Part shown: one piece after another, positions 1-64,000 of the stretch
Numbering within the stretch: the first letter of the stretch is position 1
Layout: every line of letters begins with the position of its first letter
Assembly: GCA_016204695.1 (NCBI GenBank)
Contig: JACQKD010000014.1
Location: 88,170-152,169, forward strand
Source: Candidatus Kaiserbacteria bacterium
GTDB lineage: Bacteria; Patescibacteriota; Minisyncoccia; Phycocordibacterales; UBA918
Length of the DNA: 64,000 nucleotides
Direction of reading: 5' to 3'
Position numbers and translations under genes: made by a program
Notes under the pieces: generated by a model
Seen by the model: the letters and a program-made list of their open reading frames with translations, nothing else
Databases searched by the model: none
Told to the model about the DNA's origin: nothing

Positions 1-2
1 TT

Positions 3-206
3 ATGGAATTGAAAGGAATCAAGAAGGTGCGAGAGCTGAAGTCATTTCGCAGTATCTCAATGTACAAGAAGGTCGGAGAGAAGTCGGTTTTCGCGACCCA
101 CGGGGGCACTGCGGTATTGAGCGTCGCGCTCGCCAATCCCGACCGCTCGAAGCTACTGGCTGACGTGCGCCGAGTTGAGAAGTTACTGAAGGTCATGGTT
201 GTCTGA
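3..206 (+). CDS. C-terminal end of a CDS continuing upstream of the window; hypothetical protein
   Basis: Open frame from the window edge to a stop at 206, followed by a strong terminator hairpin. No recognisable motif. Confidence 0.3.
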   Translation: MELKGIKKVRELKSFRSISMYKKVGEKSVFATHGGTAVLSVALANPDRSKLLADVRRVEKLLKVMVV

Positions 207-247
207 CAAGACATACGCCGCGCCCTTCGGGCGCGGCGTATGTCTTG
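207..247 (+). terminator. Rho-independent terminator (18-bp GC-rich stem, 5-nt loop, T-tract)
   Basis: CAAGACATACGCCGCGCC / CTTCG / GGCGCGGCGTATGTCTTG, followed by CTTTTTTCTTTTTGGGTTTTT. Confidence 0.65.
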
Positions 248-272
248 CTTTTTTCTTTTTGGGTTTTTCTTT

Positions 273-842
273 CTACGGTACGTCCACGCTCGTGGTCGCG
301 CTCGTCGTACTTGTCACCGACGCACCGGTCGTTGTCGCCTGTGCGTTGAGATTGAGCGTTGCCTCAATATCGGCCGCAATGCTCTCAAGTGCTTCTTTCG
401 TCTGCACCGCCGCGGCCTCGCCTTTCGCGGAGAGGCGCGCCTCTACTTGGGCGATCTGCGCTCGAAGCTTGTTGAGCTCCATTTTCGCTTCGGCATCGGC
501 CGACGCATACACTTCGGCGATATCCTGCTTTACATTCGCAAACGCATCAGCCGACAATTGCGCCTTGGCGTCAAGAGCAAGCTGTGCCTGCAGATCGTTC
601 ATTATCGCGGCCGCCTCCTCCTTGATGGCGCGTATCTTCGCGGTTACTTCCGCCCGTACCGTCGCAGTACTTTCTTTCTTCGTCTCGACCGAGGTTTCAC
701 TGTCGGTATTGGCGGTTGTCCGTACCTCCTCTTTGGTAGAGACTTTATACGCCACCGCACCTCCGAGGAACAGAACAGCCAGTATGGCAACAACCGCCAC
801 CAAGCCGAAACCGTCGCTATACGTATCACATGTTCGTTTCAT
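273..842 (-). CDS. Membrane-anchored Ala/Glu-rich coiled-coil protein (hypothetical; ATP-synthase-b-like architecture)
   Basis: N-terminal TM helix GFGLVAVVAILAVLFLGGAVAY followed by a long amphipathic helical region and a Thr/Ser-rich tail. Confidence 0.5.
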   Translation of the reverse strand: MKRTCDTYSDGFGLVAVVAILAVLFLGGAVAYKVSTKEEVRTTANTDSETSVETKKESTATVRAEVTAKIRAIKEEAAAIMNDLQAQLALDAKAQLSADAFANVKQDIAEVYASADAEAKMELNKLRAQIAQVEARLSAKGEAAAVQTKEALESIAADIEATLNLNAQATTTGASVTSTTSATTSVDVP

Positions 843-978
843 ACTATAATCGTTGGTTGATTAACGACCGGATAATCCGAAAGGTACGCTCCCGCATACC
901 TATCTGGTACAGACGTACGAAGGAGCGTATTATTAATGGTATCGAATCGGGCACTGTTGTCCATGGTCCCCGATACAT

Positions 979-2079
979 ATGCTGATACCTATGAAAAAAT
1001 TTTTCATCATCCTCATCATTCTCGGACTCGGCGCTCTTGCGTTCTATTGGTACACCAACGGGCGTTTCTTTGCGAAAGACGTGTGTCCTGACGGGCCCGA
1101 TTGTGCTCCGACGTCTCCTGTCACCGAACAGCCAAAGGACGATCATGAAGAAACGTTCAGTATCGACAATGTCACCCGCGCAACCGTCGTGGTTATGGAC
1201 GGCCAAAAGACGGTCGAGCTTTCGCGCACGGGAACGGACCGTACGCTTCATGCGCAATTCAGCATGGACGATATCCCCACGCCGGGCAGTGTCGCACTGC
1301 TTGAAGAACAGGCAATCTACCAAAGCGGCACCGGGGATATCTTCATACCCTCTGTCGCCAATTACGGGGGGAGCGGCTCGTTCGTCTCGATTGACCTGTT
1401 TTCGCAAGAAGGTAATGCCGCCATTATACAGAAAGATTCGTACGCACTTGGTGACCGCGTGCTGGTGCGGAAACTCATGACAGAAGGGTCGGATGCCGTA
1501 TATACGCTCCGAGTGCAGTTTCTCGATCGAAAAAAAGATGAGCCGATGGCTGCCGAACCGACAGTGCTAAAAGAACTGACCGTCTCGGTCGCGGATCACC
1601 AATTCGGGATGGGAAATATCCAAACTCTCTCAAGCGCCTCTCCGGACACATACAAGGATATGATCGTTGTCGACACGCCAAAGAAGGGTGAGAGTGTGTC
1701 TTCACCGCTTACTGTCCGCGGTAAAGCCCGGGGACAGTGGTATTTTGAAGGAACTTTTCCCGTTGTGGTCACCGACTGGGACGGAAAAATAATCGGCGAA
1801 GGGTATGGGGAAGCCAAGGGAGGGGAGTGGATGACACCGGAGTACGTCCCGTTTACGGGCACGATTTCCTTCACTGTCCCGTCCGATACATCGTACCGAT
1901 GCTGTCCACTCACTGGACTTTTTGCTTCGCTTCTCTCGCAAAAATTCTCAGTGAGTCTTGCGGAAGCATCCCATGCTTCCTCACCATATCGCCGCGGCAC
2001 GATCATTTTCAGAAAAAGCAATGCGTCCGACCTCCGAGAACATGACGATGCTTTTGAGGTGCCGGTGGTCTTCCAATGA
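979..2079 (+). CDS. Gmad2 immunoglobulin-like domain protein, N-terminal TM anchor
   Basis: Motifs PLTVRGKARGQWYFEGTFPVVVTDWDGKIIGEGYGEAKGGEWMT...FTGTISFTVP and GTIIFRKSNASDLREHDDAFEVPVVF are typical of the Gmad2/GerMN-associated Ig-like fold. An alternative start is at 991. Confidence 0.6.
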   Translation: MLIPMKKFFIILIILGLGALAFYWYTNGRFFAKDVCPDGPDCAPTSPVTEQPKDDHEETFSIDNVTRATVVVMDGQKTVELSRTGTDRTLHAQFSMDDIPTPGSVALLEEQAIYQSGTGDIFIPSVANYGGSGSFVSIDLFSQEGNAAIIQKDSYALGDRVLVRKLMTEGSDAVYTLRVQFLDRKKDEPMAAEPTVLKELTVSVADHQFGMGNIQTLSSASPDTYKDMIVVDTPKKGESVSSPLTVRGKARGQWYFEGTFPVVVTDWDGKIIGEGYGEAKGGEWMTPEYVPFTGTISFTVPSDTSYRCCPLTGLFASLLSQKFSVSLAEASHASSPYRRGTIIFRKSNASDLREHDDAFEVPVVFQ

Positions 2080-2130
2080 GCCGCTCCCGACATGGTATAC
2101 TGGCGATAATTAGCAGATAAGCCTTCTTCT

Positions 2131-2607
2131 ATGAACCAACGAGCAATCATCGTCGCAGTCGTGCTTTTTGCCGTTATCGTACTCGGCATGTTTCTCTACG
2201 CCCGTTTTAAGAGCGATACGTTACGCACCGCCGAGCCCGCACCGGTTACATCGCCAGTCAATCAGCCGTCCGGTATCACCCATGTGGACGCGAAGCACTT
2301 CTTCAAAGACGGTATGCACACCGTCGCCGGAGAGATCATGATGCCGACCCCATGCGACCTGCTGGAGGTAAGTCCTATCTCGCTCGAGTCATCGCTCGAC
2401 GAAGTGACTCTCGCCTTTCGAATCACCAACAGCACGGAAGGGGTGTGCGCACAGGTAGTCACCCCCCAGCGTTTCAAGGTATCGTTTGAGGCAAATGAGG
2501 GTGCGACCATCAAGGCCACGTTCAAAGGCGAACCGGTAACACTCAATCTTATTGAAGCGGGTCCTGACGAAAATCCCGACGACTTCGAAGTCTTTATCAA
2601 AGGTTAA
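2131..2607 (+). CDS. Hypothetical membrane-anchored protein
   Basis: N-terminal TM helix IIVAVVLFAVIVLGMFLYA; no recognised motif. Confidence 0.45.
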   Translation: MNQRAIIVAVVLFAVIVLGMFLYARFKSDTLRTAEPAPVTSPVNQPSGITHVDAKHFFKDGMHTVAGEIMMPTPCDLLEVSPISLESSLDEVTLAFRITNSTEGVCAQVVTPQRFKVSFEANEGATIKATFKGEPVTLNLIEAGPDENPDDFEVFIKG

Positions 2608-2617
2608 GTGTCGGAAG

Positions 2618-3910
2618 ATGACGGCCGCGGCGCAGAGCGCCGCGGCCGTCCGCCCCTCTACCATGTCACCATTCGAACAAGTCAAAAAGCACATCACTGA
2701 CGCGCTGGACGCGATCGGGGTCACCGACGCCGAAGCGGAGATAGTGATGACTCCGAACGCCATCCGCGACGCGACACTCGAAGTCGAAACCAAAAAAGGC
2801 CCTCGGAAACTGCCGGCCTATCGCGTACAGTTCAATAATGCCCGCGGACCGTACAAAGGCGGCATCCGTTTTCATCCGAACGCCGACCTCGAGGAAGTCA
2901 AAGCACTCGCCGCGACGATGGCGGTAAAGTGCGCGGTGATTGATGTGCCGCTCGGCGGCGCAAAAGGAGGCGTGGCATTCGACCCGAAAGAATACGACCG
3001 GGACGACATTGAAAAAATCTCGCGCGCATACATTCGCGCCATGCACCCCTATCTCGGCATTGACATTGATATCGCCGCCCCTGATGTGTACACAACGCCC
3101 GAAATTATGGGCTGGATGCTTGATGAATATGAAACCATAACCGGAAAGAACGAGCCGGGCATGATTACCGGAAAGCCGCTTGTACTCGGCGGAAGCGTCG
3201 GACGCGACACCGCGACCGCGCAAGGCGCCGTCCACGTCTTGCAGGCATATGTCCGAGAACAAGACCTTGACCCCAACAATCTCCGAGTCGCCATTCAAGG
3301 GTTCGGCAATGCTGGATCAGTGATTGCCAAACTCCTGCATGAGGCGGGGTACACCATCATCGCACTTTCCGACAGCAAGGGTACGCTCCACGATACAAAC
3401 GGTCTTGACCCCGACCGAGTCGAAGAAGCGAAAAAGGCCGGGGGAAGCGTGACGGCCGCGGCAGGAGGCGGGGCGGAAGCATTGGATGGCACTGCAATAC
3501 TCGCGCTCGACTGTGACATCCTCATCCCCGCCGCACTCGACAATCAGATACGCGAAGACAATGTCGGAAGCATACGGGCAAAAATAATTTTGGAACTCGC
3601 CAACAATCCGACTACGCCGGAAGCGGATGCCATACTTGCCGAACGCGATGTGACCGTCATCCCCGATGTGCTTGCAAACGCCGGCGGCGTCACCGTCTCG
3701 TACTTCGAATGGGTGCAAAATCGCCAACAGTACTATTGGACGAAAGAGGAGGTAGACGAACGTCTCAAACAAAAGATGCTTGCCGCGTATGCCACACTCT
3801 CGGCGCGCGTGCACGCCGAGAGTGTGAGCTACCGCGATGCCGCCTACCGTATCGGCATGGAGCGCATCCACCGCGCCATGGCGCAACGTGGCAGATACGA
3901 AACGCACTAG
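2618..3910 (+). CDS. gdh: Glutamate dehydrogenase (Glu/Leu/Phe/Val dehydrogenase family)
   Basis: Catalytic motif KGGIRFHPNADLEEVKALAATMAVKCAVIDVPLGGAKGGV, and Rossmann GFGNAGSV. The track ORF begins at 2552 but overlaps the upstream gene; the in-frame ATG at 2618 or 2663 is the likely start. Confidence 0.9.
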   Translation: MTAAAQSAAAVRPSTMSPFEQVKKHITDALDAIGVTDAEAEIVMTPNAIRDATLEVETKKGPRKLPAYRVQFNNARGPYKGGIRFHPNADLEEVKALAATMAVKCAVIDVPLGGAKGGVAFDPKEYDRDDIEKISRAYIRAMHPYLGIDIDIAAPDVYTTPEIMGWMLDEYETITGKNEPGMITGKPLVLGGSVGRDTATAQGAVHVLQAYVREQDLDPNNLRVAIQGFGNAGSVIAKLLHEAGYTIIALSDSKGTLHDTNGLDPDRVEEAKKAGGSVTAAAGGGAEALDGTAILALDCDILIPAALDNQIREDNVGSIRAKIILELANNPTTPEADAILAERDVTVIPDVLANAGGVTVSYFEWVQNRQQYYWTKEEVDERLKQKMLAAYATLSARVHAESVSYRDAAYRIGMERIHRAMAQRGRYETH

Positions 3911-4034
3911 TACGCGACCCCCACTACCGACTTTTTTCAATATAACACTTCTCCTTCGGGAAGAAGGGAGATGTGCGTTCGGGTGCTTTTTGCGGCCGAT
4001 ACATTTGCTATACTGAAGTCAAACAACTATTCGT

Positions 4035-5096
4035 ATGGCCAACAGCCGCACCGTTGAATATGTTTTCTTTTTCGGGATTCTCGGCCTGGCGGCGTATGTC
4101 ATGTGGCAGATTGTCGAACCGTTTTTCGGATCGCTTGCGGTCGCGGCAATCATCGCCACTGTCGGGTATCCGTTTTACCGGAGGATTCTTGTCCTGATGC
4201 CTCGGCAGAACAGGGGTCTTGCGGCGCTTGCCACGACACTTCTTATCGGCCTGCTGGTCGTAGTGCCGCTTGCCGTACTTGCGTACCTCATCTTCGAACA
4301 GACGTTTTCCCTCTATACGTTTCTAAGCCACGACGGCGCGACGACGGTCAACCAGTCGATTTCCCACATAGAGTCCTTGGTGCACGGCGTCGTGCCATCG
4401 TTTACATTCGATGCGGGAACCTATGCGAGACAGGCGACCGAATGGCTCGCCACGCATATCGGCGCCATTTTCGCCGCCACGACCTCAACGGTCTTTTTCA
4501 TCTTCATCGCAACGGTCGCCGTCTTCTATTTCTTTCGCGACGGCGAGCAGTGTATCGCCTACATAACCGAGATCAGCCCGCTTCCCAAAGAGGAGAATGC
4601 GCATATCTTCAAGGCACTTGCTCGCTCAATGCGCTCTGTGGTGCTCGGCACCCTCGCGGTCGCCATCATACAAGGCGTCCTGACCGCCATCGGGTTTGCG
4701 ATCTTCGGCATCAGTACTCCGGTCCTCTGGGGAGCGGTAGCGGCAGTCGGTTCGTTGATACCGGGAGTCGGCACCCTTATCGTATTCGTGCCGGCCGTCG
4801 TCTATTTCGCCCTGCAAGGCTCGTACGGCGCGATGTTGGGACTCGTTATTTGGGGAAGTGTGGCGGTGGGTATGATCGACAATCTGCTCGGGCCATATCT
4901 CATGAGCCGCGGCGCGGCGCTCCACCCACTCCTGGTGCTCCTCACGGTCCTCGGCGGTATCGCGGTATTCGGACCCATGGGCTTTATCCTCGGACCGGTG
5001 ACATTGAGCCTGCTTGCGGTGTTGCTTGAGCTTCACGCCGCACGTGCAAAATCAGGCCTTCCGACCGAACATCCTTCGGTTTCTTATGATGGATAA
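4035..5096 (+). CDS. AI-2E family transporter (PerM/UPF0118-like permease)
   Basis: Eight or more TM helices; conserved VAIIQGVLTAIGFAIFGISTPVLWG...LIPGVG region typical of AI-2E family. Confidence 0.8.
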   Translation: MANSRTVEYVFFFGILGLAAYVMWQIVEPFFGSLAVAAIIATVGYPFYRRILVLMPRQNRGLAALATTLLIGLLVVVPLAVLAYLIFEQTFSLYTFLSHDGATTVNQSISHIESLVHGVVPSFTFDAGTYARQATEWLATHIGAIFAATTSTVFFIFIATVAVFYFFRDGEQCIAYITEISPLPKEENAHIFKALARSMRSVVLGTLAVAIIQGVLTAIGFAIFGISTPVLWGAVAAVGSLIPGVGTLIVFVPAVVYFALQGSYGAMLGLVIWGSVAVGMIDNLLGPYLMSRGAALHPLLVLLTVLGGIAVFGPMGFILGPVTLSLLAVLLELHAARAKSGLPTEHPSVSYDG

Positions 5097-5526
5097 ACGC
5101 TTCATAGACTCATACCTCCGTATTAACAACGTAGACGAACGCGCTTCGGAGGCGACCGTACGCAAGACGCTTGGGGACGCCCGTTGGCCGAAGGAAGAGA
5201 TCGAGGAAGCCATTCTCGTGCGAAACGGCGACGAAGCGGCAAAGGCGCGACTCATACAAAAAGAAAAAGAGCGGACGTTTCGACCGGACATGGACTGGTC
5301 GTCAACCAAACTTTCGACACTGTTGGGTACCGACGTTGTTATCGATCCGAAATTGTTCCAGACATATGCGCACAGACAGGAGCAAGCGGGAGGCGGCGTC
5401 AGGACAATACTGTTCGGACTCTCTATTGCCGCGATTGCGACCATTATCGCCGCAGGCATAGGAGTGGCCTTGTTGTACTTTCTCGAAATGGGCCCTTTTT
5501 ACACTCAAGCGCAGGACATTATCTAG
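5086..5526 (+). CDS. Hypothetical protein with C-terminal TM helix
   Basis: In-frame ATG at 5086 (MMDKRF) avoids overlap with the upstream gene. C-terminal LFGLSIAAIATIIAAGIGVALLYF. Confidence 0.4.
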   Translation: MMDKRFIDSYLRINNVDERASEATVRKTLGDARWPKEEIEEAILVRNGDEAAKARLIQKEKERTFRPDMDWSSTKLSTLLGTDVVIDPKLFQTYAHRQEQAGGGVRTILFGLSIAAIATIIAAGIGVALLYFLEMGPFYTQAQDII

Positions 5527-5542
5527 CGGAAAGCAGTTTCGC

Positions 5543-5851
5543 TCATCCCTCTTCGCCTGTTTGGGATTTGAAATAGAAACCGATGATAAACCCGAGCGGG
5601 CCGGAGAGTATCGCCGAAATGGCGGTGATAAGGTCGATCAAGCTGTTGGTCTCCATTTTACCCGCGCCGAAGAGAATCATCGCAAAGAGCAAGATGCCTA
5701 GAAACCCGATGACATATGCAAACGCAATCTTGGAGCGCGCATCTTCTCGCTTAACGGCTACGCTCCCGACAACTCCTTCCAAAACCGCGCTGGATCCGAC
5801 TTCAATTTCTCCTGCCGAAGGGATTGAAACGAATTCATCATTTGTTGACAT
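5543..5851 (-). CDS. Small membrane protein (hypothetical)
   Basis: Two TM helices (IAFAYVIGFLGILLFAMILFGAG; LITAISAILSGPLGFIIGFYF); 14-nt overlap with the upstream minus-strand ORF suggests an operon. Confidence 0.4.
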   Translation of the reverse strand: MSTNDEFVSIPSAGEIEVGSSAVLEGVVGSVAVKREDARSKIAFAYVIGFLGILLFAMILFGAGKMETNSLIDLITAISAILSGPLGFIIGFYFKSQTGEEG

Positions 5852-6056
5852 AGAACCCTTTTACCTCGTACATATTGTCATGCTTTTCAACCTCAAGTTC
5901 TTTGCCCGCCAGCGTCGACAGATCAACGCCGCTGATTTTTACGCCGTGCGAGAACATGGCGTCCCGCAAGATGACACCGCCAATCTTTATCGGCCCCTTG
6001 ATCGTGAAGGTGCCATCAGGATTGATACCCATTATTGATGATGCTCGTATTCTCAT
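5838..6056 (-). CDS. Small hypothetical protein
   Basis: 72-aa ORF translationally coupled to 5543..5851; no motif recognised. Confidence 0.35.
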   Translation of the reverse strand: MRIRASSIMGINPDGTFTIKGPIKIGGVILRDAMFSHGVKISGVDLSTLAGKELEVEKHDNMYEVKGFYVNK

Positions 6057-6121
6057 AGCGTTAATGATAACAGATTCCGCACCCTAGACAAAGAACCAAA
6101 AACAGGTGATGATGCCGACCA

Positions 6122-7240
6122 TTGGTTATGTCTCGTAGCAAAAAGCAGTCCGGGCGTGATTCTCTGGCGCCTAAAGGCGCACGAGACCATGCTCTTAAGC
6201 GGTATGTCAAGAGTGAGCTGTTTTGGCTCTTGGTCGTCTGCCTCGGCGCGGTCGCCGTATTTGCGCTCACCCGATCTATCCCGGCAAGCGACGAGACCGC
6301 CATTACGGGGGATTCAATCCTCTTTGTGGGAGATGTCATGCTCGCGCGCAATGTCGAGCGGTTGATGAACGAACACGGCTCGTATTACCCGTACAAGGGC
6401 GTGCGCGACATGCTCGCCGAACATGAGCAAGTCATCGGTAATTTCGAGGCGAGTATACCGGAGCTCCATCGCCCGACTCCCAGTTTCACCTTCAGATTTT
6501 CCGTTTCTCCCGATATCCTCGCGGCGCTTCCGCGTGTAGGATTTACCGCTATGACGCTCGCCAACAATCATTCCTACGACTACGGAGAAGGCGGATATCT
6601 CCACACCCGCGACACACTGATACGAGAAGGACTTGCGACGGGAGGCAATCCAATGAAGATTTCCGCAGACGAGGTACTCTACCGAAGGATAGCGGACACG
6701 GACATTGCGATCATCCCCATCCATGCGACCACAGTGACACCCGTCGTCGCCGACATACGGGAAGTGCTCGCGCTGACTGCGGAAAAAAGTGATCTGCAGG
6801 TCGTCTTCATTCATTGGGGCACCGAATACGAATCCGTCTCCGACAGTGCCCAACAAACATTCGCGCATGCGGTCATTGATGCCGGTGCGGACGCGATCAT
6901 CGGACACCACCCGCATGTGGTCCAAAATATCGAAGAGTACCGCGGCACGCCGATCTTTTATTCGCTCGGGAACTTCATCTTCGATCAATACTGGAACACC
7001 GAAGTACGAGAGGGACTCACAGTCGCGATATCGTTTGAGGAAGACAGGGTACACTACACGCTTATCCCCGTCTCAAGCATGGAAACAAAAAGCCAACCGC
7101 GGCCCATGAACCGCATTGAACGGACGCAGTTCCTCGACGTCCTTGCGGCAAAAAGTGAGGACGTCATTGCGGACGCAATCAGGAACGGATCCATCGTGGA
7201 ACCGTTCGCTCGAAGAAAATCAGAAACTTTGATAGACTAA
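6122..7240 (+). CDS. capA: CapA/PgsA-family metallophosphatase (poly-gamma-glutamate capsule biosynthesis-like protein)
   Basis: Motifs GDVMLAR, GNFE, LANNHSYDYG, IHWGTEY, GHHPHVVQ, YSLGNF; N-terminal TM anchor. Confidence 0.8.
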   Translation: MVMSRSKKQSGRDSLAPKGARDHALKRYVKSELFWLLVVCLGAVAVFALTRSIPASDETAITGDSILFVGDVMLARNVERLMNEHGSYYPYKGVRDMLAEHEQVIGNFEASIPELHRPTPSFTFRFSVSPDILAALPRVGFTAMTLANNHSYDYGEGGYLHTRDTLIREGLATGGNPMKISADEVLYRRIADTDIAIIPIHATTVTPVVADIREVLALTAEKSDLQVVFIHWGTEYESVSDSAQQTFAHAVIDAGADAIIGHHPHVVQNIEEYRGTPIFYSLGNFIFDQYWNTEVREGLTVAISFEEDRVHYTLIPVSSMETKSQPRPMNRIERTQFLDVLAAKSEDVIADAIRNGSIVEPFARRKSETLID

Positions 7241-7254
7241 GCAGGCTCTACCAT

Positions 7255-7788
7255 ATGAAATCACTTACAAAATACGAAGCCATCGGAATCGGAACCGCTA
7301 TCGTCATAGCGGCGATAGTCCTCGGGTTTATGCGCTCCGCACCGTGGAATACCGCCACAAGCACGAACAATGTTGACGATATCGTTGTAGCGGACTCGGA
7401 GGCGAAAAACAGAGAAGCCGCACTGGCGGACGCCATCAGGAAAGCGAGCAACACCAGTGGGCAAGTGCGCAAACTCATCGTCAATGATGTTTCGGTGGGA
7501 GACGGAAGGGAAGTGAAAGTCGGAGATACCGCCACGGTGCATTATATCGGCATGGTCAGGGATGGAGCGGAATTCGACAACTCGTATAAAAAAGGACAGC
7601 CGTTATCATTTAAGGTCGGGGCGGGAGAAGTTATTGCGGGATGGGAACAGGGCATCATCGGCATGAAGGAGGGCGGCAAAAGAATACTCATTGTTCCGCC
7701 GGAAATGGGGTATGGCAATGCCGTTGTCGACCCGATTCCCGCCAATGCCACCCTGCTGTTTTCGATCGAGCTTCTCTCCATAGAGTAA
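7255..7788 (+). CDS. FKBP-type peptidyl-prolyl cis-trans isomerase, membrane anchored
   Basis: VHYIGMVRDGAEFDNSYKKGQPLSFKVGAGEVIAGWEQGIIGMKEGGKRILIVPPEMGYG...ATLLFSIELL is the canonical FKBP domain. Confidence 0.85.
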   Translation: MKSLTKYEAIGIGTAIVIAAIVLGFMRSAPWNTATSTNNVDDIVVADSEAKNREAALADAIRKASNTSGQVRKLIVNDVSVGDGREVKVGDTATVHYIGMVRDGAEFDNSYKKGQPLSFKVGAGEVIAGWEQGIIGMKEGGKRILIVPPEMGYGNAVVDPIPANATLLFSIELLSIE

Positions 7789-7792
7789 CAAG

Positions 7793-7821
7793 AAGCCCGG
7801 CTCCTTCGGAGCCGGGCTTCC
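7793..7821 (+). terminator. Stem-loop terminator after the FKBP gene
   Basis: GAAGCCCGGCTCC / TTCG / GAGCCGGGCTTC. Confidence 0.5.
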
Positions 7822-7830
7822 GCCTTTCCC

Positions 7831-9150
7831 ATGACTCCATTCTCTTTCTCCATTACAAAAAAGCTGTCCGGCAAACTCGGCAGAGTGGGCGTTATCCATA
7901 CGCCGCACGGCGACATCGAGACTCCGGCATTTACCGTTGTCGGCACCAAAGCGACGGTGAAAGCGCTCTCGCCGGAGGACGTACGCGACCTTGTCGGCGC
8001 GCAGGCCGTACTCGTCAACACCTACCATCTCTACCTCCAGCCGGGCGAAGCACTTATCAAAGATGCGGGCGGATTGCACACATTCATGCACTGGGACGGG
8101 CCGACACTCTCCGACTCCGGCGGCTTCCAGGTCTTTTCGCTCGGCGCGGGCCTGGAAGGAAAGGGTGAGAAGCGAATACTTGGAGCTTCGCAAGACTCAT
8201 CGAGGGCTTTTGTGAGGGACGAAACAAAAGACCCGATGAGTGGACAGCGCCGGTACGGCGTCACCAAATTCACCGGCGAGTTCGCGGACTCCTCCGACGA
8301 CATGCGTCCGCGCCTCTATAACAAAGAGATTGCACTCCAGCACGGCAAGCTCTGCATCCTCGACGAAGAAGGCGTGACGTTTACCTCGCATCTCGACGGC
8401 TCGCTTCACCGCTTCACCGCCGAACGTTCGATCGAAATACAGCATGCCATCGGCGCGGACATCATGTTCGCGTTCGACGAGTGCACGTCTCCGACCGCCG
8501 ACTATGTATACCAGAAAGAGGCGCTTGAACGCACGCACCGCTGGGCCAAGCGCTCGATTCTTGCACACAAACGCGACTACAACGCGCTGAAATCGCAAGC
8601 GCTCTACGGCATCGTACAGGGCGGTCGTTTTGAGGACTTGCGAAAGGGGAGCGCGACCGAGCTTGCAAAAATGGATTTCGACGGGTACAGCTTCGGCGGC
8701 GCGTTCTCAAAGGAAGACCTCAAGACGCTTGAATGGGTCAACGCCATCCTACCGGAAGAAAAGCCTCGGCATCTCCTCGGCATCGGCGAACCGGAAGATC
8801 TCTTCATCGGTGTCGAGAACGGCATGGACACCTTTGACTGCGTCCTCCCGACCCGTATCGCCCGCACCGGCACCATCTACACCCATCACGGAAAAGTTAA
8901 TCTACTGCGAACGGAGTACCAGCGCGACCTCGGAAAGCCCGACGACACCTGCGACTGCTACACGTGCACCCACTACACCCGCGCCTACCTCGCCCACCTT
9001 TTCCGCGCAAAAGAAATGCTCGCCGCCCGCCTCGCCTCCATCCACAATCTCCATTTCATCGTCTCCCTCATAAAAAACATCCGTCGCAACATCCTCGACG
9101 ATACCTACCCACAATCCAAAGAAAACTTTTTACGAACGTATCGGGTTTAA
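7831..9150 (+). CDS. tgt: Queuine tRNA-ribosyltransferase with an ~60-aa internal insertion
   Basis: Motifs TPAFTVVGTKATVKAL, NTYHLYLQPG, LSDSGGFQVFSLG, GVTFTSHLDGSLHRFTAERSIEIQHAIGADIMFAFDEC and the zinc site CDCYTCTHYTRAYLAHL. At 439 aa it is longer than the usual ~370-380; the extra segment (~8160-8340) contains repeat copy 1. Confidence 0.9.
   Translation: MTPFSFSITKKLSGKLGRVGVIHTPHGDIETPAFTVVGTKATVKALSPEDVRDLVGAQAVLVNTYHLYLQPGEALIKDAGGLHTFMHWDGPTLSDSGGFQVFSLGAGLEGKGEKRILGASQDSSRAFVRDETKDPMSGQRRYGVTKFTGEFADSSDDMRPRLYNKEIALQHGKLCILDEEGVTFTSHLDGSLHRFTAERSIEIQHAIGADIMFAFDECTSPTADYVYQKEALERTHRWAKRSILAHKRDYNALKSQALYGIVQGGRFEDLRKGSATELAKMDFDGYSFGGAFSKEDLKTLEWVNAILPEEKPRHLLGIGEPEDLFIGVENGMDTFDCVLPTRIARTGTIYTHHGKVNLLRTEYQRDLGKPDDTCDCYTCTHYTRAYLAHLFRAKEMLAARLASIHNLHFIVSLIKNIRRNILDDTYPQSKENFLRTYRV
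8165..8260 (+). repeat. Structured palindromic repeat family, copy 1 (in frame inside tgt)
   Basis: Hairpin A GAAGCGAATACTTGGAGCTTC (8169-8189), long imperfect hairpin B ACTCATCGAGGGCTTTTGT...ACAAAAGACCCGATGAGT (8195-8241), and 3' module CAGCGCCGGTACGGCG (8245-8260). Homologous to 39233-39421, 32383-32505(-) and 34656-34772(-). Confidence 0.75.
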
Positions 9151-9375
9151 ATGCACACTCTTGTCGTTGATATGTCGATCTGATTTTAATCCTATCGCGG
9201 TATATTCATGTTTCATCACGTCCATGCCTTGCGCTACCTTGTCTATCGCTTCCAGCAATACGCCCGTCATATTTTCTAAGTCTGTTTTTGTAGCAAACTC
9301 ATCAAGTCGAGTATTGAGTTCAGCCCTTGTAGGGAAAACAACCATCAGTTTTTTAATATCGGTGTCCGTGATCAT
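9130..9375 (-). CDS. Hypothetical small protein (AT-rich segment)
   Basis: 81-aa ORF in an AT-rich stretch between tgt and uvrB; no motif. Confidence 0.3.
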   Translation of the reverse strand: MITDTDIKKLMVVFPTRAELNTRLDEFATKTDLENMTGVLLEAIDKVAQGMDVMKHEYTAIGLKSDRHINDKSVHLNPIRS

Positions 9376-9475
9376 ATAGAAATGATACGTCTCAAGTTTT
9401 CTTTGTCAAACAAAAAGAAAACCGCCCCTTGCATGGACAAAGGAACGGTTTTCCTTTGTCCACCGGAGTGGACGG

Positions 9476-9844
9476 CTACAAGCTTTCGACAAATTCCTTG
9501 ACGTCTAGGATGGAATCGGGAGAACGTTCCTCCATTACTGTAAATAGCTGGGAGAGTTGCGGAGATACCGCAACTCGACAAACAAGAAAAAGACTACCCT
9601 CAATCTCTCTAACCGACACGCCACTGCTACGCAAATTTTGAAATCCGACTCTGCTATACTCGCGACTTCGGAATCGAACCATTAGAAACTTCACATCGCT
9701 GGGATCCAATTCCGCCAACAAGTACAACGTGCCGTTCATCAGACCAAGCTGACCGATGGCGCCACCGGTCATCTGATCGAAAAGATTCCTGACAGTCTGG
9801 TTTTCCGGAACTAACGAATACACTCGCATCTCTTTTTCCTCCAC
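9476..9844 (-). CDS. Hypothetical protein (AT-rich segment)
   Basis: 122-aa ORF; no confident family assignment. Confidence 0.35.
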   Translation of the reverse strand: MEEKEMRVYSLVPENQTVRNLFDQMTGGAIGQLGLMNGTLYLLAELDPSDVKFLMVRFRSREYSRVGFQNLRSSGVSVREIEGSLFLVCRVAVSPQLSQLFTVMEERSPDSILDVKEFVESL

Positions 9845-9927
9845 ACGAAGAAGAAATCCGCTTTTTCGAGTAGACTGTCTATATCATACATCTACGAAAT
9901 GTCAATGGTGTGCTATAATTTCGCTCC

Positions 9928-11967
9928 ATGAGCGGGTTTAAACTCTCTACAAACTACACCCCCGCGGGGGACCAGCCGAAGGCGATTGAGTCGCTTATAA
10001 AAGGCGTCAAGCGCGGCGACCGACACCAGACGCTTCTTGGTGTCACCGGCTCCGGCAAGACGTTCACGGCGGCAAACGTCATCGCGGCCATACAGAAGCC
10101 GACGCTCGTCATCGCACACAACAAGACGCTCGCGGCACAGCTCGCGCAGGAGTACGCGGACTTCTTTCCCGAAAACGACGTGCATTATTTCGTCTCGTAC
10201 TACGACTACTACCAACCCGAGGCGTACATGCCCATTTCGGACACATACATCGAGAAGGAGGCGATGATCAACGAGGAGATCGACCGCCTCCGCCACGCTT
10301 CGACGCAGGCACTTCTCTCGCGAAGCGATGTCATCATCGTCGCATCCGTCTCGTGCATTTACGGCCTCGGCTCGCCGATAGAATATGAAAAAGTGCACAA
10401 GCGCATCGAAGTCGGTACGGTCATCACGCGGCGCGACATGGTGCGCGCGCTCGTGGCATTGTATTTTGAACGTACCAACGCCGACCTTGCGCCCGGCCAC
10501 TTCCGCGCACTCGGCAACACCATAGAAATAATGCCGACAAACGAGCGCGTTATCTACCGGCTCTCCTTCAGCGGAGACGCCGTGGGAAAGATAGAACGCA
10601 TCGACGCGGTCACACGGACAATCATCGCGGAAGTGCCGACATTTTTCCTCTTTCCCGCAAAACATTTCGTGACACCCGAGCTGGAACGCAAGCGCGCCAT
10701 CGCCGACATTACACTCGAGCTCAAAGACCAGCTCGCAAAATTTGAAAAAGAAGGGAAGATTCTCGAAGCCGAGCGCATCAAGCGGCGCACCCAGCACGAC
10801 CTTGCGCTCATACGCGAAATCGGCTATTGCAACGGCATTGAAAACTACTCCCGCCATTTCGACGGCCGCAAGCCGGGGGAAGCGCCGTACACCCTCCTTT
10901 CATACTTCCCGCACAAGCCGGACGGCATGCCGGACTTTTTGACCATTATCGACGAGTCGCACGTCACCATCCCCCAGCTCGGCGGCATGTACGCGGGCGA
11001 CCGCTCGCGCAAGGACACGCTCGTCGAGCACGGATTCCGCCTGCCGAGCGCCGTGGATAACCGGCCGCTGACGTTTGACGAGTTTGAGGAGCGCGTCGGC
11101 GAAACCATCTACACCTCCGCGACGCCCGGCACCTACGAACACGAGCACAGCACGCAAGTCGTCGAGCAGATCATCCGTCCGACCGGACTTGTGGACCCGG
11201 AAATTATTGTGCGTCCGATTGTGAGTCAAGAAGAAAATCAAGGAAAAAATACTGAAGCGTACCCCGGACAAGTACGAGATTTCATCGCTGAAACAGAAAA
11301 GGTAGTAAAAGGCGGCGGCCGCGTGCTCGTCACCACGCTCACGAAAAAAATGGCCGAAGACCTCTCCGAATTCCTCAAGGAGCAAAGCGTGCAAGCCGAA
11401 TACATCCATAGCGAAATCAAGACGCTTGAACGCATCGAAATACTCACCAACTTTCGCAGAGGGAAGTTCGACGTGCTCGTCGGAGTCAACCTGCTCCGAG
11501 AAGGACTCGACCTTCCCGAAGTCGAGCTTGTCGCCATACTCGATGCGGACAAAGAGGGTTTCTTGCGTTCAGAAACATCGCTCATCCAGACCATCGGCCG
11601 CGCCGCACGCAATGTCAACGGCCGCGTCATACTCTACGCCGACGGGATGACCGGCTCGCTTGAAAAAGCCATCGGCGAGACCAACCGTCGCCGCGCCATT
11701 CAAATCGCATACAACACCGAGCACGGCATCACCCCGGCCACCATCAAGAAAGAAATCAAAGACATCACCGAACAGCTCCGTACCGTCCATGAGGAGACCG
11801 TAGACACACTCCTTTCCATCGACCGCGACCTCTACAAGAAGAACCCCAAGAAACTCATCCGCGAAAAGAACCGCCAAATGGCGGAAGCCGTCAAACTCCT
11901 CGACTTCGAAACCGCCGCCATCCTCCGCGACGAGATCAGAGCGCTGGAGGACAGAGGAGGTAGATAG
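9928..11967 (+). CDS. uvrB: Excinuclease ABC subunit B
   Basis: LLGVTGSGKTFTAANVIA (Walker A), YFVSYYDYYQPEAY, helicase motifs, C-terminal UVR domain LDFETAAILRDEIRALE. Confidence 0.95.
   Translation: MSGFKLSTNYTPAGDQPKAIESLIKGVKRGDRHQTLLGVTGSGKTFTAANVIAAIQKPTLVIAHNKTLAAQLAQEYADFFPENDVHYFVSYYDYYQPEAYMPISDTYIEKEAMINEEIDRLRHASTQALLSRSDVIIVASVSCIYGLGSPIEYEKVHKRIEVGTVITRRDMVRALVALYFERTNADLAPGHFRALGNTIEIMPTNERVIYRLSFSGDAVGKIERIDAVTRTIIAEVPTFFLFPAKHFVTPELERKRAIADITLELKDQLAKFEKEGKILEAERIKRRTQHDLALIREIGYCNGIENYSRHFDGRKPGEAPYTLLSYFPHKPDGMPDFLTIIDESHVTIPQLGGMYAGDRSRKDTLVEHGFRLPSAVDNRPLTFDEFEERVGETIYTSATPGTYEHEHSTQVVEQIIRPTGLVDPEIIVRPIVSQEENQGKNTEAYPGQVRDFIAETEKVVKGGGRVLVTTLTKKMAEDLSEFLKEQSVQAEYIHSEIKTLERIEILTNFRRGKFDVLVGVNLLREGLDLPEVELVAILDADKEGFLRSETSLIQTIGRAARNVNGRVILYADGMTGSLEKAIGETNRRRAIQIAYNTEHGITPATIKKEIKDITEQLRTVHEETVDTLLSIDRDLYKKNPKKLIREKNRQMAEAVKLLDFETAAILRDEIRALEDRGGR
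11896..11952 (+). repeat. Direct repeat A (native 3' end of uvrB)
   Basis: CTCGACTTCGAAACCGCCGCCATC... is repeated at 12919-12976 (first 24 nt identical, remainder ~75% identical and AT-richer). Confidence 0.7.
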
Positions 11968-12005
11968 TGTGAAGAGATAATTCCTTCTCTGATAAGATTG
12001 GAGAT

Positions 12006-12719
12006 ATGACCGATGATGAGATTCGCGAGACGGCAATCGAGTTTGCAAAACGAAACAAAAACCGCATTGCCCGAGAGCTTACCGACAAGACAACGTATGC
12101 GCCGGACACTGCACCGGTTTCCATTTTTATGGCTGGCTCGCCCGGAGCGGGAAAGACGGAATTTTCAAAAGCATTGATAACGCTTTTGGAAGTGCGCACG
12201 GGGCTTCGCGCGGTACGAATCGATAACGATGAGATACGTCCTTTAATTCCCGGATACACCGGAAGTAACTCATACCTATTCCAAGGAGCAACGACGCTCA
12301 TTGTCGAAAAAATGCATGACCTTGCCCTACATAACGGACAAAGTTTTATTATGGACAACACGTTCACGAATTTTGAAAAGGGTACTGATAATATCAGACG
12401 TTCCCTTGGAAAAGAACGCCCGATTTTAATTTTCTACTTGTACCAAAAACCGGAGGTTGCGTGGAGATTTACGCAAGCGCGAGAAGCGACAGAAGGCAGA
12501 AATATCCCGAAAGGGGCATTTATCGAACAATTTTTAGGTGCACGTCATACGGTTGCCAAAATCATCGATAGATTCGGAGACCGAGTCATTGCTTTTCTTG
12601 TCAAGAAAGATTTTGAGAAAAACACCTTGGAAGGCATCTATCGTGTTGTCGAAAGCCAAGAAATTGACCGGTATATACCAGAGGAGTACACTGAAGAGAA
12701 GTTGCAAGAATGCTTATGA
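12006..12719 (+). CDS. Zeta-toxin-family P-loop kinase (zeta/PezT-like)
   Basis: Walker A MAGSPGAGKTEF, RIDNDEIRPLIP, about 230 aa, AT-rich. Confidence 0.65.
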   Translation: MTDDEIRETAIEFAKRNKNRIARELTDKTTYAPDTAPVSIFMAGSPGAGKTEFSKALITLLEVRTGLRAVRIDNDEIRPLIPGYTGSNSYLFQGATTLIVEKMHDLALHNGQSFIMDNTFTNFEKGTDNIRRSLGKERPILIFYLYQKPEVAWRFTQAREATEGRNIPKGAFIEQFLGARHTVAKIIDRFGDRVIAFLVKKDFEKNTLEGIYRVVESQEIDRYIPEEYTEEKLQECL

Positions 12720-12898
12720 AACTACGCGCCATATTCTCTTTATTTCGAGACAACAAGAAAGGAGATTCTTTTTCCGATGTTCTTTTGCGTGCGCCTGAAG
12801 GTCAAAGGGAAGAATTATTCAAGGAAGCGGCACGACAGGCCAACGAGGAGCAAAGAAAAATATTTGAGCAGTCCCGCGTGAACACTCCGGCTTCTTGA
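12710..12898 (+). CDS. Small helical protein overlapping the zeta-toxin stop (possible cognate partner)
   Basis: 62-aa ORF whose ATG lies inside GAATGCTTATGA at the toxin 3' end (10-nt overlap). Confidence 0.3.
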   Translation: MLMKLRAIFSLFRDNKKGDSFSDVLLRAPEGQREELFKEAARQANEEQRKIFEQSRVNTPAS

Positions 12899-12918
12899 AA
12901 ACCGTCAAATCCGGCGGA

Positions 12919-12987
12919 CTCGACTTCGAAACCGCCGCCATCTTGCGGGATGAGATACGAGCGTTGGAAGAAGGAACGAAAAAGTAG
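12919..12987 (+). repeat. Direct repeat B: displaced duplicate of the uvrB 3' end (pseudo C-terminus ...LDFETAAILRDEIRALEEGTKK*)
   Basis: Homologous to 11896-11967; the pair brackets the zeta cassette. Confidence 0.7.
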
Positions 12988-12993
12988 TATAAT
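12988..12993 (+). promoter_or_regulatory. Putative -10 box (TATAAT) upstream of the vapB-like gene
   Basis: TATAAT lies 9 nt upstream of the GTG at 13003. Confidence 0.3.
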
Positions 12994-13002
12994 CACACCA
13001 TC

Positions 13003-13176
13003 GTGACCAAAGCTACCGTCACAAAAAGACTTACCGGCTTGGAGGCCGAGATTCGGATGCTCAAGACAGCCGTACGTACGCGACCGAATTTCGTCGTGGA
13101 TGACGCAAACTGGAAAAAAATTAAACCTGCTCTAAAGAAAGTGCGCAAACAGGTTTCCAAGCAGACCTATGGCTAA
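13003..13176 (+). CDS. vapB: VapB-like antitoxin (small ORF absent from the track because of its GTG start and <60 aa length)
   Basis: GTG-initiated 57-aa ORF VTKATVTKRLTGLEAEIRMLKTAVRTRPNFVVDDANWKKIKPALKKVRKQVSKQTYG. Its stop overlaps the vapC ATG (ATGGCTAA), indicating translational coupling. Confidence 0.5.
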   Translation: MTKATVTKRLTGLEAEIRMLKTAVRTRPNFVVDDANWKKIKPALKKVRKQVSKQTYG

Positions 13177-13606
13177 GCCAAAGGTTTTTGTAGACTCCAG
13201 TGTCATCATTGCTTCGCTTCTATCCGCAACAGGAGGTAGCGCGTATATTCTCAACAGCTATCACGAAAACTGCGAGTTTCAAACGAATGAGCACGGCTTG
13301 GCGGAAATTCAAAGGGTATTAAAAGATAAATTCGCCGATCAACCGGATTTACAAAACCAACTCTTTCTACTCCTCGGCACGGCTCGGATAGTAATATTAC
13401 TGAATCCTACAAAACGGGAACGAAACATTTGTGCCAAATATATTTCCGAGATAGACGCACCCATTCTCGCCTCGGCAATCAAGCATAGTGACTACTTGCT
13501 CACTCTTGATAACGAATTTTTAGGAAAGAGTGTGGCAGAAATCGCTCGAAAGAATTCTCTAACCATCCTAAAACCAAAAGATTTTATAGAACAATTCGAA
13601 ACATAA
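13169..13606 (+). CDS. vapC: PIN-domain toxin (VapC family)
   Basis: VFVDSSVIIASL (N-terminal catalytic Asp), DAPILASAI, LLTLDNEF. Confidence 0.8.
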   Translation: MAKPKVFVDSSVIIASLLSATGGSAYILNSYHENCEFQTNEHGLAEIQRVLKDKFADQPDLQNQLFLLLGTARIVILLNPTKRERNICAKYISEIDAPILASAIKHSDYLLTLDNEFLGKSVAEIARKNSLTILKPKDFIEQFET

Positions 13607-13608
13607 AC

Positions 13609-14115
13609 ATGGAAAATATTATTGATTCTATTTCTAAAGCAATTAGAGACAAAAACTGGTATTCAGCACTGGCTGTTTCACTCATGATCCCGGATATTTG
13701 TACTGCGCTCGAACACGAAAGAACTAACGGCGGCAGATACGCTGATTGGTTTCAAGAAAACTTGATCCAATATGATGGCTTCCTTTCGGGAAACGATTGT
13801 TATGCATTAAGGTGTTCTTTATTACACGAAGCGAGAGATGATATTACAACTCAAAGATGTCGCGATGTCTTGGAACGCTATTTATTTACGACAAGTGGCT
13901 TACATTTAGGTCTATTTACAGAAAATTATCTGAACGGTGAGAGGATACCTTCTATACTAGTATTGAATGTTCAACATTTTTGTGAAGATGTATGTGCCGC
14001 CGCTACGAAATGGCTAGAAGCTAATAAAAGGGACGCACAAATACAAACTCGTCTGGGACAGACGATCAAAATCTACAGGCCTGGAGAAAGCTACAAAGGC
14101 GTAATAGGATTCTGA
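13609..14115 (+). CDS. Hypothetical protein, possible HEPN-like (Rx4H motif)
   Basis: ALRCSLLHEARD contains R-x4-H. AT-rich and immediately follows vapC. Confidence 0.35.
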   Translation: MENIIDSISKAIRDKNWYSALAVSLMIPDICTALEHERTNGGRYADWFQENLIQYDGFLSGNDCYALRCSLLHEARDDITTQRCRDVLERYLFTTSGLHLGLFTENYLNGERIPSILVLNVQHFCEDVCAAATKWLEANKRDAQIQTRLGQTIKIYRPGESYKGVIGF

Positions 14116-14197
14116 TAGATCTAGAAATAGAACGCCCGACTTGCTATAATCTACCCGTCACATCCTCACACTATGTCCATAGGTGAGGCCGTTATCT

Positions 14198-16837
14198 ATG
14201 TCCGAGAAAAAACAAATGCAGAAAAAAACCGTGGGGAAAACAGCGAAGGAAGAAATCGTCATCAAGGGTGCGCGGACGCATAACTTGAAGAATATTTCTT
14301 TGACCTTGCCGCGAGGCGCGATGATTGCGTTCACGGGGCTTTCGGGGTCGGGGAAGTCGTCGCTTGCGTTCGATACGATTTTCGCGGAAGGACAGCGGCG
14401 GTATGTCGAGTCGCTTTCGACATATGCGCGGCAGTTTTTGCGGCAGATGCAGAAGCCGGATGTGGACGAAATCAGCGGACTTTCTCCAGCTATTTCTATT
14501 GACCAGAAGTCTGCTTCACGCAACCCGCGCTCGACGGTCGCGACCATCACCGAGATATACGACTACCTCCGCATTCTCTATGCGCGCGTCGGCCAGCCGT
14601 ATTGCCTCGGCGTGGATGTGCCTATTCAAAAGCTCTCGCAGGACGAAATTCTGCGGATTATTCTCGAATCCATAGAGAAACGAGAGGTTAAAAAAGCACA
14701 AAAGGATGAGCAAAAGGTCATGGGCGTGCCGGTTTCCTCGGAGCGCCTTGCCATCTTCGCCCCGGTCATCGTCGGCAGAAAAGGCGAATACTACCAGCTT
14801 CTCTACGACCTCCTCGGCAAAGGATACGAGACAGTGAAGATAGATGGGGAGATCAAACAGCTTCGCGAGCGTATCACACTCGCGAAGACCAAGCGTCACG
14901 ACATCGACGTGCTCGTGGATGAGATATATGTGAGCGAATTCCGTGACGACCCGAAGGGCGCGCGCGAGCGGCTTTCGGAGGCGATCGAGTACGCGCTCAA
15001 GGAATCGTCGGGGCTCATCAAGGTGCAAAGTCCGGACGGGAGCGAGCGCACTCTCTCGGCAAAATTCATCTGCCCCTCCGATGGCTCGTCGTTCCCCGAA
15101 GTCGAGCCGCGGCTCTTTTCATTCAACTCGCCATACGGCGCCTGCCCGGAATGCAACGGCCTCGGCACCGTCGGTATCTTCCACAGCGACCTTTGCCCAG
15201 CATGTCTCGGCGCGCGGCTTCGTCCGGAAGCGTTGCGCGTATACCTCACCGACGGCACGAAAGGCTCGCTCGGAAAAAGCATTGTAGACTTCACCGCCAT
15301 GACAATTCGCGAAGCGTACCAGTTCGTCGAAGACATCAAGCTTTCCAAAAAACAACAGGAAATCGCCTGGCCCGCGCTCCGCGAGATTATCGACCGACTG
15401 CAATTCATGATAGATGTCGGCATCGAATATCTCACGCTCGACCGCCGCGCCAACACGCTCTCCGGCGGCGAGGCACAGCGCATCCGGCTCGCTTCCCAGC
15501 TCGGCTCGGGACTCGTCGGCGCGCTCTATGTGCTCGACGAGCCGACCATCGGCCTCCATCAGCGCGACAACGACCGCCTCATCAAGACGCTCACCAACCT
15601 GCGCGACCTCGGCAACACCATTCTCGTCGTCGAACACGACGAGGACACCGTGCTTGCATCCGACTATCTCGTGGACATTGGCCCGGGCGCGGGCGTACAC
15701 GGCGGTAATGTCGTCGTCGACGGCTGGCTCGAAGAATTGCTCAACGCGAAGAAAAATACCTCCGGCTCGGTGACGCTCGACTATCTGCGCGGCGACCGCG
15801 TCATTCCTCTGCCGGAAAAGCGCAGAGAAGGAGAAAAGGGCTCAATCAAAATCCACGGCGGCAAGGCGTTCAATATCAAAAATATGCATGTGGACATCCC
15901 GCTCGGCCGCCTCATCGCGCTCACGGGAGTATCCGGCTCGGGAAAGTCCACCTTCATGTATGAAATCCTCTATCGCAACCTGCGCTCGCGCCTCGAACGG
16001 AAATACCGCACGCCGCACACATACAATGCCGCATCATTCACCGGGAGCGAGTACCTCGGTCGCGCGGTCATGATCGACCAGTCGCCCATCGGCCGCACCC
16101 CACGCTCCAACCCGGCCACATACACCGGCGCGTTCACCCACATCCGCGACTTGTTCGCCGCCGCAACAGAAGCCCGCGCGCGCGGCTGGAAGCCCGGACG
16201 GTTTTCATTCAATGTCAAAGGCGGGCGGTGCGAAGCATGCCAAGGCAACGGAGAGATTGCCGTCGAGATGCACTTCCTCCCGACCGTGTATGTCACCTGC
16301 GATGTCTGCGACGGCAAGCGATTCACCAAAGAGACGCTTGAAGTCATGTACAAAGGCAAAAATATCGACGAGGTGCTCCATATGACTATTGAAGAGGCTC
16401 TTGATTTTTTCAATGACATTCCGGCGGTGTACGACCGTCTGCGCACACTCATGGATGTGGGGCTCGGGTACCTTGAGCTCGGCCAGAGTGCGACCACGCT
16501 CTCCGGCGGCGAAGCACAGCGCGTGAAGATTTCCGCCGAGCTCTACCGCCGCCATACCGAGAAGACGATGTACCTGCTCGACGAGCCCACCATCGGCCTG
16601 CATTACGAAGACGTGAAAAAATTGATAGAGATTTTGCAAGAACTCGTCAACCGCGGCAACACCGTGATGGTCATCGAGCACAATCTCGACTTCATTAAAT
16701 CCGCCGACTATGTCATAGACATCGGCCCCGAAGGCGGCGAGAAGGGAGGCGAGCTCATCGCCAAAGGCACCCCGGAGGAAGTCGCTAAAAGCCAACACTC
16801 GTATACTGGGAAGTATTTGAAGAAAGTGTTGAGATAA
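14198..16837 (+). CDS. uvrA: Excinuclease ABC subunit A
   Basis: Two ABC ATPase modules (GLSGSGKSSLAFDT; GVSGSGKSTFMYE; two LSGGEAQR signatures), zinc fingers CPSC/CPEC and CEAC/CDVCDG. Track ORF begins at GTG 14183; the ATG at 14198 has an upstream GGTGAGG. Confidence 0.95.
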   Translation: MSEKKQMQKKTVGKTAKEEIVIKGARTHNLKNISLTLPRGAMIAFTGLSGSGKSSLAFDTIFAEGQRRYVESLSTYARQFLRQMQKPDVDEISGLSPAISIDQKSASRNPRSTVATITEIYDYLRILYARVGQPYCLGVDVPIQKLSQDEILRIILESIEKREVKKAQKDEQKVMGVPVSSERLAIFAPVIVGRKGEYYQLLYDLLGKGYETVKIDGEIKQLRERITLAKTKRHDIDVLVDEIYVSEFRDDPKGARERLSEAIEYALKESSGLIKVQSPDGSERTLSAKFICPSDGSSFPEVEPRLFSFNSPYGACPECNGLGTVGIFHSDLCPACLGARLRPEALRVYLTDGTKGSLGKSIVDFTAMTIREAYQFVEDIKLSKKQQEIAWPALREIIDRLQFMIDVGIEYLTLDRRANTLSGGEAQRIRLASQLGSGLVGALYVLDEPTIGLHQRDNDRLIKTLTNLRDLGNTILVVEHDEDTVLASDYLVDIGPGAGVHGGNVVVDGWLEELLNAKKNTSGSVTLDYLRGDRVIPLPEKRREGEKGSIKIHGGKAFNIKNMHVDIPLGRLIALTGVSGSGKSTFMYEILYRNLRSRLERKYRTPHTYNAASFTGSEYLGRAVMIDQSPIGRTPRSNPATYTGAFTHIRDLFAAATEARARGWKPGRFSFNVKGGRCEACQGNGEIAVEMHFLPTVYVTCDVCDGKRFTKETLEVMYKGKNIDEVLHMTIEEALDFFNDIPAVYDRLRTLMDVGLGYLELGQSATTLSGGEAQRVKISAELYRRHTEKTMYLLDEPTIGLHYEDVKKLIEILQELVNRGNTVMVIEHNLDFIKSADYVIDIGPEGGEKGGELIAKGTPEEVAKSQHSYTGKYLKKVLR

Positions 16838-16876
16838 AATAGAACAAGGCCGTCCCAGAAAGACAGCCTTGTGTCC

Positions 16877-17071
16877 TCACTTATACTCCGGCCGCTTGTG
16901 CGGCTTGGTACAGGTGGGGCAAACTACCAATGCCCAGTCGGAGAAAGAACGCCTCCCACAACCGGCATTGGCGCAAAAAATGGTCCAGCAGTCCGTGCAC
17001 TGCCAGACAAGACCGGGCTTCCCGAAAGCCCCGCACGAGGGGCAGATGGTTACTTTGAGGTCCTTTTTCAT
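16877..17071 (-). CDS. Zinc-ribbon small protein
   Basis: CPSC..C..C......C..C.......CPTC pattern in 64 aa. Confidence 0.5.
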   Translation of the reverse strand: MKKDLKVTICPSCGAFGKPGLVWQCTDCWTIFCANAGCGRRSFSDWALVVCPTCTKPHKRPEYK

Positions 17072-17085
17072 ACGACCCCCTTTCT

Positions 17086-18339
17086 GTGCTAGAAATTAGA
17101 GACAAAATAATGACAAGTCAAGACTTACAAAAACTCAAATTGCCGGATGCGCCGGGCGTGTATTTCTTTTTGGGGAAGCGCAAGAAGATACTATATATCG
17201 GTAAGGCGACATCTCTGCGCTCACGGGTGCGGAGTTATTTTGCGGACGACATTCTAGAAAAACGAAGTGCGCTCATCGAGCAGATGGTCGCGGAGGCCGA
17301 AACGGTTGAGTGGACGGAAACAGACTCGGTACTTGAGGCGCTCATTCTTGAGGCAAATCTCATCCGCACGCACAAGCCGCGATACAACACGATTGCGAAA
17401 GACGACAAGACGTTCAACCACCTCGTGATTACCAACGAAGAGTATCCGCGCGTGCTCGTCGTGCGCGGCAAAGACCTCACCGAACGCTTTACAACAAAAG
17501 AAATCAAATACATCTTCGGCCCGTTTCCGAGCGGCATGCTCTTCCGCGAGGCGCTCGCCATCGTCCGAAAAATTTTCAAATTTTACGACACCGAGCGGCC
17601 AATCGGAGAAATCAAGACAAAGATGGGGAAGGGGACGATAGATTTCAATCGGCAAATCGGCCTCTATCCATCCGTGCAGTCCAAGCGGGAATATCAGCGA
17701 ACAATCCAGCACATCCGACTTTTCTTCGAGGGCAAAAAACATCAGCTCATCAAAATTCTCACCAAAGAAATGCGCGAATATGCACGCACACAGGCATTCG
17801 AGAAAGCGGGGGAAATAAAACGAAAGATATTCGCGCTTACCCACATCGAGGATGTCGCGCTCGTGCGGCGCGACATGTATCGCAATCGGGGATCACGCGC
17901 GACGCGCATCGAGGCATATGACATCGCGCACATGAGCGGCAAGGACATGGTCGGCGTGATGACTGTCGTCGAAAATGGGGAAGTGCGGACGAGCGAATAC
18001 CGCAAGTTCAAAATCGGAAGCGTCAAAAGCTCGAACGACCCGGCCGCGCTTCGCGAAGTGCTCGACCGCCGGCTTGCACACGCCGAGTGGCCGATGCCGC
18101 AGATGATTGTCGTCGACGGCGGCCGTGCCCAGAAGAACGCCGCCGAGCTCATTCTCAAAAAATACGGCATCGGCATCCCCGTCGTCGCGGTGACCAAAGA
18201 CGAATACCACCGCCCCAAGCGGCTCCTCGGCACACAAACCCTTATCCGCGAGCACGAAGACTCCATCCTCCTCGCCAACGTCGAATCCCACCGCTTCGCG
18301 ATCGCATACCATAGGCAGAAAAGAGGAAAGTTTGTATAA
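17086..18339 (+). CDS. uvrC: Excinuclease ABC subunit C-like (GIY-YIG nuclease), short form
   Basis: GIY-YIG motif PGVYFFLGKRKKILYIGKATSLRSRVRSYF. At 417 aa it lacks the usual C-terminal HhH region. Confidence 0.7.
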   Translation: MLEIRDKIMTSQDLQKLKLPDAPGVYFFLGKRKKILYIGKATSLRSRVRSYFADDILEKRSALIEQMVAEAETVEWTETDSVLEALILEANLIRTHKPRYNTIAKDDKTFNHLVITNEEYPRVLVVRGKDLTERFTTKEIKYIFGPFPSGMLFREALAIVRKIFKFYDTERPIGEIKTKMGKGTIDFNRQIGLYPSVQSKREYQRTIQHIRLFFEGKKHQLIKILTKEMREYARTQAFEKAGEIKRKIFALTHIEDVALVRRDMYRNRGSRATRIEAYDIAHMSGKDMVGVMTVVENGEVRTSEYRKFKIGSVKSSNDPAALREVLDRRLAHAEWPMPQMIVVDGGRAQKNAAELILKKYGIGIPVVAVTKDEYHRPKRLLGTQTLIREHEDSILLANVESHRFAIAYHRQKRGKFV

Positions 18340-19348
18340 ATTTCAGCACGCAGAGTGGTATAGTATACCTATGCAAAAGTACCGAGTAGCTGTTCTTCGC
18401 GGAGGACCGGGCGAAGAATATGATATTTCGTTGCAGAGCGGCATGGACGTGCTCGCGGCGCTCGACACCGACCGGTACCAGCCGCTTGATGTCGTCATCA
18501 CGCAATCCGGCGAATGGCTCTCGCAGGGCAGAGTGCGCGTGCCGCACGAACTCTTCACCGGCATTGATGCGGTTTTCCTCGCGCTTCACGGCCCATATGG
18601 AGAAAACGGCAGAGTCCAGCGTCTCCTCGACACTCTGCGTGTGCCGTATACCGGCAGTCGAGCGTTCCCCTCGACAATGACCCTCAACAAGGCGCTGGCG
18701 AAAGACCGCCTCGCACGCGCGGGAGTGCGGATGCCGAGACATATGCTTGTCAGTGCCTCCGCACAGCAAAATCTCGCCGGCCTCGCCGATTCCATCAGAG
18801 AGCTTTTCGGGCCGAGATACATTGTAAAGCCGGTAGACGGCAGCTCGTCGGTCGGTATCGCATATGCGGAGAACGCTTCCATCCTTATCACCGCGCTTGC
18901 CCAAGCGCTCGCCGCGCACGAACAGGTGCTTATTGAAGAATATATAGAAGGAAGGGAAGCGACCTGCGGTATCATCGAGCGCTTCCGCGAGCAAGACCGT
19001 TATGCGATCCCGGTGATGGAGATAGCCTCTCCGGACGGAGCGCCCTTCATAGACTGCGACAGCAGACGGAACAACCGGGTGCACGAAATTTGCCCGGCCT
19101 CGTTTTCAAATGCGGAAAAAAGGGAGCTCGAGCGGCTCGCCCGACTCGTGCATGACACGCTTGAGTTGTCGCAGTACTCGCACAGCGACTTCATCGTCGC
19201 GGATGACGGCATGTATTTTATAGAGGCAAATACCCTGCCGCGCCTTACGACAGAGTCGTCCTTACCAAAAGCGCTCACGAGCGTAGGATCTCCCTACAAG
19301 GACTTCATCAATCACCTCGTCGAGGATACATTGGAAAAAAGGAGCTGA
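18332..19348 (+). CDS. ddl: D-alanine--D-alanine ligase family (ATP-grasp) paralogue
   Basis: VLRGGPGEEYDISLQSG..., FLALHGPYGENGRVQRLLDTLRVPYTGS, ATP-grasp C-terminal half. True start may be the ATG at 18371. Confidence 0.75.
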   Translation: MYKFQHAEWYSIPMQKYRVAVLRGGPGEEYDISLQSGMDVLAALDTDRYQPLDVVITQSGEWLSQGRVRVPHELFTGIDAVFLALHGPYGENGRVQRLLDTLRVPYTGSRAFPSTMTLNKALAKDRLARAGVRMPRHMLVSASAQQNLAGLADSIRELFGPRYIVKPVDGSSSVGIAYAENASILITALAQALAAHEQVLIEEYIEGREATCGIIERFREQDRYAIPVMEIASPDGAPFIDCDSRRNNRVHEICPASFSNAEKRELERLARLVHDTLELSQYSHSDFIVADDGMYFIEANTLPRLTTESSLPKALTSVGSPYKDFINHLVEDTLEKRS

Positions 19349-19365
19349 CCTTCCCGCCATCCTCT

Positions 19366-19986
19366 CTATTTTCCGTCGGGAGACGGAAGATTGTCTGTTT
19401 CCACGGGTCCTTCAATATTGACGTATCCTTGAAATCTCCTGAAGATCCGCCCTCTGCGCAACAGTACGAAGAGAATAGCGATCGGCAGAAGGAAAATGAT
19501 CGCCCAATAGCTCTTGTGCTCGATGATGATGCCGCCGAAGTAATAGAAGAGTCCGACGAAGACGGCATTGGTCAAGAAAGTAGTCGCGAGAAATTTGCCA
19601 TAGCTGATCTTGGTCAGACCCGCAATATAGCTGATGTAGTCGAAAATAAGCACCGTGGCGACGCGCACCGATATCAAGCCGAGCAGACCCGTCTGCGTGC
19701 GTATTTTTTCTTCCCATGCACGTATTTTCTCCAGTGCCATAAACCGCCGCACCGCCGGCTCTCTGAACTTTCGCGCAATGAAAAAATTGGCGGTACTGCC
19801 GATCATCGAACCGATAATCGTGTAGATAAAACCGTTCCATTTGCCGAACACCGCAAGAAACACCGCGTCGAGCGCGGTACTCGGTATCGGCGGAATGATG
19901 ACCGACCATATTCTGATAAGAATGGCGGCAACGGGCGCCGCCGTTGTATACGTTTCGAGAAACGCCTGTACTGATTCAAACATCAA
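19366..19986 (-). CDS. DedA/SNARE-associated (TVP38/TMEM64) family membrane protein
   Basis: VFLAVFGKWNGFIYTIIGSMIGSTANFFIAR with multiple TM helices. Confidence 0.8.
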   Translation of the reverse strand: MMFESVQAFLETYTTAAPVAAILIRIWSVIIPPIPSTALDAVFLAVFGKWNGFIYTIIGSMIGSTANFFIARKFREPAVRRFMALEKIRAWEEKIRTQTGLLGLISVRVATVLIFDYISYIAGLTKISYGKFLATTFLTNAVFVGLFYYFGGIIIEHKSYWAIIFLLPIAILFVLLRRGRIFRRFQGYVNIEGPVETDNLPSPDGK

Positions 19987-20047
19987 GTGTAACTATAGCA
20001 GATCATATCCGCATCGGCCGCATACCGGATACCGTATGCACTTCCGT

Positions 20048-20075
20048 AGTGGACCCGAGGGGATTCGATCCTTAC
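20048..20075 (-). repeat. Degenerate duplicate of the tRNA-Ala(CGC) 3' end (integration scar)
   Basis: Reverse complement reads ...GTAAGGATCGAATCCCCTCGGGTCCA; the last 20 nt are identical to the 3' end of tRNA-Ala(CGC) 140 bp away. Confidence 0.6.
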
Positions 20076-20212
20076 AGGATCAGTATACCTTGCGGATACT
20101 TTTCTTCTCCGCCAGCCGGCGGATCGAAAAGATATCTCGCAAGGTCTGCGAACCCCCTGTATCCTACAAAAACATAGTCGCGTGACGCTTCGCGTCCCGC
20201 TCCTTGTTTTTG

Positions 20213-20284
20213 TGGACCCGAGGGGATTCGCACCCCTGACCCCTGCAATGCGAATGCAGTGCTCTACTCCTGAGCTACGGGCCC
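20213..20284 (-). tRNA. tRNA-Ala (anticodon CGC)
   Basis: GGGCCCG TA GCTC AGGAGTA GAGC A CTGCA TTCGCAT TGCAG GGGTC AGGGG TGCGAAT CCCCT CGGGTCC A; G3:U70 present. Confidence 0.9.
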
Positions 20285-20373
20285 GGCAACGCCTCATATG
20301 GTATCCGACAGGACGGGAAAAAGGAAGTTGCTGGCGGCATCTGTCGGTTTTGGCTACAATACACCATGCATCT

Positions 20374-20445
20374 CCTCCCGTCGTTCAACGGATAGGACGC
20401 GAGTTTCCGGAACTCGTAATGTCAGTTCGATTCTGGCCGGGAGGA
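20374..20445 (+). tRNA. tRNA-Arg (anticodon CCG)
   Basis: CCTCCCG TC GTTC AACGGATA GGAC G CGAGT TTCCGGA ACTCG TAAT GTCAG TTCGATT CTGGC CGGGAGG A. Confidence 0.8.
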
Positions 20446-20459
20446 CAAGAGCTTCATTG

Positions 20460-20530
20460 TGGACCTACGGGGAGTCGAACCCCGGCCTCCTCCATGCCAT
20501 GGAGGCGTTATACCGCTTAACTATAGGCCC
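20460..20530 (-). tRNA. tRNA-Ala (anticodon GGC)
   Basis: GGGCCTA TA GTTA AGCGGTA TAAC G CCTCC ATGGCAT GGAGG AGGC CGGGG TTCGACT CCCCG TAGGTCC A; G3:U70. Confidence 0.85.
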
Positions 20531-20570
20531 TCGAGTACGGGTCCGTGGAATTGTCTTCAACTCTACCTGA

Positions 20571-21116
20571 ATGCAATATCTCGCACAAGAACACCGCATG
20601 TTTGCAGAGGAAGCTGTCCACAGGACATACGAAAATACTTCACTTGTATCTTATACTGTGCCTAACGATCAGCATTTTGTGATGAATATCCTCTCATACT
20701 TCGACTTGAATAAGACGGCGGGCGGCTTCCGGGAACTCGGAGGCAGTGCGGCACTGGACTATAAGATGAAAGCCGAGCCGCCAGCCGCTCCGGTACCGGA
20801 AGCGCCGGAGACAGTAAAACCGCAAGCGCGCCCGATGCCCCTCTTTGAACAGCTCGTGCTGTACGCCGGCGTGATCATCGGCGTACTCTTCAGCTCAACA
20901 GTTAGACAATTCCAGGATGGAGCAGTCGCATTGCCAAAACTCGGTTTTGCCTCCGTACTGATTGCGGCGGTCGTGTCGCTGATCATCATCCCCATCGTGT
21001 TCGACAAGCTCAAGGTCAATCCCGACGCGCCGTTTATCATCCGCTTCGGCCTCTTCGTCCAACACGGCGCATTCTGGCACATCCTCCTTGTCGCGATCGG
21101 CAAGGCAATCGTTTGA
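20571..21116 (+). CDS. Hypothetical membrane protein
   Basis: C-terminal TM helices; start uncertain. Confidence 0.35.
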   Translation: MQYLAQEHRMFAEEAVHRTYENTSLVSYTVPNDQHFVMNILSYFDLNKTAGGFRELGGSAALDYKMKAEPPAAPVPEAPETVKPQARPMPLFEQLVLYAGVIIGVLFSSTVRQFQDGAVALPKLGFASVLIAAVVSLIIIPIVFDKLKVNPDAPFIIRFGLFVQHGAFWHILLVAIGKAIV

Positions 21117-21199
21117 ACCGGTACATAACGCCCGGGTAGCAAAGACAGAAAAAATATGTATAGTTGAAGGGAACAAAAGCAGTCCATAGGACTGTTTTT

Positions 21200-21272
21200 G
21201 GGCCCCTAGCTCATCTGGTAGAGCACCGGTTTTGCACTCCGGAGGCGAGCGGTTCGAGTCCGCTGGGGTCCA
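21200..21272 (+). tRNA. tRNA-Ala (anticodon TGC)
   Basis: GGGCCCC TA GCTC ATCTGGT AGAGC A CCGGT TTTGCAC TCCGG AGGCG AGCGG TTCGAGT CCGCT GGGGTCC A; G3:U70. Confidence 0.9.
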
Positions 21273-21292
21273 CATACGGTGTAGGATGTAGG

Positions 21293-23015
21293 GGTATCCG
21301 CTTAAGGCGGGACAATTGGGTGTCGGTCATGTACGCTGAAGGACTGAATTCCACCACGAGTTCAGTCACCCTTCAGAGGACCGACCGACATGAAATTTTG
21401 GGCCAAAAGTCTTCGCATTGTCAACGCTTTTTGTGACAACGCCGCGCAGAGCATCCGACACGTGGCGCATCAGACCGGGTTCTCCAAGAGCAGTGTGCAT
21501 CGCCTCAAACAGGCGATGGAACGCCGAGACCGCCACCCAGAGTCGTGGTTGTGGGAAACGGAAGAAGGCCACCGTTGGCTCCTCCGTCTGGTGGTCGCCG
21601 CCCTTTTTACGTTCGGTCTCACACGCGGTGTCGGGGCGGAAACCCTCAGCGAGTTTTTTGGCCGTCTGCGCCTCGAGGCACATATCGGGTCTTCGCCCAG
21701 CGCCTTGCGGAGGATGATGGAGGCGTTGGAGGCCGTGCTTCTGGAGACGGCAGGAACATGGGAGCACGAGGGGGTAGCTGCCGGAGAGATCAGACCAATC
21801 ATCGGCGCGGTGGACGAAACCTTCTTGGAACGCATGATGCTGGTGTTCATGGACCTTGCCAGTGGCTACTTGGTGGCTGAAGAGGTTGCCGCGGATCGGA
21901 GTTATGACACCTGGTACGCTGTGGTCACGGCACGCCTGGCGACGCTGGGGGTTGGTGTGAGGTACATGGTGAGTGACCGGGCCAAGGCACTGATCAAACT
22001 GGCGGACACGGGGCTGGCGTGCTTGAGCGTCCCGGACTTCTTCCACCTTCTCCATGACCTGACCAAGAGCTATTCGCTGGCCATTGTCAGTCGGCTGAGG
22101 CACGCGCAGCAGGCCTTGCAGCACGCGCAGGAGCGTCTTGCCGCGTGCCAAGAGGCTCATCCAGACGGTGCGGACGTGCAACACGTGCACGCCTTGGTGG
22201 AGGTGCATGAAGCGGAAGTCCAGCGCTGGCAAAACGTGCACAGTGACTACCGGCACCACCTCGAGCACCTGTCGCTCATCATGCATCCATGGCGCTTAGG
22301 AGGCTCGACACCCCAGACGTCACACGAAGTGGAAGACCTCTTACAGACAGAGATCGCGGCCCTGGAAACCTTGGTCGCAACGCAGGGGGTGCCCATCAAG
22401 AAGCACGCCTTGGAGAAGGTCCGCAAGCAGCTCGCGGGCGTCGCCGCCCTGGTGGACGTGTGGTGGCAGGAGGTGTGGCACGATGTGCAGTCTCAGGTTG
22501 CCCTGACGTCGCAGTGGCGGGGCTGGGTTGCAGAGTGTGTGCTGCCGCTCATGTATTGGCAGGAACAACTGGCGCGCACGCGTTGCCCACGACGCAAAGC
22601 CAAGCTCTTCGAGGCGTTGCAGACGGTTGAGGAGGCCATGGAAACGCATCCCCTCACCCGCCAGTTGGCCCCCGAGGTCCTGGCGGGGTGGAAAGTCTGG
22701 GCGGCCGAGCATGCCAGAGGCTTTCAGCGGGCCTCCTCGGCGGTTGAAGGGCGCAACGGTGCGCTGCCGCAGTTGCACCACAACCAGCGCGGCTTGCCCA
22801 AACGCCGCTACAAGGTGTGGACGGTGTTGCACAACTTCGACTGTCGTGCCGCGGACGGGAGCACGCCCGCCTCACGGTTTTTCCGGCACGAATTTCCGGA
22901 CCTCTTTGAGACGGTGCTCTCAAAAATCGATGACGTACCACGATCTCGTCAACGCCACCAGGCTCTGGCGATAAGTATTTGAAGCTATAGAATGTCCCGC
23001 TTTAAGCGGATACCC
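21293..23015 (+). mobile_element. Insertion sequence, ISL3-family-like (1.72 kb, single transposase, 22-bp terminal inverted repeats, 9-bp target-site duplication GGATGTAGG)
   Basis: IR-L GGTATCCGCTTAAGGCGGGACA (21293-21314) matches the reverse complement of IR-R (22993-23015) with one mismatch. Flanking direct repeat GGATGTAGG at 21284-21292 and 23016-23024. GC content is higher than surrounding DNA. Confidence 0.75.
21390..22982 (+). CDS. DDE transposase (ISL3-like)
   Basis: N-terminal HTH; catalytic-region signatures AVDETF...MDL, MVSDRAKAL...VPDFFHLLHDL (DrFHv-like) and AVEGRNGALPQLHHNQRGL (EGxN...RG). Confidence 0.7.
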   Translation: MKFWAKSLRIVNAFCDNAAQSIRHVAHQTGFSKSSVHRLKQAMERRDRHPESWLWETEEGHRWLLRLVVAALFTFGLTRGVGAETLSEFFGRLRLEAHIGSSPSALRRMMEALEAVLLETAGTWEHEGVAAGEIRPIIGAVDETFLERMMLVFMDLASGYLVAEEVAADRSYDTWYAVVTARLATLGVGVRYMVSDRAKALIKLADTGLACLSVPDFFHLLHDLTKSYSLAIVSRLRHAQQALQHAQERLAACQEAHPDGADVQHVHALVEVHEAEVQRWQNVHSDYRHHLEHLSLIMHPWRLGGSTPQTSHEVEDLLQTEIAALETLVATQGVPIKKHALEKVRKQLAGVAALVDVWWQEVWHDVQSQVALTSQWRGWVAECVLPLMYWQEQLARTRCPRRKAKLFEALQTVEEAMETHPLTRQLAPEVLAGWKVWAAEHARGFQRASSAVEGRNGALPQLHHNQRGLPKRRYKVWTVLHNFDCRAADGSTPASRFFRHEFPDLFETVLSKIDDVPRSRQRHQALAISI

Positions 23016-23036
23016 GGATGTAGGATGGTGTAGGTT
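23016..23036 (+). repeat. 24-bp (TGTAGG)x3-type site, copy 1 (split by the IS; other half at 21277-21292)
   Basis: Reconstituted pre-insertion site GGTGTAGGATGTAGGATGGTGTAGG. Related copies at 23770-23791 and 25417-25442. Confidence 0.6.
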
Positions 23037-23054
23037 TTTTGCTTTATATGGCTA

Positions 23055-23267
23055 TTGACTGGACAGACATACAAAAAGAATACAAAGGGCTCTGGGTGGC
23101 CGCTCAAGGAAGATGAACAGACTGTAGTAGGGAGCGGCAAGACTCTTGCGGAGGCCCTGGAAAAAGCGAAGGAAGCCGGATATGAGAAACCCATTGTTGT
23201 CTGCACGTCAGAAAGGGTCCTGCCGTTTATAGGCGGCCCCCAATTAGTGACGGGAAAAGAAGAGTAG
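23055..23267 (+). CDS. DUF2188-like small protein (TTG start)
   Basis: KGSGWPLKEDEQTVVGSGKTLAEALEKAKEAGYEKPIVV resembles the DUF2188 pattern (GWaVk.eG....tqaeAie.A...A). Confidence 0.45.
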   Translation: MTGQTYKKNTKGSGWPLKEDEQTVVGSGKTLAEALEKAKEAGYEKPIVVCTSERVLPFIGGPQLVTGKEE

Positions 23268-23312
23268 ATTGCGGGAGAGAAATAAGAGGCAGAGCAGGGA
23301 GAAAATGAAAGA

Positions 23313-23347
23313 GAGAAGCCGTCAGAATAAATCTCTGACGGCTTCTC
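23313..23347 (+). terminator. Terminator hairpin (14-bp stem, T-rich tail)
   Basis: GAGAAGCCGTCAGA / ATAAATC / TCTGACGGCTTCTC then TCTTTTCTC. Core GCCGTCAGA..TCTGACGGC is shared with the hairpin at 24963-24993. Confidence 0.6.
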
Positions 23348-23489
23348 TCTTTTCTCATGCTATAATCCGTTCAATTTGTACCTTCTAAACTGACGGGGAG
23401 AAAGTCCGGTGCCCTTTTTGATCTTCAGGGAGCTACGTCACTTTCCTCCCCCTCCATAGCCACCAACACTTGGTAGCTACGGCGGGGGC

Positions 23490-23705
23490 GTGAGTAAGGT
23501 CGACCGCTTCCCGAATTATCAACAAAAGTTCCGAATGTGTATGAGTATAAATAAAACTACTACTCAAACCGGGCAAAAAGCTCCTATTTCTGGTCAATAT
23601 CGGCCAGTTGGTACGCGCGACGAAATCACCCTCTCGAAGGGGGATCGTGTTCCACCGTACCAGAAGGAAGCCAAGAAGTTTGTTCTGGTTGATAAAACCA
23701 AATAG
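23490..23705 (+). CDS. YjzC-like small protein (hypothetical)
   Basis: GQKAPISGQYRPVGTRDEITLSKGDRVPP resembles the YjzC family pattern. Start may be the internal Met at 23544. Confidence 0.4.
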   Translation: MSKVDRFPNYQQKFRMCMSINKTTTQTGQKAPISGQYRPVGTRDEITLSKGDRVPPYQKEAKKFVLVDKTK

Positions 23706-23769
23706 CTTCTGACGCCCAGAATCCCCGTCAGTTTCGAGAGTACAACTCTTATTTTCTATAAGGCTCAGT

Positions 23770-23791
23770 GGGGATGTAGGTCGGTGTAGAC
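23770..23791 (+). repeat. 24-bp (TGTAGG)x3-type site, copy 2
   Basis: GGGGATGTAGGTCGGTGTAGAC lies 16 nt upstream of the SIR2-like ORF. Confidence 0.55.
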
Positions 23792-23806
23792 TTATACAAG
23801 TTCGTA

Positions 23807-24862
23807 TTGTTAAAAATTGGAAATCTGAATGAGGGTATGTCGAATCCACTTATAATTTTCGGAGCAGGCGCGTCCTTTGACTATTCTGCGTTTGGTAACA
23901 TCGCTCCACTTACTAATGATCTCGTCTCAGAACGTTTTCTTCATCACGATCTTTTAGAAAAATATCAAGGTGCCAACGATCTGTTATCTGATATGGTGCA
24001 CCAGGTCCATACACGTAATCGCGCATTTGAGACCGTCTTGAGCGAGATGAGAGAACGTGCGGCCCATTCTCCGCAACTTCTCAGTCAATTCGCAGCACTT
24101 GAATTTTATTTAAAAGCTCTTTTCAAGCGGATCTCAACTCCCTCGGACCTAACAAGAAGAGCGTATCAGGTAAACAATTATCGGATTATAAATAATCGTA
24201 TACATGCGTACTCTGGTGGTAGAGCAAATATTATATCTTTTAATTACGACACTCTCTTTGAGCATACTCTTGGTGCAAAAGCGCCAAAAAACATGCTGGA
24301 ATATATTTCTGGTGATATTAAAATCTTCAAACTGCATGGTTCCCACGACTGGCTTCATATACAACCAAGATCGCTAATGGGGGGTGATCCAAAGACAGAA
24401 GCAGAGGATATTGACTGGTACTTGGGTCGTCCAGATTTTATTGAGAATATTAGAGCTAGAAATGACACAAGTCCTTACCATGAACTAGAGCTCCACGAAC
24501 GTCCGAATAGAAATCGATATGCTTGGTTTCCAGCGATCGCTGTCCCTTTAAATAGTAAAGACAGATATGTTTGTCCTCCGAGGCATATCCAAGCGCTCGA
24601 ACAGGTACTGCCAAAGATCGATCGGGTTCTTATTATTGGTTGGAAAGCAGGAGATCAGCTTCTTCTTGAAATGCTTTCAAGACACTTGCCTAACTTCGGC
24701 TACAAGTTGCTTGTGATCTCAGGAACTGTAGATGGTGCGCAAAAGGTTGCCGAAGTTGTTCGAGATAAACTTACTGCCCATGCAGGAAAAATTGAGGCAC
24801 GTGGCGGTGGATTCTCAGATTTCGTAGGTAGCGATATAAGTCATAGCTTTTTTGCCGATTGA
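23807..24862 (+). CDS. SIR2-like (SIR2_2/DHS-like NAD-binding) domain protein, standalone; candidate anti-phage NADase
   Basis: IIFGAGASFD (GAGxS nucleotide-binding loop), ISFNYDTLFE, KLHGSHDW. AT-rich gene in a mobile island; track ORF starts at TTG 23807, first ATG at 23837. Confidence 0.7.
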   Translation: MLKIGNLNEGMSNPLIIFGAGASFDYSAFGNIAPLTNDLVSERFLHHDLLEKYQGANDLLSDMVHQVHTRNRAFETVLSEMRERAAHSPQLLSQFAALEFYLKALFKRISTPSDLTRRAYQVNNYRIINNRIHAYSGGRANIISFNYDTLFEHTLGAKAPKNMLEYISGDIKIFKLHGSHDWLHIQPRSLMGGDPKTEAEDIDWYLGRPDFIENIRARNDTSPYHELELHERPNRNRYAWFPAIAVPLNSKDRYVCPPRHIQALEQVLPKIDRVLIIGWKAGDQLLLEMLSRHLPNFGYKLLVISGTVDGAQKVAEVVRDKLTAHAGKIEARGGGFSDFVGSDISHSFFAD

Positions 24863-24962
24863 TTTATCATTACCAGGAGACACTTGACGACCTTGTATGC
24901 TTTGGTACTATATAGATACAAGTGGCTTCGGCCTCACCCCCGCAAGGGGGAGAAAATGCAGG

Positions 24963-24993
24963 AAAGCCGTCAGAACAAGTTTCTGACGGCTTT
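24963..24993. terminator. Bidirectional hairpin between convergent SIR2-like and MazF-like genes
   Basis: AAAGCCGTCAGAA / CAAGT / TTCTGACGGCTTT overlaps the last codons of the minus-strand toxin. A GC hairpin CCCCC GCAA GGGGG sits at 24934-24953. Confidence 0.5.
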
Positions 24994-25353
24994 TCTCAAT
25001 TCTGCGAATATTTCCTTGTCGAGAAAACCGACCTTTTCGACCAAACGCCGCGTATCGATCACTCGAAGTTGTGAGAGGAGCGCTTTCGCCTCCTTGTCTT
25101 GAACTATCCCCACAGAGATACGGAGTCGATGGGGATGCGGAGAGGTGGTTAGCGGGATAACCGCACAGGTTTCTGCTCCAAACGAGCGTATGATCACCAC
25201 CGGCCGAAGAAATGATTTACCGCTCCCGTCCTGTTCCGATCCGACATTCACGCCGAGTCGACACCACCATATTTCGCGAACCGTATAGAGACGAGATTCT
25301 TCACCATGGGTCTGCTTTTTCAGCGTATTCCACGTATCGAAATCTTTTGTCAT
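24970..25353 (-). CDS. MazF/PemK-family endoribonuclease toxin (type II TA), no adjacent canonical antitoxin
   Basis: REIWWCRLGVNVGSEQDGSGKSFLRPVVIIR...CAVIPLTTSPHP...IDTRRLVEKVGFLDKEIFAELRKAV aligns motif-for-motif with the MazF/NdoA family (GSEQxG, RPxxVI, xPxTT, IDxxRL). Confidence 0.75.
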   Translation of the reverse strand: MTKDFDTWNTLKKQTHGEESRLYTVREIWWCRLGVNVGSEQDGSGKSFLRPVVIIRSFGAETCAVIPLTTSPHPHRLRISVGIVQDKEAKALLSQLRVIDTRRLVEKVGFLDKEIFAELRKAVRNLF

Positions 25354-25402
25354 GAAGTTAGGGAAATCATAGCATGGACATTTTATGATGGTATGATGAG
25401 TC

Positions 25403-25549
25403 TTATCGAGAGGGGAGTGTAGGGTGTAGGTTGGTGTAGGACTTTTTCTCTAACAGCTTCTGGACGGGTGCCAGAAAATCCTTGTTTTCCGCCACAGCGG
25501 TTCGAACGTCGTCCAATAAGGCCCACAACTGTAGAAAATCCCGTCTCAT
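25403..25549 (-). CDS. Possible 48-aa ORF upstream of the MazF-like toxin (speculative antitoxin candidate; overlaps repeat site 3)
   Basis: ATG at the centre of the 42-nt palindrome encodes MRRDFLQLWALLDDVRTAVAENKDFLAPVQKLLEKKSYTNLHPTLPSR; ends 49 nt before the toxin start. Confidence 0.2.
   Translation of the reverse strand: MRRDFLQLWALLDDVRTAVAENKDFLAPVQKLLEKKSYTNLHPTLPSR
25417..25442 (+). repeat. 24-bp (TGTAGG)x3-type site, copy 3
   Basis: GTGTAGGGTGTAGGTTGGTGTAGGAC. Confidence 0.55.
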
Positions 25550-25570
25550 ATGAGACGGGATTTTCTACAG
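25529..25570. promoter_or_regulatory. Perfect 42-nt palindrome (21-nt arms, no spacer); operator or bidirectional terminator candidate
   Basis: CTGTAGAAAATCCCGTCTCATA|TGAGACGGGATTTTCTACAG. Confidence 0.5.
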
Positions 25571-25697
25571 TTGAAGGGGAGTTCGGAACGGACTCGAAGC
25601 TGTTGCGAGCTAGACTATGAGCGAAGCGAAATAGTATAGCCGCAACGGAGGAGTCGATTACCGCACCCGGGACAGGTCTGTTAAAATGGCAACCTGT

Positions 25698-26690
25698 ATG
25701 AAACTTCTGATTGTGACACATCTTGAGACGAGCAAGAAACCTGCTCCGCACACACCGGGATTGCGTACGCTTACCCGCGTGCAGGTGAAAAAGATCAAGG
25801 CGGTCGCGCCGAAGATGGAGATAATCGTGACCGGAGAGCCGGACGAAATCGAGCGGCATGCCGCCGATGCGAACATCATCGTGACGTCTCCGCGGACGCT
25901 CCCGCCGCTTGCACATGCAACACATCTCACATGGCTTCACTCGCTCTCGGCGGGCGTGGACCGCATCCTGACACCCGAGGTCAAGAAGTCATCGGTCATC
26001 GTCTCAAATTCTTCCGGCGTGCATGCGGTCCCGATTGCAGAGCATGTCATGGCATACCTGCTCATTTTCGCGCGCGGTTTTTTACATTCGCTTGAAAATC
26101 AAAAGCATCGTCTCTGGAAACGGGGCGAAGGCATGACCGAGCTGTATGAGAAGACCGTACTCATCGTCGGCATGGGGAATATCGGGAGCGAAGTCGCGAG
26201 ACGCGCGCATGCATTCGACTGTCATATCATCGCGCTCACGCGAAGCGGAAAGACCGACTCAAAATACGTTCACGAGATACACAAAGCATCGGCGCTTGAG
26301 CGCATGCTGAAGAAAGCCGATTTTGTTGTGAGTTGTCTGCCCGGCACACCGGAGACGCATCACATCTTTGACCGCAAAAAATTCGGCCTTATGAAGCCGA
26401 GCGCGTACTTCATCAACATCGGCCGCGGTTCGCTCGTGCATGAAAAAGACCTCATCGCCGCGCTCAAGAAAAAGCTCATCGCGGGCGCCGCGCTCGATGT
26501 CGCCGAGACCGAGCCGCTTCCCGCAGAAAGCCCGCTCTGGAACATGCAAAATGTCATCATCACTCCACACCATTCCGGCGCCTCCGAACGATACATGGAC
26601 CGCGCCATCGACCGCTTCGTGCTCAATCTCAAAGCATACCTGCGGAAGAAACCCCTCCCGAATCTCGTAGACAAAACCTTGGGGTACTGA
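25698..26690 (+). CDS. D-isomer-specific 2-hydroxyacid dehydrogenase (NAD-binding)
   Basis: GMGNIGSEVARRA (GxGxxG), INIGRGSLV, ALDVAETEP, ITPHHSG. Confidence 0.8.
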   Translation: MKLLIVTHLETSKKPAPHTPGLRTLTRVQVKKIKAVAPKMEIIVTGEPDEIERHAADANIIVTSPRTLPPLAHATHLTWLHSLSAGVDRILTPEVKKSSVIVSNSSGVHAVPIAEHVMAYLLIFARGFLHSLENQKHRLWKRGEGMTELYEKTVLIVGMGNIGSEVARRAHAFDCHIIALTRSGKTDSKYVHEIHKASALERMLKKADFVVSCLPGTPETHHIFDRKKFGLMKPSAYFINIGRGSLVHEKDLIAALKKKLIAGAALDVAETEPLPAESPLWNMQNVIITPHHSGASERYMDRAIDRFVLNLKAYLRKKPLPNLVDKTLGY

Positions 26691-26705
26691 CATAGTATCA
26701 GTGCG

Positions 26706-27455
26706 ATGCAGGTAATTATCCAAAACCTCGCAACCGAATATCTGGACGAGGGAAGCGGTACGGCCGTGCTGTTTTTGCACGGGTGGATGGACAGTCTGCA
26801 TACGTTTGATGCGCTTGCGGCGCTCTTGCCTCCGACACACAGGATTATTCGGCTCGACCTGCCGGGATTCGGCAAGACTGAACGGCCGAAGGAAGCATGG
26901 GGCCTCGACGAGTATGTGCGCTTTGTCGACAATTTTATCAAGAAGCTCGGCGTCGAAGTCGACACGTTCGTCGGACACTCGTTCGGCGGACGAGTCATCC
27001 TAAAGGGAGCGGCGGAAAACATCTTCCATGCGGACAAGCTCGTGCTCATCGGTTCCGCAGGGATTGCCAAACGGAACACTCCTCGCCATTTGTTTTTCAA
27101 CATCATTGCAAAGCTCGGAAAGGTTGCGACAGCCATACCGCCGTTGAGCTTTTGGAAAGAAAAAATACGCAGGCGGTTTTATACGCGCATCGGGAGCGAC
27201 TATGCGGATGCCGGAGCACTGCAGGAGACATTTTTGAAAACCATTTCGGAGGATTTGAGCGAAAGTGCACAAAAGATAGACACCCCGACGCTCCTCATAT
27301 GGGGAAAAAATGACACCGCCACACCGCTCTCCGACGGCGAGCGGCTGGCTCGGCTCATCCCGCGAGCACAGCTCGAAGCGCTCGACGGCGGACATTTCAT
27401 CCACCGTGAAAGGCCGGAGGAAGTCGTGGCATTCATACGAAATTTCATATGCTGA
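26706..27455 (+). CDS. Alpha/beta-fold hydrolase
   Basis: FLHGWMDS, nucleophile elbow GHSFGG, catalytic His near the C-terminus (DGGHF). Confidence 0.75.
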   Translation: MQVIIQNLATEYLDEGSGTAVLFLHGWMDSLHTFDALAALLPPTHRIIRLDLPGFGKTERPKEAWGLDEYVRFVDNFIKKLGVEVDTFVGHSFGGRVILKGAAENIFHADKLVLIGSAGIAKRNTPRHLFFNIIAKLGKVATAIPPLSFWKEKIRRRFYTRIGSDYADAGALQETFLKTISEDLSESAQKIDTPTLLIWGKNDTATPLSDGERLARLIPRAQLEALDGGHFIHRERPEEVVAFIRNFIC

Positions 27456-28882
27456 AACACCGACTCGCCAATTTCTTTTCGCAATACCGCCTCGACTATC
27501 CGCGCTCACTCATCTATATTCTGCAAGCGAGCGAGTACGACATCGGCGAGTATCTCACGTGGTACCGCCAGACGCAGGACTTCAGGCGCGTCGAGCGTCG
27601 CAAGCGGTTGGTCTACACGCCGAAGGCGGTCTGCCTGCTTGTCCTATGCTGGCTGTTGGCGGTTATGTTGCTCGGCGGAACGATGATGTTTTCCATCACA
27701 AGAGGATGGTATGTTCTGCCCATCGTCCTGTTACTGCTTCCCGTCATCCTTGCGTATGGCATACTCATCCCTCTGGTACTCGCGAAGTTTCTCATTCAGA
27801 AACCCGCCGAATTTTTTGTCATACGCAATGCGCGCACGCGGCTTGCGTCGCATAAAGCCGTGAAGGTTAGTATCGCGGGAAGTTTCGGCAAGACAACCAT
27901 GCGCGAAATACTCAAAACGGTTGTAGCGGAAGGAAAGAAAGTCGCCGCGCCGCCGCACAGCTATAACACGCCGCTCGGCATCAGCCGCTTCATACAGACG
28001 CTCAACGGAAACGAGGAGGTGCTCATCTTTGAACTGGGAGAACACTATCCGGGCGACATCAAAAAACTCTGCGACCTCGTGCGCCCCGATATCGGCGTCA
28101 TAACGGGCGTGAACGAAGCGCACCTCGAAAAATTCAAAACGCTTGAGCGGACGACCGCGACTATTTTTGAACTCGCCGACTACCTCGGCGAAAAGCGTAT
28201 GTATGTCAACGGAGAAAGCGAGCGTGCCCGCGGCGCTTTGCGCCGCGGGCACATCACCTACGACCGCACACAGGTCGGCCAGTGGCAGATCCACCATCCG
28301 CACACCGGCCTCGACGGTACGGCATTTACGATGATAAAAGACGACACGAAGATGGAATTGCACTCATCGCTCCTCGGTCTTCACCAGATCGGCCCGCTTG
28401 CCGCCGCCGCAGACATCGCGCTCTCGCTCGGACTTTCACCCGAACAGGTAAAAAGCGGCATCGCCAACACAAAGCCATTCGACCACCGTCTTGAGCCGAA
28501 AACGGACACGAGCGGAGTCGTCACCCTCGACGACAGCTACAACGGCAATCCCGACGGGGTAAAAGCGGTCATCGAATTTCTCACATCACTCGAAGGCCAC
28601 CGCCGATGGTACGTCACTCCGGGACTCGTGGAAATGGGTCCGAAAACGGAACAGGTGCACCGCGAGATCGGCAGACGGCTTGCCGAGGCGGAAATAGAAC
28701 ATGTCATCCTCGTACGCAATTCAGTCACTCCGTTTATTGCGGAAGGTCTGAAATCAGCGCACTATGCAGGCAAGGTTATGTGGTTTGACGATGCGCTTGC
28801 CGCATTCGCCGCGCTCCCGCATTTGACAGTGCGCGGGGATGTGGTACTTCTGCAAAATGATTGGCCTGATCAGTACCGGTGA
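27449..28882 (+). CDS. murF: UDP-N-acetylmuramoyl-tripeptide--D-alanyl-D-alanine ligase (MurF-like Mur ligase) with N-terminal TM extension
   Basis: VSIAGSFGKTTMREIL (Mur ligase P-loop), DSYNGNPD; two N-terminal TM helices. Confidence 0.8.
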   Translation: MLKHRLANFFSQYRLDYPRSLIYILQASEYDIGEYLTWYRQTQDFRRVERRKRLVYTPKAVCLLVLCWLLAVMLLGGTMMFSITRGWYVLPIVLLLLPVILAYGILIPLVLAKFLIQKPAEFFVIRNARTRLASHKAVKVSIAGSFGKTTMREILKTVVAEGKKVAAPPHSYNTPLGISRFIQTLNGNEEVLIFELGEHYPGDIKKLCDLVRPDIGVITGVNEAHLEKFKTLERTTATIFELADYLGEKRMYVNGESERARGALRRGHITYDRTQVGQWQIHHPHTGLDGTAFTMIKDDTKMELHSSLLGLHQIGPLAAAADIALSLGLSPEQVKSGIANTKPFDHRLEPKTDTSGVVTLDDSYNGNPDGVKAVIEFLTSLEGHRRWYVTPGLVEMGPKTEQVHREIGRRLAEAEIEHVILVRNSVTPFIAEGLKSAHYAGKVMWFDDALAAFAALPHLTVRGDVVLLQNDWPDQYR

Positions 28883-28888
28883 TTTAGA

Positions 28889-30064
28889 ATGGAATATATG
28901 AAAACCGTCGCGGTATTTTTCGGGGGCAGAAGTTCAGAGCATGATGTCTCCATCATCACCGCGCACACGCCCATCATCGAATCACTCCTCGCGACCGGAG
29001 AATACGATGTATGGCCGGTCTATATCGCAAAAGACGGCTCGTGGTACGCCGACAAAGCGATGAACAACATCGCCTATTTCAAACAGGACGGTTGGGAAAC
29101 AAAAATCGCCGCGCAGAAAAAAGTACAGATACTCTTCGACAACGGCCTCACGCTCGTCTGGCCGGGACTCATGCAAAAAACGGTTCGTATGGACATCGCA
29201 TTTCCGGCAATGCATGGCACCTACGGCGAGGACGGCAGTTTGATGGGACTTCTGCGCATGGCGAATGTGCCGTTTGTCGGATGCGATATCTTTGCGTCCG
29301 CCGTCGCGATGGACAAGGCACTCACCAAGCAAGTACTCGCCGCCGAAGGCGTCCCTATTGTGCCGTTCGTGTGGTTTACCAAGCACGACTGGGAGCAGAA
29401 TACAGACGAGCTGAAAGAAAAAATAGTACGACTCCGTTGGCCTCTTTTTGTGAAGCCGGTACACCTCGGCTCCAGCATCGCAATCGCGAAAGTCAAAGAC
29501 GAACCCCAGCTTGAAAACGCGATTGAGGTCGCACTCCATTACGATGACAAAGTACTCGTCGAGGAAAGTGTGGAAAACCTCATCGAAGTGACGCTCCCCA
29601 TCATGGGCAACGACGAACCGCGACCGGCGGGAATTGAGCGGCCGTTCAACAAAGCCGAGTTTTATGATTTCAATGACAAATATCTCTCCGGCAACAAAAC
29701 AGGCGGGGGAGTCAACAGCCAGTACAGCGAGATACCGGCACAGATTGACGCGGAGCTGGCGAAACAAGTGGAAGATTTCGGCACGCGGACATACCGCGTC
29801 CTCGGATGCACCGGCATTGCGCGCGTGGATTTCCTCATAGAAAGCGAACGGAAGCAGGTGTACGTCAACGAAGTCAACACGCTCCCGGGCAGTCTCTACG
29901 CCCACAATTGGAAAACCGTCGGCATATCGAGCGTGGAGCTCGTACAAAAATTGGTCGCATTCGCGGAAGAACGTTTTGCCGCACATCAGAACCTCACCTA
30001 CACCTTTGATTCGGATATTCTCAAAAAGGCGGGTATTCCAAAAAGTCCGGGAGGCACCGCGTAA
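28889..30064 (+). CDS. ddl: D-alanine--D-alanine ligase
   Basis: AFPAMHGTYGEDGSLMGLLRMANVPFVGCDIFASAVAMDKALTK; ATP-grasp C-terminal region. Confidence 0.85.
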   Translation: MEYMKTVAVFFGGRSSEHDVSIITAHTPIIESLLATGEYDVWPVYIAKDGSWYADKAMNNIAYFKQDGWETKIAAQKKVQILFDNGLTLVWPGLMQKTVRMDIAFPAMHGTYGEDGSLMGLLRMANVPFVGCDIFASAVAMDKALTKQVLAAEGVPIVPFVWFTKHDWEQNTDELKEKIVRLRWPLFVKPVHLGSSIAIAKVKDEPQLENAIEVALHYDDKVLVEESVENLIEVTLPIMGNDEPRPAGIERPFNKAEFYDFNDKYLSGNKTGGGVNSQYSEIPAQIDAELAKQVEDFGTRTYRVLGCTGIARVDFLIESERKQVYVNEVNTLPGSLYAHNWKTVGISSVELVQKLVAFAEERFAAHQNLTYTFDSDILKKAGIPKSPGGTA

Positions 30065-30121
30065 CAACTCATACACACCCCCGCGACACAAGCATCAACG
30101 GCGGGATGTATACTATGTTCC

Positions 30122-30388
30122 ATGGAACATATGCAAAACAAAACGAGCATCATCGCGATCGGCGCGGCAATTGTGGTCATTCTCATCGCCGCGCTTTCAT
30201 ATTGGTACTGGCAGGGTGTTCGAGAAGCGCCGCCTCCGGCCGAGCCGGCAGACACTTCATCGTCGCAGACAGCTTCGACGACACCGTCCGTAGCGCCGCC
30301 GTCGGCGAATCCGCTCGACGAAGTGACGCCCATAGCAAATCCCATTGAAAAAACTAACCCGTTCGACTATGAAAACCCGTTTGAATAG
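30122..30388 (+). CDS. Small membrane-anchored Pro/Ser/Thr-rich protein
   Basis: TM helice IIAIGAAIVVILIAALSYWYW followed by a low-complexity tail. Confidence 0.35.
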   Translation: MEHMQNKTSIIAIGAAIVVILIAALSYWYWQGVREAPPPAEPADTSSSQTASTTPSVAPPSANPLDEVTPIANPIEKTNPFDYENPFE

Positions 30389-32111
30389 CGCCGTGGCTAC
30401 GATGGCGTCCCTCGCCATCTCCGCCATCCTCATCACCGCCGCATACGCACAATCACCCGACGATATCATCTATCCCATCGGAGCGTTGGGGAATTGCGAG
30501 AGCAAAGAGGCGTGTCGGGCATATTGCGACATCGCCGAACATCATGCGGCATGCCAAGCATTTGCTGAAAAACATAATCTTGATGACGAGTCGGGCGACA
30601 AATTCGATATGGCGGTGAAAGACGGCGGACCGGGCGGATGTGCCGCAGGCGCCGCCGACCCGCGCGATGCGTGCCGGCAGTATTGCGATTCCATGGATCA
30701 CATGCGGGAATGTGTCGCATATGCGGAGTCGCACGATCTGATGGACGAAACGGAGCTTGCGGAAGCCCACCGCGTCATTGCCGCACTTGACCGGGGCGCG
30801 ACGCTTCCGCCCGGTTGCACCAATGAGGAGCGCTGTCACGAGCTTTGCGAAGCGCCCCCGGATGTGGCAACTGCGCGGCAGTGTTTCGCGTTTGCCGAAG
30901 CCGCCGGACTCCTGCCTCCGGACGTTGATCGGGAAAAGGCGGAGATGATGTTCAAGGCGATCGAAGAGGGCAGAGCGCCGTTTAAGACACCCAAGGAATT
31001 CGAACAATGCGAAAATCCGTCGAGCGACGAAATCATGCAAAAGTGCATCGACTTCGGCCTTGAGAACGGCTTTCTTTCGGACGAAGAAGCGGAAATGGTG
31101 AAGAAGACCGGCGGCAAAGGGCCGGGCGGCTGTCGCGGCAAAGAGCAGTGCGAGGCGTACTGCAGTACGCACCAAGACGAGTGTTTTGCATTCGGCGTCG
31201 AGCACGGCATGATCAAGCCGGAGGATAGGGAAATGATGAAGGAGGGTATCCATCGTTTCAAAGAGGGTTTCGCAAAGGCTCCGCCGGAAGTGAAAGAATG
31301 TCTTGAGGAAAGCCTGGGCGCGGACACGCTTGATCAGATGCTCTCCGGAGCGACTATGCCGACCGAAGAACTCGGACAAAAAATGCGTGCGTGTTTCGAA
31401 AACCATTTCGGGGAAGAGGGCGGCATGATGGAAGGAGAGGGCGCAAAGGGCGGCATGTCCGGCAAGCAATTCCCTCCCGAAGTGAAAGCGTGCCTCGAAT
31501 CAAAAATCGGCGCGGAAGGAGTGAAAAAAATGCTTGAAGATGGTCCCGATCCGTCACTCGAAAGCGCGATGAAAGGATGCTTCCAAGGAATGATGCAGAA
31601 CAAACAGGGAGAAGAAAGGTACGACGATAAGGAAGCATCATCACAGGGATTCCAAGGAGAATTCAAGGGTCCCGGCGGATGCACCGATCCCGAAGAGTGT
31701 AAGCGCTACTGCGCCGAACATCCGGAAGCATGCGGTATGAAGCGCGATGCGACAGGTTTTCCGGCCGGCGCCAATCCGGAAGAAATAGAACAGATGATGC
31801 GCGAAAAGATGATGCAGGAAGGCCGCGAGCAATATATGCAAGAGAATGAGGGACAGTTTCCCGGAGAAATGAACCCTGAAGACAGGGAACGAATGATGGA
31901 AGAAAAATATGAAGAGATGGAACGAGACGACAATATGTCCGAGAACTTCCACGAGGAAAATGAAGATCCGGGAACATACGACAGGCCGGCGGAAGAGCCG
32001 CAAGAACACACCGAACCGTCCGAACCGGCACCGACAAGTCGTCTCCCGCAAATCGGCGGAAGCAGTCTGATCGCGAACGTCGTCTCGATCCTGCTCGCCT
32101 TGCTGTGGTAA
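30369..32111 (+). CDS. Secreted cysteine-rich repeat protein with acidic C-terminal region and terminal hydrophobic anchor
   Basis: Signal peptide MASLAISAILITAAYAQ; about seven repeats of the form G(G/N)C-x4-C-x2-YC-x6-C-x2-FA-x3-(H/G)GL; C-terminus LPQIGGSSLIANVVSILLALLW. Confidence 0.6.
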   Translation: MKTRLNSAVATMASLAISAILITAAYAQSPDDIIYPIGALGNCESKEACRAYCDIAEHHAACQAFAEKHNLDDESGDKFDMAVKDGGPGGCAAGAADPRDACRQYCDSMDHMRECVAYAESHDLMDETELAEAHRVIAALDRGATLPPGCTNEERCHELCEAPPDVATARQCFAFAEAAGLLPPDVDREKAEMMFKAIEEGRAPFKTPKEFEQCENPSSDEIMQKCIDFGLENGFLSDEEAEMVKKTGGKGPGGCRGKEQCEAYCSTHQDECFAFGVEHGMIKPEDREMMKEGIHRFKEGFAKAPPEVKECLEESLGADTLDQMLSGATMPTEELGQKMRACFENHFGEEGGMMEGEGAKGGMSGKQFPPEVKACLESKIGAEGVKKMLEDGPDPSLESAMKGCFQGMMQNKQGEERYDDKEASSQGFQGEFKGPGGCTDPEECKRYCAEHPEACGMKRDATGFPAGANPEEIEQMMREKMMQEGREQYMQENEGQFPGEMNPEDRERMMEEKYEEMERDDNMSENFHEENEDPGTYDRPAEEPQEHTEPSEPAPTSRLPQIGGSSLIANVVSILLALLW

Positions 32112-32157
32112 CAGATGCCGCCCGAGGAAAAGTATAGTACTATGTGCCCGTTGAACA

Positions 32158-32229
32158 CGGGCTATAGTGTAGCGGCAACATGCATGCATGGGGTGCATGA
32201 GACGCTGGGTTCGACTCCCAGTAGCCCGA
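32158..32229 (+). tRNA. tRNA-Pro (anticodon GGG)
   Basis: CGGGCTA TA GTGT AGCGGCA ACAT G CATGC ATGGGGT GCATG AGACG CTGGG TTCGACT CCCAG TAGCCCG A. Confidence 0.8.
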
Positions 32230-32261
32230 CAATGGAGCTTTTGGCGGAATTGTCGGGCTGA

Positions 32262-32283
32262 GAAAAGCGCCTGCGCGCTTTTC
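32262..32283 (+). terminator. Hairpin downstream of tRNA-Pro(GGG)
   Basis: GAAAAGCGC / CTGC / GCGCTTTTC. Confidence 0.4.
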
Positions 32284-32382
32284 GTCTGGGAGTCGAAAGG
32301 TGGAGCCATGTCGAGAGAAGCGAGACGAGCGAGCCGAGGCCACGAGCACTTAGGATTTTACGAACGAAGTGGAGTAAAATAC

Positions 32383-32505
32383 TTAGTGACTCGGGCCGAC
32401 TCCCTACGGGAGCAGTACACCTTGCGGCTCTTTTGCTTCGGCGTACGCCTCGCAAAACAGCTCGCAAGATCTTGAGGAAGCTCCAAGTATTCGCTTCCTC
32501 AACCT
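32383..32505 (-). repeat. Structured palindromic repeat family, copy 3 (intergenic, between the two tRNA-Pro genes)
   Basis: Hairpin A extended to a 10-bp stem (TTGAGGAAGC / TCCAAGTATTC / GCTTCCTCAA on the + strand); hairpin B ATCTTGCGAGCTGTTTTGCG...GCAAAAGAGCCGCAAGGT. Confidence 0.65.
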
Positions 32506-32658
32506 AGTAGCCCGACCGCAGGGAGGAATACCTCGTCGGGGCGTAAGTAAAACTTGCCCCGACTGCGCTCGGAGGAAATAAATGCTAGCATTTATTCGCT
32601 CCTCACTGGTCGTGGTAGTACAGTGGCAATATACACGCTTTGGGGTTCTTCACATTGT

Positions 32659-32729
32659 CGGGGCGTAGTACAGTGGCAGTATACACGCTTCGGGTGCGTG
32701 AGACCCGAGTTCGATTCTCGGCGCCCCGA
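32659..32729 (+). tRNA. tRNA-Pro (anticodon CGG)
   Basis: CGGGGCG TA GTAC AGTGGCA GTAT A CACGC TTCGGGT GCGTG AGAC CCGAG TTCGATT CTCGG CGCCCCG A. Flanked by an 11-nt inverted repeat CTTCACATTGT/ACAATGTGAAG. Confidence 0.85.
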
Positions 32730-32790
32730 CAATGTGAAGAACCGAGTGTCTGGGAGACACTCGTGGCTCCGTAGATGGTAATCATAGTAT

Positions 32791-33219
32791 ATGAAATGGT
32801 ATTTTGCGTCACGAACGAGACATCAGGGAAAATTGGCCGACCTCTCCGGACAGCTCGAAAATCTCGGAGAGGAAATAGCGTCCCAGTGGGTCTACATAAC
32901 TGACTCCCTCAAGCCCTACCACGAGCATCCGGATAAAGTACATCCTATAGCTGAAATGGATATCAGAGGCGCATTTGGGTGTGACGTGTTTGTCCTCATA
33001 AGCGATCCCGAAGGTACCGATATGTTTGCCGAACTCGGCGCGGCCCTGGCAAAAGCCGCTCTTTCTCCGGAGAAGATCACCGTGTACGTCGTCGGGGAAC
33101 ACGCCAAACGATCACTTATCCAATGTCATCCCGCCATCACACACGTATCGACAGTGCGAGACGTCCTCATGCGAGAACATATAAATACTGAAAATATTGT
33201 GGTGCCTGATTTTGTGTAG
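32791..33219 (+). CDS. Nucleoside 2-deoxyribosyltransferase-like protein
   Basis: N-terminal WYFAS and CDVFVLISDPEGTDMFAELGAALAKA resemble the Nuc_deoxyrib_tr fold signature. Confidence 0.45.
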   Translation: MKWYFASRTRHQGKLADLSGQLENLGEEIASQWVYITDSLKPYHEHPDKVHPIAEMDIRGAFGCDVFVLISDPEGTDMFAELGAALAKAALSPEKITVYVVGEHAKRSLIQCHPAITHVSTVRDVLMREHINTENIVVPDFV

Positions 33220-33229
33220 CGCACCCAAC

Positions 33230-33262
33230 TTGTGCACTCTGGAAGATTCGAACTTCCGACAT
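33230..33262 (-). repeat. Duplicate of the tRNA-Val(CAC) 3' end (27 nt identical), integration scar
   Basis: Reverse complement reads TCGGAAGTTCGAATCTTCCAGAGTGCA, identical to the 3' end of the tRNA-Val at 34783-34856. Confidence 0.65.
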
Positions 33263-33353
33263 CATCGGTTATTCGCGAGAATAAGCTTACCGATGATCAT
33301 ATCCTCTTTGAGATCCTCAAATTTGTATACACGGTTCACTTTTCGTTGCTACG

Positions 33354-34019
33354 TTGGACAATGGTTATAATGGAGCCATGTGTTTTTCGGCGGGAGCAAG
33401 TTTTGTTGCAAGCGGAGGCCTTGCTATTACCGGCGGAGCTTCCTTAAAATTGGCGACAAAAAGACAGAGGATGCTCGCCCTCGTACCATTGTTGTTTGCC
33501 GTCCAGCAGGCGCTTGAAGGCATACAGTGGTTGTATGTAAATGATGGTCAAAGTTCACTCTTTGCCGCATACGCGTTTCTCTTCTTTGGCTTCATTGTGT
33601 GGCCAATCTATGTTCCGTTAGCCCTCTACGAGATCCATCGCCACAAAGTACTTAGATGGTTCATCGGCTCGGGTATATGCACGGCTTTGATATATCTCGT
33701 CGGTTTCCTCACCAATCCTTTGAACGTCACTACTTGGGGACAGAGTATAGATTACGGACATACGGTTCCTTTCCCTTGGATAGCAACTATACTCTACGCG
33801 ATCACGATTTTGGGCACGTTCGTCGTACAAAAAGACCACTTCCTGCTCTTGATAGGGGGTATGATAGGGATTGCGGCGGCCGTAACCCATATCTTTTTTG
33901 TTGCGACATTCGCATCAGTGTGGTGTTTCTTTGCCGCCATCGTGAGCGGTTTGATCTACATCTACATCTGGCGGAGTCGAGCCAAAAACAAGATCCGGAA
34001 AAACAGAAGCCGGAAATGA
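33354..34019 (+). CDS. Hypothetical polytopic membrane protein
   Basis: Six or more TM helices; no motif recognised. Confidence 0.45.
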   Translation: MDNGYNGAMCFSAGASFVASGGLAITGGASLKLATKRQRMLALVPLLFAVQQALEGIQWLYVNDGQSSLFAAYAFLFFGFIVWPIYVPLALYEIHRHKVLRWFIGSGICTALIYLVGFLTNPLNVTTWGQSIDYGHTVPFPWIATILYAITILGTFVVQKDHFLLLIGGMIGIAAAVTHIFFVATFASVWCFFAAIVSGLIYIYIWRSRAKNKIRKNRSRK

Positions 34020-34090
34020 ACACAAAAGCGCGTGGTGCAAACGATCACATATGTGATCTCCCACGCGCTTTGACTATCTAGACACTGTAC

Positions 34091-34549
34091 TTACTTCCTC
34101 AAGCTCCCGACCCAGTACAGGCATACCGGGAAAGACGCGATCGACCCATACAGGTCGACGCACACGTTTGGTTTTTTGAACTCGGCGTCACGCGTTGCAA
34201 GCGCAACGTACACAAACTTTGTGTTGCAACGGCCAATTTTCGCGCCGATCTCCACGAATCCCAAGATTCTGAAGATCTGCTTAGAATAGTAGCGCTCGTC
34301 GCTACCTCCAACCAATTGAAAGTTTTGCAGACACCCTGAAACTAGGGTGTCTGCCGACACCGTCACCGTATCACCGACTTGCAAGCCAGTGGCGGGGTCC
34401 GCTTGCATGTCCGGCAGGAGTGTCGCGTTTTTCTCGTCAAATTTCACCCCTGCAACACGGTGCCGAACTCTAAAGCCGTCCCATGCGGCCCGTGCTAACA
34501 ATTCAGACTTAAGGCGATTCAATACTTCATCATTGACTCTTTCAACCAT
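34091..34549 (-). CDS. Hypothetical protein
   Basis: 152-aa ORF; no confident family assignment. Confidence 0.4.
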   Translation of the reverse strand: MVERVNDEVLNRLKSELLARAAWDGFRVRHRVAGVKFDEKNATLLPDMQADPATGLQVGDTVTVSADTLVSGCLQNFQLVGGSDERYYSKQIFRILGFVEIGAKIGRCNTKFVYVALATRDAEFKKPNVCVDLYGSIASFPVCLYWVGSLRK

Positions 34550-34655
34550 GGAAATTCCTCCGCACTGGGGTTAGTGTGGCGCACTGCCACTTTTCCATTG
34601 ACCGGCTACTTGGGACAATAACATATCATATAGTTTTTGTCAAGGGCTATATTGG

Positions 34656-34772
34656 GATGCACGCTCCGTACAGAAACCTCACACCCATTCATTAGATCTT
34701 TTGTTTCGACGTCCGTCTTACAAAAGCTCTCAATGGGTCTCGTGGAAGCTCCACGTATTCGCTTCCTCACAC
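34656..34772 (-). repeat. Structured palindromic repeat family, copy 4 (immediately 3' of tRNA-Val)
   Basis: Reverse complement: GAGGAAGCGAATACGTGGAGCTTCC..., then hairpin ACCCATTGAGAGCTTTTGT...ACAAAAGATCTAATGAATGGGT. Carries compensatory base changes relative to copy 1. Confidence 0.7.
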
Positions 34773-34782
34773 TTCGCTCGTG

Positions 34783-34856
34783 TGCACTCTGGAAGATTCG
34801 AACTTCCGACCTCGCCCGTGTGAAGGGCGCGCTCTAGCCAACTGAGCTAAGAGTGC
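34783..34856 (-). tRNA. tRNA-Val (anticodon CAC)
   Basis: GCACTCT TA GCTC AGTTGGCTA GAGC G CGCCC TTCACAC GGGCG AGGTC GGAAG TTCGAAT CTTCC AGAGTGC A. Confidence 0.85.
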
Positions 34857-34978
34857 ATCGCTGTATTGATACCACGAGAGTTATCCCAAACCAAGCCAAT
34901 TGACATAGTCTCGGCATAGTATAGTGATCCGTATACGCCGTGCCGGAAGGACGGCATCATTATAACTAGCTGTTTGAT

Positions 34979-35716
34979 ATGAGTCTTCGAAGCCCTTTGG
35001 AGTTATTGAACGACACTATCAGTTTCTATAATGCGCATGCAAAGACCTACGCACTGATCGTCCTCGTACCGGCGATACTGGGCGGGATATTGAGCTATCT
35101 CTCCGAGCGGTATCTTCCGCCGGAAGAGTCGGCGGCCTTCTTTACGGAGCTCGTGGCACTCGGTTCGACACTCTGGATTCTGCTTAGCGGTCTGATACTC
35201 GGAGGAATCGTAAGTATTATCGCATGCATCGCTCTTATATTCTTCACCGCCGATCCGTCACGATATCCTAGCGCCGCAAGCGCCTACTCACACGCAAAAA
35301 CGTATTTCTTCCCCTATCTCTTCGTAGGACTTCTGACGGGTCTTGCCATCATGGGAGGAATGATTCTCCTTATCGTGCCGGGCATCGTCATCGCCGTGTG
35401 GTTTGCATTTTCCCAATACACGTGTCTGCTTGAAGAAAAGAACGGCTTTGAAGCATTGCGGGCGAGCAGGACGCTTGTCGTCGGCCGGTGGGGTGCGGTA
35501 TTCACACGACTTCTCGTGTTTGTTGCGATATATATACTCGCGACATTTGCCTTTATGTCTATCATCGATCAAGCCATATCCGACGATGCGCTCTCGGCGG
35601 GATTGAGTAACCTCCTTCTTGTTATCGTCCTTACACCGATAAGCACCATCTACCCGTACCTTCTTTACAAAGATCTTAAAGCGGCCGACGCAACCAACGC
35701 TTCATCGGCGTCATAA
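34979..35716 (+). CDS. Hypothetical polytopic membrane protein
   Basis: Five or more TM helices. Confidence 0.5.
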   Translation: MSLRSPLELLNDTISFYNAHAKTYALIVLVPAILGGILSYLSERYLPPEESAAFFTELVALGSTLWILLSGLILGGIVSIIACIALIFFTADPSRYPSAASAYSHAKTYFFPYLFVGLLTGLAIMGGMILLIVPGIVIAVWFAFSQYTCLLEEKNGFEALRASRTLVVGRWGAVFTRLLVFVAIYILATFAFMSIIDQAISDDALSAGLSNLLLVIVLTPISTIYPYLLYKDLKAADATNASSAS

Positions 35717-35720
35717 TCGT

Positions 35721-36926
35721 ATGATATTCGTCTCAAAAATACGGCTCTACATGAACTGCTTGGCGTATGGCGCCGCACTATGCGTCCTGCTCGCGGTACC
35801 GTTGGCCGCATCGGCGCATCTTGATCCTGCGGAAGGCGCGAAGATATACGAGGTGTCGGTCGCCTTGACCGGTGCGTCCATCGTCGACGATGACAATTTC
35901 TTCGGACCGGCAAAACTGCTTTTCGAATACTTCGTCACGCCGACGGATCCCAAACACGACGATGGCACGGGAATCACAAGCAACCCCATTACCATTAACA
36001 GCGGCGAGTCGGTCACATTTGACCCGATCGAAATCTACTCGCACGAACAGTGCGGATGCGCGCAAGATTTCAAATTCCAAATCTTTCTGAAAGACCATTC
36101 ACCGCTTTTCTCCGCGGCAAAAAATGTCGTCCGAGCCGGAGCAAATATTGCTGGCGGATTCGCTGTCGGCGGGCCGGTCGGAGCGACCATATCGGCCGCC
36201 GGTGAGGCGGTGGGCGCCATTACCGACTACGGCATGGGTATGGGCGGCACTGACAAAGAAAAAGCGGCACGGGAGCGTGATCGGTTGCGGCGCGAGTCCA
36301 AAAGTATTGGACGAGTATTTGAGAAGGTCAGTACCAATTGCGACCCCGCAGAGGAAACATTCACTTCCGCCGCAATGGACGGAGAAACACAAAACGGCAC
36401 GCTGACATACCGCATCGAGAAGCATGCGACCGACCGCGCATGCGTCGACGAACCGGTCACCGACGGAGTTCCTCCGGACGAACCGGAGGAAGACGACAGA
36501 CCGCAGTGCATCCTCGAAACGGGGAAGGTGCTCATCGACGGCGAATATTACTGCCCGCAAAGTGCCGTACCGGTCGGTATGAGCTGTGGTTGCCGCGCGG
36601 GATACGAGTGGGCGTATCTCGACAACAAATGTGAGGGGTGTACTCGTGTGAAAAATGATTACTGTCTCGATGCCGTACGCGCCACCATCGAGGACGGCAC
36701 GGGCCAGCTTGAGCCGGAGCTCACACTCGAAGGAGAAAACATGATCAAGTGGACATGGGGACCGATGTCGTGCAAAGCGCAGGGCGCGGTGCTCTTTGAT
36801 ACCGCACATATTCTCCCGGGAGAGACATTCAAACATCGCGAGTACTGCACCAATCTCGAATTCGTCCGCGGCGACCCCACAGGAAGTGACTCCTGCGGCC
36901 TGACATTCCTCTGGAAGTACAAATAG
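35721..36926 (+). CDS. Secreted hypothetical protein with Cys-rich C-terminal region
   Basis: Signal peptide ...LCVLLAVPLAASA; C-terminal cysteine cluster. Confidence 0.5.
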   Translation: MIFVSKIRLYMNCLAYGAALCVLLAVPLAASAHLDPAEGAKIYEVSVALTGASIVDDDNFFGPAKLLFEYFVTPTDPKHDDGTGITSNPITINSGESVTFDPIEIYSHEQCGCAQDFKFQIFLKDHSPLFSAAKNVVRAGANIAGGFAVGGPVGATISAAGEAVGAITDYGMGMGGTDKEKAARERDRLRRESKSIGRVFEKVSTNCDPAEETFTSAAMDGETQNGTLTYRIEKHATDRACVDEPVTDGVPPDEPEEDDRPQCILETGKVLIDGEYYCPQSAVPVGMSCGCRAGYEWAYLDNKCEGCTRVKNDYCLDAVRATIEDGTGQLEPELTLEGENMIKWTWGPMSCKAQGAVLFDTAHILPGETFKHREYCTNLEFVRGDPTGSDSCGLTFLWKYK

Positions 36927-36985
36927 CAGTCCCGCGTGCGCTCATCTTGTTTGGCGGTACAATTTTCCCCGAGATGGCGGGCAGT

Positions 36986-37045
36986 GTGAAAAAAGAAAAG
37001 AAAAAGTTTTTGGTGTTTTCGGCGCATCCGTCAAAGAACTCCTGA
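36986..37045 (+). pseudogene. Duplicated 5' fragment of the PIG-L deacetylase gene (VKKEKKKFLVFSAHPSKNS*)
   Basis: AAGAAAAAGTTTTTGGTGTTTTCGGCGCATCCG (36998-37030) matches 37681-37713 in 31 of 33 positions. Confidence 0.6.
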
Positions 37046-37092
37046 GTGTAGTAGTGTCTAATCACACCAAAGGAAAAGCGCGGATGATACAT

Positions 37093-37605
37093 CTACACCG
37101 CGCTCGCAACAGTCCGATAATACGTTATTATGCCTAGTATCCCCAGTACTGACACGGGAACGAGCAATATGGACGCCATGCCGGGAAATACAAGCCACGT
37201 TATTGCCATGAGTCCCACGGCAAATGTCGCCAACCGAGAGCACATGTTCGGTTCTCGTAATGGCTTCCCGATGTGGTAGCCGTAGAGAATGACGAGAAGC
37301 AGGATGGCCTGACGAATCCCTTCCACAGCGTACAGATAGAGAGGAAACTCCGTATGGAAAATCATCAGTATGAGGACTGCTTCGATTGCGATCCGATCTC
37401 CGACCACATCCAGAACGCGCCGGAACCATACGATTCTCTCGTTGTGCGCGAGGACAGATCGACGAAACAAGATCCCGTCGAAGATATCGCAAATCATTAG
37501 CCAGAATATTGCTCCGGCCGCTAACCAATACTTTCTCGACCAAATGAACCAAAGAACAAGTGCCGTATTGCATGGCTTGAACAATGTCAGCAACAATCCA
37601 AACAT
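37093..37605 (-). CDS. CDP-alcohol phosphatidyltransferase family protein
   Basis: D-x2-DG-x2-(F/A)R...G-x3-D-x3-D-like motif (CDIFDGILFRR...VVGDRIAIEA); four or five TM helices. Confidence 0.6.
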   Translation of the reverse strand: MFGLLLTLFKPCNTALVLWFIWSRKYWLAAGAIFWLMICDIFDGILFRRSVLAHNERIVWFRRVLDVVGDRIAIEAVLILMIFHTEFPLYLYAVEGIRQAILLLVILYGYHIGKPLREPNMCSRLATFAVGLMAITWLVFPGMASILLVPVSVLGILGIITYYRTVASAV

Positions 37606-37665
37606 TTTTCACCTCCTTCTAGAAAGTAGTATACTTTGCTGTAAGCTAATCTCTTTGCGCTGCTC

Positions 37666-38370
37666 ATGAAACTGAAACAAAAGAAGAAATTTTTGGTGTT
37701 TTCGGCGCATCCGGACGACCTTGATTTCGGGTGCGCGGGCACGGTCGCACAGCTCACCGCCGAAGGCAATGAGGTTGTCTATTGTATTCTCACCAACGGC
37801 GAGAAGGGCACACACAAAGTAAAGCAGACGAAAAAGGAAATGGTCGCGATGCGCGAACGCGAGCAGAAAGCGGCGGGGAAAGTGGTCGGCGTCCAAAAAG
37901 TCATCTTTTTGCGTAATACCGACGGCGACCTCGAGCATACGAAAGATGTGCGCAAAGAAGTGACGCGGGTGATCAGACGGGAACGGCCGGATGTCGTGCT
38001 CTCGCAAGACCCGGGGAACAACAGCTTCGACAGTTTCGGTCGTTTTCACCGCGACCACCGCATCACCGCCGAGATCGTCTTCGACGCCATCTATCCGGGA
38101 GTCGGCTCCGATTCGTTCTTCCCCGAACTCGCGCAAGAAGACATCTTCCCGCATCAAATCGAAGAGGTATGGTTCTACAGCTCCGAAAAACCGAATTATT
38201 TTGTAAATATCACCGCAACCATCGCACAAAAGATCGCCGCGCTCAAAAGCCACGAGAGCCAGATCAAGGATATGAAAGATATGGAGGCGCGACTGCGCAA
38301 GCGGGCGCGAGATTTCGGGAAAAAGAAAGGCTGGAAATACGCCGAGGCGTTCCGCCGACTAACGTTTTGA
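37666..38370 (+). CDS. PIG-L/LmbE-family N-acetylglucosaminyl deacetylase
   Basis: LVFSAHPDDLDFGCAGTVAQL (HPDD motif), conserved downstream His/Asp residues. Confidence 0.8.
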   Translation: MKLKQKKKFLVFSAHPDDLDFGCAGTVAQLTAEGNEVVYCILTNGEKGTHKVKQTKKEMVAMREREQKAAGKVVGVQKVIFLRNTDGDLEHTKDVRKEVTRVIRRERPDVVLSQDPGNNSFDSFGRFHRDHRITAEIVFDAIYPGVGSDSFFPELAQEDIFPHQIEEVWFYSSEKPNYFVNITATIAQKIAALKSHESQIKDMKDMEARLRKRARDFGKKKGWKYAEAFRRLTF

Positions 38371-38382
38371 AACCACATCATC

Positions 38383-40113
38383 ATGCCTTTGCGACTTGAG
38401 CGGCTCCTCCCATACGCGCTTCCCGTATTGCTCGTCATGCTCTATATCATCCTGCTCTCCGGCGGTATCAATCTCGTGACCGCCGACCTCGGCAGGCATA
38501 TCGCGAACGGCCGGCTTTTCCTCGAGACGTGGCAGACGATAGACACCAACACCTATTCCTACACGCATCCGGACTTCCCGGTCGCCAATCATCACTGGCT
38601 CTCCGGCGTCCTTTTCTATCTCACGTTCATTGTCGGAGGATTCGCGGGAACACACCTCATGTTCATCCTCGTGAGCGCCGCGGCATTTCTCATTTTTTTC
38701 CGTATCGCATGGAAAAAGGGCGGACTTCCGCTTGCGAGTGTCTTCGCACTCCTCCTCTTGCCCATCATCGCCGAGCGCACCGAAGTCCGGCCCGAGGCAT
38801 TCAGCTATCTGCTCGCGGGCGTATATTTCTTTCTGCTCCTTAGGCATCGCGAAGGGCGACTCTCTGCGAAAGCGCTTGCGATAACACTCGGCATTCTGCA
38901 AGTCCTCTGGGTCAATCTCCATATCTATTTTTTCGTCGGCTGGGTATTGGTCGGAACATTCCTGCTTGAAGACATCGTCATGCGCGGCAGGCGGCACGCA
39001 TCAACCAAAACGCTCGCGCTCTGTTTCGGCATCGTGCTTGCCGCAGTATTCGTCAATCCGTTTACGCTCGAAGGCGCGCTCGCGCCGTTTACCATTTTCA
39101 ATGAATACGGCTATCGGCTCGTCGAGAACCAGTCGGTGTGGTTCCTCCGGAGCATACTCAACCGTCCAAACCTGCTTTATTTTGAAATCGTTTCAGCCGC
39201 GCTCGTCGGAAGTTTCATACTCGTCTTCATCCGTGAGAAGCGAATACTTGGAGCTTCGCAAGAGGTTGTCGACAGTTTCGACCGAATGGTGAGAAGCCGT
39301 GGGACGGCTTCGCAAGACCTTTTGAGATATTTCCGAAGCGAAGCGAACGGAAATAGCCAAAAGGTATACAGTTCCTGTAAGGAAGAAACTGTCATACAAC
39401 CTGAACAGCGCCGGTACGGCGAGAACATACGTATTGTGGAGCTAATTTTAGGTCTCGGATTCGGCGTGGCCGCGGCGCTCGCCCTGCGCAACTTCACCAT
39501 CTTCGGCCTTTTCGCACTACCGCTCTTCGCCGAAAATGTCGCACACGCATTTCCATCCATAAAAACGTCCGCTTCGCGAACCGCCGAGTGGATGCTCGCC
39601 GGAGTTATCGCCGTCATCGTCCTTTTGTTCGTCACCGGCGAGATGCGCAAGGCGTATGCGTATCCGCCGCACGCACTCGGCCTCTTGCCGGGCAACGAGC
39701 GCTCTGCGGAATTTTTTCTCGCGCACGATCTCAAGGGACCGATATTCAACAACTACGACATCGGCGGGTATCTCATCCACTACCTCTATCCGCACGAACG
39801 TGTGTTCGTCGACAACCGCCCCGAAGCATACCCTGCGGAATTTTTCCGGAACGTATATATTCCGATGCAGGAAAATGAAACTGTCTGGAACGAACAGGAC
39901 GCAACGCATCACTTCAACACCATCTTCTTCTCGTACCATGACTACACGCCGTGGGCTCAGCAATTTTTGGTCGCACGGATCAACGACCCCGACTGGGCGC
40001 CGGTGTACGCCGACAATTTCGTCATCATTTTTCTCAAGCGGAACGAGCAAAATACTGCTATCATCAGTGAGTTTGAAATCCCGCGCGAGCGGTTCAGGAT
40101 GACGCCGTCATGA
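38383..40113 (+). CDS. Large polytopic membrane protein (GT-C-like glycosyltransferase candidate) carrying an in-frame repeat insertion
   Basis: About twelve TM helices. A cytoplasmic-loop segment at 39233-39421 is repeat copy 2. Confidence 0.5.
   Translation: MPLRLERLLPYALPVLLVMLYIILLSGGINLVTADLGRHIANGRLFLETWQTIDTNTYSYTHPDFPVANHHWLSGVLFYLTFIVGGFAGTHLMFILVSAAAFLIFFRIAWKKGGLPLASVFALLLLPIIAERTEVRPEAFSYLLAGVYFFLLLRHREGRLSAKALAITLGILQVLWVNLHIYFFVGWVLVGTFLLEDIVMRGRRHASTKTLALCFGIVLAAVFVNPFTLEGALAPFTIFNEYGYRLVENQSVWFLRSILNRPNLLYFEIVSAALVGSFILVFIREKRILGASQEVVDSFDRMVRSRGTASQDLLRYFRSEANGNSQKVYSSCKEETVIQPEQRRYGENIRIVELILGLGFGVAAALALRNFTIFGLFALPLFAENVAHAFPSIKTSASRTAEWMLAGVIAVIVLLFVTGEMRKAYAYPPHALGLLPGNERSAEFFLAHDLKGPIFNNYDIGGYLIHYLYPHERVFVDNRPEAYPAEFFRNVYIPMQENETVWNEQDATHHFNTIFFSYHDYTPWAQQFLVARINDPDWAPVYADNFVIIFLKRNEQNTAIISEFEIPRERFRMTPS
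39233..39421 (+). repeat. Structured palindromic repeat family, copy 2 (composite, in frame inside the membrane protein gene)
   Basis: GTGAGAAGCGAATACTTGGAGCTTCGCAAGA (31 nt identical to copy 1), internal partial duplication GAGAAGCCGTGGGACGGCTTCGCAAGAC, hairpin CCTTTTGAGATATTTCCG...CGGAAATAGCCAAAAGG, and 3' module CAGCGCCGGTACGGCG. Confidence 0.75.
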
Positions 40114-40808
40114 CATCGACAATGAAAACACTCTCCATCGTCGTTCCCGTATACAACGAAGCAAAAACGGTCAATACCGTACTTGAACGGCTCGGCGCCG
40201 TCCCCATGGCCGGTTGGGAAAAAGAGATCATCGTCGTCAACGACGGCTCGACCGACGACACCGAGGAGGCGCTCGCGCCGTACCGCTCGCACATCACCTA
40301 CATCCGCCACCCCGAAAATCGCGGCAAAGGAGCGGCGGTCCGCACCGCGACGGCGCTCGCGACCGGCGATGCCGTCATCATCCAGGACGCCGACCTTGAA
40401 TACGACCCGGCGGACATTCCCGCGCTCCTTGCCGCATTTTCGAAAAACAGTGTGCATGCCGTCTACGGCTCGCGAGGACAGCGCGTGTTTGAAAGCCGCC
40501 GGCCGCACTATGTCGCGGGAGTCAAACTGCTCACCGCGCTCGCCAATACCTGTTTCAAATCGCGTCTTTCGGACATCTACACCGGCTACAAGCTCGTTCG
40601 CACCGACATTCTGAAGGACCTCGACCTCACCAGCGCCGGTTTCGAATACGAAATGGAAATCACCGCGCGGCTTCTCAAACGCGGACACCGTATTATCGAA
40701 GTGCCCGTGCGCTACACCCCGCGCGACTTCGGGGAAGGGAAGAAGATCCGTCCCCGCGACGGCATCGTCGGCATCGCCACCCTTGCGCGAGTAGCTCTTT
40801 GGAAATAG
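40110..40808 (+). CDS. Family 2 glycosyltransferase (dolichyl-phosphate/polyprenyl-phosphate sugar transferase-like)
   Basis: LSIVVPVYNEAKTV...VVNDGSTDDT...IIQDADLEYDP. Confidence 0.85.
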   Translation: MTSTMKTLSIVVPVYNEAKTVNTVLERLGAVPMAGWEKEIIVVNDGSTDDTEEALAPYRSHITYIRHPENRGKGAAVRTATALATGDAVIIQDADLEYDPADIPALLAAFSKNSVHAVYGSRGQRVFESRRPHYVAGVKLLTALANTCFKSRLSDIYTGYKLVRTDILKDLDLTSAGFEYEMEITARLLKRGHRIIEVPVRYTPRDFGEGKKIRPRDGIVGIATLARVALWK

Positions 40809-40811
40809 GCC

Positions 40812-42359
40812 TCACGCGTATCCGGGGAAATAGTCGCGGCGGATGTGGCGGTCGGGTATGCCCATGTCGAGAAGCGTTTTCGAAATTCCTTCCACCATCG
40901 GTTCGGGGCCAGAGATATAAAAGATGCGCTCGCTCGCATCCGGCACTTCGGCTTTGATCATATCCGCATCGAGGCGGCCGGTTCTTCCAGTCCATCCACT
41001 TGGTATTTTGTCCGCTTCTGAAAGTACGTATACATTCCGCAGACCGACTTTTGCCGCCTCTTCAAATATGTCGCGGAACACGAGGTCCTGCTCGGTGCGA
41101 GCGGCGTAAAGAAGCACAATATCCCGACGCTCGTTTTTTGCGAGCAAGTATTTCGCCATACTCCTGAAAGGCGTGACGCCGATACCTCCGGCGATCCAGA
41201 CGATTTTTCGCTTCGGGTCGGAGGGCAGGATAAACTCGCCTGCGACTTTCCCTGCGACAATGTCGTCTCCCTCCCGCATCTCGCCGAGCCTCTTCTTCCA
41301 TGTGCTTCCCTTGGACGCCGCAAAGCGCGTCGCGAGCAGTATCTGTTTCTCCTCCGGCGCCGATGCGATGGTGAAGTAGCGGCGCACGCCTCGCGCATCC
41401 GCCTTCGGATGCGCGAGCGTGTACTCCAAAAATTGTCCCGGAAAAAACGAAAAGGGTTTCATCGGCTCGAACCAGAATCCCCAAATATCCGCCGACAATT
41501 GTTTCTTTTTCCGCAATACAAACGACTGGCGAAAATCCGGACTCACGATACGCGCGAAGATATTGCCGACAAGCAGTGCAAGTTCAAGCGGCACCGCGGA
41601 CATCCCCACCCACTGCGGGACGAACATCACCGCGGCAATCACCGTACCGAACCATATCCGCCACCGCTTGGTATGCGGCGACGTCAGCGGCTCGACCAGC
41701 ATCACGAACGAGAAGAACAAGATGGGGGAGGAGATGAAAATGGTATAGAGCAGTGTCGGGATATCCGCCACGGTCCCTCCGCGCACCAAGAAAACGTCAA
41801 CGAACAGCAATGCCAGATACGCCGCGAGAAAGCCGGCGACAAGATGCATCCTGCGGATTTTGCAGACAATCAGCAGTCCTCCCAGAAGCACAAGCGGCAA
41901 TGTCACCACGCTTCCGATCCACCAGCTTGCCGAATATCCGAGGAGTCCGGCCGCAAACGCACCGAACGCGGCGGGATTAAAAATATGACTTTTGCGCATC
42001 GCAAAAACATATTTCGATGCCATCGCGAATGCCGCCGCAAGCAGGAGCCAGTGCCAGTCTGCCGCGAGCGACACCGGCCCGATGATGGCCGAAAGAATGA
42101 GGCCGCTGATAATCGCCGATTCGATATTTTGCGTTGCGCCGACTATCCGCGAGATAATCTCGCTCACCAACCGGCACGCCGCGACAAGCAGGAGCGTCTG
42201 CAAGAGAACCTCCCACCACCTATATGGAAGAAGCCCGACCGCGCTCGCCGCCACCGCCCATCCCAACAACACAACCAAAAACCACACCATCAGCCGGTAC
42301 ATGGTCGTCTTGTCTAGAAATCTCTGGACAAAATACATGCTTCCATTATAATCCGTCAC
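40812..42359 (-). CDS. Fusion protein: N-terminal polytopic membrane domain plus C-terminal FAD/NAD(P)-binding oxidoreductase (FNR-like)
   Basis: RRYFTIASAP (RxYS FAD-binding motif), GGIGVTPF (NAD(P)-binding); N-terminal half has eight or more TM helices. Confidence 0.65.
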   Translation of the reverse strand: MTDYNGSMYFVQRFLDKTTMYRLMVWFLVVLLGWAVAASAVGLLPYRWWEVLLQTLLLVAACRLVSEIISRIVGATQNIESAIISGLILSAIIGPVSLAADWHWLLLAAAFAMASKYVFAMRKSHIFNPAAFGAFAAGLLGYSASWWIGSVVTLPLVLLGGLLIVCKIRRMHLVAGFLAAYLALLFVDVFLVRGGTVADIPTLLYTIFISSPILFFSFVMLVEPLTSPHTKRWRIWFGTVIAAVMFVPQWVGMSAVPLELALLVGNIFARIVSPDFRQSFVLRKKKQLSADIWGFWFEPMKPFSFFPGQFLEYTLAHPKADARGVRRYFTIASAPEEKQILLATRFAASKGSTWKKRLGEMREGDDIVAGKVAGEFILPSDPKRKIVWIAGGIGVTPFRSMAKYLLAKNERRDIVLLYAARTEQDLVFRDIFEEAAKVGLRNVYVLSEADKIPSGWTGRTGRLDADMIKAEVPDASERIFYISGPEPMVEGISKTLLDMGIPDRHIRRDYFPGYA

Positions 42360-42454
42360 CTTGCCGGAGATATATGCCCTCGGGGGTATATCGCGGAGCG
42401 ACCGCGATATCTCACTCTGCGAGCAAGCAGAGAAACGGCAAGAAGGAGAGGGTT

Positions 42455-42685
42455 ATGGCCTGTATCTGTGCCCATTCAAGCGGGCAGTTGGACGGCCTCG
42501 GGTGTGTTTATTGTGACGGGACGGGCGACCAGAGACATTTCCCCGCCGATCGTGTTGGGGGAATGCCGGATTGCGCCAATCCGGGGTGTGGCCACCCATT
42601 TAAGAACCACGGTATCGGGAGCCAGAAGGACAAAATCTTCTGTCATGTTCTCGGATGCCACTGCCCGGCCTACCAACGGGCGTAA
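42455..42685 (+). CDS. Small Cys/His-rich protein (metal-binding candidate)
   Basis: Strong Shine-Dalgarno AAGGAGAG 6 nt upstream of the ATG; MACICAHSSGQLDGLGCVYCDGTGDQRHFPADRVGGMPDCANPGCGHPFKNHGIGSQKDKIFCHVLGCHCPAYQRA. Confidence 0.4.
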   Translation: MACICAHSSGQLDGLGCVYCDGTGDQRHFPADRVGGMPDCANPGCGHPFKNHGIGSQKDKIFCHVLGCHCPAYQRA

Positions 42686-42766
42686 AGGATGATAGTCATG
42701 TGTACTTTTGGGGAGAGCGGCGAGTGCCCGGCACTCGCCGTTTTTTTGTATTTGGTATATGTTGCT

Positions 42767-43399
42767 ATGATGGATCAAAAGGATATCGATGCGGCACTGC
42801 TTCATTTCAAACGGCATGATCCGGTGCTCGCGGAAGTGACACAGAGAGTGGGGAAGTTGCAACGACGATTTGAGAAGCGGGATGCGTTTACGCATCTGTG
42901 CAGGGCGATTGTCGGACAGCAATTGTCGGTCAAAGCGGCGGCGACCATTTGGGAGCGAGTATGTGCGCTCTACGGAAACAAGAAGATGCTCCTGCCGCGC
43001 GAGATCCTCGCAACGCGAGCTGACACACTGCGGAAGTGCGGCCTATCACTGAATAAAATTACAACGCTCGAAGATCTCGCGCGGCATTTCGCCGAAGAGA
43101 ACATCGACCCCAAGCGATTCCCGAGGATGCGGAGCGACGACATAATCGCCGCACTCGTCGCGGTACGCGGCATCGGAGTATGGACGGCGCAGATGTATCT
43201 TATTTTCGGCTTGCGACGACCGGATATCCTACCGGTCGGCGACCTCGGATTCCAAAACGGCATTCAACGCGCATATCGCCTCCGCGCTCGCCCCGCCGAG
43301 AGAACCATCCGCCGATTCGCGAAAAAATGGACCGGGTACGAAAGTATCGCCGCCCTCTACCTCTGGGAGTACCTCCATATCGATATCCACAGAGCATGA
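42767..43399 (+). CDS. HhH-GPD superfamily DNA glycosylase (AlkA-like 3-methyladenine glycosylase II)
   Basis: LCRAIVGQQLSVKAAATIWERV, GIGVWTAQMYLIFGLRRPDILPVGDLGFQNG (HhH followed by a catalytic Asp). Confidence 0.75.
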   Translation: MMDQKDIDAALLHFKRHDPVLAEVTQRVGKLQRRFEKRDAFTHLCRAIVGQQLSVKAAATIWERVCALYGNKKMLLPREILATRADTLRKCGLSLNKITTLEDLARHFAEENIDPKRFPRMRSDDIIAALVAVRGIGVWTAQMYLIFGLRRPDILPVGDLGFQNGIQRAYRLRARPAERTIRRFAKKWTGYESIAALYLWEYLHIDIHRA

Positions 43400-43448
43400 G
43401 CTTTTTGCACATCGGCGGCTTTTATCCCGTCGGCGATATGGTATCGTA

Positions 43449-44042
43449 TTGGTAATGTTTTTCTTCTACGCTCTGGTGCCGGTCATAAGTAGCATGGCGG
43501 TGTCGCTCGGTGTCGGATCCTCGACGTTTGCGCTCGTCTTCTACTTCATGGCTACACACAGCCCCACGCTCCACGAGACGGGGCGGCCGTACCAAAAAGT
43601 GGTCTATATCGTGCTTCGCGTTGCGATGGTGCTTATTCTTCTCATGGAAATCCTTAAGATCGGTTTTTACATGTACAATGGCGTGTCGGTCAAAGAACTT
43701 CTTGCCGCGGACGTACTCGCATTTATGTGGACAGTGGTTGCGGTGCTCTTCGTAAATCCCGTATTGATGACATTTCACTACATGCCAAAAAAGATCGGCT
43801 CCGCGATCCAGGCGACAAGCTGGTATACGCTCGGTGTCGTCTCCGCATTGCCCGGAGACATCCTCTACTCGTATCTGCCGCTCGTACTGACCTACGCCGG
43901 GTGCGTCGTAGCCATGGCGGTCGTGATCGAACTTATCACGCAAAAGGTGGCGCCGAAGGAGAGTATACCGGTTGCGGACACGCTGGAAGCGGTCGTTGTG
44001 ACGGTCGAATCGAATTCTGCTAGAATAGACGAGCCCGTATAA
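43449..44042 (+). CDS. Hypothetical polytopic membrane protein
   Basis: Five or six TM helices; the overlapping minus-strand ORF is Arg/His-rich junk. Confidence 0.45.
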   Translation: MVMFFFYALVPVISSMAVSLGVGSSTFALVFYFMATHSPTLHETGRPYQKVVYIVLRVAMVLILLMEILKIGFYMYNGVSVKELLAADVLAFMWTVVAVLFVNPVLMTFHYMPKKIGSAIQATSWYTLGVVSALPGDILYSYLPLVLTYAGCVVAMAVVIELITQKVAPKESIPVADTLEAVVVTVESNSARIDEPV

Positions 44043-44043
44043 C

Positions 44044-44316
44044 ATGATCAAGGAATTTTTGATGCGGAAAATGCTTGAGCGCCAGCTCAAGAACGTGCCT
44101 CCTGCGCAACGCGCGCAGATATTGGCGATGGTGGAGAAAGACCCCAAACTTTTCGAACAAATCGCAAAGGAAATAAAGGACGAAATGAAAAAAGGGAAGG
44201 ATCAGACTATGGCCGCAATGACCGTGATGCCGAAATACCAGAAGGAGCTTGCGGCCCTTATGGGCGCTCCAAAGATACGGCAACAGTTTAATGCTAACGG
44301 TTCTATTAGAAAGTAA
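44044..44316 (+). CDS. Small helical hypothetical protein
   Basis: 90-aa ORF immediately following the membrane protein gene. Confidence 0.35.
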   Translation: MIKEFLMRKMLERQLKNVPPAQRAQILAMVEKDPKLFEQIAKEIKDEMKKGKDQTMAAMTVMPKYQKELAALMGAPKIRQQFNANGSIRK

Positions 44317-44453
44317 CAGAGTATGTCCCAAAATCTTCATCTGCTTTGTCGCCTTCGGCGCTCGAACACTCACTGTATTATCTATACACCTCGCGTGCTC
44401 ACTCCTCGGCTTCGCACATCTAAAGGATTTTTGAACACACTCTAGAAAACATT

Positions 44454-45029
44454 ATGAAAAAAATACTTGTTCTTTTAGGGAATCCCGATACGGAATCTTT
44501 CTCGGGCGAGCTCGCAACGGCATATGAAGAAGCCGCGCGCACTGCCGGACATGAAGTGCAACGCGTCAATATCGCCGACATGAAATTCGACCCCATCCTG
44601 CACAAGGGGTATAAGGTCATCCAACCCCTTGAGCCCGATCTCATCGCCATGCAGGAAAAGTGGAAGTGGGCCGATCATGTCGTCATCGTGTATCCGAACT
44701 GGTGGTGCACCATGCCTGCGCTGTTGAAAGGCATGTTTGACCGCATGTATCTGCCCGGATTTGCCTTCAACTTCGAAAAGCCGTCGCACCGACTCATCCA
44801 ACGGCTCAAAGGTAAAACCGCACGGGTAATCGTAGTCGCAGGAACGCACAGCCCCTTTATGACATGGTTGAAATTCGGCGACTATACCAATGAAATCGTG
44901 CACGGCATCTTGGGATTTGCGGGCATCAAGGCCTGCGCCACGACGTTCGGTCCCGGCGATCACGTCACCGATGCGCACCGTGCCAAATGGAAGGCAAAAG
45001 TCGCAGAGCTCGGCAAAGCCGGAAAATGA
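44454..45029 (+). CDS. Flavodoxin-like fold NAD(P)H-dependent oxidoreductase
   Basis: MKKILVLLGNPDTESFSGELATAY..., VIVYPNWWCTMPALLKGMFDRM. Confidence 0.75.
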   Translation: MKKILVLLGNPDTESFSGELATAYEEAARTAGHEVQRVNIADMKFDPILHKGYKVIQPLEPDLIAMQEKWKWADHVVIVYPNWWCTMPALLKGMFDRMYLPGFAFNFEKPSHRLIQRLKGKTARVIVVAGTHSPFMTWLKFGDYTNEIVHGILGFAGIKACATTFGPGDHVTDAHRAKWKAKVAELGKAGK

Positions 45030-45080
45030 CGACCTGCGACCGGTACCGGTCGGCCCCGCGGGACAGACTCCGGATCGCGG

Positions 45081-46022
45081 CTACATCTTCGTCAGAAATT
45101 CGTTGACATTCGCCTCCGTCTTCAACGGAATAGCTATCAAGAAAGTCGTGCCTTTATTCTCGATCGATTCGAAACGGATAGTGCCGCGGTGTGCTTTGAC
45201 ATATTGGTCGGACATATACAGCCCGATGCCGCTTCCCGTACTAAGTCGCTTTCTCGCATTGCTTGCTCGGAAAAACTCCGAGAAAATTTTACCCTGTTCT
45301 CCTTTCGGAATCCCGATACCGGTGTCTTGAACACGCACATGCAGGTGCGTGTCGTCGTTGGTAACGGACAATGTTATCTCATTTTTGCCCTCGCTCGTAT
45401 ACTGGAGTGCGTTTTCAAGAAGATTTTCCAAAATGATCCGCAGACGCAACATGTCGACTTCGACCTGCCGTTTTTGATCCAGCCGCACTTCCGTCCGAAA
45501 CTCTATACCCCGTTGGCGCGTTCCCACCGAATAGCGCTCAATCGTTTCGTTGATCATTTCTTCGACTTCCGCGAGCGTGACCCACGCGAGAGAAATCGAC
45601 AGCTTTCCGATATCAAGAATACTGACATCGAGAAGATTTACCGCATGCACGACCGTCGTGCGGATCGACGCGATGGCGTCCTGCAACATTTTCCTGTCGC
45701 TCTCCTTGAGAACGCCCGTATAGTTGTCGAGAATAAATTGAATCGTCCATCCGGTCGACGTGAGGCCGGTTCGCATCTCATGTGTAATCAGCGACACGAT
45801 CTCGTTGCGCACCTTGCCGTTCTTCTTTGCAATCCGCTCTTGCCGATATGCGACAATCGCCACCGACACGAGAATGCCGAGGATACTCATGATAATAAGC
45901 ATGGCCGTCGATTCATCCCGTGTTACCGGCGATATCTGAAAGGTCAGGAGGATAGTGCCCGCAACGGCGCCGCCCGCTCCGCCGACCGCGTACAACGTGA
46001 TTTTTTCGATTATCTCTTGCAT
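45081..46022 (-). CDS. Sensor histidine kinase
   Basis: H-box LITHEMRTGLT, N-box, G-box GTGIGL; N-terminal TM segments. Confidence 0.8.
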   Translation of the reverse strand: MQEIIEKITLYAVGGAGGAVAGTILLTFQISPVTRDESTAMLIIMSILGILVSVAIVAYRQERIAKKNGKVRNEIVSLITHEMRTGLTSTGWTIQFILDNYTGVLKESDRKMLQDAIASIRTTVVHAVNLLDVSILDIGKLSISLAWVTLAEVEEMINETIERYSVGTRQRGIEFRTEVRLDQKRQVEVDMLRLRIILENLLENALQYTSEGKNEITLSVTNDDTHLHVRVQDTGIGIPKGEQGKIFSEFFRASNARKRLSTGSGIGLYMSDQYVKAHRGTIRFESIENKGTTFLIAIPLKTEANVNEFLTKM

Positions 46023-46124
46023 ATATGGACGGAAAACAAGCGTGCTATTGGAAGACAGTCGGGCCCCCTGACAACCCGAAGCTCAATGGCATTAGAGTAT
46101 ATGCAATATCGGACAGGCTTGACG

Positions 46125-46793
46125 TTATACGCGATTCATCGTCGGTTGTTGCCTTCCTCGGGTGAAAAGCAGTGAACCGAGAATGATCACCGGGGCGAAG
46201 AATCCGATCACCGAGCCGGCAAGTATCGCTCCGCCAAGCATTGCTCCGTTGGCGACGACGCAACAACTCACGACTCCGGCACCTCCTCCAAACGCCTTGA
46301 TCCTAAGCAGACGCTCCGTGGTCCTGATGGCGAGCAGGAGCATGAAGCCGCCGACCACCAAGCCGTTGATCACGATGTCATACCAAAGTGTGAATTCCAT
46401 CAATTTCATTTGCCGTTCTTCCGTCTGCATAAACCAGACAAAGAGACCTAGCACGGCCGCAAGTATAAGGAGAAACAAGACCCGTCTCTTCCCTTGAGAG
46501 AGGGAGCTGAACGGGAATTTGAGCATATAGGCGGAACCGACGAATACCGCCAGACTTGCGACATTACCATAAAAGATGTTCATGGTTTGTACTTCCAATC
46601 CCATGAAAAACATGTTCACCGCCTGATACAGAAGAAAGGCGAGCAACGCGCCGATCAGTTCATTTTTCTCCCTCCGGTACGATCTCCAAAGAGATGCCGC
46701 GCACAGTATGTAAAAAATACCGGACACGATCATCAAGAAAGCCTCCATATGCAGACCGAGAATGATTGTACCCCCCATTGGTTCCATTTCCAT
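46125..46793 (-). CDS. Hypothetical membrane protein upstream of the histidine kinase
   Basis: Six TM helices; co-oriented with the kinase gene. Confidence 0.4.
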   Translation of the reverse strand: MEMEPMGGTIILGLHMEAFLMIVSGIFYILCAASLWRSYRREKNELIGALLAFLLYQAVNMFFMGLEVQTMNIFYGNVASLAVFVGSAYMLKFPFSSLSQGKRRVLFLLILAAVLGLFVWFMQTEERQMKLMEFTLWYDIVINGLVVGGFMLLLAIRTTERLLRIKAFGGGAGVVSCCVVANGAMLGGAILAGSVIGFFAPVIILGSLLFTRGRQQPTMNRV

Positions 46794-46899
46794 GCTGTTG
46801 TGTGTTTAAGGCATCCGTGCTTTTTTTAATATCTCCTTATGATAGAGTATACATAACCTCCCCGTAAAAAAAGTTATCAACTGTGTACTATACTCCCAT

Positions 46900-47280
46900 A
46901 TGACCACGGCATCGGCAAAACGGGTATTTCTCGTCGAAGACGACGAGTTTTTGAGTTCGATGCTCATGAATCAATTGGCGGCTCATAATATTTCCGCGGA
47001 ACGCTTCGGAGACGGCCGCACCGCCAGCGAAGCGTTGAAAAAAGATCCGCCGCATCTCTTGATACTGGACCTTTTTCTTCCCGACATCAGCGGTTTTGAG
47101 ATTCTTGAAATGATACGGAAAGATGAACATCTAAAAGACCTGCCCGTGTTGGTGGTCTCGAACACCAGCCAGGTGGACGACAAGGAGCGGGTCCACAGAC
47201 TCGGCGCCACATTCTTACTCAAAGTGCTTGTCACTCCCCAACAGATCGCGGAACATGCGCAGAAGATGCTCGCCGCATAG
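46900..47280 (+). CDS. Response regulator, receiver domain only (CheY-like)
   Basis: VFLVEDDEF...LLILDLFLPDISGFEIL...VLVVSN with the phospho-accepting Asp. Confidence 0.8.
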   Translation: MTTASAKRVFLVEDDEFLSSMLMNQLAAHNISAERFGDGRTASEALKKDPPHLLILDLFLPDISGFEILEMIRKDEHLKDLPVLVVSNTSQVDDKERVHRLGATFLLKVLVTPQQIAEHAQKMLAA

Positions 47281-47747
47281 CCGTTCGGTGCGCGACAGGA
47301 TTTGTATCAGCCGTTTTTTCGACCTGTGCACAACTTCCGGGGAAACTCATGGACTTCCGGCGGCATTGGTCGGTATTATAGGGAAGGGTGCCATAATCGC
47401 AGAGCAAAAATGGGCCCGTCGAGTATACGATCGGAAGAAAAAGAAAATTATAAAACCGTAGCAAATTAAGAAACCAAACTATGATGAACGGATATTCGAT
47501 GATGGGCGATGGCGGTATCGGCTGGCTGTTGTATCTCGTCGTGTTTATTGACCTTGTGCTTCTCGGGATATGGCTCTGGAAGCAAATCTCAAAAAAGGGC
47601 AACTGAATTCAGTGGACGGATGACGGTACCGTCATCTGATCTTGCGCACAGGGACAGTCTCGCGTGAAATACGACGCGACCACGGGTTGTGGTCATTGCC
47701 GGCGGGATCCCCGAGCGTCCATGTATGTGGAATCTTGAATAATCACT

Positions 47748-48239
47748 ATGGACCGACACTACGAAGAGAGCACTCTCATTTCCGCTTCTCCAGAGACACT
47801 CTTTGCATATATAGACGATCATACGCGTTTCTCATCGCATATGAACGAATCGTCCTGGATGATGGGCGGCGGCACGATGCACGTTTCGGTTGACGCGGGA
47901 CGCGGACAGGAGGTCGGTTCCCACATTCGTATGACCGGTACGGCGTTTGGCATACGATTATTCCTCGACGAAGTCGTCACGCGCCGCGATCCGCCGTTTG
48001 TAAAAACATGGGAAACAGTCGACATTCCGAAATTGCTGGTTATCGGCTCCTATCGCATGAGCATCGAGATAACACCAAAAGATAGCGGCTCGCTCCTGCG
48101 GGTTCGTATTGATTATGACTTGCCAACAACGAATGTCTGGCTTGGACGGCTGTTCGGCGGCATGTATGCACGGTGGTGCGTACGGCGGATGATCAAAGAC
48201 GCGCGCACGTACTTTGATACTAAGAGCCTACGCGCATGA
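47748..48239 (+). CDS. SRPBCC (START/polyketide-cyclase-like) domain protein
   Basis: Length and beta-rich pattern typical of SRPBCC ligand-binding proteins. Confidence 0.6.
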   Translation: MDRHYEESTLISASPETLFAYIDDHTRFSSHMNESSWMMGGGTMHVSVDAGRGQEVGSHIRMTGTAFGIRLFLDEVVTRRDPPFVKTWETVDIPKLLVIGSYRMSIEITPKDSGSLLRVRIDYDLPTTNVWLGRLFGGMYARWCVRRMIKDARTYFDTKSLRA

Positions 48240-48300
48240 AACACCCTGCGAAAGGGGCATGGCATATATAGACAATATATTTTTCTGCTATCATATGGTT

Positions 48301-48927
48301 ATGAATACAAATACTTTTATGTGGGGACTGGGAGGGATAGTCGTCGGCGTCGTGCTTACGTTGGTATTGACTCCCTTATGGAGCGGTACACCGGGCTATC
48401 GGGATTCCATGATGGGACCCGGTGGCACGATGCAGGGCGGCGGCCGGATGTCGGGAGAAATAGACTCCCACTTTATCGAACAGATGATCCCGCACCACGA
48501 GGATGCCATTACTATGGCGAAGCTTGCCTCAACTCGCGCCGAACATGAGGAAATCAAAACGCTTGCCGCAAACATCATCAAGGCGCAATCGGCTGAAATC
48601 GATATGATGGACCAGTGGTACAAATCATGGTTCGGAAATGACGAAGTGCCGTATGTGCGTTCCTCGATGGGTATTGGCATGATGATGCATGGCGGCATGA
48701 TGGGAAATGACACCGATACCGCAAGACTTGAAAACGCGCAACCGTTCGATAAAGCATTCATCGAGGAAATGATCCCGCACCACCAGATGGCGGTCATGAT
48801 GGCGCAGATGCTCTCGCGTGCCACAGAGCGGCCCGAAATGGAACAACTTGCCGCAGATATCATCAAGGCGCAAACGCAGGAAATAGACGCGATGCGGGAA
48901 TGGTATCGCACATGGTATGCGCAATAA
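48301..48927 (+). CDS. DUF305 domain protein (two tandem copies), membrane anchored
   Basis: Repeated FIEQMIPHHEDAITMAKLA...IIKAQSAEIDMMDQWY and FIEEMIPHHQMAVMMAQ...IIKAQTQEIDAMREWY. Confidence 0.75.
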   Translation: MNTNTFMWGLGGIVVGVVLTLVLTPLWSGTPGYRDSMMGPGGTMQGGGRMSGEIDSHFIEQMIPHHEDAITMAKLASTRAEHEEIKTLAANIIKAQSAEIDMMDQWYKSWFGNDEVPYVRSSMGIGMMMHGGMMGNDTDTARLENAQPFDKAFIEEMIPHHQMAVMMAQMLSRATERPEMEQLAADIIKAQTQEIDAMREWYRTWYAQ

Positions 48928-49050
48928 CTGATGCACATACGGACAAACCGAATCGGGACCGACAAAAAACGAACAATGCCACGCACGATATGAACGATTC
49001 GCCGGTAGTTGCCGGTACAGGCATGATATATTCGTAGTATTACTTATAAC

Positions 49051-49443
49051 GTGCAACAAATTATGAACACCAAAACAGCGGAGTGGGCGCTTCGGATCGC
49101 GGTGGCCGGAGAATTTCTCGGCCACGGGGTCTTTGCCCTGCAAGGAAAGAAAGACTGGGTCGGCTGGTTCGCGCAGTTCGGCGTCTCCGACCCGGGGACG
49201 GCGACGCAATTACTCTTTATATTGGGACTTCTTGACATCGCGCTGGCGATTCTTGTCCTCCTGAAGCCGGTGCGCATCGCACTCCTCTGGATGGTCTTCT
49301 GGGGATTCTGGACGGCGCTTCTGCGGCCGATTGTCGGCATGCCCGTTTGGGACTTCGTCGAGCGATGGGCCAACTGGGGAGCACCGCTCGCACTGCTTTT
49401 ATTGCTCGGCTGGCCGAAAACGTTGAAAGAGTGGTTCAAATAA
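49051..49443 (+). CDS. DoxX-like small membrane protein (hypothetical)
   Basis: Four TM helices in 130 aa. Confidence 0.45.
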   Translation: MQQIMNTKTAEWALRIAVAGEFLGHGVFALQGKKDWVGWFAQFGVSDPGTATQLLFILGLLDIALAILVLLKPVRIALLWMVFWGFWTALLRPIVGMPVWDFVERWANWGAPLALLLLLGWPKTLKEWFK

Positions 49444-49444
49444 G

Positions 49445-50092
49445 ATGGGGACTGACGCTCTCGCGAAAATCATTTGGGATTACATGCTTATGCATCACTC
49501 GCTCGAAAAAGCGGACGCTATTTTCGTGTTGGGAAGCAGTGATATTCGCGTGGCTGGGTACGCGGCAATGTTGTATCTCGACGGATGGGCGCCGCTCATT
49601 ATTTTTTCCGGCAACACCGGCACGCGAGGGAAAGCTCGCGAGCTCTGGGGAATGAGCGAGGCGGAAAAGTTTGCTTCGACTGCACGAGACATGGGAGTAC
49701 CCGAGACCGCCATGCTCCTTGAGAAAGAGTCGACCAACACCGAACAAAACATTACATTCACCAAAAAGCTTTTGGAAGAAAAGAGCCTGCATCCGAAGAA
49801 GCTGATCCTCGTCCAAAAGCCATACATGGAACGAAGAACATACGCGACCTTCATCCAGCAATGGCCGGAAATGGATTTTATCGTGACGTCTCCGCCGATT
49901 TCGTTTGAAGACTATCCCACTGCAGACCGCACAAAAGAATATGTGATCAATATGATAGTCGGAGATATGCAGAGAATCCGAGAGTACCCCGCGAAGGGCT
50001 TTCAAATAGAGCAGGAGATACCCGCGGAAGCATGGGAAGCGTATGAAGAGCTGGTGCGGCGGGGCTACACGGAGGATTTGATTAAAGAATAA
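49445..50092 (+). CDS. YdcF/DUF218 family protein
   Basis: ADAIFVLGSSDIRVAGYAAMLYLDGWAPLIIFSGNTGTRG...STNTEQN. Confidence 0.75.
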   Translation: MGTDALAKIIWDYMLMHHSLEKADAIFVLGSSDIRVAGYAAMLYLDGWAPLIIFSGNTGTRGKARELWGMSEAEKFASTARDMGVPETAMLLEKESTNTEQNITFTKKLLEEKSLHPKKLILVQKPYMERRTYATFIQQWPEMDFIVTSPPISFEDYPTADRTKEYVINMIVGDMQRIREYPAKGFQIEQEIPAEAWEAYEELVRRGYTEDLIKE

Positions 50093-50147
50093 AAAGACGA
50101 CAATCTTCGAAAGGGCGCCGGCGATTTTGTTTGGTATACTGTGGCAT

Positions 50148-50381
50148 ATGGAACCGAAACGATTGTATCGGAGCAAAGAGAACAAGATATTTGCCGGCAT
50201 CTGCGGCGGACTGGGAGACTATTTCAGCATCGACCCGACTCTGTTGCGTCTCGCATGGCTCCTCGTCGTCATTTTCACCGGCATCTTCCCCGGCGTCGTG
50301 GTCTACATTCTCGCGATTTTCGTCATACCCGAAAAGCGTGAGCAAGATACAAAGGAACACCCACATGCGACTTCTCTATGA
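50148..50381 (+). CDS. PspC-domain protein
   Basis: RLYRSKENKIFAGICGGLGDYFSIDPTLLRLAWLLVVIFTG. Confidence 0.7.
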   Translation: MEPKRLYRSKENKIFAGICGGLGDYFSIDPTLLRLAWLLVVIFTGIFPGVVVYILAIFVIPEKREQDTKEHPHATSL

Positions 50382-50965
50382 CGAACGTCATGCATGGCAC
50401 CGACATAACACAAATAGGAAACAAGCTCATTCGGGCAAAGGCGAAGAAGGTATCCAACCCGACATCGAAAGTCATTCAAACAATCATTAAAGATCTCGTT
50501 GCGTCCATGCATACGCATGAACTTGTGGGCATTGCCGCCCCTCAAATAGCAAAGAGTGTGAGGGTATTCATCACGGAAATCAGGAAGACGCAACTCAGGA
50601 AGGGTCAGAGCATTAAGAATGTCGATCCGTTGAGAATTTTCATAAATCCGAAGGTACTTTCAGTCTCTAAAGAAAAGACGAGCGGCTGGGAAGGTTGCGG
50701 GAGCATAGCCTTCGCTCACTTATTTGGCGTTACCAGACGTCCCGCATCGGTAACGATTGAGGCACTGGATGAGAAGGGAAAGAAATTCCGGCTGAAAGCT
50801 GGCGGTTTGCTTGCCCGAGTGATCCAGCATGAAATAGATCATCTTGATGGCGTTGTATTTACCGACAAGGCGGACGCAAGCACCTATATGAGCAGAGACG
50901 AATATCTTAAATTGCGAGCGAAGAAAAAACGTAAAGAACCCTGTGCCAAGAGCACAGGACGTTAG
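50378..50965 (+). CDS. def: Peptide deformylase
   Basis: GIAAPQI (motif 1), EGCGSI (motif 2, variant of EGCLS), QHEIDHLDG (motif 3). Confidence 0.8.
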   Translation: MTNVMHGTDITQIGNKLIRAKAKKVSNPTSKVIQTIIKDLVASMHTHELVGIAAPQIAKSVRVFITEIRKTQLRKGQSIKNVDPLRIFINPKVLSVSKEKTSGWEGCGSIAFAHLFGVTRRPASVTIEALDEKGKKFRLKAGGLLARVIQHEIDHLDGVVFTDKADASTYMSRDEYLKLRAKKKRKEPCAKSTGR

Positions 50966-50985
50966 GAGTGTGCTCTTGGCACAGG
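50940..50985 (+). terminator. 17-bp perfect stem hairpin overlapping the def stop
   Basis: CCTGTGCCAAGAGCACA / GGACGTTAGGAG / TGTGCTCTTGGCACAGG. Confidence 0.55.
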
Positions 50986-51193
50986 AACAGGGGTTCTTTG
51001 CTAGTAGCAGAGCGGGCTCCGCCCGTGCTTCTCGTATATGCCGATTCATCCCTGCGGCAGAGACCGCAGGGCGTTCTCGGCAAGACTAGTAAAAACGGCC
51101 GGCCGCCAATCTCCACTTCAATCGGACGGGGGTATTCTCGACAGGCCGGCAAAGAATTTTTCCCGTATATAGGTTATATGCTACTATCACACG

Positions 51194-52294
51194 GTGAAAT
51201 TATCCGTCGGAATCGTGGGTCTGCCGAACGTGGGGAAGTCCACGCTTTTTAATGCGTTGACCAAAAACAGCGTGCCTGCGGAAAATTATCCGTTTTGCAC
51301 GATAGACCCGTCGGTCGGCATCGTCGCGGTGCCAGACAATCGGCTCGACACGCTGACAAAAATCTCAAAATCGCAGAAGACCATCCCCGCGGCAATCGAG
51401 TTTGTCGATATCGCGGGACTGGTCAAGGGCGCGGCCGACGGGGAAGGGCTCGGCAATCAATTCCTTTCGCACATCCGCGAGACCGATATGATCGCCGAGG
51501 TCGTGCGCATCTTCGATGACGAAGACACGATCCACATCGCGGGAGTCGTGAACCCGCTCGCGGATATCGAGGTCATCAATCTTGAACTCGTACTGACTGA
51601 CCTACAGACAGTGGCCAAACGCCTTACCGCCGCCCAAAACGATCTCAAGCGCGGCGACAAGACCGCGACGAAAGCCGCGCCGGTGCTCGCCCGACTGCGC
51701 GAACACCTCAAAGCCGGACAGCTTGCGCGCACGCTCCCCGTCGCTGATGCGGAAGAAACGGCACCCATCCGCGAACTTCAGCTTCTGACGACGAAACCGA
51801 TACTGTATGTACTCAACAAAAAAGCCGGCGCCTTCAATATCGACGAGCAAAACGACCCGCGTTGGACCGCACTTACGCAATTTATGGAAGAGACCGGCTC
51901 GGAGTATGTGCTCGTGGATGCCGGCGTCGAGCATGAATTGAAAGACCTTGCCGAAGACGAGAAGCAGGAATTTCGACGCGAGTACGGGACGCAGGACTCC
52001 GGCATTGCCGACCTCATCCGCGCCTGCTATCGGCTTCTCGGTCTCATTTCGTATTTCACGACCGGGCAAGACGAGACGCGCGCGTGGACTATTCCCAACG
52101 GCTCGACCGCACCGGAAGCAGGTACCGCCATCCACACCGACTTCCGCGACAAATTCATCCGCGCGAGCGTCGTCGCATATGAAGACCTCGTGAACGCAGG
52201 GTCAATCGCCGCCGCCCGCGAGCGCGGCACGCTCCGCACCGAAGGAAAAGAATACGTCGTCAAAGACGGCGACGTCATTGAGTTTCGAATTTAA
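51194..52294 (+). CDS. ychF: Redox-regulated ATPase YchF (Obg-family GTPase)
   Basis: G1 [16 protein letters not shown]-terminal domain. Confidence 0.9.
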
Positions 52295-52587
52295 TGTATA
52301 ATGCTTCCACTATGGACATCACCAAAGCGCCGAAACAATTTTTGGATAATGTGACCGGGGGATTCAGCGAAGAGTTTTTCGTGCTCGCGATGGTCTCGGG
52401 AGAACACGCGACCGCATACGCGCTCACGCCCCAGCACGCCAAGCGGCTCTCGCAGTGGCTCGCGTATCAAATCGAAGATTACGAGAAAAAGCACAAAAAA
52501 ATAGAAGCGCATTGGATCCCCGGAATGAAAAGCCCGATCCAATCGACCGACTTATCCGTGGGCGAAAAGAAGGACGACCGAAAATGA
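52294..52587 (+). CDS. Small hypothetical protein
   Basis: 97-aa ORF whose start overlaps the ychF stop. Confidence 0.4.
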   Translation: MYNASTMDITKAPKQFLDNVTGGFSEEFFVLAMVSGEHATAYALTPQHAKRLSQWLAYQIEDYEKKHKKIEAHWIPGMKSPIQSTDLSVGEKKDDRK

Positions 52588-52803
52588 GTACGAGTGCGTG
52601 TTGCGCACTCGTAGACTTTACCGGGTTACCACACTATGAATCGCCAAAGCAATGGCGACAACCGCCATCGCCACGACACTGACCCAAAGAAAAATATCTT
52701 TCACACGCCCTCCTTCCAAAAAGGTCTGCCCCGAGAATGCAACGCTATAGACTTTTTGTCAAAATTCCGTTGCGCTTTGCGGAAACCGCATTTTAGCGAC
52801 ATA

Positions 52804-53784
52804 ATGGGGTCATTATTCGGTTTGTCTAAACCTATGAAAAACACACCGCGAGACTTTTTTCTCCATTTCGGAGCATTTGCGGCGCTCTATGCGGCGGCGA
52901 CCGCACTCGGCACGCTTCTTTTTCTCATTATCGGCTATGCGTTCCCCGACCCGCTCTATAGCAACTACTACTCCTACGGCGGCTACGACCCGTATTCAGC
53001 TCCGATGCGTTTTGCGATTGCATCCCTGATTATTCTCGTGCCGCTCTTCCTCTGGCTCATGCGAGTCATCCAGCGCGAAGCGCGCATCACGCCCGAGCGG
53101 TATACATTTGCGATTCGTAAATGGCTGACATACATCACCCTCTTTGTCGCCGGAGCGACCATCGTCGGGGACCTCATCACCCTCCTTTACTCGTTTCTCG
53201 GCGGAGAGCTGGCGACGCCGTTTGTGCTCAAAGTGCTCGTACTCTTCGCGATCACCGGCGTCATCTTCTGGTACTTCCTCCTCGATATCCGGGGCTATTG
53301 GCAAAACCGCGCAAGTGCATCGAAAATGGTCGGCATCGTGACGGTTGGCGCCGTACTCGTTGCAATCATCGGCAGTTTCTTCATCATGGGCTCGCCGATG
53401 ATTCAGCGCGAGATACGGTTTGACCAGCAGGAGATACAAGACCTCTCCATGATTCAAAATCAGGTGGTGAATTACTGGCAACAGAACGGAACGCTACCGG
53501 CAACACTCTCAGAGCTTGAAAGCGATATCACCTACTTCCATGTCCCGCAGGCACCGGAAGGCAGAGAACCGTACGAATATCGAAAAACCGGCGATACTTC
53601 CTTCGCGCTCTGTGCGACATTCGCACAGAATTCAGACGGTACCTACGCAGAACCGTACGCTCCATCATATGGTGTCGGCAATAATACCAGCTGGGAACAC
53701 ACGGCAGGCCGCACCTGTTTTGACCGAACTATTGACCCGAGTCTCATCCAACCACTCGACGGTAAACCAGTACCGTTCGACTAA
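52804..53784 (+). CDS. Hypothetical membrane protein (DUF5671-like N-terminal membrane domain)
   Basis: Four TM helices followed by a soluble domain. Track ORF starts at 52636, but Met at 52804 or 52834 is more plausible. Confidence 0.5.
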   Translation: MGSLFGLSKPMKNTPRDFFLHFGAFAALYAAATALGTLLFLIIGYAFPDPLYSNYYSYGGYDPYSAPMRFAIASLIILVPLFLWLMRVIQREARITPERYTFAIRKWLTYITLFVAGATIVGDLITLLYSFLGGELATPFVLKVLVLFAITGVIFWYFLLDIRGYWQNRASASKMVGIVTVGAVLVAIIGSFFIMGSPMIQREIRFDQQEIQDLSMIQNQVVNYWQQNGTLPATLSELESDITYFHVPQAPEGREPYEYRKTGDTSFALCATFAQNSDGTYAEPYAPSYGVGNNTSWEHTAGRTCFDRTIDPSLIQPLDGKPVPFD

Positions 53785-53804
53785 AAATTACGGACAATGC
53801 TGAC

Positions 53805-56237
53805 TTGCCGCCCCTATTCCCTATGCATAAAAAATTCGACCACAAAACAATAGAAAAAAAATGGCAGAAGCGCTGGAGGGATGAGAAGGTGTACGAGGTC
53901 GCAAATGACCACAAGGGAAAAAAGAAGCGGTACATTCTGACCGAGTATCCCTATCCCTCCGGCAACCTCCATATCGGACACTGGTACGCCTTTGCGGTGC
54001 CGGACATTTTGGTACGCGCAAAACGCATGCAGGGGGAGCATGTCATGTATCCCGTCGGCTTCGATTCGTTCGGATTGCCTGCGGAAAACGCCGCCATCAA
54101 AAACAAGCTCGATCCGAAAAAGTGGACATACGAAAATATCGACCGAATGACCGCGCAACTCGAAAGCATGGGCAATTCGTATGATTGGTCGCGTGCGGTA
54201 CGCACCTCGGATCCCGATTATTACCGTTGGACGCAATGGCTGTTTTTGCAACTTTTCAAAAATAATCTCGCGTATCGCGGCACATCGATGGTCAACTGGT
54301 GCCCGTTGTGCAAGACCGTACTCGCAAACGAGCAGGTGGTGGGCGGGAAGTGCGAGCGGTGCGGCAGTGAGGTGGAACATAGAGAAATGCCGCAGTGGCT
54401 CCTGCGCATCACCGACTACGCCGACCGGCTCATCGACGATCTCGATGCGCTCAACTGGCCGGAGCCGATCAAGGAGTCCCAGCGTAATTGGATCGGCAGA
54501 AGCGAGGGTATCAATATCGATTACACAATCGTCGGCTCGGATGAAGTCTTGACCTGCTTCACGACCACACCGGTGAATTTCGGGGCATCTTTTATCGTCA
54601 TTGCACCCGAGCATCCGCTGACTGCCAAACTTACCACAAAAGAAAATGAGGAGACAGCAAAAACATACACGGAGGCGAGTGCTAAAAAGAACGAGATGGA
54701 GCGCACTGGACAGAAAGAAAAGACGGGAGTATTCACCGGCTCGTATGCGATCAACCATGTGACCGGGGAGCATATGCCGATCTGGATCGCCGACTTCGTG
54801 TTGAAGGATGTGGGAACAGGAGCGGTACAAGGTTGTCCCGGGCATGATAAACGCGACTTCCAGTTCGCGAAGAAATACGGCATTTCGATACGACGAGTCG
54901 TCGTTGGGCCGGATAATGACACGAGCGACATTGTCTCGGAAGATCAAGTTGTCGAAAAGGGGACGCAGGGACGAATGATCAACTCCGGCTTTCTTGACGG
55001 GGTGGATTTCGCCGACGCAATGGAAAAAACGAAAGATTATTTCGAATCGAAAGGGTGGGGGAAGCGCGTCGTACGTTACAAACTCCGCGACTGGTCGGTG
55101 GGGAGGCAGAGGTACTGGGGATGTCCGATACCGATCGTCTACGATCCGGAAGGCCTGCCGCACGCCGTCCCCGACGAGCATTTACCGTGGCTTCTGCCCG
55201 AGGACGTGGACTTCACGCCGACTGGCGAGCCGCCGCTTGCAAAATCGGAGGCGCTTAAAAAGCGGACCGTGGAAATTTTCGGAGAAGGATGGACTCCGGA
55301 AGTCGAGACACTCGATACATTCGTCGACTCCTCGTGGTACTTCCTGCGGTACACCGATCCGAAAAATACGGAGGTGTTCGCGACTACGGAGGCGCAAGGT
55401 GCGTGGATGCCGATCGACGCCTATTTTGGCGGCGCCGAGCACACCACGATGCATCTTTTATACGCACGCTTCGTGCAAAAAGTGCTTTGTGACATGGGTC
55501 TGGCGACCGTGCCGGAACCGTTTACCGTCCGCGTCAACCGCGGCCTCGTACTCGGCCCCGACGGCAACAAAATGAGCAAATCCAAGGGTAACGTCATCGA
55601 CCCCGACGAGCAAGTGTCGCGTCTCGGCGCCGATACGGTCAAAATATATCTGGCATTCATGGGACCATATGGTGAAGTGACCAACTATCCCTGGGACATG
55701 GGCGGCATCGCAGGCACTCGCCGCTTCCTTGAGCGGGTACACGGTCTCGGCGCGCATGTGCATGAAAACGAGCCGCGGGACGTGACGAGCCTCCTCCATC
55801 GCACTGTCGACAAGGTCACGCGCGACATCGAGCATTTCAAATTCAACACCGCCATCAGCGCGATGATGATTTTCATCAATGCCGCCGAAAAAGACGGGTT
55901 ATCCGAAGAAAGCTACAAAACATTTTTGAAACTGCTCGCGCCGTTTGCACCGCACCTTGCCGAAGAACTCTGGGAGACCGCAGGCGAATCGTTCTCCATC
56001 CACCAAGCGACATGGCCGCTCGCCGACAAATCGCTTCTCACGGAAGAAACCGCCACCATCGCCGTCCAGATCAACGGCAAGGCGCGCGGAACAATCGAAG
56101 TGTCTGCGGACACCGAGGAAGAATCAGCCATGGATATCGCAAAAGCGCACAAGCATATCGCCGGATATCTCGATGGCAAGACGATAACGCGCGTCGTCTA
56201 CGTACCCGGCAAGATCCTCAATATTATTGTTCGCTAG
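53805..56237 (+). CDS. leuS: Leucine--tRNA ligase
   Basis: HIGH-type motif YPSGNLHIGHWYAF, KMSKS, editing domain and zinc CxxC motifs. Alternative start at 53823. Confidence 0.95.
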   Translation: MPPLFPMHKKFDHKTIEKKWQKRWRDEKVYEVANDHKGKKKRYILTEYPYPSGNLHIGHWYAFAVPDILVRAKRMQGEHVMYPVGFDSFGLPAENAAIKNKLDPKKWTYENIDRMTAQLESMGNSYDWSRAVRTSDPDYYRWTQWLFLQLFKNNLAYRGTSMVNWCPLCKTVLANEQVVGGKCERCGSEVEHREMPQWLLRITDYADRLIDDLDALNWPEPIKESQRNWIGRSEGINIDYTIVGSDEVLTCFTTTPVNFGASFIVIAPEHPLTAKLTTKENEETAKTYTEASAKKNEMERTGQKEKTGVFTGSYAINHVTGEHMPIWIADFVLKDVGTGAVQGCPGHDKRDFQFAKKYGISIRRVVVGPDNDTSDIVSEDQVVEKGTQGRMINSGFLDGVDFADAMEKTKDYFESKGWGKRVVRYKLRDWSVGRQRYWGCPIPIVYDPEGLPHAVPDEHLPWLLPEDVDFTPTGEPPLAKSEALKKRTVEIFGEGWTPEVETLDTFVDSSWYFLRYTDPKNTEVFATTEAQGAWMPIDAYFGGAEHTTMHLLYARFVQKVLCDMGLATVPEPFTVRVNRGLVLGPDGNKMSKSKGNVIDPDEQVSRLGADTVKIYLAFMGPYGEVTNYPWDMGGIAGTRRFLERVHGLGAHVHENEPRDVTSLLHRTVDKVTRDIEHFKFNTAISAMMIFINAAEKDGLSEESYKTFLKLLAPFAPHLAEELWETAGESFSIHQATWPLADKSLLTEETATIAVQINGKARGTIEVSADTEEESAMDIAKAHKHIAGYLDGKTITRVVYVPGKILNIIVR

Positions 56238-56344
56238 CTCCCCGGCCCGCGTCATCACACGGGAACAGAGTGGACAACTTGACGCATTTCTAATATCGTG
56301 CTAAAGATATAGAATCTTCCTACAGCACGCCTCGGGAGAAAGAT

Positions 56345-57379
56345 ATGAAAAACCTGCCGTTTAAGCCCAAACAGATCACGAAAAAACTTCTCTCGGTGCT
56401 TCCTGCGCGCGCCCGGGACGTGATTGAGAAACGATACGGCCTCGGACCGAACGGCGAGCCTCCTATGACGCTCGAAGCCATCGGCCAGACCTACGGCATC
56501 ACCCGCGAGCGGGTGCGTCAGATCGAAAATTACGCCATCGAAATGATCCAAAAATCGGATGTCTACGCCGAGTATGCGCCGCTGTTCGCGGAGTTGCAGA
56601 AAGAGATGGACCTGCTCGGGGGCGTCATCGCGGAACACGATTTGTTGAAGGAATTCGGATCCGACCGGGCGGCCGACAACCACCTTTATTTTATTTTCGT
56701 GCTCGGTATCCCGTTCAACCGGAGCAAGGAGAACAGCACGTTCCATCACCGATGGTTTACCCGCGAAGATGTCGCATCGGCGGTCGAGACAGCCCTCCTC
56801 GAATTGCATGATTCTCTCACGGACGATTCGCTCTTGAGCGGAGAGGAGATCGTCGCATCGATACTCAACAAGCTCGATGCGCTCGACCCCGCATACAAGC
56901 GGGAGGAATTTGCGCACCGATGGCTCTCGCTGTCGAAGGTGCTCGCGCAGAACCCCCTCGGCGAATGGGGACTCGCTTCGAGCCCCAACGTACGCGCCAA
57001 AGGCATCCGCGACTTCGCCTATCTCGCGGTCAAGCGTCATGGCTCGCCGATGCATTTCAAGGAAGTCGCGGAATCAATCGAAAAGCTGTTTGCGCGCAAA
57101 GCGCATGTGGCGACCTGTCATAACGAACTCATCAAGGACAAGCGTTTCGTGCTTGTCGGCCGGGGCCTGTATGCGCTTGAGGAGTGGGGATACAGCGCCG
57201 GCGTGGTCAAGGACATTCTCCACGAAATCCTGAAGGCAAACGGCCCCCTGCCGCTCCAGGAAATCATCGAGCGGGTCCGCAAAGAACGGTACGTGAAAGA
57301 CAACACCATCATGGTAAATCTGCAGGACCGGACATTCTTCAAGCGGCTTCCGAACGGACAATACGCAGTGATCGGATAA
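56345..57379 (+). CDS. Sigma-70 region 4-like HTH domain protein
   Basis: LPARARDVIEKRYGL...TLEAIGQTYGITRERVRQIE at the N-terminus, followed by an uncharacterised C-terminal domain. Confidence 0.55.
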   Translation: MKNLPFKPKQITKKLLSVLPARARDVIEKRYGLGPNGEPPMTLEAIGQTYGITRERVRQIENYAIEMIQKSDVYAEYAPLFAELQKEMDLLGGVIAEHDLLKEFGSDRAADNHLYFIFVLGIPFNRSKENSTFHHRWFTREDVASAVETALLELHDSLTDDSLLSGEEIVASILNKLDALDPAYKREEFAHRWLSLSKVLAQNPLGEWGLASSPNVRAKGIRDFAYLAVKRHGSPMHFKEVAESIEKLFARKAHVATCHNELIKDKRFVLVGRGLYALEEWGYSAGVVKDILHEILKANGPLPLQEIIERVRKERYVKDNTIMVNLQDRTFFKRLPNGQYAVIG

Positions 57380-57449
57380 ACCGCCCTTTGGCGGCCTGTT
57401 CAGTGCGTTTGAAGACACACGCTGTCGATGTGATACCATACGTGCATCT

Positions 57450-58778
57450 ATGGGGTTTGGAGAAAAGATCATCGGATGGCTTGAGGGATTCGGAGTAAAC
57501 GCCGGCATCGTGCTTTCTGTTGTCGGCACGATCCTCATCATCGTCGCTTTTTCACTATTTGATGTCAGACTGCCGAAGGTGATTTCTTTTGCCGTGGCGA
57601 CAAGCCCGGTATGGCTCCCGATCGTACTCTTTTTCGTATTTTTCGAGTGGTGGATGAAGTATGTTCAGAAGTATTTCAACCTCCAGCAGGGACGCATTAC
57701 GCTTGAGATTCTTCTGCCGGAAGAGATACTGAAATCGCCGCTCGCGATGGAGCTGGTCTTGGGCCATCTCTGGCAGACGGCAAGTCCCGACAACCTCGTC
57801 CAGACATATTGGGACGGCAAAAATCCGCCGACATTCGGGCTCGAGATCGTCTCCATCGGCGGCACCGTACGCTTCTTTATCAATACCCAGGTCCGCAAAT
57901 ACAAAAACATCATCGAGGCACAGCTGTATTCACAATACCCCGGCATCGAGATACGCGAGGTGCCCGACTACACCGCCGAGATCGACAAAGACATCACGGA
58001 CTTCGAGCTCTTCAGTATGCACTTCAGCATCCGCAAAGCGGACGCGTATCCGATCAAGACATACGTCGAGTACGGACTCGACAAAGACCCGAAGGAAGAG
58101 TTGAAAATCGACCCCATCACGCAGATGCTCGACCTCTTGGGTTCCATCGGTCCGAACGAACGCATCTGGGTACAGATACTCATATCCGCGCACCGCGAGG
58201 AAACCTTCAAGGTGGGGAGCCTGTTTCATAAGCCGGACTGGAAAGACGACGTTCGCAAAGAGATCAACCAGATCGCCGGACGCGACGACAAGCGCCTTGG
58301 CCCGGCCGAGCTCGAAAGCCAACCGCGGCTGACCGAAGGCGAGCGTCGCGTTATCAGCGCGCTTGAACGCAGTCTCTCGAAGATACCGTTCAATACCGGA
58401 ATACGCGTCATTTATGCCGCCAAGAAGGGGTACTATCTCCCGGGCGAACGTATCGGCGCGATCATCACGGCATGGTTTCAGTACAACGACGCGATGCTCA
58501 ATTCCTTCCGTCTGCCTTGGCGCACCGACTACGACTGGAACTGGTGGCAGGACCCGACCGGCCGTAGGCGGTTCAACATGAAGAAACGCGAACTCAACGA
58601 GTACAAGCGCCGCTATTACGAAAACCGCGCCAAGAACGACAAGAAATTCATCCTGACCGTCGAAGAGCTCGCGACAATTTATCACTTCCCGGGCAAGGTG
58701 GCACATACGCCCACTCTGCCGCGCATCCCGTCGGCGCGCGGCGAGGCGCCTCCCAACCTTCCGATCGCAACGAAATAA
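57450..58778 (+). CDS. Hypothetical membrane-anchored protein (442 aa)
   Basis: N-terminal TM helices; no motif recognised. Confidence 0.5.
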   Translation: MGFGEKIIGWLEGFGVNAGIVLSVVGTILIIVAFSLFDVRLPKVISFAVATSPVWLPIVLFFVFFEWWMKYVQKYFNLQQGRITLEILLPEEILKSPLAMELVLGHLWQTASPDNLVQTYWDGKNPPTFGLEIVSIGGTVRFFINTQVRKYKNIIEAQLYSQYPGIEIREVPDYTAEIDKDITDFELFSMHFSIRKADAYPIKTYVEYGLDKDPKEELKIDPITQMLDLLGSIGPNERIWVQILISAHREETFKVGSLFHKPDWKDDVRKEINQIAGRDDKRLGPAELESQPRLTEGERRVISALERSLSKIPFNTGIRVIYAAKKGYYLPGERIGAIITAWFQYNDAMLNSFRLPWRTDYDWNWWQDPTGRRRFNMKKRELNEYKRRYYENRAKNDKKFILTVEELATIYHFPGKVAHTPTLPRIPSARGEAPPNLPIATK

Positions 58779-58798
58779 TCTTTGCGTCTCCATAGTCT

Positions 58799-59824
58799 AT
58801 GCCCGAGGATAGCAACGCAGACGCAGAAACGGACCGGATCCCGGCGGAAACCCCCGCCCCGCGCCGACGCTTCCTGTCGGTATGGCGGATCGGGGCGCTG
58901 TCCGCTCTTGCGCTCGCACTTCTGGGCGGCGCAGGAGTGGTCGCATCCGCCACACCTCCCGCCGCTTTTCCTGCCGGAGAACGCATTGAAATATTGCCGG
59001 GCACGTCGCTCGTGACCGCGGCGCGAATGCTCGAAGACGCACATGCAGTACATTCGTCTCTTCTCTTGCAACTCATTCTGATCGCGCAAGCCGGAGAGGG
59101 AGGAGTCAAAGCGGGAATATACCGGTTTGACGAACCGCTCTCCGTCTTCGGCATCGCGCACGCGCTCCTCTATGGCACGCATTCCGCTCCACTGATACGC
59201 ATTACCATTCCCGAAGGGATGAGGAACGGCGACATCGACAAGATCGTGACAAGCCAACTGCCCGCCATACCGCCGGGAGCCTTCGAACGTGCCGCCGCAG
59301 ACGCGGAGGGATACTTGTTCCCCGAGACATACCACGTGCCGGAGATTTTCACCGCCGAACAGCTCGTCGACATGATGAAGGAAACCTTTGCCGAAAAAAC
59401 CGCGCCGCTTGCAGACACATTCGCGGCTTCGACACGGACGCGCGAGGAGATCATCATTATGGCATCCATCCTCGAACGCGAGGCGGACAGTGAAGAATCC
59501 ATGCGCATTATTTCGGGTATTTTGTGGAAACGGTTCGACAAGGGCATGCCGCTCCAAGTCGATGCCAGCTTTGCATATTTATTGGGAAAGAAGAGCGAGG
59601 AAGTAACCGTAGACGATCTCGCCCTCGACTCGCCGTACAACACCTACAAATACTGGGGCCTTCCGCCGACTCCGCTCAATAACCCCGGACTACAGGCAAT
59701 CAAAGCGGCACTTTCGCCGACACCATCACCATATCTGTATTACCTCACCGACGCCGAAGGCGCATTCCACTACGCCAAAACCTTCGAAGAACACAAGAAA
59801 AATAAGCAACTTTTTCTGGAGTGA
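58799..59824 (+). CDS. mltG: Endolytic murein transglycosylase MltG (YceG-like)
   Basis: N-terminal TM helix plus YceG-like domain, ending ...YLYYLTDAEGAFHYAKTFEEH. Confidence 0.8.
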   Translation: MPEDSNADAETDRIPAETPAPRRRFLSVWRIGALSALALALLGGAGVVASATPPAAFPAGERIEILPGTSLVTAARMLEDAHAVHSSLLLQLILIAQAGEGGVKAGIYRFDEPLSVFGIAHALLYGTHSAPLIRITIPEGMRNGDIDKIVTSQLPAIPPGAFERAAADAEGYLFPETYHVPEIFTAEQLVDMMKETFAEKTAPLADTFAASTRTREEIIIMASILEREADSEESMRIISGILWKRFDKGMPLQVDASFAYLLGKKSEEVTVDDLALDSPYNTYKYWGLPPTPLNNPGLQAIKAALSPTPSPYLYYLTDAEGAFHYAKTFEEHKKNKQLFLE

Positions 59825-60046
59825 ACTTGACACTGCAAGCCGCGAGCCACACCATCAATGCAATGAGTGTGGAAAATTCGAGCGAAGCAAAGGAGCAAGA
59901 AAATCAACCACCCCAGTGGCTTGCCACGGCGACGGTTGACTGCACAAAATAGGCCGTCTTGGAGGGAATACCGTGAAATATGTTGATTTTTTCATTGAAT
60001 TCACGGTTATTTGACAATAATAGTTAACTTTACTACACTTGACCAC

Positions 60047-60919
60047 ATGGCGAGAATACTCAATATATACAAAAAAATAATCGAACTGCGCGAACGTTAC
60101 TACAGGGTTTCGCCCGGCAAGGAATCGTTGCTCAAGATGATCATGGAAGCGGAAATTCCGGAACAGGTATACAACTCTAATGCTATCGAGAACAGCACAC
60201 TTTCTCTGGAAGAAACCGAAAAAATTCTACTCCAGATCGATCTCGACCGCTTTGTGTCCGAGCGCGAACTCTTTGAAGCTAAAAATCTCGCACGCGTGGT
60301 GGAATACATCGACAAACGAGCGAAGGAACAGGAGCTTACCGAGGAGGTCATTTTGTTTTTGCATAAGATGCTCATTTCCAATATCCGCGATGATATCGCC
60401 GGAAGATTCCGCACAGGAGAGGAGCGTGTACGGGTAGGCACGCACATCGCACCGCATGCGTCAGAAATTCCCGAGCTTATGAAAAAGATGCTCGCGGAAT
60501 ATAACGCTTCGAGTCATGAGCATATCGTGCGAAGAATCGCCAGATTGCATCTTGCCTTCGAGTACGCCCACCCGTTCGTTGACGGCAACGGCCGAATCGG
60601 TCGCGCTATCAATAATTACCTGCTCATCCGCGAAGGATATGTTCCTATCAACATCAAGTTTATCGATCGCGCCAGATACTATGACGCATTCAAAGAATTC
60701 CAAACGAACAATAAAACGGCGGTCATGGAAGAAATAGTCGGCCGCGCTCTTACTAACAGCTATCACAAGCGGCTGGCATATTTGGAACACAAAAAGATCG
60801 TATCGCTTTCCGAATATACCAAACAGAGTCGTCTTTCCCACTCAAACTCCCTTAACAAAGCAAAGCGTCAAACCATTGAAGCCTTTATAGAAAAAGGCAA
60901 TTGGAATATCGGAATATAA
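60047..60919 (+). CDS. Fic family protein
   Basis: Fic motif HPFVDGNGRIGRAINNYLL; AT-rich gene and upstream region. Confidence 0.8.
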   Translation: MARILNIYKKIIELRERYYRVSPGKESLLKMIMEAEIPEQVYNSNAIENSTLSLEETEKILLQIDLDRFVSERELFEAKNLARVVEYIDKRAKEQELTEEVILFLHKMLISNIRDDIAGRFRTGEERVRVGTHIAPHASEIPELMKKMLAEYNASSHEHIVRRIARLHLAFEYAHPFVDGNGRIGRAINNYLLIREGYVPINIKFIDRARYYDAFKEFQTNNKTAVMEEIVGRALTNSYHKRLAYLEHKKIVSLSEYTKQSRLSHSNSLNKAKRQTIEAFIEKGNWNIGI

Positions 60920-60932
60920 AATGAAATAATTT

Positions 60933-63293
60933 ATGCCCGATAAAAATCTTTCAGAACGCGATATTTGCACAAAATATATTACTCCGGCAGTGGTCGGAGC
61001 AGGTTGGAATGTACAAACCCAAATCCGCGAGGAAGTTACCTTTACCGCGGGTAGAATAAATGTCTACGGCAAAACAATAACCCGTGGCGAGAAAAAGCGA
61101 GCCGATTATATTTTGTATTACAAAAATAATTTTCCAATCGCGCTTATTGAAGCGAAGGATGCCAGTCATTCCGTAGGAGATGGTATGCAACAGGCACTCA
61201 GTTATGCGGAGTCTCTTGATATTCCATTTGTGTACAGCTCAAATGGCGAAGGTTTTTTAGAGCACGATCGGCTCACCGCATCCGGTCAAAAAGAGCATGA
61301 ACTACCCATCTCTGCTTTTCCAAGTCCCGCAGATCTCTATCAAAGATACAAAGAGCAGAAAGGATTAGTGCCAGAAGTCGAGGAGGCGGTTTTGCAGGAT
61401 TATTACGAAAATCCATCGGCACATCCACCGCGTTACTTCCAGCAAGTGGCGATCAATCGCACTGTTGAAGCGGTGGCGCGCGGCCAAAATCGCATTTTGC
61501 TTGTCATGGCTACCGGCACGGGCAAAACGTACACGGCATTTCAAATTATTTGGCGACTATGGAAAGCCCGCAAGAAAAAACGAATCCTATTTCTCGTTGA
61601 TCGTACCGCGCTTGCCGACCAAACGCTTTCCGGCGAGTTCCGCCATTTTGGCGAAGCGGTGACAAAAATTGACGACCCAAAGGTAAATCCGGCGTATGAA
61701 ATTTATGTCGCGCTCTATCAAGGACTCATGGGCGGGGAGGAAGCTGAAAAGTTTAAACAATTTTCAGCGGATTTTTTCGACCTCGTTATTGTAGACGAGT
61801 GTCATCGTGGTGCCGCGCGAGAAGATGCTTTGTGGCGTTCTGTTCTTGAATACTACAAGAGCGCAACACATATCGGCCTTACCGCCACGCCAAAAGTCGC
61901 TGACGATGCCGACAACTTTGAATACTTCGGCGCGCCTATTTACACCTATTCGCTCAAGCAAGGAATTGATGACGGTTACCTCGCGCCATATAAAGTCATC
62001 CGCTATCGTTTCAACAATGACGAATGGCGCCCGCCGCAAGGTTTTATAGATATGCACGGCCAAGAAGTGCCGGACGAAATATACACCGAATCGATGTTTG
62101 ACCGCTCCATTATCATCGAAGACCGCAATCGCGCGGTGGCAAAATGCGTGAGTGATTTTATGCGTGAGACGGATATATACCAAAAAGTTATCGTCTTTTG
62201 TGTAGACATAGCCCATGCCGAGCGGATGCGCAGGTTCCTGGTGAATGAATTCGCTGATGAAATAAAAAAGAATGCAAAATATGTTGTCAAAATCACCGGC
62301 GACGACTTCTATGGCAAACTGGAAATTGAAAACTTTATAAATCCGGAGTCAAAGTACCCGGTCATTGCCACCACCTCAAAACTGCTTTCCACCGGAGTGG
62401 ATACCCAGACGGTCAAGCTCATTGTGCTCGACGCGCCGATGAATTCCATGACGGAGTTTAAACAGGTCATCGGCCGGGGTACGCGTATCAACGAGCAGTT
62501 TGGCAAATACTATTTCACCATCATGGATTTCCGCAATGTCACGCGCCTGTTTGCGGACGCGGACTTTGACGGCGACCCGGTAGAAAGTTACGAAAAAGAC
62601 GGCGCCGAGCCGCTCGCGATAAAAGAAAAGATAGAACAAGAAACCCGTAGCGAAGCCGAGTTGCAGAAAATAAATCCGCAGGAAGAAATTTTAATCGACG
62701 GCACCGAAGCCGCGCCAAAGCCAAAGAAAATCCATATCAAAGATGGCGTCACGTTTGACCCGATCCAAAAACTCATTCAGTACATTGACCCCAAAACCGG
62801 AAAGCTCATTACCGCCTCGCTTCAAGACTTCAGCAAGCAGACCATCCAAGGCGTATATGCTTCACTTGAAGATTTTCTCAATCGCTGGAATGCTACCGAA
62901 CGCAAAGACGCCATCATTTCCGAGCTTGCCGATATGGGTATCGTCTTTGATGAATTGCAAAAAGAAGTGGGCAAAGACCTTGATGTGTTTGACCTTGTCC
63001 TCCATGTCGCCTACGGCAAAAAACCCCTGACCCGAAGCGAGCGATTGAAAAAAGTCCGCGCAAGCGACTATTTTGCCAAATATGAAGGCAGGGCGCGGGA
63101 AATCATTGACCATCTCCTCGACAAGTACGCCGCAAGCGGCATCACTGCCATAGACGACATCGGCGACCTGCAAGTGTCTCCGTTTACCGCCTACGGCACG
63201 CCGTTTGAAATCGTGGAGGAAATCTTCGGCGGCCGTGAAAAATATCTGCAAGTGGTGCGCCACATAGAAACCGTGTTATATACCGCCCAATAA
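60933..63293 (+). CDS. hsdR: Type I restriction enzyme R subunit (short form)
   Basis: N-terminal PD-(D/E)xK nuclease region (ALIEAKD), helicase motif I MATGTGKT, motif II VIVDECHRG. Confidence 0.8.
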   Translation: MPDKNLSERDICTKYITPAVVGAGWNVQTQIREEVTFTAGRINVYGKTITRGEKKRADYILYYKNNFPIALIEAKDASHSVGDGMQQALSYAESLDIPFVYSSNGEGFLEHDRLTASGQKEHELPISAFPSPADLYQRYKEQKGLVPEVEEAVLQDYYENPSAHPPRYFQQVAINRTVEAVARGQNRILLVMATGTGKTYTAFQIIWRLWKARKKKRILFLVDRTALADQTLSGEFRHFGEAVTKIDDPKVNPAYEIYVALYQGLMGGEEAEKFKQFSADFFDLVIVDECHRGAAREDALWRSVLEYYKSATHIGLTATPKVADDADNFEYFGAPIYTYSLKQGIDDGYLAPYKVIRYRFNNDEWRPPQGFIDMHGQEVPDEIYTESMFDRSIIIEDRNRAVAKCVSDFMRETDIYQKVIVFCVDIAHAERMRRFLVNEFADEIKKNAKYVVKITGDDFYGKLEIENFINPESKYPVIATTSKLLSTGVDTQTVKLIVLDAPMNSMTEFKQVIGRGTRINEQFGKYYFTIMDFRNVTRLFADADFDGDPVESYEKDGAEPLAIKEKIEQETRSEAELQKINPQEEILIDGTEAAPKPKKIHIKDGVTFDPIQKLIQYIDPKTGKLITASLQDFSKQTIQGVYASLEDFLNRWNATERKDAIISELADMGIVFDELQKEVGKDLDVFDLVLHVAYGKKPLTRSERLKKVRASDYFAKYEGRAREIIDHLLDKYAASGITAIDDIGDLQVSPFTAYGTPFEIVEEIFGGREKYLQVVRHIETVLYTAQ

Positions 63294-63299
63294 AATAAT

Positions 63300-64000
63300 A
63301 TGTCTGACATCCAAAACATCGTTAAAAATATCCAAAACATCATGCGAAAGGACGCGGGCGTGGATGGCGATGCCCAGCGTATCTCCCAGCTTGTCTGGAT
63401 GCTCTTCCTCAAAATCTTTGACGACCGGGAGAAAAACTTGGAGCTCATAGACCCTGGCTACCATTCGCCGATTCCGGAGGAACTGCGCTGGCGTGCTTGG
63501 GCGGCCGACCCCGAAGGCATGACCGGCGAGGAGCTCTTTGCTTTTATAGACAAAAAACTTTTTCCCACGCTCAAAGGACTTGCCGTCCACGGCACGCAAA
63601 CCTCTGGTGTCATCGTCAAAAACGTCTTCATCGACACCTACAACTATATGAAGAACGGCACGCTCATCCGCCAGGTGGTAAACAAAATCAACGAAATCAA
63701 TTTCAATAAAAAAGGCGACCGCCACGCCTTTGGCGATTTGTATGAAAAACTCTTAAAAGACCTGCAGAGCGCAGGTAATGCCGGAGAGTTTTACACGCCG
63801 CGCCCGCTCACCAAATTTATCGTGGAGATGGTCGCGCCAGAGCTTGGCGAAACCGTCCTTGATCCGGCCTGCGGCACTGGCGGGTTTTTGGTCAATGTCT
63901 TGGACTACATCCGCGCAAGCGGACAGGTCAAAACCGCCGACGATGAAAAACTCCTACAATCCTCCGTCCACGGCGTAGAAGTCAAACCGCTTCCGCATCT
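63300..64000 (+). CDS. hsdM: Type I R-M N6-adenine methyltransferase subunit (runs off the window; absent from the track because no stop is reached)
   Basis: NAGEFYTPR (motif IV) and DPACGTGGFL (motif I, SAM binding). ATG lies 7 nt after the hsdR stop. Confidence 0.75.
   Translation, partial: MSDIQNIVKNIQNIMRKDAGVDGDAQRISQLVWMLFLKIFDDREKNLELIDPGYHSPIPEELRWRAWAADPEGMTGEELFAFIDKKLFPTLKGLAVHGTQTSGVIVKNVFIDTYNYMKNGTLIRQVVNKINEINFNKKGDRHAFGDLYEKLLKDLQSAGNAGEFYTPRPLTKFIVEMVAPELGETVLDPACGTGGFLVNVLDYIRASGQVKTADDEKLLQSSVHGVEVKPLPH

What the first reader, a model, noticed from the sequence alone, without database searches (positions are those of the whole stretch)
8165..8260. Novel structured palindromic repeat family (four copies) with compensatory base changes, reminiscent of Rickettsia RPEs
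Four homologous elements are present: 8165-8260 (+), 39233-39421 (+), 32383-32505 (-) and 34656-34772 (-). All share hairpin A, GAAGC-GAATACTTGGA-GCTTC; in copy 3 its stem is extended to 10 bp. All share a long imperfect hairpin B whose apex-proximal CTTTTG...CAAAAG is conserved while the distal stem varies. The outer stem of hairpin B shows compensatory substitutions between copies. Copy 1 pairs ACTCATC with GATGAGT, whereas copy 4 pairs ACCCATT with AATGGGT; two positions have changed on both strands and pairing is kept. That argues for selection on RNA or DNA secondary structure rather than on protein sequence. Copies 1 and 2 also share a 3' module CAGCGCCGGTACGGCG. The two intergenic copies each sit directly beside a tRNA gene (Pro, Val).
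Basis: seen in the sequence. Interest (0 to 1): 0.85.

Follow-up and report, generated by a model that had tools for sequence, protein, structure and literature searches.

The report
Structured mobile repeat family of Patescibacteria
The window, from a Candidatus Kaiserbacteria genome, holds six copies of a ~95-base three-hairpin repeat that is found in at least 94 Patescibacteria assemblies, sits in frame inside proteins and inside tRNA genes, matches no catalogued RNA family, and resembles the palindromic elements of Rickettsia.

Summary
The window holds six copies, not four. The two new ones are at 1886-1985(-) and 20065-20197(-). Copy 2 is one element nested inside hairpin B of another.

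Each unit is (G)GUGAG, hairpin A, GCAAGA, a variable hairpin B, UG(U/G/A)ACAG, then hairpin C with a GUA loop.

All three helices covary: 97-99.5% of cells are paired and no shuffle of 500 reached the observed score. The fold is strand-specific.

Three window copies lie in frame inside genes: tgt, a membrane protein, and (antisense) a Gmad2-domain protein. The closest homologues of all three lack the 31-60 extra residues.

Elsewhere the element splits tRNA genes. Twice it carries an intact tRNA gene in the apex of hairpin B. In orthologous mnmA genes it is about 98% identical while the flanking coding sequence is about 80%.

No Rfam family, phage, plasmid or paper matched.

Best reading: a new family of structured, non-autonomous mobile repeats, similar in behaviour to Rickettsia RPE, pneumococcal BOX and enterobacterial ERIC elements. 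What moves it is unknown. A cellular RNA function is not excluded.

The parts
8165..8260 (+). Copy 1, the finding. It lies in frame inside tgt. Hairpin A is 8169-8189 (loop 8174-8184), GCAAGA is 8190-8195, hairpin B is 8195-8241, GGACAG is 8242-8247 and hairpin C is 8248-8260. The net insert relative to homologues is 31 aa (93 nt).
   Evidence: Model hit of 92.7 bits. Fold z = -4.1. Homologues at 77-86% identity read GK|GVTKF without the insert.
7831..9150 (+). Host gene tgt (tRNA-guanine transglycosylase, 439 aa). NCBI names it Candidatus Kaiserbacteria bacterium.
39233..39421 (+). Copy 2, the outer unit. It has hairpin A, a GGTTGTCGACAGTTTC...GAAACTGTCATACAACC hairpin B, TGAACAG, and hairpin C (CGCCGGTACGGCG). 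It lies in frame inside a membrane protein.
   Evidence: Homologues of 515-521 aa lack about 60 aa at this point.
39287..39387 (+). Copy 2, the inner unit, nested in the apical loop of the outer hairpin B. Its hairpin A variant is GAGAAGCC-GUGGGAC-GGCUUC.
   Evidence: Model hit of 63.4 bits. Uninterrupted outer-type hairpin B is seen in L074, L066 and L025.
38383..40113 (+). Host gene of copy 2. It is a 576-aa multi-pass membrane protein (HY416_04365) with no Pfam family.
32397..32503 (-). Copy 3. It is intergenic, between tRNA-Pro(ggg) at 32158-32230 and tRNA-Pro(cgg) at 32659-32730, and antisense to both. Its hairpin A stem is extended to 10 bp.
   Evidence: 73.7 bits. z = -4.8. tRNAs.
34661..34771 (-). 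Copy 4. It starts 10 nt downstream of tRNA-Val(cac) at 34782-34856, on the same strand. Its hairpin C is degenerate.
   Evidence: 56.2 bits. z = -1.9.
1886..1985 (-). Its hairpin A variant has an AUGGGAU loop. It lies antisense and in frame inside the Gmad2-domain ORF at 979-2079(+), where it encodes 31 extra residues.
   Evidence: 51.4 bits. Pfam Gmad2. Homologues read TVPPDT|PYRRG without the 31 aa.
20065..20197 (-). Hairpin A is degenerate and long; hairpins B and C are canonical. It starts 14 nt downstream of tRNA-Ala(cgc) at 20212-20284, on the same strand.
   Evidence: 36.3 bits. Sequence.
20049..20067 (-). A 19-nt direct repeat of the 3' end of tRNA-Ala(cgc), CGAATCCCCTCGGGTCCAC. The original is at 20212-20230. 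The repeat abuts hairpin C of copy 6, so the insert is bracketed by a duplicated stretch running from the T-loop to the 3' end of the tRNA.
   Evidence: Read from the sequence.

Best explanation
These are copies of a previously uncatalogued family of short (about 90-105 nt), modular, non-autonomous mobile repeats of Patescibacteria.

**Shown**
- The unit is a three-hairpin fold of one specific strand. It has a near-invariant hairpin A with flanks GUGAG...GCAAGA, a length-variable hairpin B, a conserved joiner ..ACAG, and a 5-bp hairpin C with a GUA loop.
- Copies are gained at new sites. These include surface-loop codons of proteins in either orientation, loops and junctions of tRNA genes, spacers next to tRNA, 5S and 23S genes, and the hairpin B apex of other copies.
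- Coding copies that survive are in frame and free of stop codons, so they are read through as 31-60 extra residues. The tgt copy encodes GEKRILGASQDSSRAFVRDETKDPMSGQRRY.

**Inferred**
- Propagation uses a single-stranded intermediate (ssDNA or RNA) of the sense strand.
- The fold of that strand, and above all hairpin A, is recognised by a trans-acting enzyme that has not been identified.
- Selection for that recognition, possibly helped by gene conversion among copies, keeps the sequence and the pairing conserved across the phylum.
For: **Mobility**
- Three empty-site comparisons show the insert is absent from the closest homologues.
- Copies are nested within one another.
- The window has 6 copies in 64 kb. 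The 115 loci have 146 model hits, with clusters of 3-5 copies in some.
- Sub-families differ in hairpin B type.
- tRNA genes are split by the element. Removing it in silico from L110 lets ARAGORN call a tRNA-Phe again.
- An independent element-like insert (..SSGPRRYGD) sits in another Tgt, P0024.

**Structure under selection**
- Covariation is strong in both alignments.
- There are 17 G.U pairs against 2 A.C pairs.
- The sense strand folds better than the antisense strand in 71 of 74 copies with RNA parameters and 72 of 74 with DNA parameters.

**Not tied to transcription of neighbouring genes**
- Orientation relative to flanking ORFs is about random: 41 same against 46 opposite upstream, and 42 against 38 downstream.
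- Both orientations occur inside coding sequence.
- Both orientations occur in this window, which shows no GC-skew switch.

**Compatible with being translated**
- Antisense frames are stop-free in 65-78% of copies, against 14% of shuffles.
Against: - No mobilising gene was identified.
- The ends are not inverted repeats, and no consistent target-site duplication was seen.
- IS200-like Y1 transposase genes occur in 3 of the loci, but each is flanked by its own unrelated palindromes.
- The DDE-like ORF in the window has no homologue in the other loci.
- The element was absent from 2.9 million viral contigs and from plasmids, so no vector explains its spread across lineages.
- In the one clean orthologous pair (mnmA in L007 and L031) the element differs at 2 of about 112 positions, while the flanking coding sequence is 72-88% identical. 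A copy that was decaying after insertion would not look like that. This points to constraint in place or to repeated conversion.
- Exact insertion junctions remain ambiguous by 2-3 nt.
Confidence: 0.58

Rival explanations
1. It is a functional structured RNA or protein-binding module that serves the cell, for example a hairpin A that presents a conserved UGG(G)A loop to an RNA-binding protein. Under this view dispersal is secondary and each copy is kept by selection where it sits.
For: - The hairpin A core is identical over 21 nt across 94 assemblies, and the unpaired joiners are conserved.
- Conservation in place exceeds that of the host genes: mnmA at about 98% against about 80%, and the element upstream of uvrA at 92% against 78%.
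- The fold is strand-specific.
- Hairpin B tolerates large insertions at its apex, as peripheral stems of functional RNAs do.
- Elements are enriched near tRNA genes and co-oriented with them: 35 of 122 lie within 400 nt, and 27 of those 35 are on the same strand.
- Hairpin A also occurs in other element architectures and in a proteobacterial MAG.
Against: - Orientation relative to protein genes is random, so many copies would be transcribed antisense if at all.
- Copies sit antisense inside mnmA, an exonuclease gene and the Gmad2 gene.
- No promoter or terminator is associated with the element.
- There is no Rfam family.
- Copy number and positions differ between genomes.
Confidence: 0.22
2. 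It is an RNA-level mobile element, either intron-like or retro-mobile. Under this view it inserts into single-stranded loops of folded RNAs (tRNA, 5S, mRNA) and is then copied back into DNA.
For: - Insertion points in tRNA genes fall at loop or junction positions: after the D stem (GGTAGAG|TGAG, in four tRNA-Asn loci and in tRNA-Ile), in the anticodon loop or its 3' edge, in the variable loop, and in the T-loop.
- Only the sense strand folds well.
Against: - There is no ribozyme or intron core (Rfam).
- Coding copies are in frame and stop-free, which splicing would not require.
- Antisense insertions in coding sequence are hard to produce through mRNA.
- No reverse transcriptase was seen nearby, although this was not searched for systematically.
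Confidence: 0.08
3. It is a component or remnant of attachment sites of tRNA-targeting integrative elements, and not a mobile unit in its own right.
For: - Partial tRNA copies broken at the anticodon loop or T-loop flank several elements.
- Copy 6 is bracketed by a 19-nt repeat of the 3' end of tRNA-Ala.
Against: - Clean inserts of about 93 nt occur in three protein genes with no tRNA sequence attached.
- Only about 16 of 122 elements have tRNA fragments in their flanks.
- No integrase gene is adjacent.
Confidence: 0.05
4. It is a chance similarity or a recent local duplication with no conserved structure.
For: none
Confidence: 0.01

Closest known systems
Rickettsia palindromic elements (RPE; Ogata et al. 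2000, cited from my own knowledge)
   Same: - Both are elements of about 100-150 nt that form hairpins.
- Both have many copies per small genome.
- Both insert in frame into protein-coding genes, where they add a peptide in a tolerated loop.
- Both are also found in RNA genes and in spacers.
- Neither has terminal inverted repeats or a known transposase.
   Different: - The host phylum is unrelated, and no sequence relationship was tested or is expected.
- This element has three defined hairpins, with a near-invariant first hairpin shared by at least 94 assemblies.
- It shows nesting, tRNA genes carried in hairpin B, and repeated hits in tRNA genes.
- It is more conserved than its host gene.
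Pneumococcal BOX elements (modules boxA-boxB-boxC; from my own knowledge)
   Same: - Both have a modular A-B-C build with conserved outer modules and a variable middle module.
- Both fold stably.
- Both are scattered through the genome.
   Different: - BOX elements are intergenic, and their boxB module varies by tandem repetition.
- Here hairpin B is a single hairpin of variable length and type.
- Copies of this element also sit inside coding sequences and tRNA genes.
ERIC/IRU and REP/BIME/REPIN repeats of Proteobacteria (REP review PMC3733652 listed; the rest from my own knowledge)
   Same: - All are imperfect palindromes kept similar across species.
- All are often better conserved than their surroundings.
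- REPINs are mobilised by a Y1 HUH transposase that reads single-strand hairpins.
   Different: - This element has no GTAG or CGTC head.
- It does not flank the RAYT-like genes found in L009, L081 and L106, which carry their own palindromes.
- In-frame insertions in coding sequence are not typical of REP or ERIC elements.
MITEs (for example Correia elements)
   Same: Both are small, non-autonomous and multi-copy, and both can nest within one another.
   Different: - The termini are not inverted repeats: GGTGAG at one end and hairpin C at the other.
- The only long inverted repeat, hairpin B, is internal.
- No consistent target-site duplication was seen.
- No parent insertion sequence with the same ends was found.

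Membership tests
Rickettsia palindromic elements (RPE) | Sequence similarity to the RPE-1 to RPE-8 consensus, with rickettsial hosts | not testable with these tools
   No RPE reference sequence is held in the collections. The host here is Kaiserbacteria, so homology is not expected.
Rickettsia palindromic elements (RPE) | In-frame, stop-free insertion in protein genes that is absent from orthologues | tested here: met
   Shown for Tgt, the membrane protein and the Gmad2 protein. Elsewhere it is seen in TsaD, MnmA and an RNase T-like exonuclease.
Rickettsia palindromic elements (RPE) | Stable hairpin fold, with copies also in RNA genes and spacers | tested here: met
MITE | Terminal inverted repeats | tested here: not met
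   The 5' end is (G)GTGAG and the 3' end is hairpin C. The two ends are not complementary.
MITE | Target-site duplication of fixed length | tested here: inconclusive
   Two-nucleotide repeats (GG in tgt, TG in the Gmad2 gene) are in different registers. There is no pattern over 76 flanks.
MITE | An autonomous insertion sequence with the same ends | tested here: not met
   No long cargo lies between hairpin A and hairpin C in the loci. The DDE-like ORF at 21390-22979 is unlinked to the element.
REP/REPIN with RAYT | Palindromes of 20-40 nt with a GTAG or CGTC head that flank a Y1 (RAYT) transposase gene | tested here: not met
   Y1_Tnp genes are present in L009 (Pfam E = 1e-9), L081 and L106, but they are flanked by other palindromes, for example ACAAAGGTTCGACCTTTGT.
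Any Rfam 15 RNA family, including group I and II introns, small ribozymes and T-box | Score at or above the family threshold, or any hit at E <= 10 | tested here: not met
   Only tRNAs were found in the window. Nothing relevant at E <= 10 around copy 3. In 18 loci only rRNA, tRNA, 5S and one group I intron were found.
Self-splicing intron | Removal from the transcript, so that no reading-frame constraint applies | tested here: not met
   Coding copies keep the frame and lack stop codons. Stop codons are depleted. Splicing itself is not testable here.
K-turn or K-loop RNA motif (considered for hairpin A) | Tandem sheared G.A pairs next to a 3-nt bulge or loop | tested here: inconclusive
   The loop reads stem-GA-AUACNUG-GA-stem, which fits the K-loop pattern by eye. 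The flanks GUGA...GCAAGA do not fit a canonical K-turn.

The most novel reading that the evidence does not exclude
Hairpin A, with its GUGAG...GCRAAG flanks and a loop ending in UGG(G)A, could be a recognition module for an unknown machinery that occurs in more than one phylum. The elements built on it would then be a new class of miniature mobile elements with these properties:
- They home into structured-RNA genes.
- They can carry an intact replacement tRNA gene in hairpin B while splitting the resident tRNA of the same specificity (tRNA-Phe in L110, tRNA-Ile in L053).
- They are held under purifying selection where they sit, more strongly than the essential genes that host them.
Probability: 0.2. 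Interest if true: 0.85.

Novelty: new variant of a known kind. Interest (0 to 1): 0.66.

Why it matters
- Patescibacteria have tiny, tightly packed genomes, and little is known about their mobile DNA or non-coding RNA.
- This repeat is spread across the phylum, has a defined fold, and rewrites protein loops. Its hosts include the tRNA-modification enzymes Tgt, TsaD and MnmA. It also breaks and duplicates tRNA genes. That makes it a source of protein and tRNA-gene variation in these organisms.
- It is a practical hazard for gene calling and for tRNA annotation in metagenome-assembled genomes.
- Its invariant 21-nt hairpin gives a direct handle for finding the protein that reads it, by pull-down or by co-occurrence analysis.
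- It offers a second, independent system for the old open question raised by Rickettsia RPEs: how a selfish repeat spreads inside coding sequence without a visible transposase.

Tried and rejected
**Searches for a known match**
- Rfam at gathering thresholds and at E <= 10 gave nothing.
- The core was not found in viral contigs.
- blastn against plasmids found nothing, for copy 1 or for the proteobacterial variant.
- Six literature searches found no description. DUF6399 gave no papers.

**Metagenome scans**
- A scan for an empty tgt allele found nothing.
- A scan for the proteobacterial variant found nothing.

**Candidate mobilisers**
- A search for cargo-bearing (autonomous) forms, hairpin A...hairpin C more than 115 nt apart, found only the two tRNA-carrying cases.
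- The DDE-like ORF at 21390-22979 was tested as a partner. It has no homologue in the 115 loci, no PDB match and no NCBIfam match.
- Y1/RAYT transposases were tested as the mobiliser. They are present in 3 loci but each has its own REP palindromes.

**Protein-level attempts**
- A peptide search for the element-encoded sequence failed. The first queries were rejected, one for an out-of-range E-value and one for being under the 40-aa minimum, and the 40-aa query then shared no words with any candidate.
- An AlphaFold model of Tgt from 11 sequences was too poor to place the insert: mean pLDDT 60, with residues 59-177 below 50.

**Ideas considered and dropped**
- *Spliceosome-like GTGAG...CAG ends.* Rejected, because removing that stretch would shift the reading frame.
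- *Hammerhead-like CUGAUGA/GAAA core.* Rejected, because it is not conserved.
- *Pairing between the hairpin A loop and the joiner.* Rejected, because there is no covariation with the UGUAC, UGGAC and UGAAC variants.
- *Outer pairs of hairpin C supplied by the target.* Left open. Copies 1 and 2 have identical hairpin C at different sites, which argues against it. The 93-nt net inserts in tgt and the Gmad2 gene argue for it.
Full report
**1. The observation**

Three match exactly and copy 4 has one mismatch, against 0.01 matches expected by chance.

- the compensatory pair ACTCATC/GATGAGT (copy 1) against ACCCATT/AATGGGT (copy 4);
- the 10-bp hairpin A stem in copy 3;
- the shared 3' module CAGCGCCGGTACGGCG in copies 1 and 2.

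Each copy folds into three hairpins. The minimum free energies are well below those of shuffles: z = -4.1, -4.8 and -6.0 for copies 1, 3 and 2, and -1.9 for copy 4.

**2. Anatomy and copy number in the window**

I built a covariance model from 74 related copies (alignment A1; model R1). With filters off it finds six copies in the window:

| Copy | Coordinates | Bits | Note |
|---|---|---|---|
| 1 | 8163-8263 (+) | 92.7 | the finding |
| 3 | 32397-32503 (-) | 73.7 | |
| 2 | 39233-39387 (+) | 66.1 | plus the outer hairpin C at 39403-39421 |
| 4 | 34661-34771 (-) | 56.2 | |
| 5 | 1886-1985 (-) | 51.4 | new |
| 6 | 20065-20197 (-) | 36.3 | new |

The unit reads (G)GUGAG, hairpin A, GCAAGA, hairpin B, UG(U/G/A)AC(A/C/U)G, hairpin C.
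- Hairpin A is usually a 5-bp stem with the loop GAAUACNUGGA.
- Hairpin B varies in length and comes in several types.
- Hairpin C has 4-5 variable pairs, then a U-A or C-G closing pair, then a GUA loop.

Copy 2 is a nested composite. An inner unit at 39287-39387 (63.4 bits) sits in the apical loop of the hairpin B of an outer unit. The outer type is seen uninterrupted in other genomes: L025, L066 and L074.

**3. Distribution**

These come from 94 assemblies.

Almost all are Patescibacteria:
- Kaiser-, Taylor-, Zambryski-, Yonath-, Vogel- and Nomurabacteria;
- Paceibacterota and the Parcubacteria group;
- MAGs labelled Saccharibacteria;
- one Levyibacteriota MAG.

The window itself is a Candidatus Kaiserbacteria contig of 152,889 nt.

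Of 122 core matches, 77 have the full A-B-C build. The model finds 146 hits at E < 1e-3 in the 115 loci. Some loci have clusters of 3-5 copies, often next to 5S, 23S or tRNA genes.

Nothing matched in 2.9 million viral contigs, in plasmids or in Rfam 15. Six literature searches found no description.

**4. The structure is conserved, and on one strand**

| Measure | A1, MAFFT alignment | A3, model-aligned set of 70 hits |
|---|---|---|
| Cells that form a standard pair | 99.5% | 97.3% |
| Cells changed on both sides, observed vs shuffled | 154 vs 33.8 | 209 vs 40 |
| Shuffles reaching the observed value | 0 of 500 | 0 of 500 |
| Pairing when 3' partners are slid by 1-3 columns | 33-54% | 32-57% |
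| Pairs that change on both sides | 9 of 15 | 15 of 15 |

- In A1, four of five pairs at the base of hairpin B covary, and all five pairs of hairpin C covary.
- Hairpin A could not vary in A1, because the search pattern fixed it.
- A3 includes copies with other hairpin A versions. There all 15 pairs, including the five of hairpin A, change on both sides. This alignment was fitted to the model, so it leans towards the structure.

Two results show the fold belongs to one strand:
- There are 17 G.U pairs against 2 A.C pairs.
- The sense strand folds better than its complement in 71 of 74 copies with RNA parameters (mean difference -4.6 kcal/mol) and in 72 of 74 with DNA parameters.

So the fold of one specific strand, as RNA or as single-stranded DNA, is what is maintained. 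A double-stranded cruciform does not fit.

**5. Evidence that it moves**

Three window copies lie in frame inside genes, and in each case the closest homologues lack the insert.
- **Tgt.** Homologues at 77-86% identity (408-410 aa) read ..GAAF-GK|GVTKF.. where the window protein has GK[GEKRILGAS...SGQRRY]GVTKF.
- **Membrane protein HY416_04365.** Homologues of 515-521 aa lack about 60 residues.
- **Gmad2-domain protein (979-2079).** Homologues up to 72% identical read TVPPDT|PYRRG, where the window protein carries 31 residues. These are encoded by the antisense strand of copy 5.

Other points:
- The net inserts in tgt and in the Gmad2 gene are both 93 nt.
- Junctions are ambiguous by 2-3 nt, and I found no consistent target duplication.
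- Elsewhere, in-frame copies sit in TsaD (sense), in MnmA and an RNase T-like exonuclease (antisense), and in a probable methyltransferase.
- Another Tgt (P0024) has an independent insert that looks element-derived.
- Antisense frames of the element are stop-free in 65-78% of copies, against 14% of shuffles. That explains why copies in either orientation can survive inside genes.

**6. tRNA genes**

Thirty-five of 122 copies lie within 400 nt of a tRNA gene, against roughly 9% for a random position. Twenty-seven of those 35 are on the same strand as the tRNA.

Several copies sit inside partial or split tRNA genes:
- Four tRNA-Asn loci, and one tRNA-Ile, carry the element immediately after GGTAGAG, the end of the D stem.
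- tRNA-Ile and tRNA-Gly fragments carry it in the variable loop or at the edge of the anticodon loop.
- In L110 the element splits a tRNA-Phe gene and carries a different, intact tRNA-Phe gene in the apex of its hairpin B. Removing the element in silico lets ARAGORN call the outer tRNA-Phe again.
- In L053 an antisense element splits a tRNA-Ile gene in the anticodon loop and carries an intact tRNA-Ile in hairpin B. A second element sits at the GGTAGAG site of the same split gene.
- In the window, copy 6 is followed by a 19-nt repeat of the 3' end of the neighbouring tRNA-Ala.

About 16 of 122 elements have tRNA fragments in their flanks. This is therefore a recurrent feature, not a universal one. 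I cannot explain how the intact tRNA genes came to lie in hairpin B.

**7. Conservation in place**

L007 and L031 carry the element at the same position in orthologous mnmA genes.
- The flanking coding sequence is 72-88% identical per 60-nt block.
- The loop-coding sequence right next to the element is much more diverged.
- The element block differs at only 2 of about 112 positions: the known variable loop base and one base in the hairpin B apex.

A related element upstream of uvrA in L062 and L091 is 92% identical, against 78% for the gene.

Only these two pairs had alignable flanks, so the sample is small. It still excludes simple neutral decay after insertion. It implies either selection on each copy or repeated conversion from a conserved source.

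**8. What it is not tied to**

- Orientation relative to neighbouring protein genes is about random.
- Both orientations occur in this window, which shows no GC-skew switch and whose genes lie almost all on the + strand.
- No promoter or terminator pattern belongs to the element.
- IS200-like Y1 transposase genes occur in three loci, but each is flanked by its own unrelated palindromes.
- A probable DDE transposase in the window (21390-22979) has no relatives in the other loci.

**9. Interpretation**

The best-supported reading is a new family of structured, non-autonomous mobile repeats that behaves like Rickettsia RPEs.
- The gain of copies at new sites, the nesting and the translated in-frame inserts are shown.
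- The use of a single-stranded intermediate, and recognition of hairpin A by an unknown enzyme, are inferred.

The main rival is a functional RNA or protein-binding module kept in place by selection. The conservation data and the invariant unpaired bases favour it. The random orientation and the antisense copies inside genes count against it.

An RNA-level (intron-like or retro-mobile) mechanism and an attachment-site origin are less likely, for the reasons given under the rival explanations.

It is not a member of any family I could test. It fails the MITE criteria (terminal repeats, parent insertion sequence), the REP/RAYT criteria, and every Rfam model.

**10. Verdict**

It is a new variant of a known kind of element. 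Its mechanism is unresolved, and two features remain unexplained: the tRNA genes carried in hairpin B, and a level of conservation above that of the host genes. Those two features give it above-average interest.

Noticed in passing
window 21390-22979 (+): A 530-aa ORF lies directly after tRNA-Ala(tgc). It has an N-terminal HTH domain, a weak hit to the rve integrase core (E = 0.038) and a C-terminal DUF6399 (E = 9e-56). It is probably a DDE-type transposase. It has no PDB, NCBIfam or literature match, and no homologue in the 115 element loci.
   Followed up: partly
L110 4010-4195 (-) and L053 167-501: Intact tRNA genes (Phe and Ile) lie inside the hairpin B apex of elements that themselves split a second, diverged tRNA gene of the same specificity. 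How this arrangement arises is unexplained.
   Followed up: partly
L007 and L031 (mnmA): The element inserted antisense in orthologous mnmA genes differs at 2 of about 112 nt, while the surrounding coding sequence is 72-88% identical.
   Followed up: yes
L034 4425-4500 and L114 ~530-610: One MAG labelled Phenylobacterium has genes that look gammaproteobacterial (ABC-F, LysR, pckA, envZ/ompR). It carries at least two copies of a different intergenic repeat of about 80 nt. That repeat has the same hairpin A loop and GUGAG...RCGAAG flanks. Hairpin A is therefore not confined to Patescibacteria, unless the bin is contaminated.
   Followed up: partly
L023 2853-2887, L027 2282-2316, L075 5156-5176: A second element architecture shares hairpin A but continues as GAACGGAAG, a hairpin, then GAGCGRRGG. 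One copy is in frame inside tsaD.
   Followed up: no
many loci, e.g. L087, L109, L022, L005, L102: A-B-C units are often embedded in a larger composite. The order is a hairpin A', then a CCGGAG..CGAGG hairpin, then the A-B-C unit, then a hairpin GCG..AUUUUUCAGCAGAAAAAU..CGUGAC. A short form has GGGGTC in place of the A-B-C unit.
   Followed up: partly
L009 98-757, L106 3403-4029, L081 1758-2144: IS200-like Y1 (RAYT-like) transposase genes in Patescibacteria are each flanked by their own short palindromes, for example ACAAAGGTTCGACCTTTGT and CATAGGGTNACCCTATG. This is the classic REP-RAYT arrangement and is unrelated to the element studied here.
   Followed up: partly
host genes of in-frame copies (window tgt; L023 tsaD; L007 and L031 mnmA): Three of about seven identified host proteins are enzymes that modify the tRNA anticodon loop. 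This may be chance, but it parallels the link with tRNA genes.
   Followed up: no
L103 4644-4721: Rfam reports a tRNA hit inside a 3.6-kb 23S rRNA gene at 3361-6968. It is presumably within an rRNA insertion.
   Followed up: no
window 12006-12716 (+); 9928-18336: A zeta-toxin family gene lies between uvrB and uvrA, and uvrB, uvrA and uvrC are clustered.
   Followed up: no
window 34615-34643 (-): A strong sigma-70-like promoter match (TTGACA, 17 nt, TATTGT, with TG) lies just downstream of copy 4, ahead of the ORF at 34091-34549.
   Followed up: no
copies found only by the model, e.g. window 1886-1985, window 39287-39387, L053 403-501, L055 4159-4261: Alternative hairpin A versions have longer, covarying stems capped by an N-UGGGA loop. 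UGG(G)A at the 3' side of the loop is the feature shared with the 11-nt loop form. It resembles T-loop (UGGNA) or GGA-loop protein-binding motifs, but this is speculative.
   Followed up: no

Follow-up and report, generated by a model that had tools for sequence, protein, structure and literature searches.

A three-hairpin repeat of about 95 bases, apparently widespread in the Candidate Phyla Radiation, lies in frame within genes of a Kaiserbacteria genome

In-frame repeats within genes are on record for the Rickettsia palindromic elements (RPEs), for ERIC and for other families (PMC10969869). As portrayed there (Ogata et al., 2000, 2002, via PMC10969869), RPEs are short (about 100-150 nt), dispersed hairpin repeats of a small genome, with many copies in frame in unrelated genes, a recurring peptide per family, no identified transposase and no insert in the orthologues of relatives. 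The repeat described here resembles them in each of these respects. It was found in a 64,000-nt stretch (hereafter, the window) of Candidatus Kaiserbacteria contig JACQKD010000014.1 (GCA_016204695.1, positions 88,170-152,169). The initial annotation of this DNA had proposed RPE-like behaviour in an unrelated genome, and in-frame copies in three host genes bear this out, although the likeness that we claim is one of behaviour and not of membership, the host belonging to an unrelated lineage (Patescibacteria). The repeat also differs from RPEs in having three hairpins and conserved joiners rather than one long palindrome, in spanning many candidate lineages rather than one genus, and in that the sampled copies mostly appear intergenic, while one coding copy (copy B) would be translated in antisense. 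In-frame behaviour of the RPE kind was known already; what appears to be new is the repeat family in Patescibacteria.

Other known systems share some of its features. In REP sequences the motif before the hairpin is GTAG, and ERIC, BOX and Correia elements are bounded by terminal inverted repeats or built of modular boxes, with TA duplications in Correia as well. The present repeat is like the REP/BIME-RAYT and IS200/IS605-derived elements in having no terminal inverted repeats, no clear target duplication at its coding inserts, a conserved short motif preceding the hairpin (here GTG(AG)), better pairing on one strand, and clustered or tandem copies. It is unlike REP/BIME-RAYT in its three different hairpins with a long conserved middle helix, in the 19-25-nt duplications at tRNA-linked copies, and in that no Y1 (HUH) transposase turned up among the window ORFs. 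With ERIC (intragenic ERIC included), BOX and Correia it has in common a length of about 100-150 nt, many copies, presumed transcription with neighbouring genes, conservation across related genera and occasional intragenic copies with open frames (PMC10969869), but it has no terminal inverted repeats, modular boxes or TA duplications. The lack of terminal inverted repeats also separates it from a classical MITE. Finally, three copies (copy F of the window, and L035 and L060 from elsewhere) have an intact tRNA gene on one side and, on the other, a direct repeat that reproduces the 3' part of that tRNA from the T-loop to its terminus (19, 21 and 25 nt, respectively), which recalls the attL/attR picture of tRNA-targeting integrative elements with tyrosine integrases. 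However, the material between these repeats is only about 150-450 nt and holds no ORF, no integrase is nearby, and none of the coding copies A, B and E is so flanked.

Genomes of the Candidate Phyla Radiation are tiny and tightly packed, and to our knowledge few repeat families are on record from them. In the window, a unit of about 95 nt is present in seven full copies and a partial one, and the 21-mer GAAGCGAATACTTGGAGCTTC occurs 4 times, against 0.01 expected. Covariance-model E-values of the full copies run from 1e-9 to 1e-27. R2, a covariance model trained solely on copies from other genomes, recovers them at 46-101 bits. The copies and their host genes are as follows, with R1 and R2 scores.

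979 to 2079, plus strand: gene for a Gmad2 immunoglobulin-like domain protein of 366 aa (Pfam Gmad2, E 3e-13), host of copy B
1889 to 1985, minus strand: copy B, antisense to its host and in frame (R1 86.5 bits, R2 92.8 bits)
7831 to 9150, plus strand: tgt, queuine tRNA-ribosyltransferase (TGT) of 439 aa, an intact ORF and host of copy A (Pfam TGT, E 2.6e-133, the match split around the insert)
8164 to 8260, plus strand: copy A, sense and in frame in tgt (R1 106 bits, R2 101 bits; fold z-score -4.1)
20066 to 20169, minus strand: copy F, a variant whose first hairpin has decayed (R1 43 bits, R2 46 bits), between tRNA-Ala(cgc) and the 19-nt direct repeat of the tRNA 3' part (20212-20230 and 20049-20067)
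25575 to 25650, plus strand: partial copy G, the long hairpin only (R1 24.6 bits, E 5.6e-5; R2 26.7 bits)
32400 to 32504, minus strand: copy C, intergenic between tRNA-Pro(ggg) and tRNA-Pro(cgg) and antisense to both (R1 104.5 bits)
34663 to 34772, minus strand: copy D, starting 10 nt past the 3' end of tRNA-Val(cac) (34782-34856, minus strand), on the same strand (R1 78 bits)
38383 to 40113, plus strand: gene for a polytopic membrane protein of 576 aa, an intact ORF without a Pfam match and host of copies E
39233 to 39421, plus strand: copy E-outer, sense and in frame, 189 nt counting the nested copy, its halves found separately by R1 and R2
39288 to 39385, plus strand: copy E-inner, complete in itself and nested within the apical loop of E-outer's long hairpin (R1 76.8 bits, R2 86.1 bits)

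Where a single palindromic element had been annotated, folding finds three separate hairpins on one strand. The first, P1, pairs GAAGC with GCUUC around a loop; the long hairpin, P2, has a bulge (GAG) and a loop of the form GAG...CGAA; and P3 closes a GUA triloop with a stem of 5 bp. The single-stranded joiners between them (GUGAG, GCAAGA and UGGACAG) are conserved, and folding z-scores of the copies lie between -3.4 and -6.3. Among six window copies, 15 of 28 pairs have changed on both sides, and 88% of cells are paired compared with 39-49% for slid partners; among 65 distinct copies of other genomes the same is true of 26 of 27 pairs (92% paired, against 45-52%). The core stems contain 28 G.U pairs but only 9 A.C pairs, an excess that points to one folded strand. 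The motif GTG(AG) stands directly 5' of P1 in about four-fifths of the aligned copies (counted by eye). Neither end of the repeat is the reverse complement of the other; P1 and P3 each fold locally and on their own. The last base pairs of P3 are unlikely to be derived from the host, as they are 95-98% paired across the 65 copies. A hammerhead-like reading was also set aside: the motifs CGAAAC and GAUGAG are present, but they lie inside covarying helices and in the wrong order, and Rfam concurs.

Confirmed copies outside the window come from Patescibacteria genomes or from unclassified bins. The majority appear intergenic, frequently adjoining tRNA genes; some are tandem or nested, and some are truncated. 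Scores between genomes exceed 100 bits, with loop sequences and helices kept across many Patescibacteria genomes. Lengths are mostly 93-97 nt (93, 94, 95, 96 and 97 nt all occur) and are not restricted to multiples of three. Four copies found no match in Rfam 15, either at the gathering score or at E values up to 1-10, and a literature search returned no description of the family or of its sequence. An X-padded profile of the element-encoded peptide gave no candidates in a set of 5.8 billion proteins, and the one stretch in IMG/VR that fits the pattern was not confirmed by the covariance model, so that no viral source emerged. It appears that we are dealing with a three-hairpin repeat of about 95 bases that is widespread in the Candidate Phyla Radiation and has not previously been described. 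The covariance model is an immediate means to mask or count its copies.

The copy in tgt had been recognized before as a repeat that leaves the reading frame unbroken, and this holds: the 439-aa ORF remains open through copy A, whose translation is GEKRILGASQDSSRAFVRDETKDPMSGQRRYG. An NCBI Kaiserbacteria Tgt has exactly the predicted sequence (100% identity). Eleven TGT orthologues (76-85% identity) are without the 31-residue segment, and the DNA of two empty sites was examined, gene order being conserved at one. Relative to these sites copy A adds 93 nt net, placed to within a phase ambiguity of at most 4 nt (8164-8256 through 8168-8260). The initial annotation had ascribed about 60 extra residues to the repeat; the insertion stands, but not its extent. 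Residues 107-177 (about 71) of this TGT correspond to 4 residues at the equivalent place in the Zymomonas mobilis enzyme, and the repeat accounts for only 31-32 of them, the remaining 40 or so being a loop expansion common to all close orthologues. Comparison with the orthologues and with Z. mobilis places copy A in a length-variable connection of the TGT sequence, in keeping with the surface loop that had been expected, but the AlphaFold2 model (18-sequence alignment; mean pLDDT 64, residues 63-193 all below 50) does not suffice to locate the insert in the structure. Furthermore, in two independent assemblies, from JGI and Logan (L101 and L102), the TGT gene carries a family element about seven codons downstream of the copy A site and in the same frame, with a net insert of 93 nt in L102.

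Copy B, in the Gmad2 gene, is a third in-frame insertion, which the initial annotation had missed. Read through the Gmad2 frame, it gives SYRCCPLTGLFASLLSQKFSVSLAEASHASS. The net insert is again 93 nt; ten Gmad2 orthologues are without it, and the empty site is confirmed in the DNA of L105. Of 15 bases compared between this empty target and the 3' end of the element itself, 14 agree. A target duplication of 9-10 nt was considered at copy B and set aside as inconsistent with copy A, the likeness of the target to the 3' end of the element being preferred.

In the membrane-protein gene, the repeat at 39233-39421 is in frame as annotated, but it is two nested elements rather than a single copy. 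The long hairpin of E-outer is a variant also present in another Kaiserbacteria genome (L038). Homologues of the protein align as two blocks that omit residues 290-346 or thereabouts, and a 73%-identical orthologue is without the segment; the empty site is found in L107, in an orthologous locus where the gene stands upstream of a glycosyltransferase family 2 gene. As the net insert is 180 nt, not twice 93, the site has changed further.

The coding copies, four in number, are all frame-keeping and free of stops. Conserved UGA triplets shut two of the three sense frames and leave one open, and in antisense usually two of three are open. The peptides EKRILGASQ and QRRYG, noted earlier in both hosts, are indeed seen in the translations of A and E, and the L101 and L102 copies in TGT encode peptides related to them (GASARL...SGQRRY). 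In every coding copy that could be cleanly measured (A, B and L102), the net length is 93 nt, a multiple of three; since the family as a whole includes lengths that are not multiples of three, those seen in genes look like the outcome of a survival filter. The closest orthologues (72-85% identity, with gene order kept) are without each segment at both the protein and the DNA level, and the coding segments share sequence and structure with the intergenic copies. Judged by these sequence comparisons, the coding segments are insertions and not ancestral parts of the proteins. From the empty orthologous sites we infer that the repeat is mobile. The inserts are probably transcribed and translated with their hosts, adding a peptide of 31 residues. 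This would be a further clear case, after Rickettsia, of selfish DNA adding to proteins, with a conserved tRNA-modification enzyme among the hosts, and some lineage-specific protein insertions and spurious ORFs in the Candidate Phyla Radiation could stem from the repeat family.

We consider it likely that this is a non-autonomous, selfish dispersed repeat of Patescibacteria that is read through when it survives in genes. Copies would spread to new sites, most of them settling between genes, often at tRNA genes and sometimes in or beside another copy. A copy that landed in a gene would persist only if its length were a multiple of three, the frame it met were free of stops and the site were a tolerant loop; it would then be transcribed and translated with the host, contributing about 31 residues. 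A selfish element is favoured over a cis-functional one because copies are randomly oriented with respect to neighbouring ORFs (24 same and 23 opposite on the 5' side, 27 and 25 on the 3' side), because the neighbours of 74 copies include no recurring protein family, and because nested and tandem copies exist. No mobilising enzyme recurs among those neighbours either. Against a selfish origin, conservation exceeds that expected of decaying junk; the kept loops and helices could reflect a functional RNA or single-stranded DNA.

For the spread of such a selfish repeat we favour, on its anatomy, single-strand transposition of the IS200/IS605 or REP-RAYT type, in which the enzyme would be encoded elsewhere. 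This preference follows from the absence of terminal inverted repeats and of consistent duplications, the GTG 5' of P1, the subterminal hairpins and the better pairing of one strand. A Pfam search of some 50 window ORFs (64 kb of the genome) found no Y1 (HUH) transposase, integrase or reverse transcriptase. Copies A, B and L102 are clean additions of 93 nt with a junction ambiguity of 2-4 nt, no consistent target duplication accompanies the coding inserts, and in these three independent inserts the 93 nt match the segment that begins at AG and closes with P3. However, the duplications of 19-25 nt of tRNA 3' parts are not predicted by this route.

A more tentative view, to which we give a minor share of our confidence, is that the repeat is not passive but represents, in the Candidate Phyla Radiation, a novel class of structured nucleic acids that move, whose folded strand, as single-stranded DNA or RNA, would help in its own targeting. 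Several observations are compatible with this: the match between the Gmad2 target and the 3' end of the element, the 4-5 bases that the empty sites of tgt and of the L102 TGT gene share with the element ends, the hits in tRNA T-loops with their long, variable duplications, and the conserved loops and helices. They would fit a choice of target through homology or base pairing, or a route in which an RNA is copied in. A fold of three conserved hairpins, copies linked to tRNA genes and a target similar to the element's own end together make the means of spread a workable question.

We think it unlikely that the repeat is instead a functional structured RNA (a small RNA, or a protein-bound or nuclease-processed module) selected at many loci, its genic copies being tolerated or useful mRNA signals. 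The very strong covariation, the loops conserved across many Patescibacteria genomes and the predominance of G.U over A.C, indicating one folded strand, speak for such an RNA. Furthermore, a family member lies between the same two tRNA-Pro genes as copy C in another Kaiserbacteria genome (L050), with stem sequences that differ yet still pair, and compensating changes in P1, P2 and P3 separate the element in the L101 TGT gene from that in L102. Against a selected RNA speak the random orientation and the lack of any recurrent gene association, the nested, tandem and truncated copies, and coding copy B, which is antisense to its host mRNA. Close relatives, moreover, are without copies at the three coding sites, and a 21-kb syntenic stretch of one relative contains no copy at all.

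It is very improbable that the coding copies are tiny intervening sequences that splice themselves out of the mRNA or are cut out by host enzymes, leaving the proteins without the extra residues. The 5' end, GUGAG, bears a loose likeness to the 5' consensus of group II introns, the RNA is strongly folded and some of its unpaired bases are conserved, and the copy nested in the apical loop of another is reminiscent of a twintron. Against this, no Rfam intron or ribozyme matched, even at E values up to 1-10, and about 95 nt is far below the size of any self-splicing intron known to us. The four coding copies keep the frame and are free of stops, which would be needless if they were removed from the RNA, and non-genic family lengths are not restricted to multiples of three; in addition, antisense copy B could not fold as the same RNA.

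That the in-frame copies are repeat-induced chimeras of a metagenome-assembled genome is scarcely credible: repeats are a classic source of misjoins and the exact TGT protein is recorded from one contig only, but both flanks of each copy continue the same gene and frame with 72-85% identity to orthologues, the gene order around tgt agrees with three other assemblies, and the family elements in frame in the TGT genes of the independent JGI and Logan assemblies argue against the misassembly that had been considered earlier. Two further features of the window deserve mention. The sole insertion sequence seen, at 21292-23015, has 23-bp ends unrelated to the repeat, and a perfect 48-nt palindrome at 25526-25573 adjoins partial copy G.

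The in-frame copies of the three-hairpin repeat that the initial annotation had noticed in coding genes are confirmed and extended by this analysis. The copies in the window were located with R1, a covariance model of the repeat, and are as follows.

Copies of the repeat located with R1, and two of the genes that carry them
8164-8260, plus strand: copy A, inside tgt, sense, in frame
1889-1985, minus strand: copy B, inside the Gmad2 ORF, antisense, in frame
32400-32504, minus strand: copy C, flanked by two tRNA-Pro genes
34663-34772, minus strand: copy D, with tRNA-Val 10 nt before it
39288-39385, plus strand: E-inner, nested within E-outer
20066-20169, minus strand: copy F, a decayed variant adjoining tRNA-Ala
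about 25575-25650, plus strand: copy G, partial, only the second hairpin (P2)
7831-9150: tgt, intact ORF of 439 aa
38383-40113: membrane-protein gene, intact ORF of 576 aa

The TGT of the window is 100% identical to an NCBI protein of Candidatus Kaiserbacteria, encoded on a contig of 152,889 bp, which places the organism in the Candidate Phyla Radiation (Patescibacteria). In both tgt and the membrane-protein gene, the repeat on the coding strand begins GGTGAGAAGCGAATACTTGGAGCTTCGCAAGA and finishes CAGCGCCGGTACGGCG. That the copy in tgt is an insertion, as originally proposed, is borne out by eleven orthologues (76-85% identity), from which the segment GEKRILGASQDSSRAFVRDETKDPMSGQRRY is exactly missing, and by the DNA of two of these empty sites (GGA AAG GGA GTG ACC and GGG AAG GGC GTG ACA; the filled site in the window reads GGA AAG GGT GAG ... 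CGG TAC GGC GTC ACC). Around one of the two, the gene order PGA_cap, FKBP, TGT, UvrB is the same as in the window. The repeat had also been held responsible for all of the extra length of this TGT, in which residues 107-177 stand in for four residues of the Zymomonas mobilis enzyme. It does lie within this excess, but accounts for only 31-32 of the ~71 extra residues, the remainder being a loop expansion common to all close orthologues. Although antisense to the Gmad2 gene, copy B is read in frame, as SYRCCPLTGLFASLLSQKFSVSLAEASHASS; its segment is absent from ten orthologues (the closest 72% identical), and the empty site was confirmed in the DNA of L105, a locus of another genome. Similarly, nearly all of 150 homologues of the membrane protein align as two blocks that skip residues ~290-346, and a 73%-identical orthologue is without the inserted segment, in agreement with the earlier reading of an insertion. 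The in-frame copy first placed at 39233-39421 as a single element is in fact two, E-inner being nested within E-outer, in the apical loop of its P2. The net insert is 93 nt for copies A and B and 180 nt for E, which is no clean 2 x 93 and implies that this loop was altered further after insertion.

In other Patescibacteria, the TGT orthologues P0055 and P0034 and the membrane-protein homologues P0170, P0179 and P0183 have lineage-specific insertions of their own, 20-60 residues long and placed in the same loops or in others. Some of these may stem from further repeat families that are read in frame.

When aligned and folded, the window copies share three hairpins, in 5' to 3' order: P1 (GAAGC-loop-GCUUC); P2, which is long, has a conserved GAG bulge and is capped by a GAG...CGAA loop; and P3, whose 5-bp stem closes a GUA triloop. 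They are linked by conserved GUGAG, GCAAGA and UGGACAG. Against an expectation of 0.01, the window contains four occurrences of the first hairpin's 21-mer, and in six window copies both sides have changed in 15 of 28 pairs, with 88% of cells paired versus 39-49% with slid partners. Scanning one genome per species for an exact pattern yielded 100 stretches, from which R1 confirmed 68 copies (E below 1e-3); their scores, of up to 107 bits, indicate that the sequence is conserved besides the fold. The MAG labels of these copies are Paceibacterota, Kaiserbacteria, Vogelbacteria, Nomurabacteria, Parcubacteria, Patescibacteria and "Saccharibacteria", the remainder being unclassified bins; no hit of the pattern in another phylum was confirmed. 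Across 65 distinct foreign copies, both sides have changed in 26 of 27 pairs (92% paired versus 45-52% slid), and R2, a model made solely from copies of other genomes, re-detects the window copies at 46-101 bits. The repeat matched no Rfam 15 family, whether at the gathering score or with E relaxed to 1-10, and full-text literature searches found neither the family nor its sequence described. A short variant, in which P2 is shrunk to a small hairpin (unit about 81 nt), forms head-to-tail arrays with the long form, without spacers, in two loci of other genomes (L060:612-975 and L017:7502-7684).

We favour a dispersed selfish repeat over a functional RNA. The orientation of the copies relative to neighbouring ORFs is random, no protein family recurs among their neighbours, and nested (E), head-to-tail (L060, L017) and truncated copies exist; furthermore, the coding copies are absent from close relatives and, in one relative, 21 kb of syntenic sequence contains no copy, all of which speaks for a selfish repeat. 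Selection on the fold is favoured by the covariation and loop conservation across many genomes, by the excess of G.U over A.C pairs in the core stems (28 vs 9), and by two Kaiserbacteria genomes in which a family member occupies the same place, between the two tRNA-Pro genes. If the fold is recognised by a mobilising enzyme, constraint on the folded strand would be expected of a selfish repeat too.

A second insertion site exists in TGT. Two more distant TGTs, one from a JGI assembly and one from a Logan assembly, contain a model-confirmed element (75 and 68 bits) in frame, about seven codons downstream of the copy A site, in sense and with an identical element frame. The copy in one of them, L102, again adds a net 93 nt, and the two elements show mutually compensating differences in P1, P2 and P3. 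As these assemblies are independent, misassembly is an unlikely source of the in-frame copies. On the sense strand, UGA triplets of the conserved core close all but one of the three frames, which explains why the same peptide recurs; antisense, two frames are usually open. Lengths in the family are mostly 93-97 nt and every value in this range was found, so a multiple of three is no built-in property of the element. The coding copies would be the survivors of a filter acting on length, stops and site.

The ends of the repeat carry no inverted repeats. In copies A, B and L102, the added 93 bases run from AG(G)AAGC through the end of P3 in one of several possible junction phasings, under which the preceding GGTG is host-derived, and about four fifths of the copies (counted by eye from the alignment listing) have GTG(AG) before P1. 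With the stronger pairing of one strand, these features fit insertion beside a short target without duplication, and by analogy the repeat may move in the manner of IS200/IS605 or REP-RAYT elements. Pfam searches with about 50 ORFs of the window detected no transposase of either type, only housekeeping genes, toxin-antitoxin genes and one unrelated insertion sequence. In a relative, 14 of 15 bases of the empty Gmad2 target match the 3' end of an A-type element (11 exact), a likeness reached in 8 of 5000 shuffles. Together with the tRNA-linked duplications described below, this could mean that targets are selected for their likeness to the end of the element. That the element itself participates in its targeting we regard as conceivable but rather unlikely.

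Three copies have a complete tRNA on one side and, on the other, a 19-25-nt direct repeat of the tRNA 3' part from the T-loop onward. At copy F, the 19-nt repeats (20049-20067 and 20212-20230) extend from the T-loop of tRNA-Ala(cgc) to just past the discriminator base and bracket a ~145-nt insert, comprising a spacer module and copy F. The same bracketing is seen at tRNA-Leu in L035:3471-3720 (21-nt repeat), which has the conserved spacer module in common with copy F, and at tRNA-Ile in L060:580-1090 (25-nt repeat, at least three units in tandem). These direct repeats look like att-site duplications or long target duplications, and an integrase-like or copy-in route could serve part of the family.

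In-frame intragenic repeats are established, chiefly as Rickettsia palindromic elements (RPEs) but also as ERIC and others (PMC10969869). The likeness to RPEs first suggested for this repeat is supported as to behaviour, that of an in-frame colonising repeat; translation of the inserts and mobility we infer. Membership is not claimed, as the repeat is found in an unrelated lineage, with another architecture and a far wider distribution. It differs from classical MITEs in having no terminal inverted repeats, and shares the anatomy of REP and IS200/IS605-derived elements, but their defining enzyme was not found among the window ORFs.

Several other features were observed. In two different genomes (L007:7852-7992 and L015:167-313), half an element, its 5' part with P1 and the 5' strand of P2, lies directly against the 3' end of a tRNA-Ile(gat) gene on the opposite strand, with similar junction sequences (GTACCGAAC). 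An apparent insertion sequence (21292-23015), directly past tRNA-Ala(tgc) (21200-21273), has 23-bp inverted ends (96% complementary; GGGTATCCGCTTAAGGCGGGACA) of no relation to the three-hairpin repeat, and a 530-aa ORF (21390-22982) with N-terminal HTH_IclR and C-terminal DUF6399. The 5' half of tRNA-Pro(cgg) recurs as a 93%-identical 30-nt copy at 32615-32644, 50 nt upstream of the gene, whose leader and 5' acceptor strand pair perfectly over 22 bp with the 3' acceptor strand and trailer (32644-32665 / 32722-32743). A second hairpin family (AAGCCGTCAGAA...TTCTGACGGCTT) occurs at 23311-23344 and 24964-24997, surrounding a region with a PemK/MazF toxin gene on the minus strand (24970-25353), and a perfect 48-nt palindrome (25526-25573) adjoins copy G. 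Finally, a 53-nt stretch (11899-11951) near the 3' end of ORF 9928-11967, probably uvrB judging by the gene order in L102 and L103, is repeated with 85% identity at 12919-12971, just past the zeta-toxin gene at 12006-12719. This suggests that the toxin cassette, which is followed by a PIN-domain gene (13169-13606), was inserted with duplication of the gene end.

Follow-up and report, generated by a model that had tools for sequence, protein, structure and literature searches.

A zeta-kinase cassette between two copies of the uvrB 3' end in the uvrB-uvrA interval of a Candidatus Kaiserbacteria genome

In the uvrB-uvrA interval of Candidatus Kaiserbacteria bacterium, the 3' end of uvrB was found in two copies, and the DNA between them is a 1,020-bp cassette comprising a zeta/PezT-fold kinase and a conserved overlapping partner of 60 aa (Table 1; the window is the whole stretch of 64,000 nucleotides that was analysed). 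Judged from the nucleotide comparison, the repeated uvrB end is a real recombination footprint and not a chance similarity. We propose, with about even confidence, that the cassette came in linked to a replacement uvrB end, through recombination within a short stretch of conserved sequence, and that the resident end was displaced. The original prediction had the repeat bracketing a whole island; the copies enclose only the kinase and its partner. Its view that foreign AT-rich modules of toxin-antitoxin type lie between uvrB and uvrA was upheld, the GC content being 0.39-0.46 in the island genes vs 0.57 in uvrB and uvrA.

Table 1. Features of the uvrB-uvrA interval (positions in the window)
Feature	Position	Strand	Remarks
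uvrB, intact, C3-rich codon usage	9928..11967	+	679-aa ORF; 52-75% identical to other bacterial UvrB
Copy 1, functional uvrB tail (EAVKLLDFETAAILRDEIRALEDRGGR, stop)	11884..11967	+	exact 24-nt core 11899-11922
Extended -10-like element TGATAAGAT	11990..11998	+	7 nt before zeta ATG
Zeta/PezT-family P-loop kinase, predicted toxin, 237 aa	12006..12719	+	Pfam Zeta_toxin PF06414, 2.3e-37
60-aa partner ORF, predicted antitoxin	12716..12898	+	ATGA overlap with zeta
Copy 2, putative displaced uvrB tail relic (KTVKSGGLDFETAAILRDEIRALEEGTKK, stop)	12899..12987	+	core 12919-12942
Promoter-like site TTGGAA-18-TATAAT	12964..12993	+	TATAAT 12988-12993; predicted to drive 57-aa/PIN operon
57-aa ORF, predicted antitoxin partner of PIN	13003..13176	+	8-nt overlap ATGGCTAA with PIN
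PIN-domain protein, VapC-like predicted RNase toxin, 145 aa	13169..13606	+	Pfam PIN, 3.3e-7
Divergent HEPN-like protein, 168 aa, without adjacent partner	13609..14115	+	
Promoter-like site TAGAAA-17-(TG)TATAAT, upstream of uvrA	14122..14150	+	
uvrA	14183..16837	+	884-aa ORF; 56-78% identical to UvrA in related loci
uvrA 5' head, compositionally distinct, right-hand part of putative exchanged block	14183..14470	+	G3 0.42-0.58, C3 0.12-0.22

The gene order around uvrB is the conserved tgt-uvrB-uvrA-uvrC. The direct repeat (11899-11951 and 12919-12971) spans 53 nt with 45 matches (85%), the first 24 nt being exact. LDFETAAILRDEIRALE is encoded in frame by both copies and is followed five codons further on by TAG at the same stop position, in agreement with the original prediction of a duplicated uvrB end with its own stop. 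All eight nucleotide differences, spread across 17 codons, are synonymous, and the probability that eight random substitutions would all be synonymous is about P = 2e-6. Self-BLAST of the window detected the uvrB-tail pair (E 2e-9) and no other pair of this kind around the locus; the flank-alignment score of the uvrB-tail pair was 33 vs a shuffle maximum of 13. The repeat extends weakly upstream with a 6-nt indel (GCCGTCAAA / ACCGTCAAA), which would make copy 2 about 90 bases long (~12899-12987). This 5' part of copy 2 has decayed through the indel and amino-acid changes; the 3' part has only the synonymous differences and its own TAG.

Codon usage also distinguishes the two copies: the log-likelihood ratio was -3.4 (island-like) for copy 2 and +3.7 (host-like) for copy 1, an argument resting on 9-14 codons. 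In its 3' part, copy 2 is rich in G3, having G at 7 of 14 third positions and zero C-ending codons, and resembles the uvrA head. The site TTGGAA-18-TATAAT has its -35 inside copy 2 and its -10 abutting the copy 2 stop codon; with 10 of 12 matches it is the joint best-scoring site within 11800-14300, and its -35 hexamer is made up by the synonymous differences CTG>TTG and GAG>GAA. Since the differences are all synonymous and the stop position is shared, the two copies differ like alleles and not like a duplicate drifting in situ. This, together with the island-like codon usage, the G3-rich 3' part and the promoter inside, suggests that copy 2 was once a working gene end. A decayed 5' part joined to an intact 3' part would fit crossing-over within the exact core of 24 nt, connecting an old relic arm with a recently functional resident tail.

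The component calls of zeta, PIN and HEPN-like proteins made in the original prediction were upheld. Comparison of the zeta kinase with 21 homologues showed no variation in the Walker A motif or at R71/D73/D75/R159/R165. Its AF2 model (pLDDT 90) had as best PDB matches zeta (1GVN/3Q8X), PezT (2P5T) and zeta1 (6EPG), with E from 3e-10 to 1e-6 and TM of 0.63-0.69, and the fold also matches AvrRxo1. Sequence identity to the solved zeta toxins is only 13-15%, and a phmmer search against PDB gave zero matches. Related kinases act on UNAG (zeta/PezT) or NAD (AvrRxo1). The small ORF more likely starts at 12716, with the ATGA overlap and 60 aa as in its homologues, than at 12710, and it follows zeta homologues with the same overlap in most other contexts examined. 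Its matches to antitoxin families are weak (NCBIfam PRK13696 1.3e-6; Pfam VAPB_antitox 0.011). As in epsilon/zeta and PezAT, a Zeta_toxin-family protein with a P-loop and conserved Asp/Arg belongs to an overlapping two-gene module; the gene order is reversed here, with the small partner downstream, and this partner resembles the archaeal PF02697/PRK13696 antitoxin family, not epsilon or PezA. The kinase would be toxic and the 60-aa protein would neutralise it. Zeta homologues from unrelated contexts (L164, L165, L177, L224) are preceded by a TGnTAnAAT-type element at the corresponding position, and TGATAAGAT is probably the cassette's own promoter.

Downstream of copy 2, the PIN protein scored 31.4 bits against the Pfam cut-off of 23.6 bits (TIGR00305 1e-4) and has 202 homologues, mostly in CPR genomes. 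Of the VapB-like/VapC pair proposed originally, the PIN domain, the ATGGCTAA overlap and the TATAAT stood, whereas HMM searches with the 57-aa ORF gave zero matches and the VapB-like label was dropped; as far as sequence comparison goes, all that can be said of this ORF is that it is conserved as the overlapping partner of PIN proteins of this family. A homologous 57-aa and 145-aa pair with the same overlap is present in an unrelated CPR context (L228-L230). The PIN protein with its overlapping small upstream partner and the HEPN-like protein, which has the Rx4H motif and HEPN-like helices, resemble known VapBC and HEPN toxin modules. Both the PIN pair and the HEPN-like gene are on the far side of copy 2, outside the bracketed segment, so that at least two steps were needed to build the island. 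The interval would hold three toxin-type modules, each mobile on its own.

The uvrB-uvrA interval was compared in relatives, where an empty site had been expected. Near-empty gaps exist in some Parcubacteria (68 nt in L005, <100 nt in L087), but the closest relatives found (L224 and L225, 79-84% nt identity) already carry the uvrB-zeta-sORF-uvrB-tail layout, and in both of them the uvrB tail joins the sORF stop codon as it does in the window. Both show a second uvrB tail and not the same content beside a single uvrB end, the contigs ending inside the repeat so that the 3' half of copy 2 falls outside them. Thus the cassette is not a recent insertion limited to this genome, with the site still empty in its nearest relatives. 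More distant relatives lack it and vary in gap content. An excision product, an empty site in a close relative or a donor genome was not observed. Third-position identity between the window and L224 is 0.60 for uvrB and 0.64 for zeta, and this about equal divergence suggests long vertical co-inheritance. Such co-inheritance fits awkwardly with the 17 untouched core codons of copy 2, which would require either a recent re-import or gene conversion. Within uvrB, 37 of 38 nt at 11884-11921 are identical to L224, while third-codon identity elsewhere is about 0.6.

The same layout recurs at other genes. In L169, a zeta cassette lies at hsdS and the 162-nt hsdS tail is present in three tandem copies, each readable as an HsdS C-terminus, in the order hsdS-[zeta, sORF]-tail-[DUF3800]-tail; synonymous and non-synonymous differences among the tails are about equally many. 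The distances from cassette to repeats are 2 nt and 35 nt in L169 and 38 nt and 0 nt at the uvrB locus. Other zeta cassettes are flanked by a perfect 26/26-nt repeat (L165) or, upstream of mutS, a 52/55-nt repeat (L197). These flanking repeats are unrelated between sites and derived from the target (uvrB, hsdS, intergenic, mutS upstream), and their lengths vary. A flank score of at least 26 was reached by 3 of 7 independent CPR zeta contexts vs 3 of 400 random pseudo-cassettes. Among the more distant zeta cassettes, many are not flanked by a repeat. A ParE-like cassette accompanied by a duplicated uvrB tail is present in Nostoc-like genomes (L157, L064). The recurrence of a cassette with a spare gene end at other genes and in another phylum points to recombination-based spread.

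The candidate start codons of uvrA are 14183, 14198 and 14216, and its third-position composition turns C3-rich at about 14470-14483. A strain contig (L002), assembled from short reads and possibly chimeric, starts at 11909, is 100% identical to the window over 11909-14469 (2,561 nt) and about 78% identical thereafter; the break coincides with the G3-to-C3 switch in both genomes. As judged from identity and composition, a recombination junction lies inside uvrA at about 14470. Sharp junctions of this kind in uvrA and at the uvrB tail resemble homology-facilitated island recombination. Ordinary flank-mediated replacement leaves zero duplicated gene ends, whereas the duplicate here appears to be a portable right-hand homology arm.

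In the proposed course of events, an older layer would have consisted of the 57-aa/PIN operon and the HEPN-like gene directly after uvrB, with the operon promoter overlapping the uvrB stop codon. Later, the self-contained zeta/60-aa cassette with its own -10 element would have entered with a replacement uvrB 3' end through recombination inside the short conserved core CTCGACTTCGAAACCGCCGCCATC. In this way uvrB would have been kept intact as copy 1, and the resident end pushed downstream as the untranslated relic copy 2, which may still provide the -35 of the PIN-operon promoter. Entry could have been by a double crossover, for which the relic tail and the body of uvrB would have provided the homology arms, or by a Campbell-type single crossover of a circle. 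Host homologous recombination is favoured because the cassette has no recombinase; against it, an exact core of 24 nt is about as short as RecA-type recombination allows. Once formed, the gene tail-cassette-gene tail structure could enter uvrB of any relative without damage. Selection would act against loop-out between the repeats, as cells that lose the antitoxin gene are predicted to die. Flanking homology may also have allowed strains to exchange the entire block, which begins within or upstream of the uvrB core and ends near 14470 in uvrA.

Alternatively, the repeats could be attL/attR of a decayed, cis-mobilizable-like site-specific integrative element, which we consider possible but rather unlikely. 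Its attP would have carried the substitute uvrB 3' end, decay would have left only the addictive toxin-antitoxin pair, and the cassette could still be mobilised in trans by an integrase from elsewhere. Precedents are e14 at icd (PMC13626634) and the Dehalococcoides ssrA islands (PMC3146451); the tandem accretion of hsdS tails in L169, the 37/38 conservation of the 38-nt core between lineages otherwise about 20% diverged, and a duplicated tRNA-Val end beside an integrase-less islet in the same window (see below) are also in line with it. The recombination footprint assumed in the original prediction of an integrating element was confirmed, but integrase, recombinase and transposase were absent from the cassette and island (ORFs and HMM searches), as were terminal inverted repeats, and integrase was absent from every zeta-cassette locus examined. 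One integrase could not explain the zeta-cassette repeats since they are unrelated in sequence at the uvrB, hsdS, intergenic and mutS-upstream sites, and the tight abutment to both repeats would demand precise two-sided deletions, repeatedly.

A long target-site duplication formed in situ at insertion, by a staggered break with fill-in or by template switching, would agree with the perfect or near-perfect short repeats of L165 and L197 and their site-dependent lengths. Neither the all-synonymous differences at uvrB nor the L169 pattern of three plausible HsdS C-termini is expected from drift of an untranslated downstream copy, and the codon-usage signatures differ, so this origin is improbable here. 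Hardly more credible is a functional mini-gene, in which copy 2 would encode a 30-aa UVR-helix peptide acting on UvrB/UvrC or the toxin system and coupled to the antitoxin via an NTGA overlap. The tail frame is open, NTG overlaps the sORF stop in 3/3 genomes (TTGA, GTGA, TTGA), the 17-codon UVR motif has no amino-acid changes, and the layout persists across the diverged lineages. However, NTG before TGA arises by chance in 3/4 cases, the first helix of the UVR hairpin is missing, the N-terminal part has decayed in the window, other cassettes carry unrelated gene tails or intergenic DNA, and the promoter role and a recent origin account for the conservation equally well. That the likeness arose by chance, or that copy 2 is a fragment of a separate UVR-domain gene with no link to uvrB, was refuted to near certainty by the nucleotide-level identity and the shuffle and self-BLAST statistics. 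Across Parcubacteria, the UvrB motif LDFETAAILRDEI is highly conserved, and UvrC has a paralogous UVR domain, but the same peptide shows only 55-74% nt identity in other Parcubacteria, and both the stop position in the two copies and the junction in three genomes are identical.

The proposed arrival with a replacement gene end has its nearest parallel in e14 and phage 21 at icd of E. coli, where e14 is flanked by icd, extending into the prophage, and by the C-terminal pseudogene icdC (PMC13626634). There, too, the target is the 3' end of a protein-coding housekeeping gene, which is kept intact by a substitute end brought in with the insert; the original end, now displaced, persists downstream as a short fragment, and the two ends differ mainly at silent sites (PMC13626634). 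The cassette holds only a toxin-antitoxin pair within 1,020 bp and no recombinase, as compared with about 15 kb for e14. The latter encodes its own integrase and excisionase. Unlike e14, the same zeta-cassette family is flanked elsewhere by duplicated ends of unrelated targets.

The Dehalococcoides ssrA islands form tandem arrays in which a direct repeat of the gene 3' end delimits every island, and some have no integration genes (PMC3146451). As in these islands and in CIME accretion, where successive insertions at one gene 3' end each leave a direct repeat, the order in the window is uvrB-[zeta, sORF]-tail-[PIN pair, HEPN], and L169 is comparable. In contrast, the window has no third tail copy after the HEPN-like gene. 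The ssrA islands share a conserved repeat of 20 bp, and many units carry a dedicated serine integrase module, whereas a cognate integrase or shared core sequence was not found among the zeta-cassette loci examined.

Elsewhere in the window, a tRNA-Val 3' end is duplicated (33 nt) 1.5 kb away and flanks an integrase-less islet of 1.5 kb. A duplicated tRNA 3' end is a classical mark of integrase-mediated insertion.

The 3' end of uvrB was found to occur twice in the window. Nucleotides 11899-11951, in the tail of the functional gene (copy 1), and 12919-12971, in a second, probably displaced uvrB tail (copy 2), were identical at 45 of 53 positions with the leading 24 nt exact, confirming the duplicated uvrB end of the original prediction. 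When the window was compared with itself by BLAST the pair was conspicuous (E 2e-9), and it scored 33; shuffled flanks reached 13 at most. Both copies are in frame and read LDFETAAILRDEIRALE, followed by five differing codons and then TAG. All eight nucleotide differences across the 17 shared codons were synonymous, an outcome that arose once in 500,000 simulations of eight random substitutions each (P about 2e-6). Other Parcubacteria encode the same peptide at a nucleotide identity of just 55-74%, indicating that the match reflects DNA homology and not convergence on a conserved motif. On the 5' side of the core, copy 2 extends as a decayed stretch (KTVKSGGL vs EAVKLL, with a 6-nt indel), and the duplication measures 53-90 nt.

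The five genes inserted between uvrB and uvrA had a GC content of 0.39-0.46, compared with 0.57 for uvrB and uvrA, so the AT-richness that had been ascribed to this island was borne out. An exact look-up of the window's UvrB returned no match. The spacer between tgt and uvrB was also AT-rich (GC about 0.42-0.49). Its two minus-strand ORFs encode 81 and 122 aa, the former overlapping the tgt stop by ~20 nt, and neither had a match in Pfam, NCBIfam or PADLOC.

Positions of the genes and gene remnants discussed, in window coordinates
Feature	Coordinates	Strand
tgt	7831-9150	+
Two small ORFs, AT-rich stretch	9130-9844	-
uvrB	9928-11967	+
Zeta-family kinase	12006-12719	+
60-aa ORF	12716-12898	+
Second uvrB tail (copy 2)	about 12899-12987	+
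57-aa ORF	13003-13176	+
PIN protein	13169-13606	+
168-aa ORF	13609-14115	+
uvrA	from 14183	+
uvrC	17086-18339	+
tRNA-Val	34782-34856	-

The repeat had been described as bracketing the whole island. This held for the cassette of kinase and 60-aa ORF, which the copies enclose (1,020 bp from one copy's start to the other's); the PIN pair and the 168-aa ORF lie outside the repeat, past copy 2. Only the kinase and the 60-aa ORF were found between the copies, and profile searches detected no recombinase domain among the island proteins. ORF calls, profile searches and a repeat search of the island yielded no integrase, transposase or terminal inverted repeat, and PADLOC gave no meaningful matches for its proteins. 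A DDE/IS-type transposon was rejected because the cassette ends carry no inverted repeat, the duplication is not short and a transposase is absent.

The kinase matched PF06414 with 128.8 bits (cut-off 22.3 bits; E 2.3e-37; profile positions 3-177 of 199), and its P-loop (Walker A, GSPGAGKT) together with R71, D73, D75, R159 and R165 was invariant across 21 homologues. No match to PDB sequences was obtained with phmmer and a fold search was required. Foldseek with the AF2 model (pLDDT 90) returned 1GVN, 3Q8X, 2P5T and 6EPG as top matches (E 3e-10 to 1e-6, TM 0.63-0.69), the best PDB folds being those of zeta, PezT, zeta1 and AvrRxo1. Profile, conserved residues and modelled fold together make a solid case for the predicted membership of the zeta/PezT family. 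An NCBI entry from Candidatus Kaiserbacteria (CPR/Parcubacteria) has a protein sequence identical to that of the kinase. The 60-aa ORF overlaps the kinase stop (ATGA), was present beside zeta homologues in most contexts fetched and showed a weak likeness to the PF02697/PRK13696 antitoxin family. In epsilon/zeta and PezAT the antitoxin gene lies upstream, whereas here the toxin comes first and the 60-aa partner follows; an upstream antitoxin of the epsilon/PezA type was lacking, and the toxin-first order was kept in the homologous cassettes examined. About 8 nt 5' of the zeta ATG the cassette has a TGnTAnAAT element of its own, and a terminator 3' of the small ORF, present in most cassette loci, is absent in the uvrB lineage. 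Judging from family membership and gene arrangement, the kinase would be toxic and its partner would neutralise it. Literature searches on zeta toxins in CPR/Patescibacteria, and on toxin-antitoxin cassettes with homology-facilitated illegitimate recombination, returned nothing relevant. The 60-aa ORF and copy 2 were also considered as a single frameshifted gene, which was rejected: they stand in a -1 frame relation and a slippery site is absent.

The PIN protein scored above the cut-off of PF01850 (31.4 vs 23.6 bits) and under that of TIGR00305 (22.6 vs 29.15 bits). The 57-aa ORF overlaps it by 8 nt, and a homologous pair of 57 and 145 aa was found in an unrelated CPR context (L228-L230). Of the VapB-like/VapC pair that had been proposed, the PIN domain and its conserved overlapping partner stood; the VapB identity did not, as the 57-aa ORF matched no model in Pfam, NCBIfam or PADLOC and fell in none of the known VapB groups (AbrB, RHH, PHD). 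Flanking repeats of the PIN module were absent here and at the other loci examined. The 168-aa protein carries the Rx4-6H HEPN motif, with R68 and H73 invariant in 33 sequences (ALRCSxLHEG), in agreement with its designation as HEPN-like. None of the nearest long-contig homologues of the 168-aa ORF and the PIN gene adjoined uvrB, and no donor with a uvrB-PIN-HEPN arrangement was found among the homologue contigs examined.

Parcubacteria keep the order tgt-uvrB-uvrA-uvrC, with a uvrB-uvrA gap of 68 nt (L005) to 4.7 kb. A zeta or PIN gene was found in none of the other Parcubacterial gaps compared; these carry ordinary genes (a MurB-like gene and genes for response regulators and membrane proteins) whose GC is native, and the gap was therefore rejected as a toxin-antitoxin hot spot of other Parcubacteria. 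The empty site expected in related genomes was encountered, as a near-empty gap, in distant relatives only (L005, L087 and L004), whereas the closest relatives found, L224 and L225, carry the cassette. An identical island was present on three Logan contigs. In L224 and L225, which come from other samples, the zeta proteins were 81% and 87% identical to that of the window and the nucleotide identity was 79-84%. Their order is uvrB tail, a spacer of about 29 nt, zeta, small ORF and, right at the small-ORF stop, a second uvrB tail, the last junction being the same as in the window; both contigs end within the repeat, so that only 25-36 nt of copy 2 are visible. Third-position identity between the window and L224 was 0.60 for uvrB and 0.64 for zeta, and this similar divergence indicates that the linkage of uvrB and cassette is not recent. 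A 38-nt core was nevertheless identical at 37 positions between the two, despite the divergence elsewhere.

A strain contig from another sample, L002, was 100% identical to the window over 11909-14469 and then only about 78% identical inside uvrA. Independently, in both the window and L002 (L002 2275-2700), the third positions of the uvrA head (window 14183-14483) are G-rich (0.42-0.58), and a switch to C-rich third positions follows at about 14470-14483. Since this switch falls exactly where the L002 identity ends, it points to a recombination junction inside uvrA, an essential repair gene. The identity break and the composition switch indicate that the island is a mosaic block with a uvrA-internal junction, common to diverged strains; as to the junction, L002 could conceivably be a chimera. 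The uvrB-uvrA interval, an essential-pathway cluster, would thereby be a site of inter-strain recombination. No excision product or donor genome was seen in the contigs examined.

The two uvrB ends also differ in codon usage. At the variable codons, few in number, copy 1 was host-like (log-likelihood ratio +3.7) and copy 2 island-like (-3.4), and the 3' part of copy 2, read from the sequence, has G at 7 of 14 third positions and C at none, which matches the signature of the uvrA head. A promoter-like TTGGAA-18-TATAAT (12964-12993), the joint best such site in the region, has its -35 within copy 2 and its -10 abutting the copy-2 stop, and the -35 is formed by two synonymous differences (CTG>TTG and GAG>GAA). 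From this placement copy 2 looks like a former working end of uvrB that was once joined directly to the PIN operon and the promoter of that operon, and the codon usage, few codons as it covers, is in line with this.

Because the copies differ like alleles, chance and in-situ duplication followed by drift were excluded as origins of the repeat. Another reading, that copy 2 is a functional 30-aa UVR peptide, has the conservation of copy 2 as its sole positive evidence and appears highly improbable. Entry into a gene 3' end is known from e14 at icd, where the element supplies a substitute end (PMC13626634), and from tandem ssrA islands (PMC3146451), and the window locus shares this anatomy. It has the 3'-end direct repeat and the element-supplied substitute end of the e14/icd type and lacks an integrase or excisionase between the repeats. 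Unlike those elements, the insert is a minimal recombinase-free toxin-antitoxin cassette, and the flanking repeats of the family are unrelated between targets. For these two reasons the host's homologous recombination, acting in short conserved cores, is favoured as the process that brought the cassette, and we give it about an even chance. The relic tail would then be a portable right-hand homology arm, and the toxin would guard the repeat-flanked cassette against loop-out. A site-specific element, decayed or mobilised in trans, is the main rival and gains from the classical tRNA-Val 3'-end duplication round an integrase-less islet in the same window. The cassette also answers to a cis-mobilizable element, being repeat-flanked and without recombination genes of its own. 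About 160 uvrB loci and the zeta loci revealed neither a parent element nor a cognate integrase at the same att site. We regard a site-specific origin as rather unlikely.

The layout of cassette plus gene end was found elsewhere. Flank-repeat scores of 26 or more were reached in 3 of 7 independent CPR contexts compared with 3 of 400 random pseudo-cassettes. In L165 a perfect 26-nt repeat flanks the zeta cassette, and in L197, a Pseudomonas-like prophage region, the cassette lies between 52/55-nt repeats upstream of mutS. In L169, hsdS is followed by the zeta cassette, a 162-nt second hsdS tail, a DUF3800 gene and a third hsdS tail; each of the three tails reads as an HsdS C-terminus that stops at the same position or is truncated. 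A second-tail scan of about 150 uvrB loci was positive for Nostoc-like cyanobacterial genomes: downstream of uvrB, L157 has a 79-aa ORF and a gene for a ParE-like toxin (PF24732, 9.5e-10), after which the end of uvrB recurs with 37 of 40 nt matching. Across the window and all comparison loci, 11 of 1,988 ORF tails had a downstream copy. Some of these were tandem paralogues, one was a repeat internal to uvrA and one the insertion of a membrane-protein gene in the window; the others were the toxin cassettes already described. It is possible, and we propose it tentatively, that small toxin-antitoxin cassettes (CPR zeta/60-aa, Nostoc ParE-like) form a recombinase-free mobile class with a spare host-gene end. 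The spare end would serve as a portable arm by which host recombination inserts the cassette at the same gene end, leaving the gene unharmed, and the toxin would punish loop-out, the outcome being tandem accretion and persistent scars of the form 'gene end - cassette - gene end'.

The movement of toxin-antitoxin modules between chromosomes is poorly understood because mobility genes are missing from most of them. The present locus offers a sequence-level footprint, namely a replacement gene end, a displaced and allele-diverged resident end and a short exact core. The zeta cassette shows this footprint again at unrelated targets, and in another phylum an unrelated cassette shows it at uvrB. If host recombination is the true explanation, it would show how minimal selfish cassettes safely invade conserved gene ends and how small defence/toxin islands accrete in reduced CPR genomes, and it would explain the addictive bias of persisting repeat-flanked inserts.

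Several comparison loci had further features. The type I restriction locus of L169 (2874-6019) reads hsdS-[zeta, sORF]-tail2-[DUF3800]-tail3, the conserved C-terminal region of hsdS being present three times; Shedu (SduA_C) and another DUF3800 gene lie upstream. Defence cassettes seem to have accumulated here in tandem, behind hsdS. The duplicates in L197 (3807-3861 / 5102-5156) and L198 (3816-3863 / 5080-5127), both Pseudomonas-like prophage-region contigs, enclose a distant zeta cassette with a 55-56-aa partner, and the duplicated sequence lies just upstream of mutS, its start included. In L157 (region 8998-9684) the uvrB-end copy reads DRIQHLRDKMLGR. In L064 (region 9998-12976), also Nostoc-like, a shorter, 24-nt copy remains, and uvrB is separated from the same antitoxin gene by extra genes, including a NACHT NTPase fragment. 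The flanking 'repeats' of distant zeta cassettes in L203, L205, L210 and L212 were merely similar terminators, and the downstream uvrB-tail matches in L015, L016 and L134 were due to the paralogous UVR domain of uvrC.

Other repeats and islets were noted in the window. A 33-nt copy of the tRNA-Val 3' end (33231-33263 vs 34781-34813, 97% identical, 1.55 kb apart) flanks a slightly AT-richer islet with a DUF6629 membrane protein (33354-34019) and a 152-aa ORF (34091-34549). No integrase was found in this islet, and its repeat reads as a classical integration footprint minus the recombinase. The 5' end (MKLKQKKKFLVFSAHP...) of a 234-aa gene (37666-38370) recurs 683 nt upstream as a 39-nt copy (36992-37030 vs 37675-37713, 92% identical), with a minus-strand 170-aa membrane-protein gene (37093-37605) between; 36992-37713 is thus a gene-end duplication round a small non-toxin insert. 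An AT-rich islet at 23297-25003 (GC about 0.43-0.46) has a 351-aa ORF for which a weak SIR2-like match was obtained. Terminator hairpins of nearly the same sequence (GAAGCCGTCAGAA...TCTGACGGCTTC) bound it on both sides, and the 59-nt repeat that they form at 23297 / 24948 was accordingly rejected as a gene-end duplication. Adjoining the islet, at 21390-22982, a 530-aa HTH + DUF6399 protein is encoded beside a tRNA-Ala/tRNA-Arg cluster. Finally, a hairpin-rich repeat family of about 100 nt (GAAGCGAATACTTGGAGCTTCC...CAAGACTCATCGAG...TTTTG.GAG...CAAAAGA...CGATGAGTG) has at least five copies (8161-8262, 32398-32505, 34685-34774, 39233-39263 and 1892-1967), one within the tgt reading frame and two adjoining tRNA genes, and may be a MITE/REP-like element.
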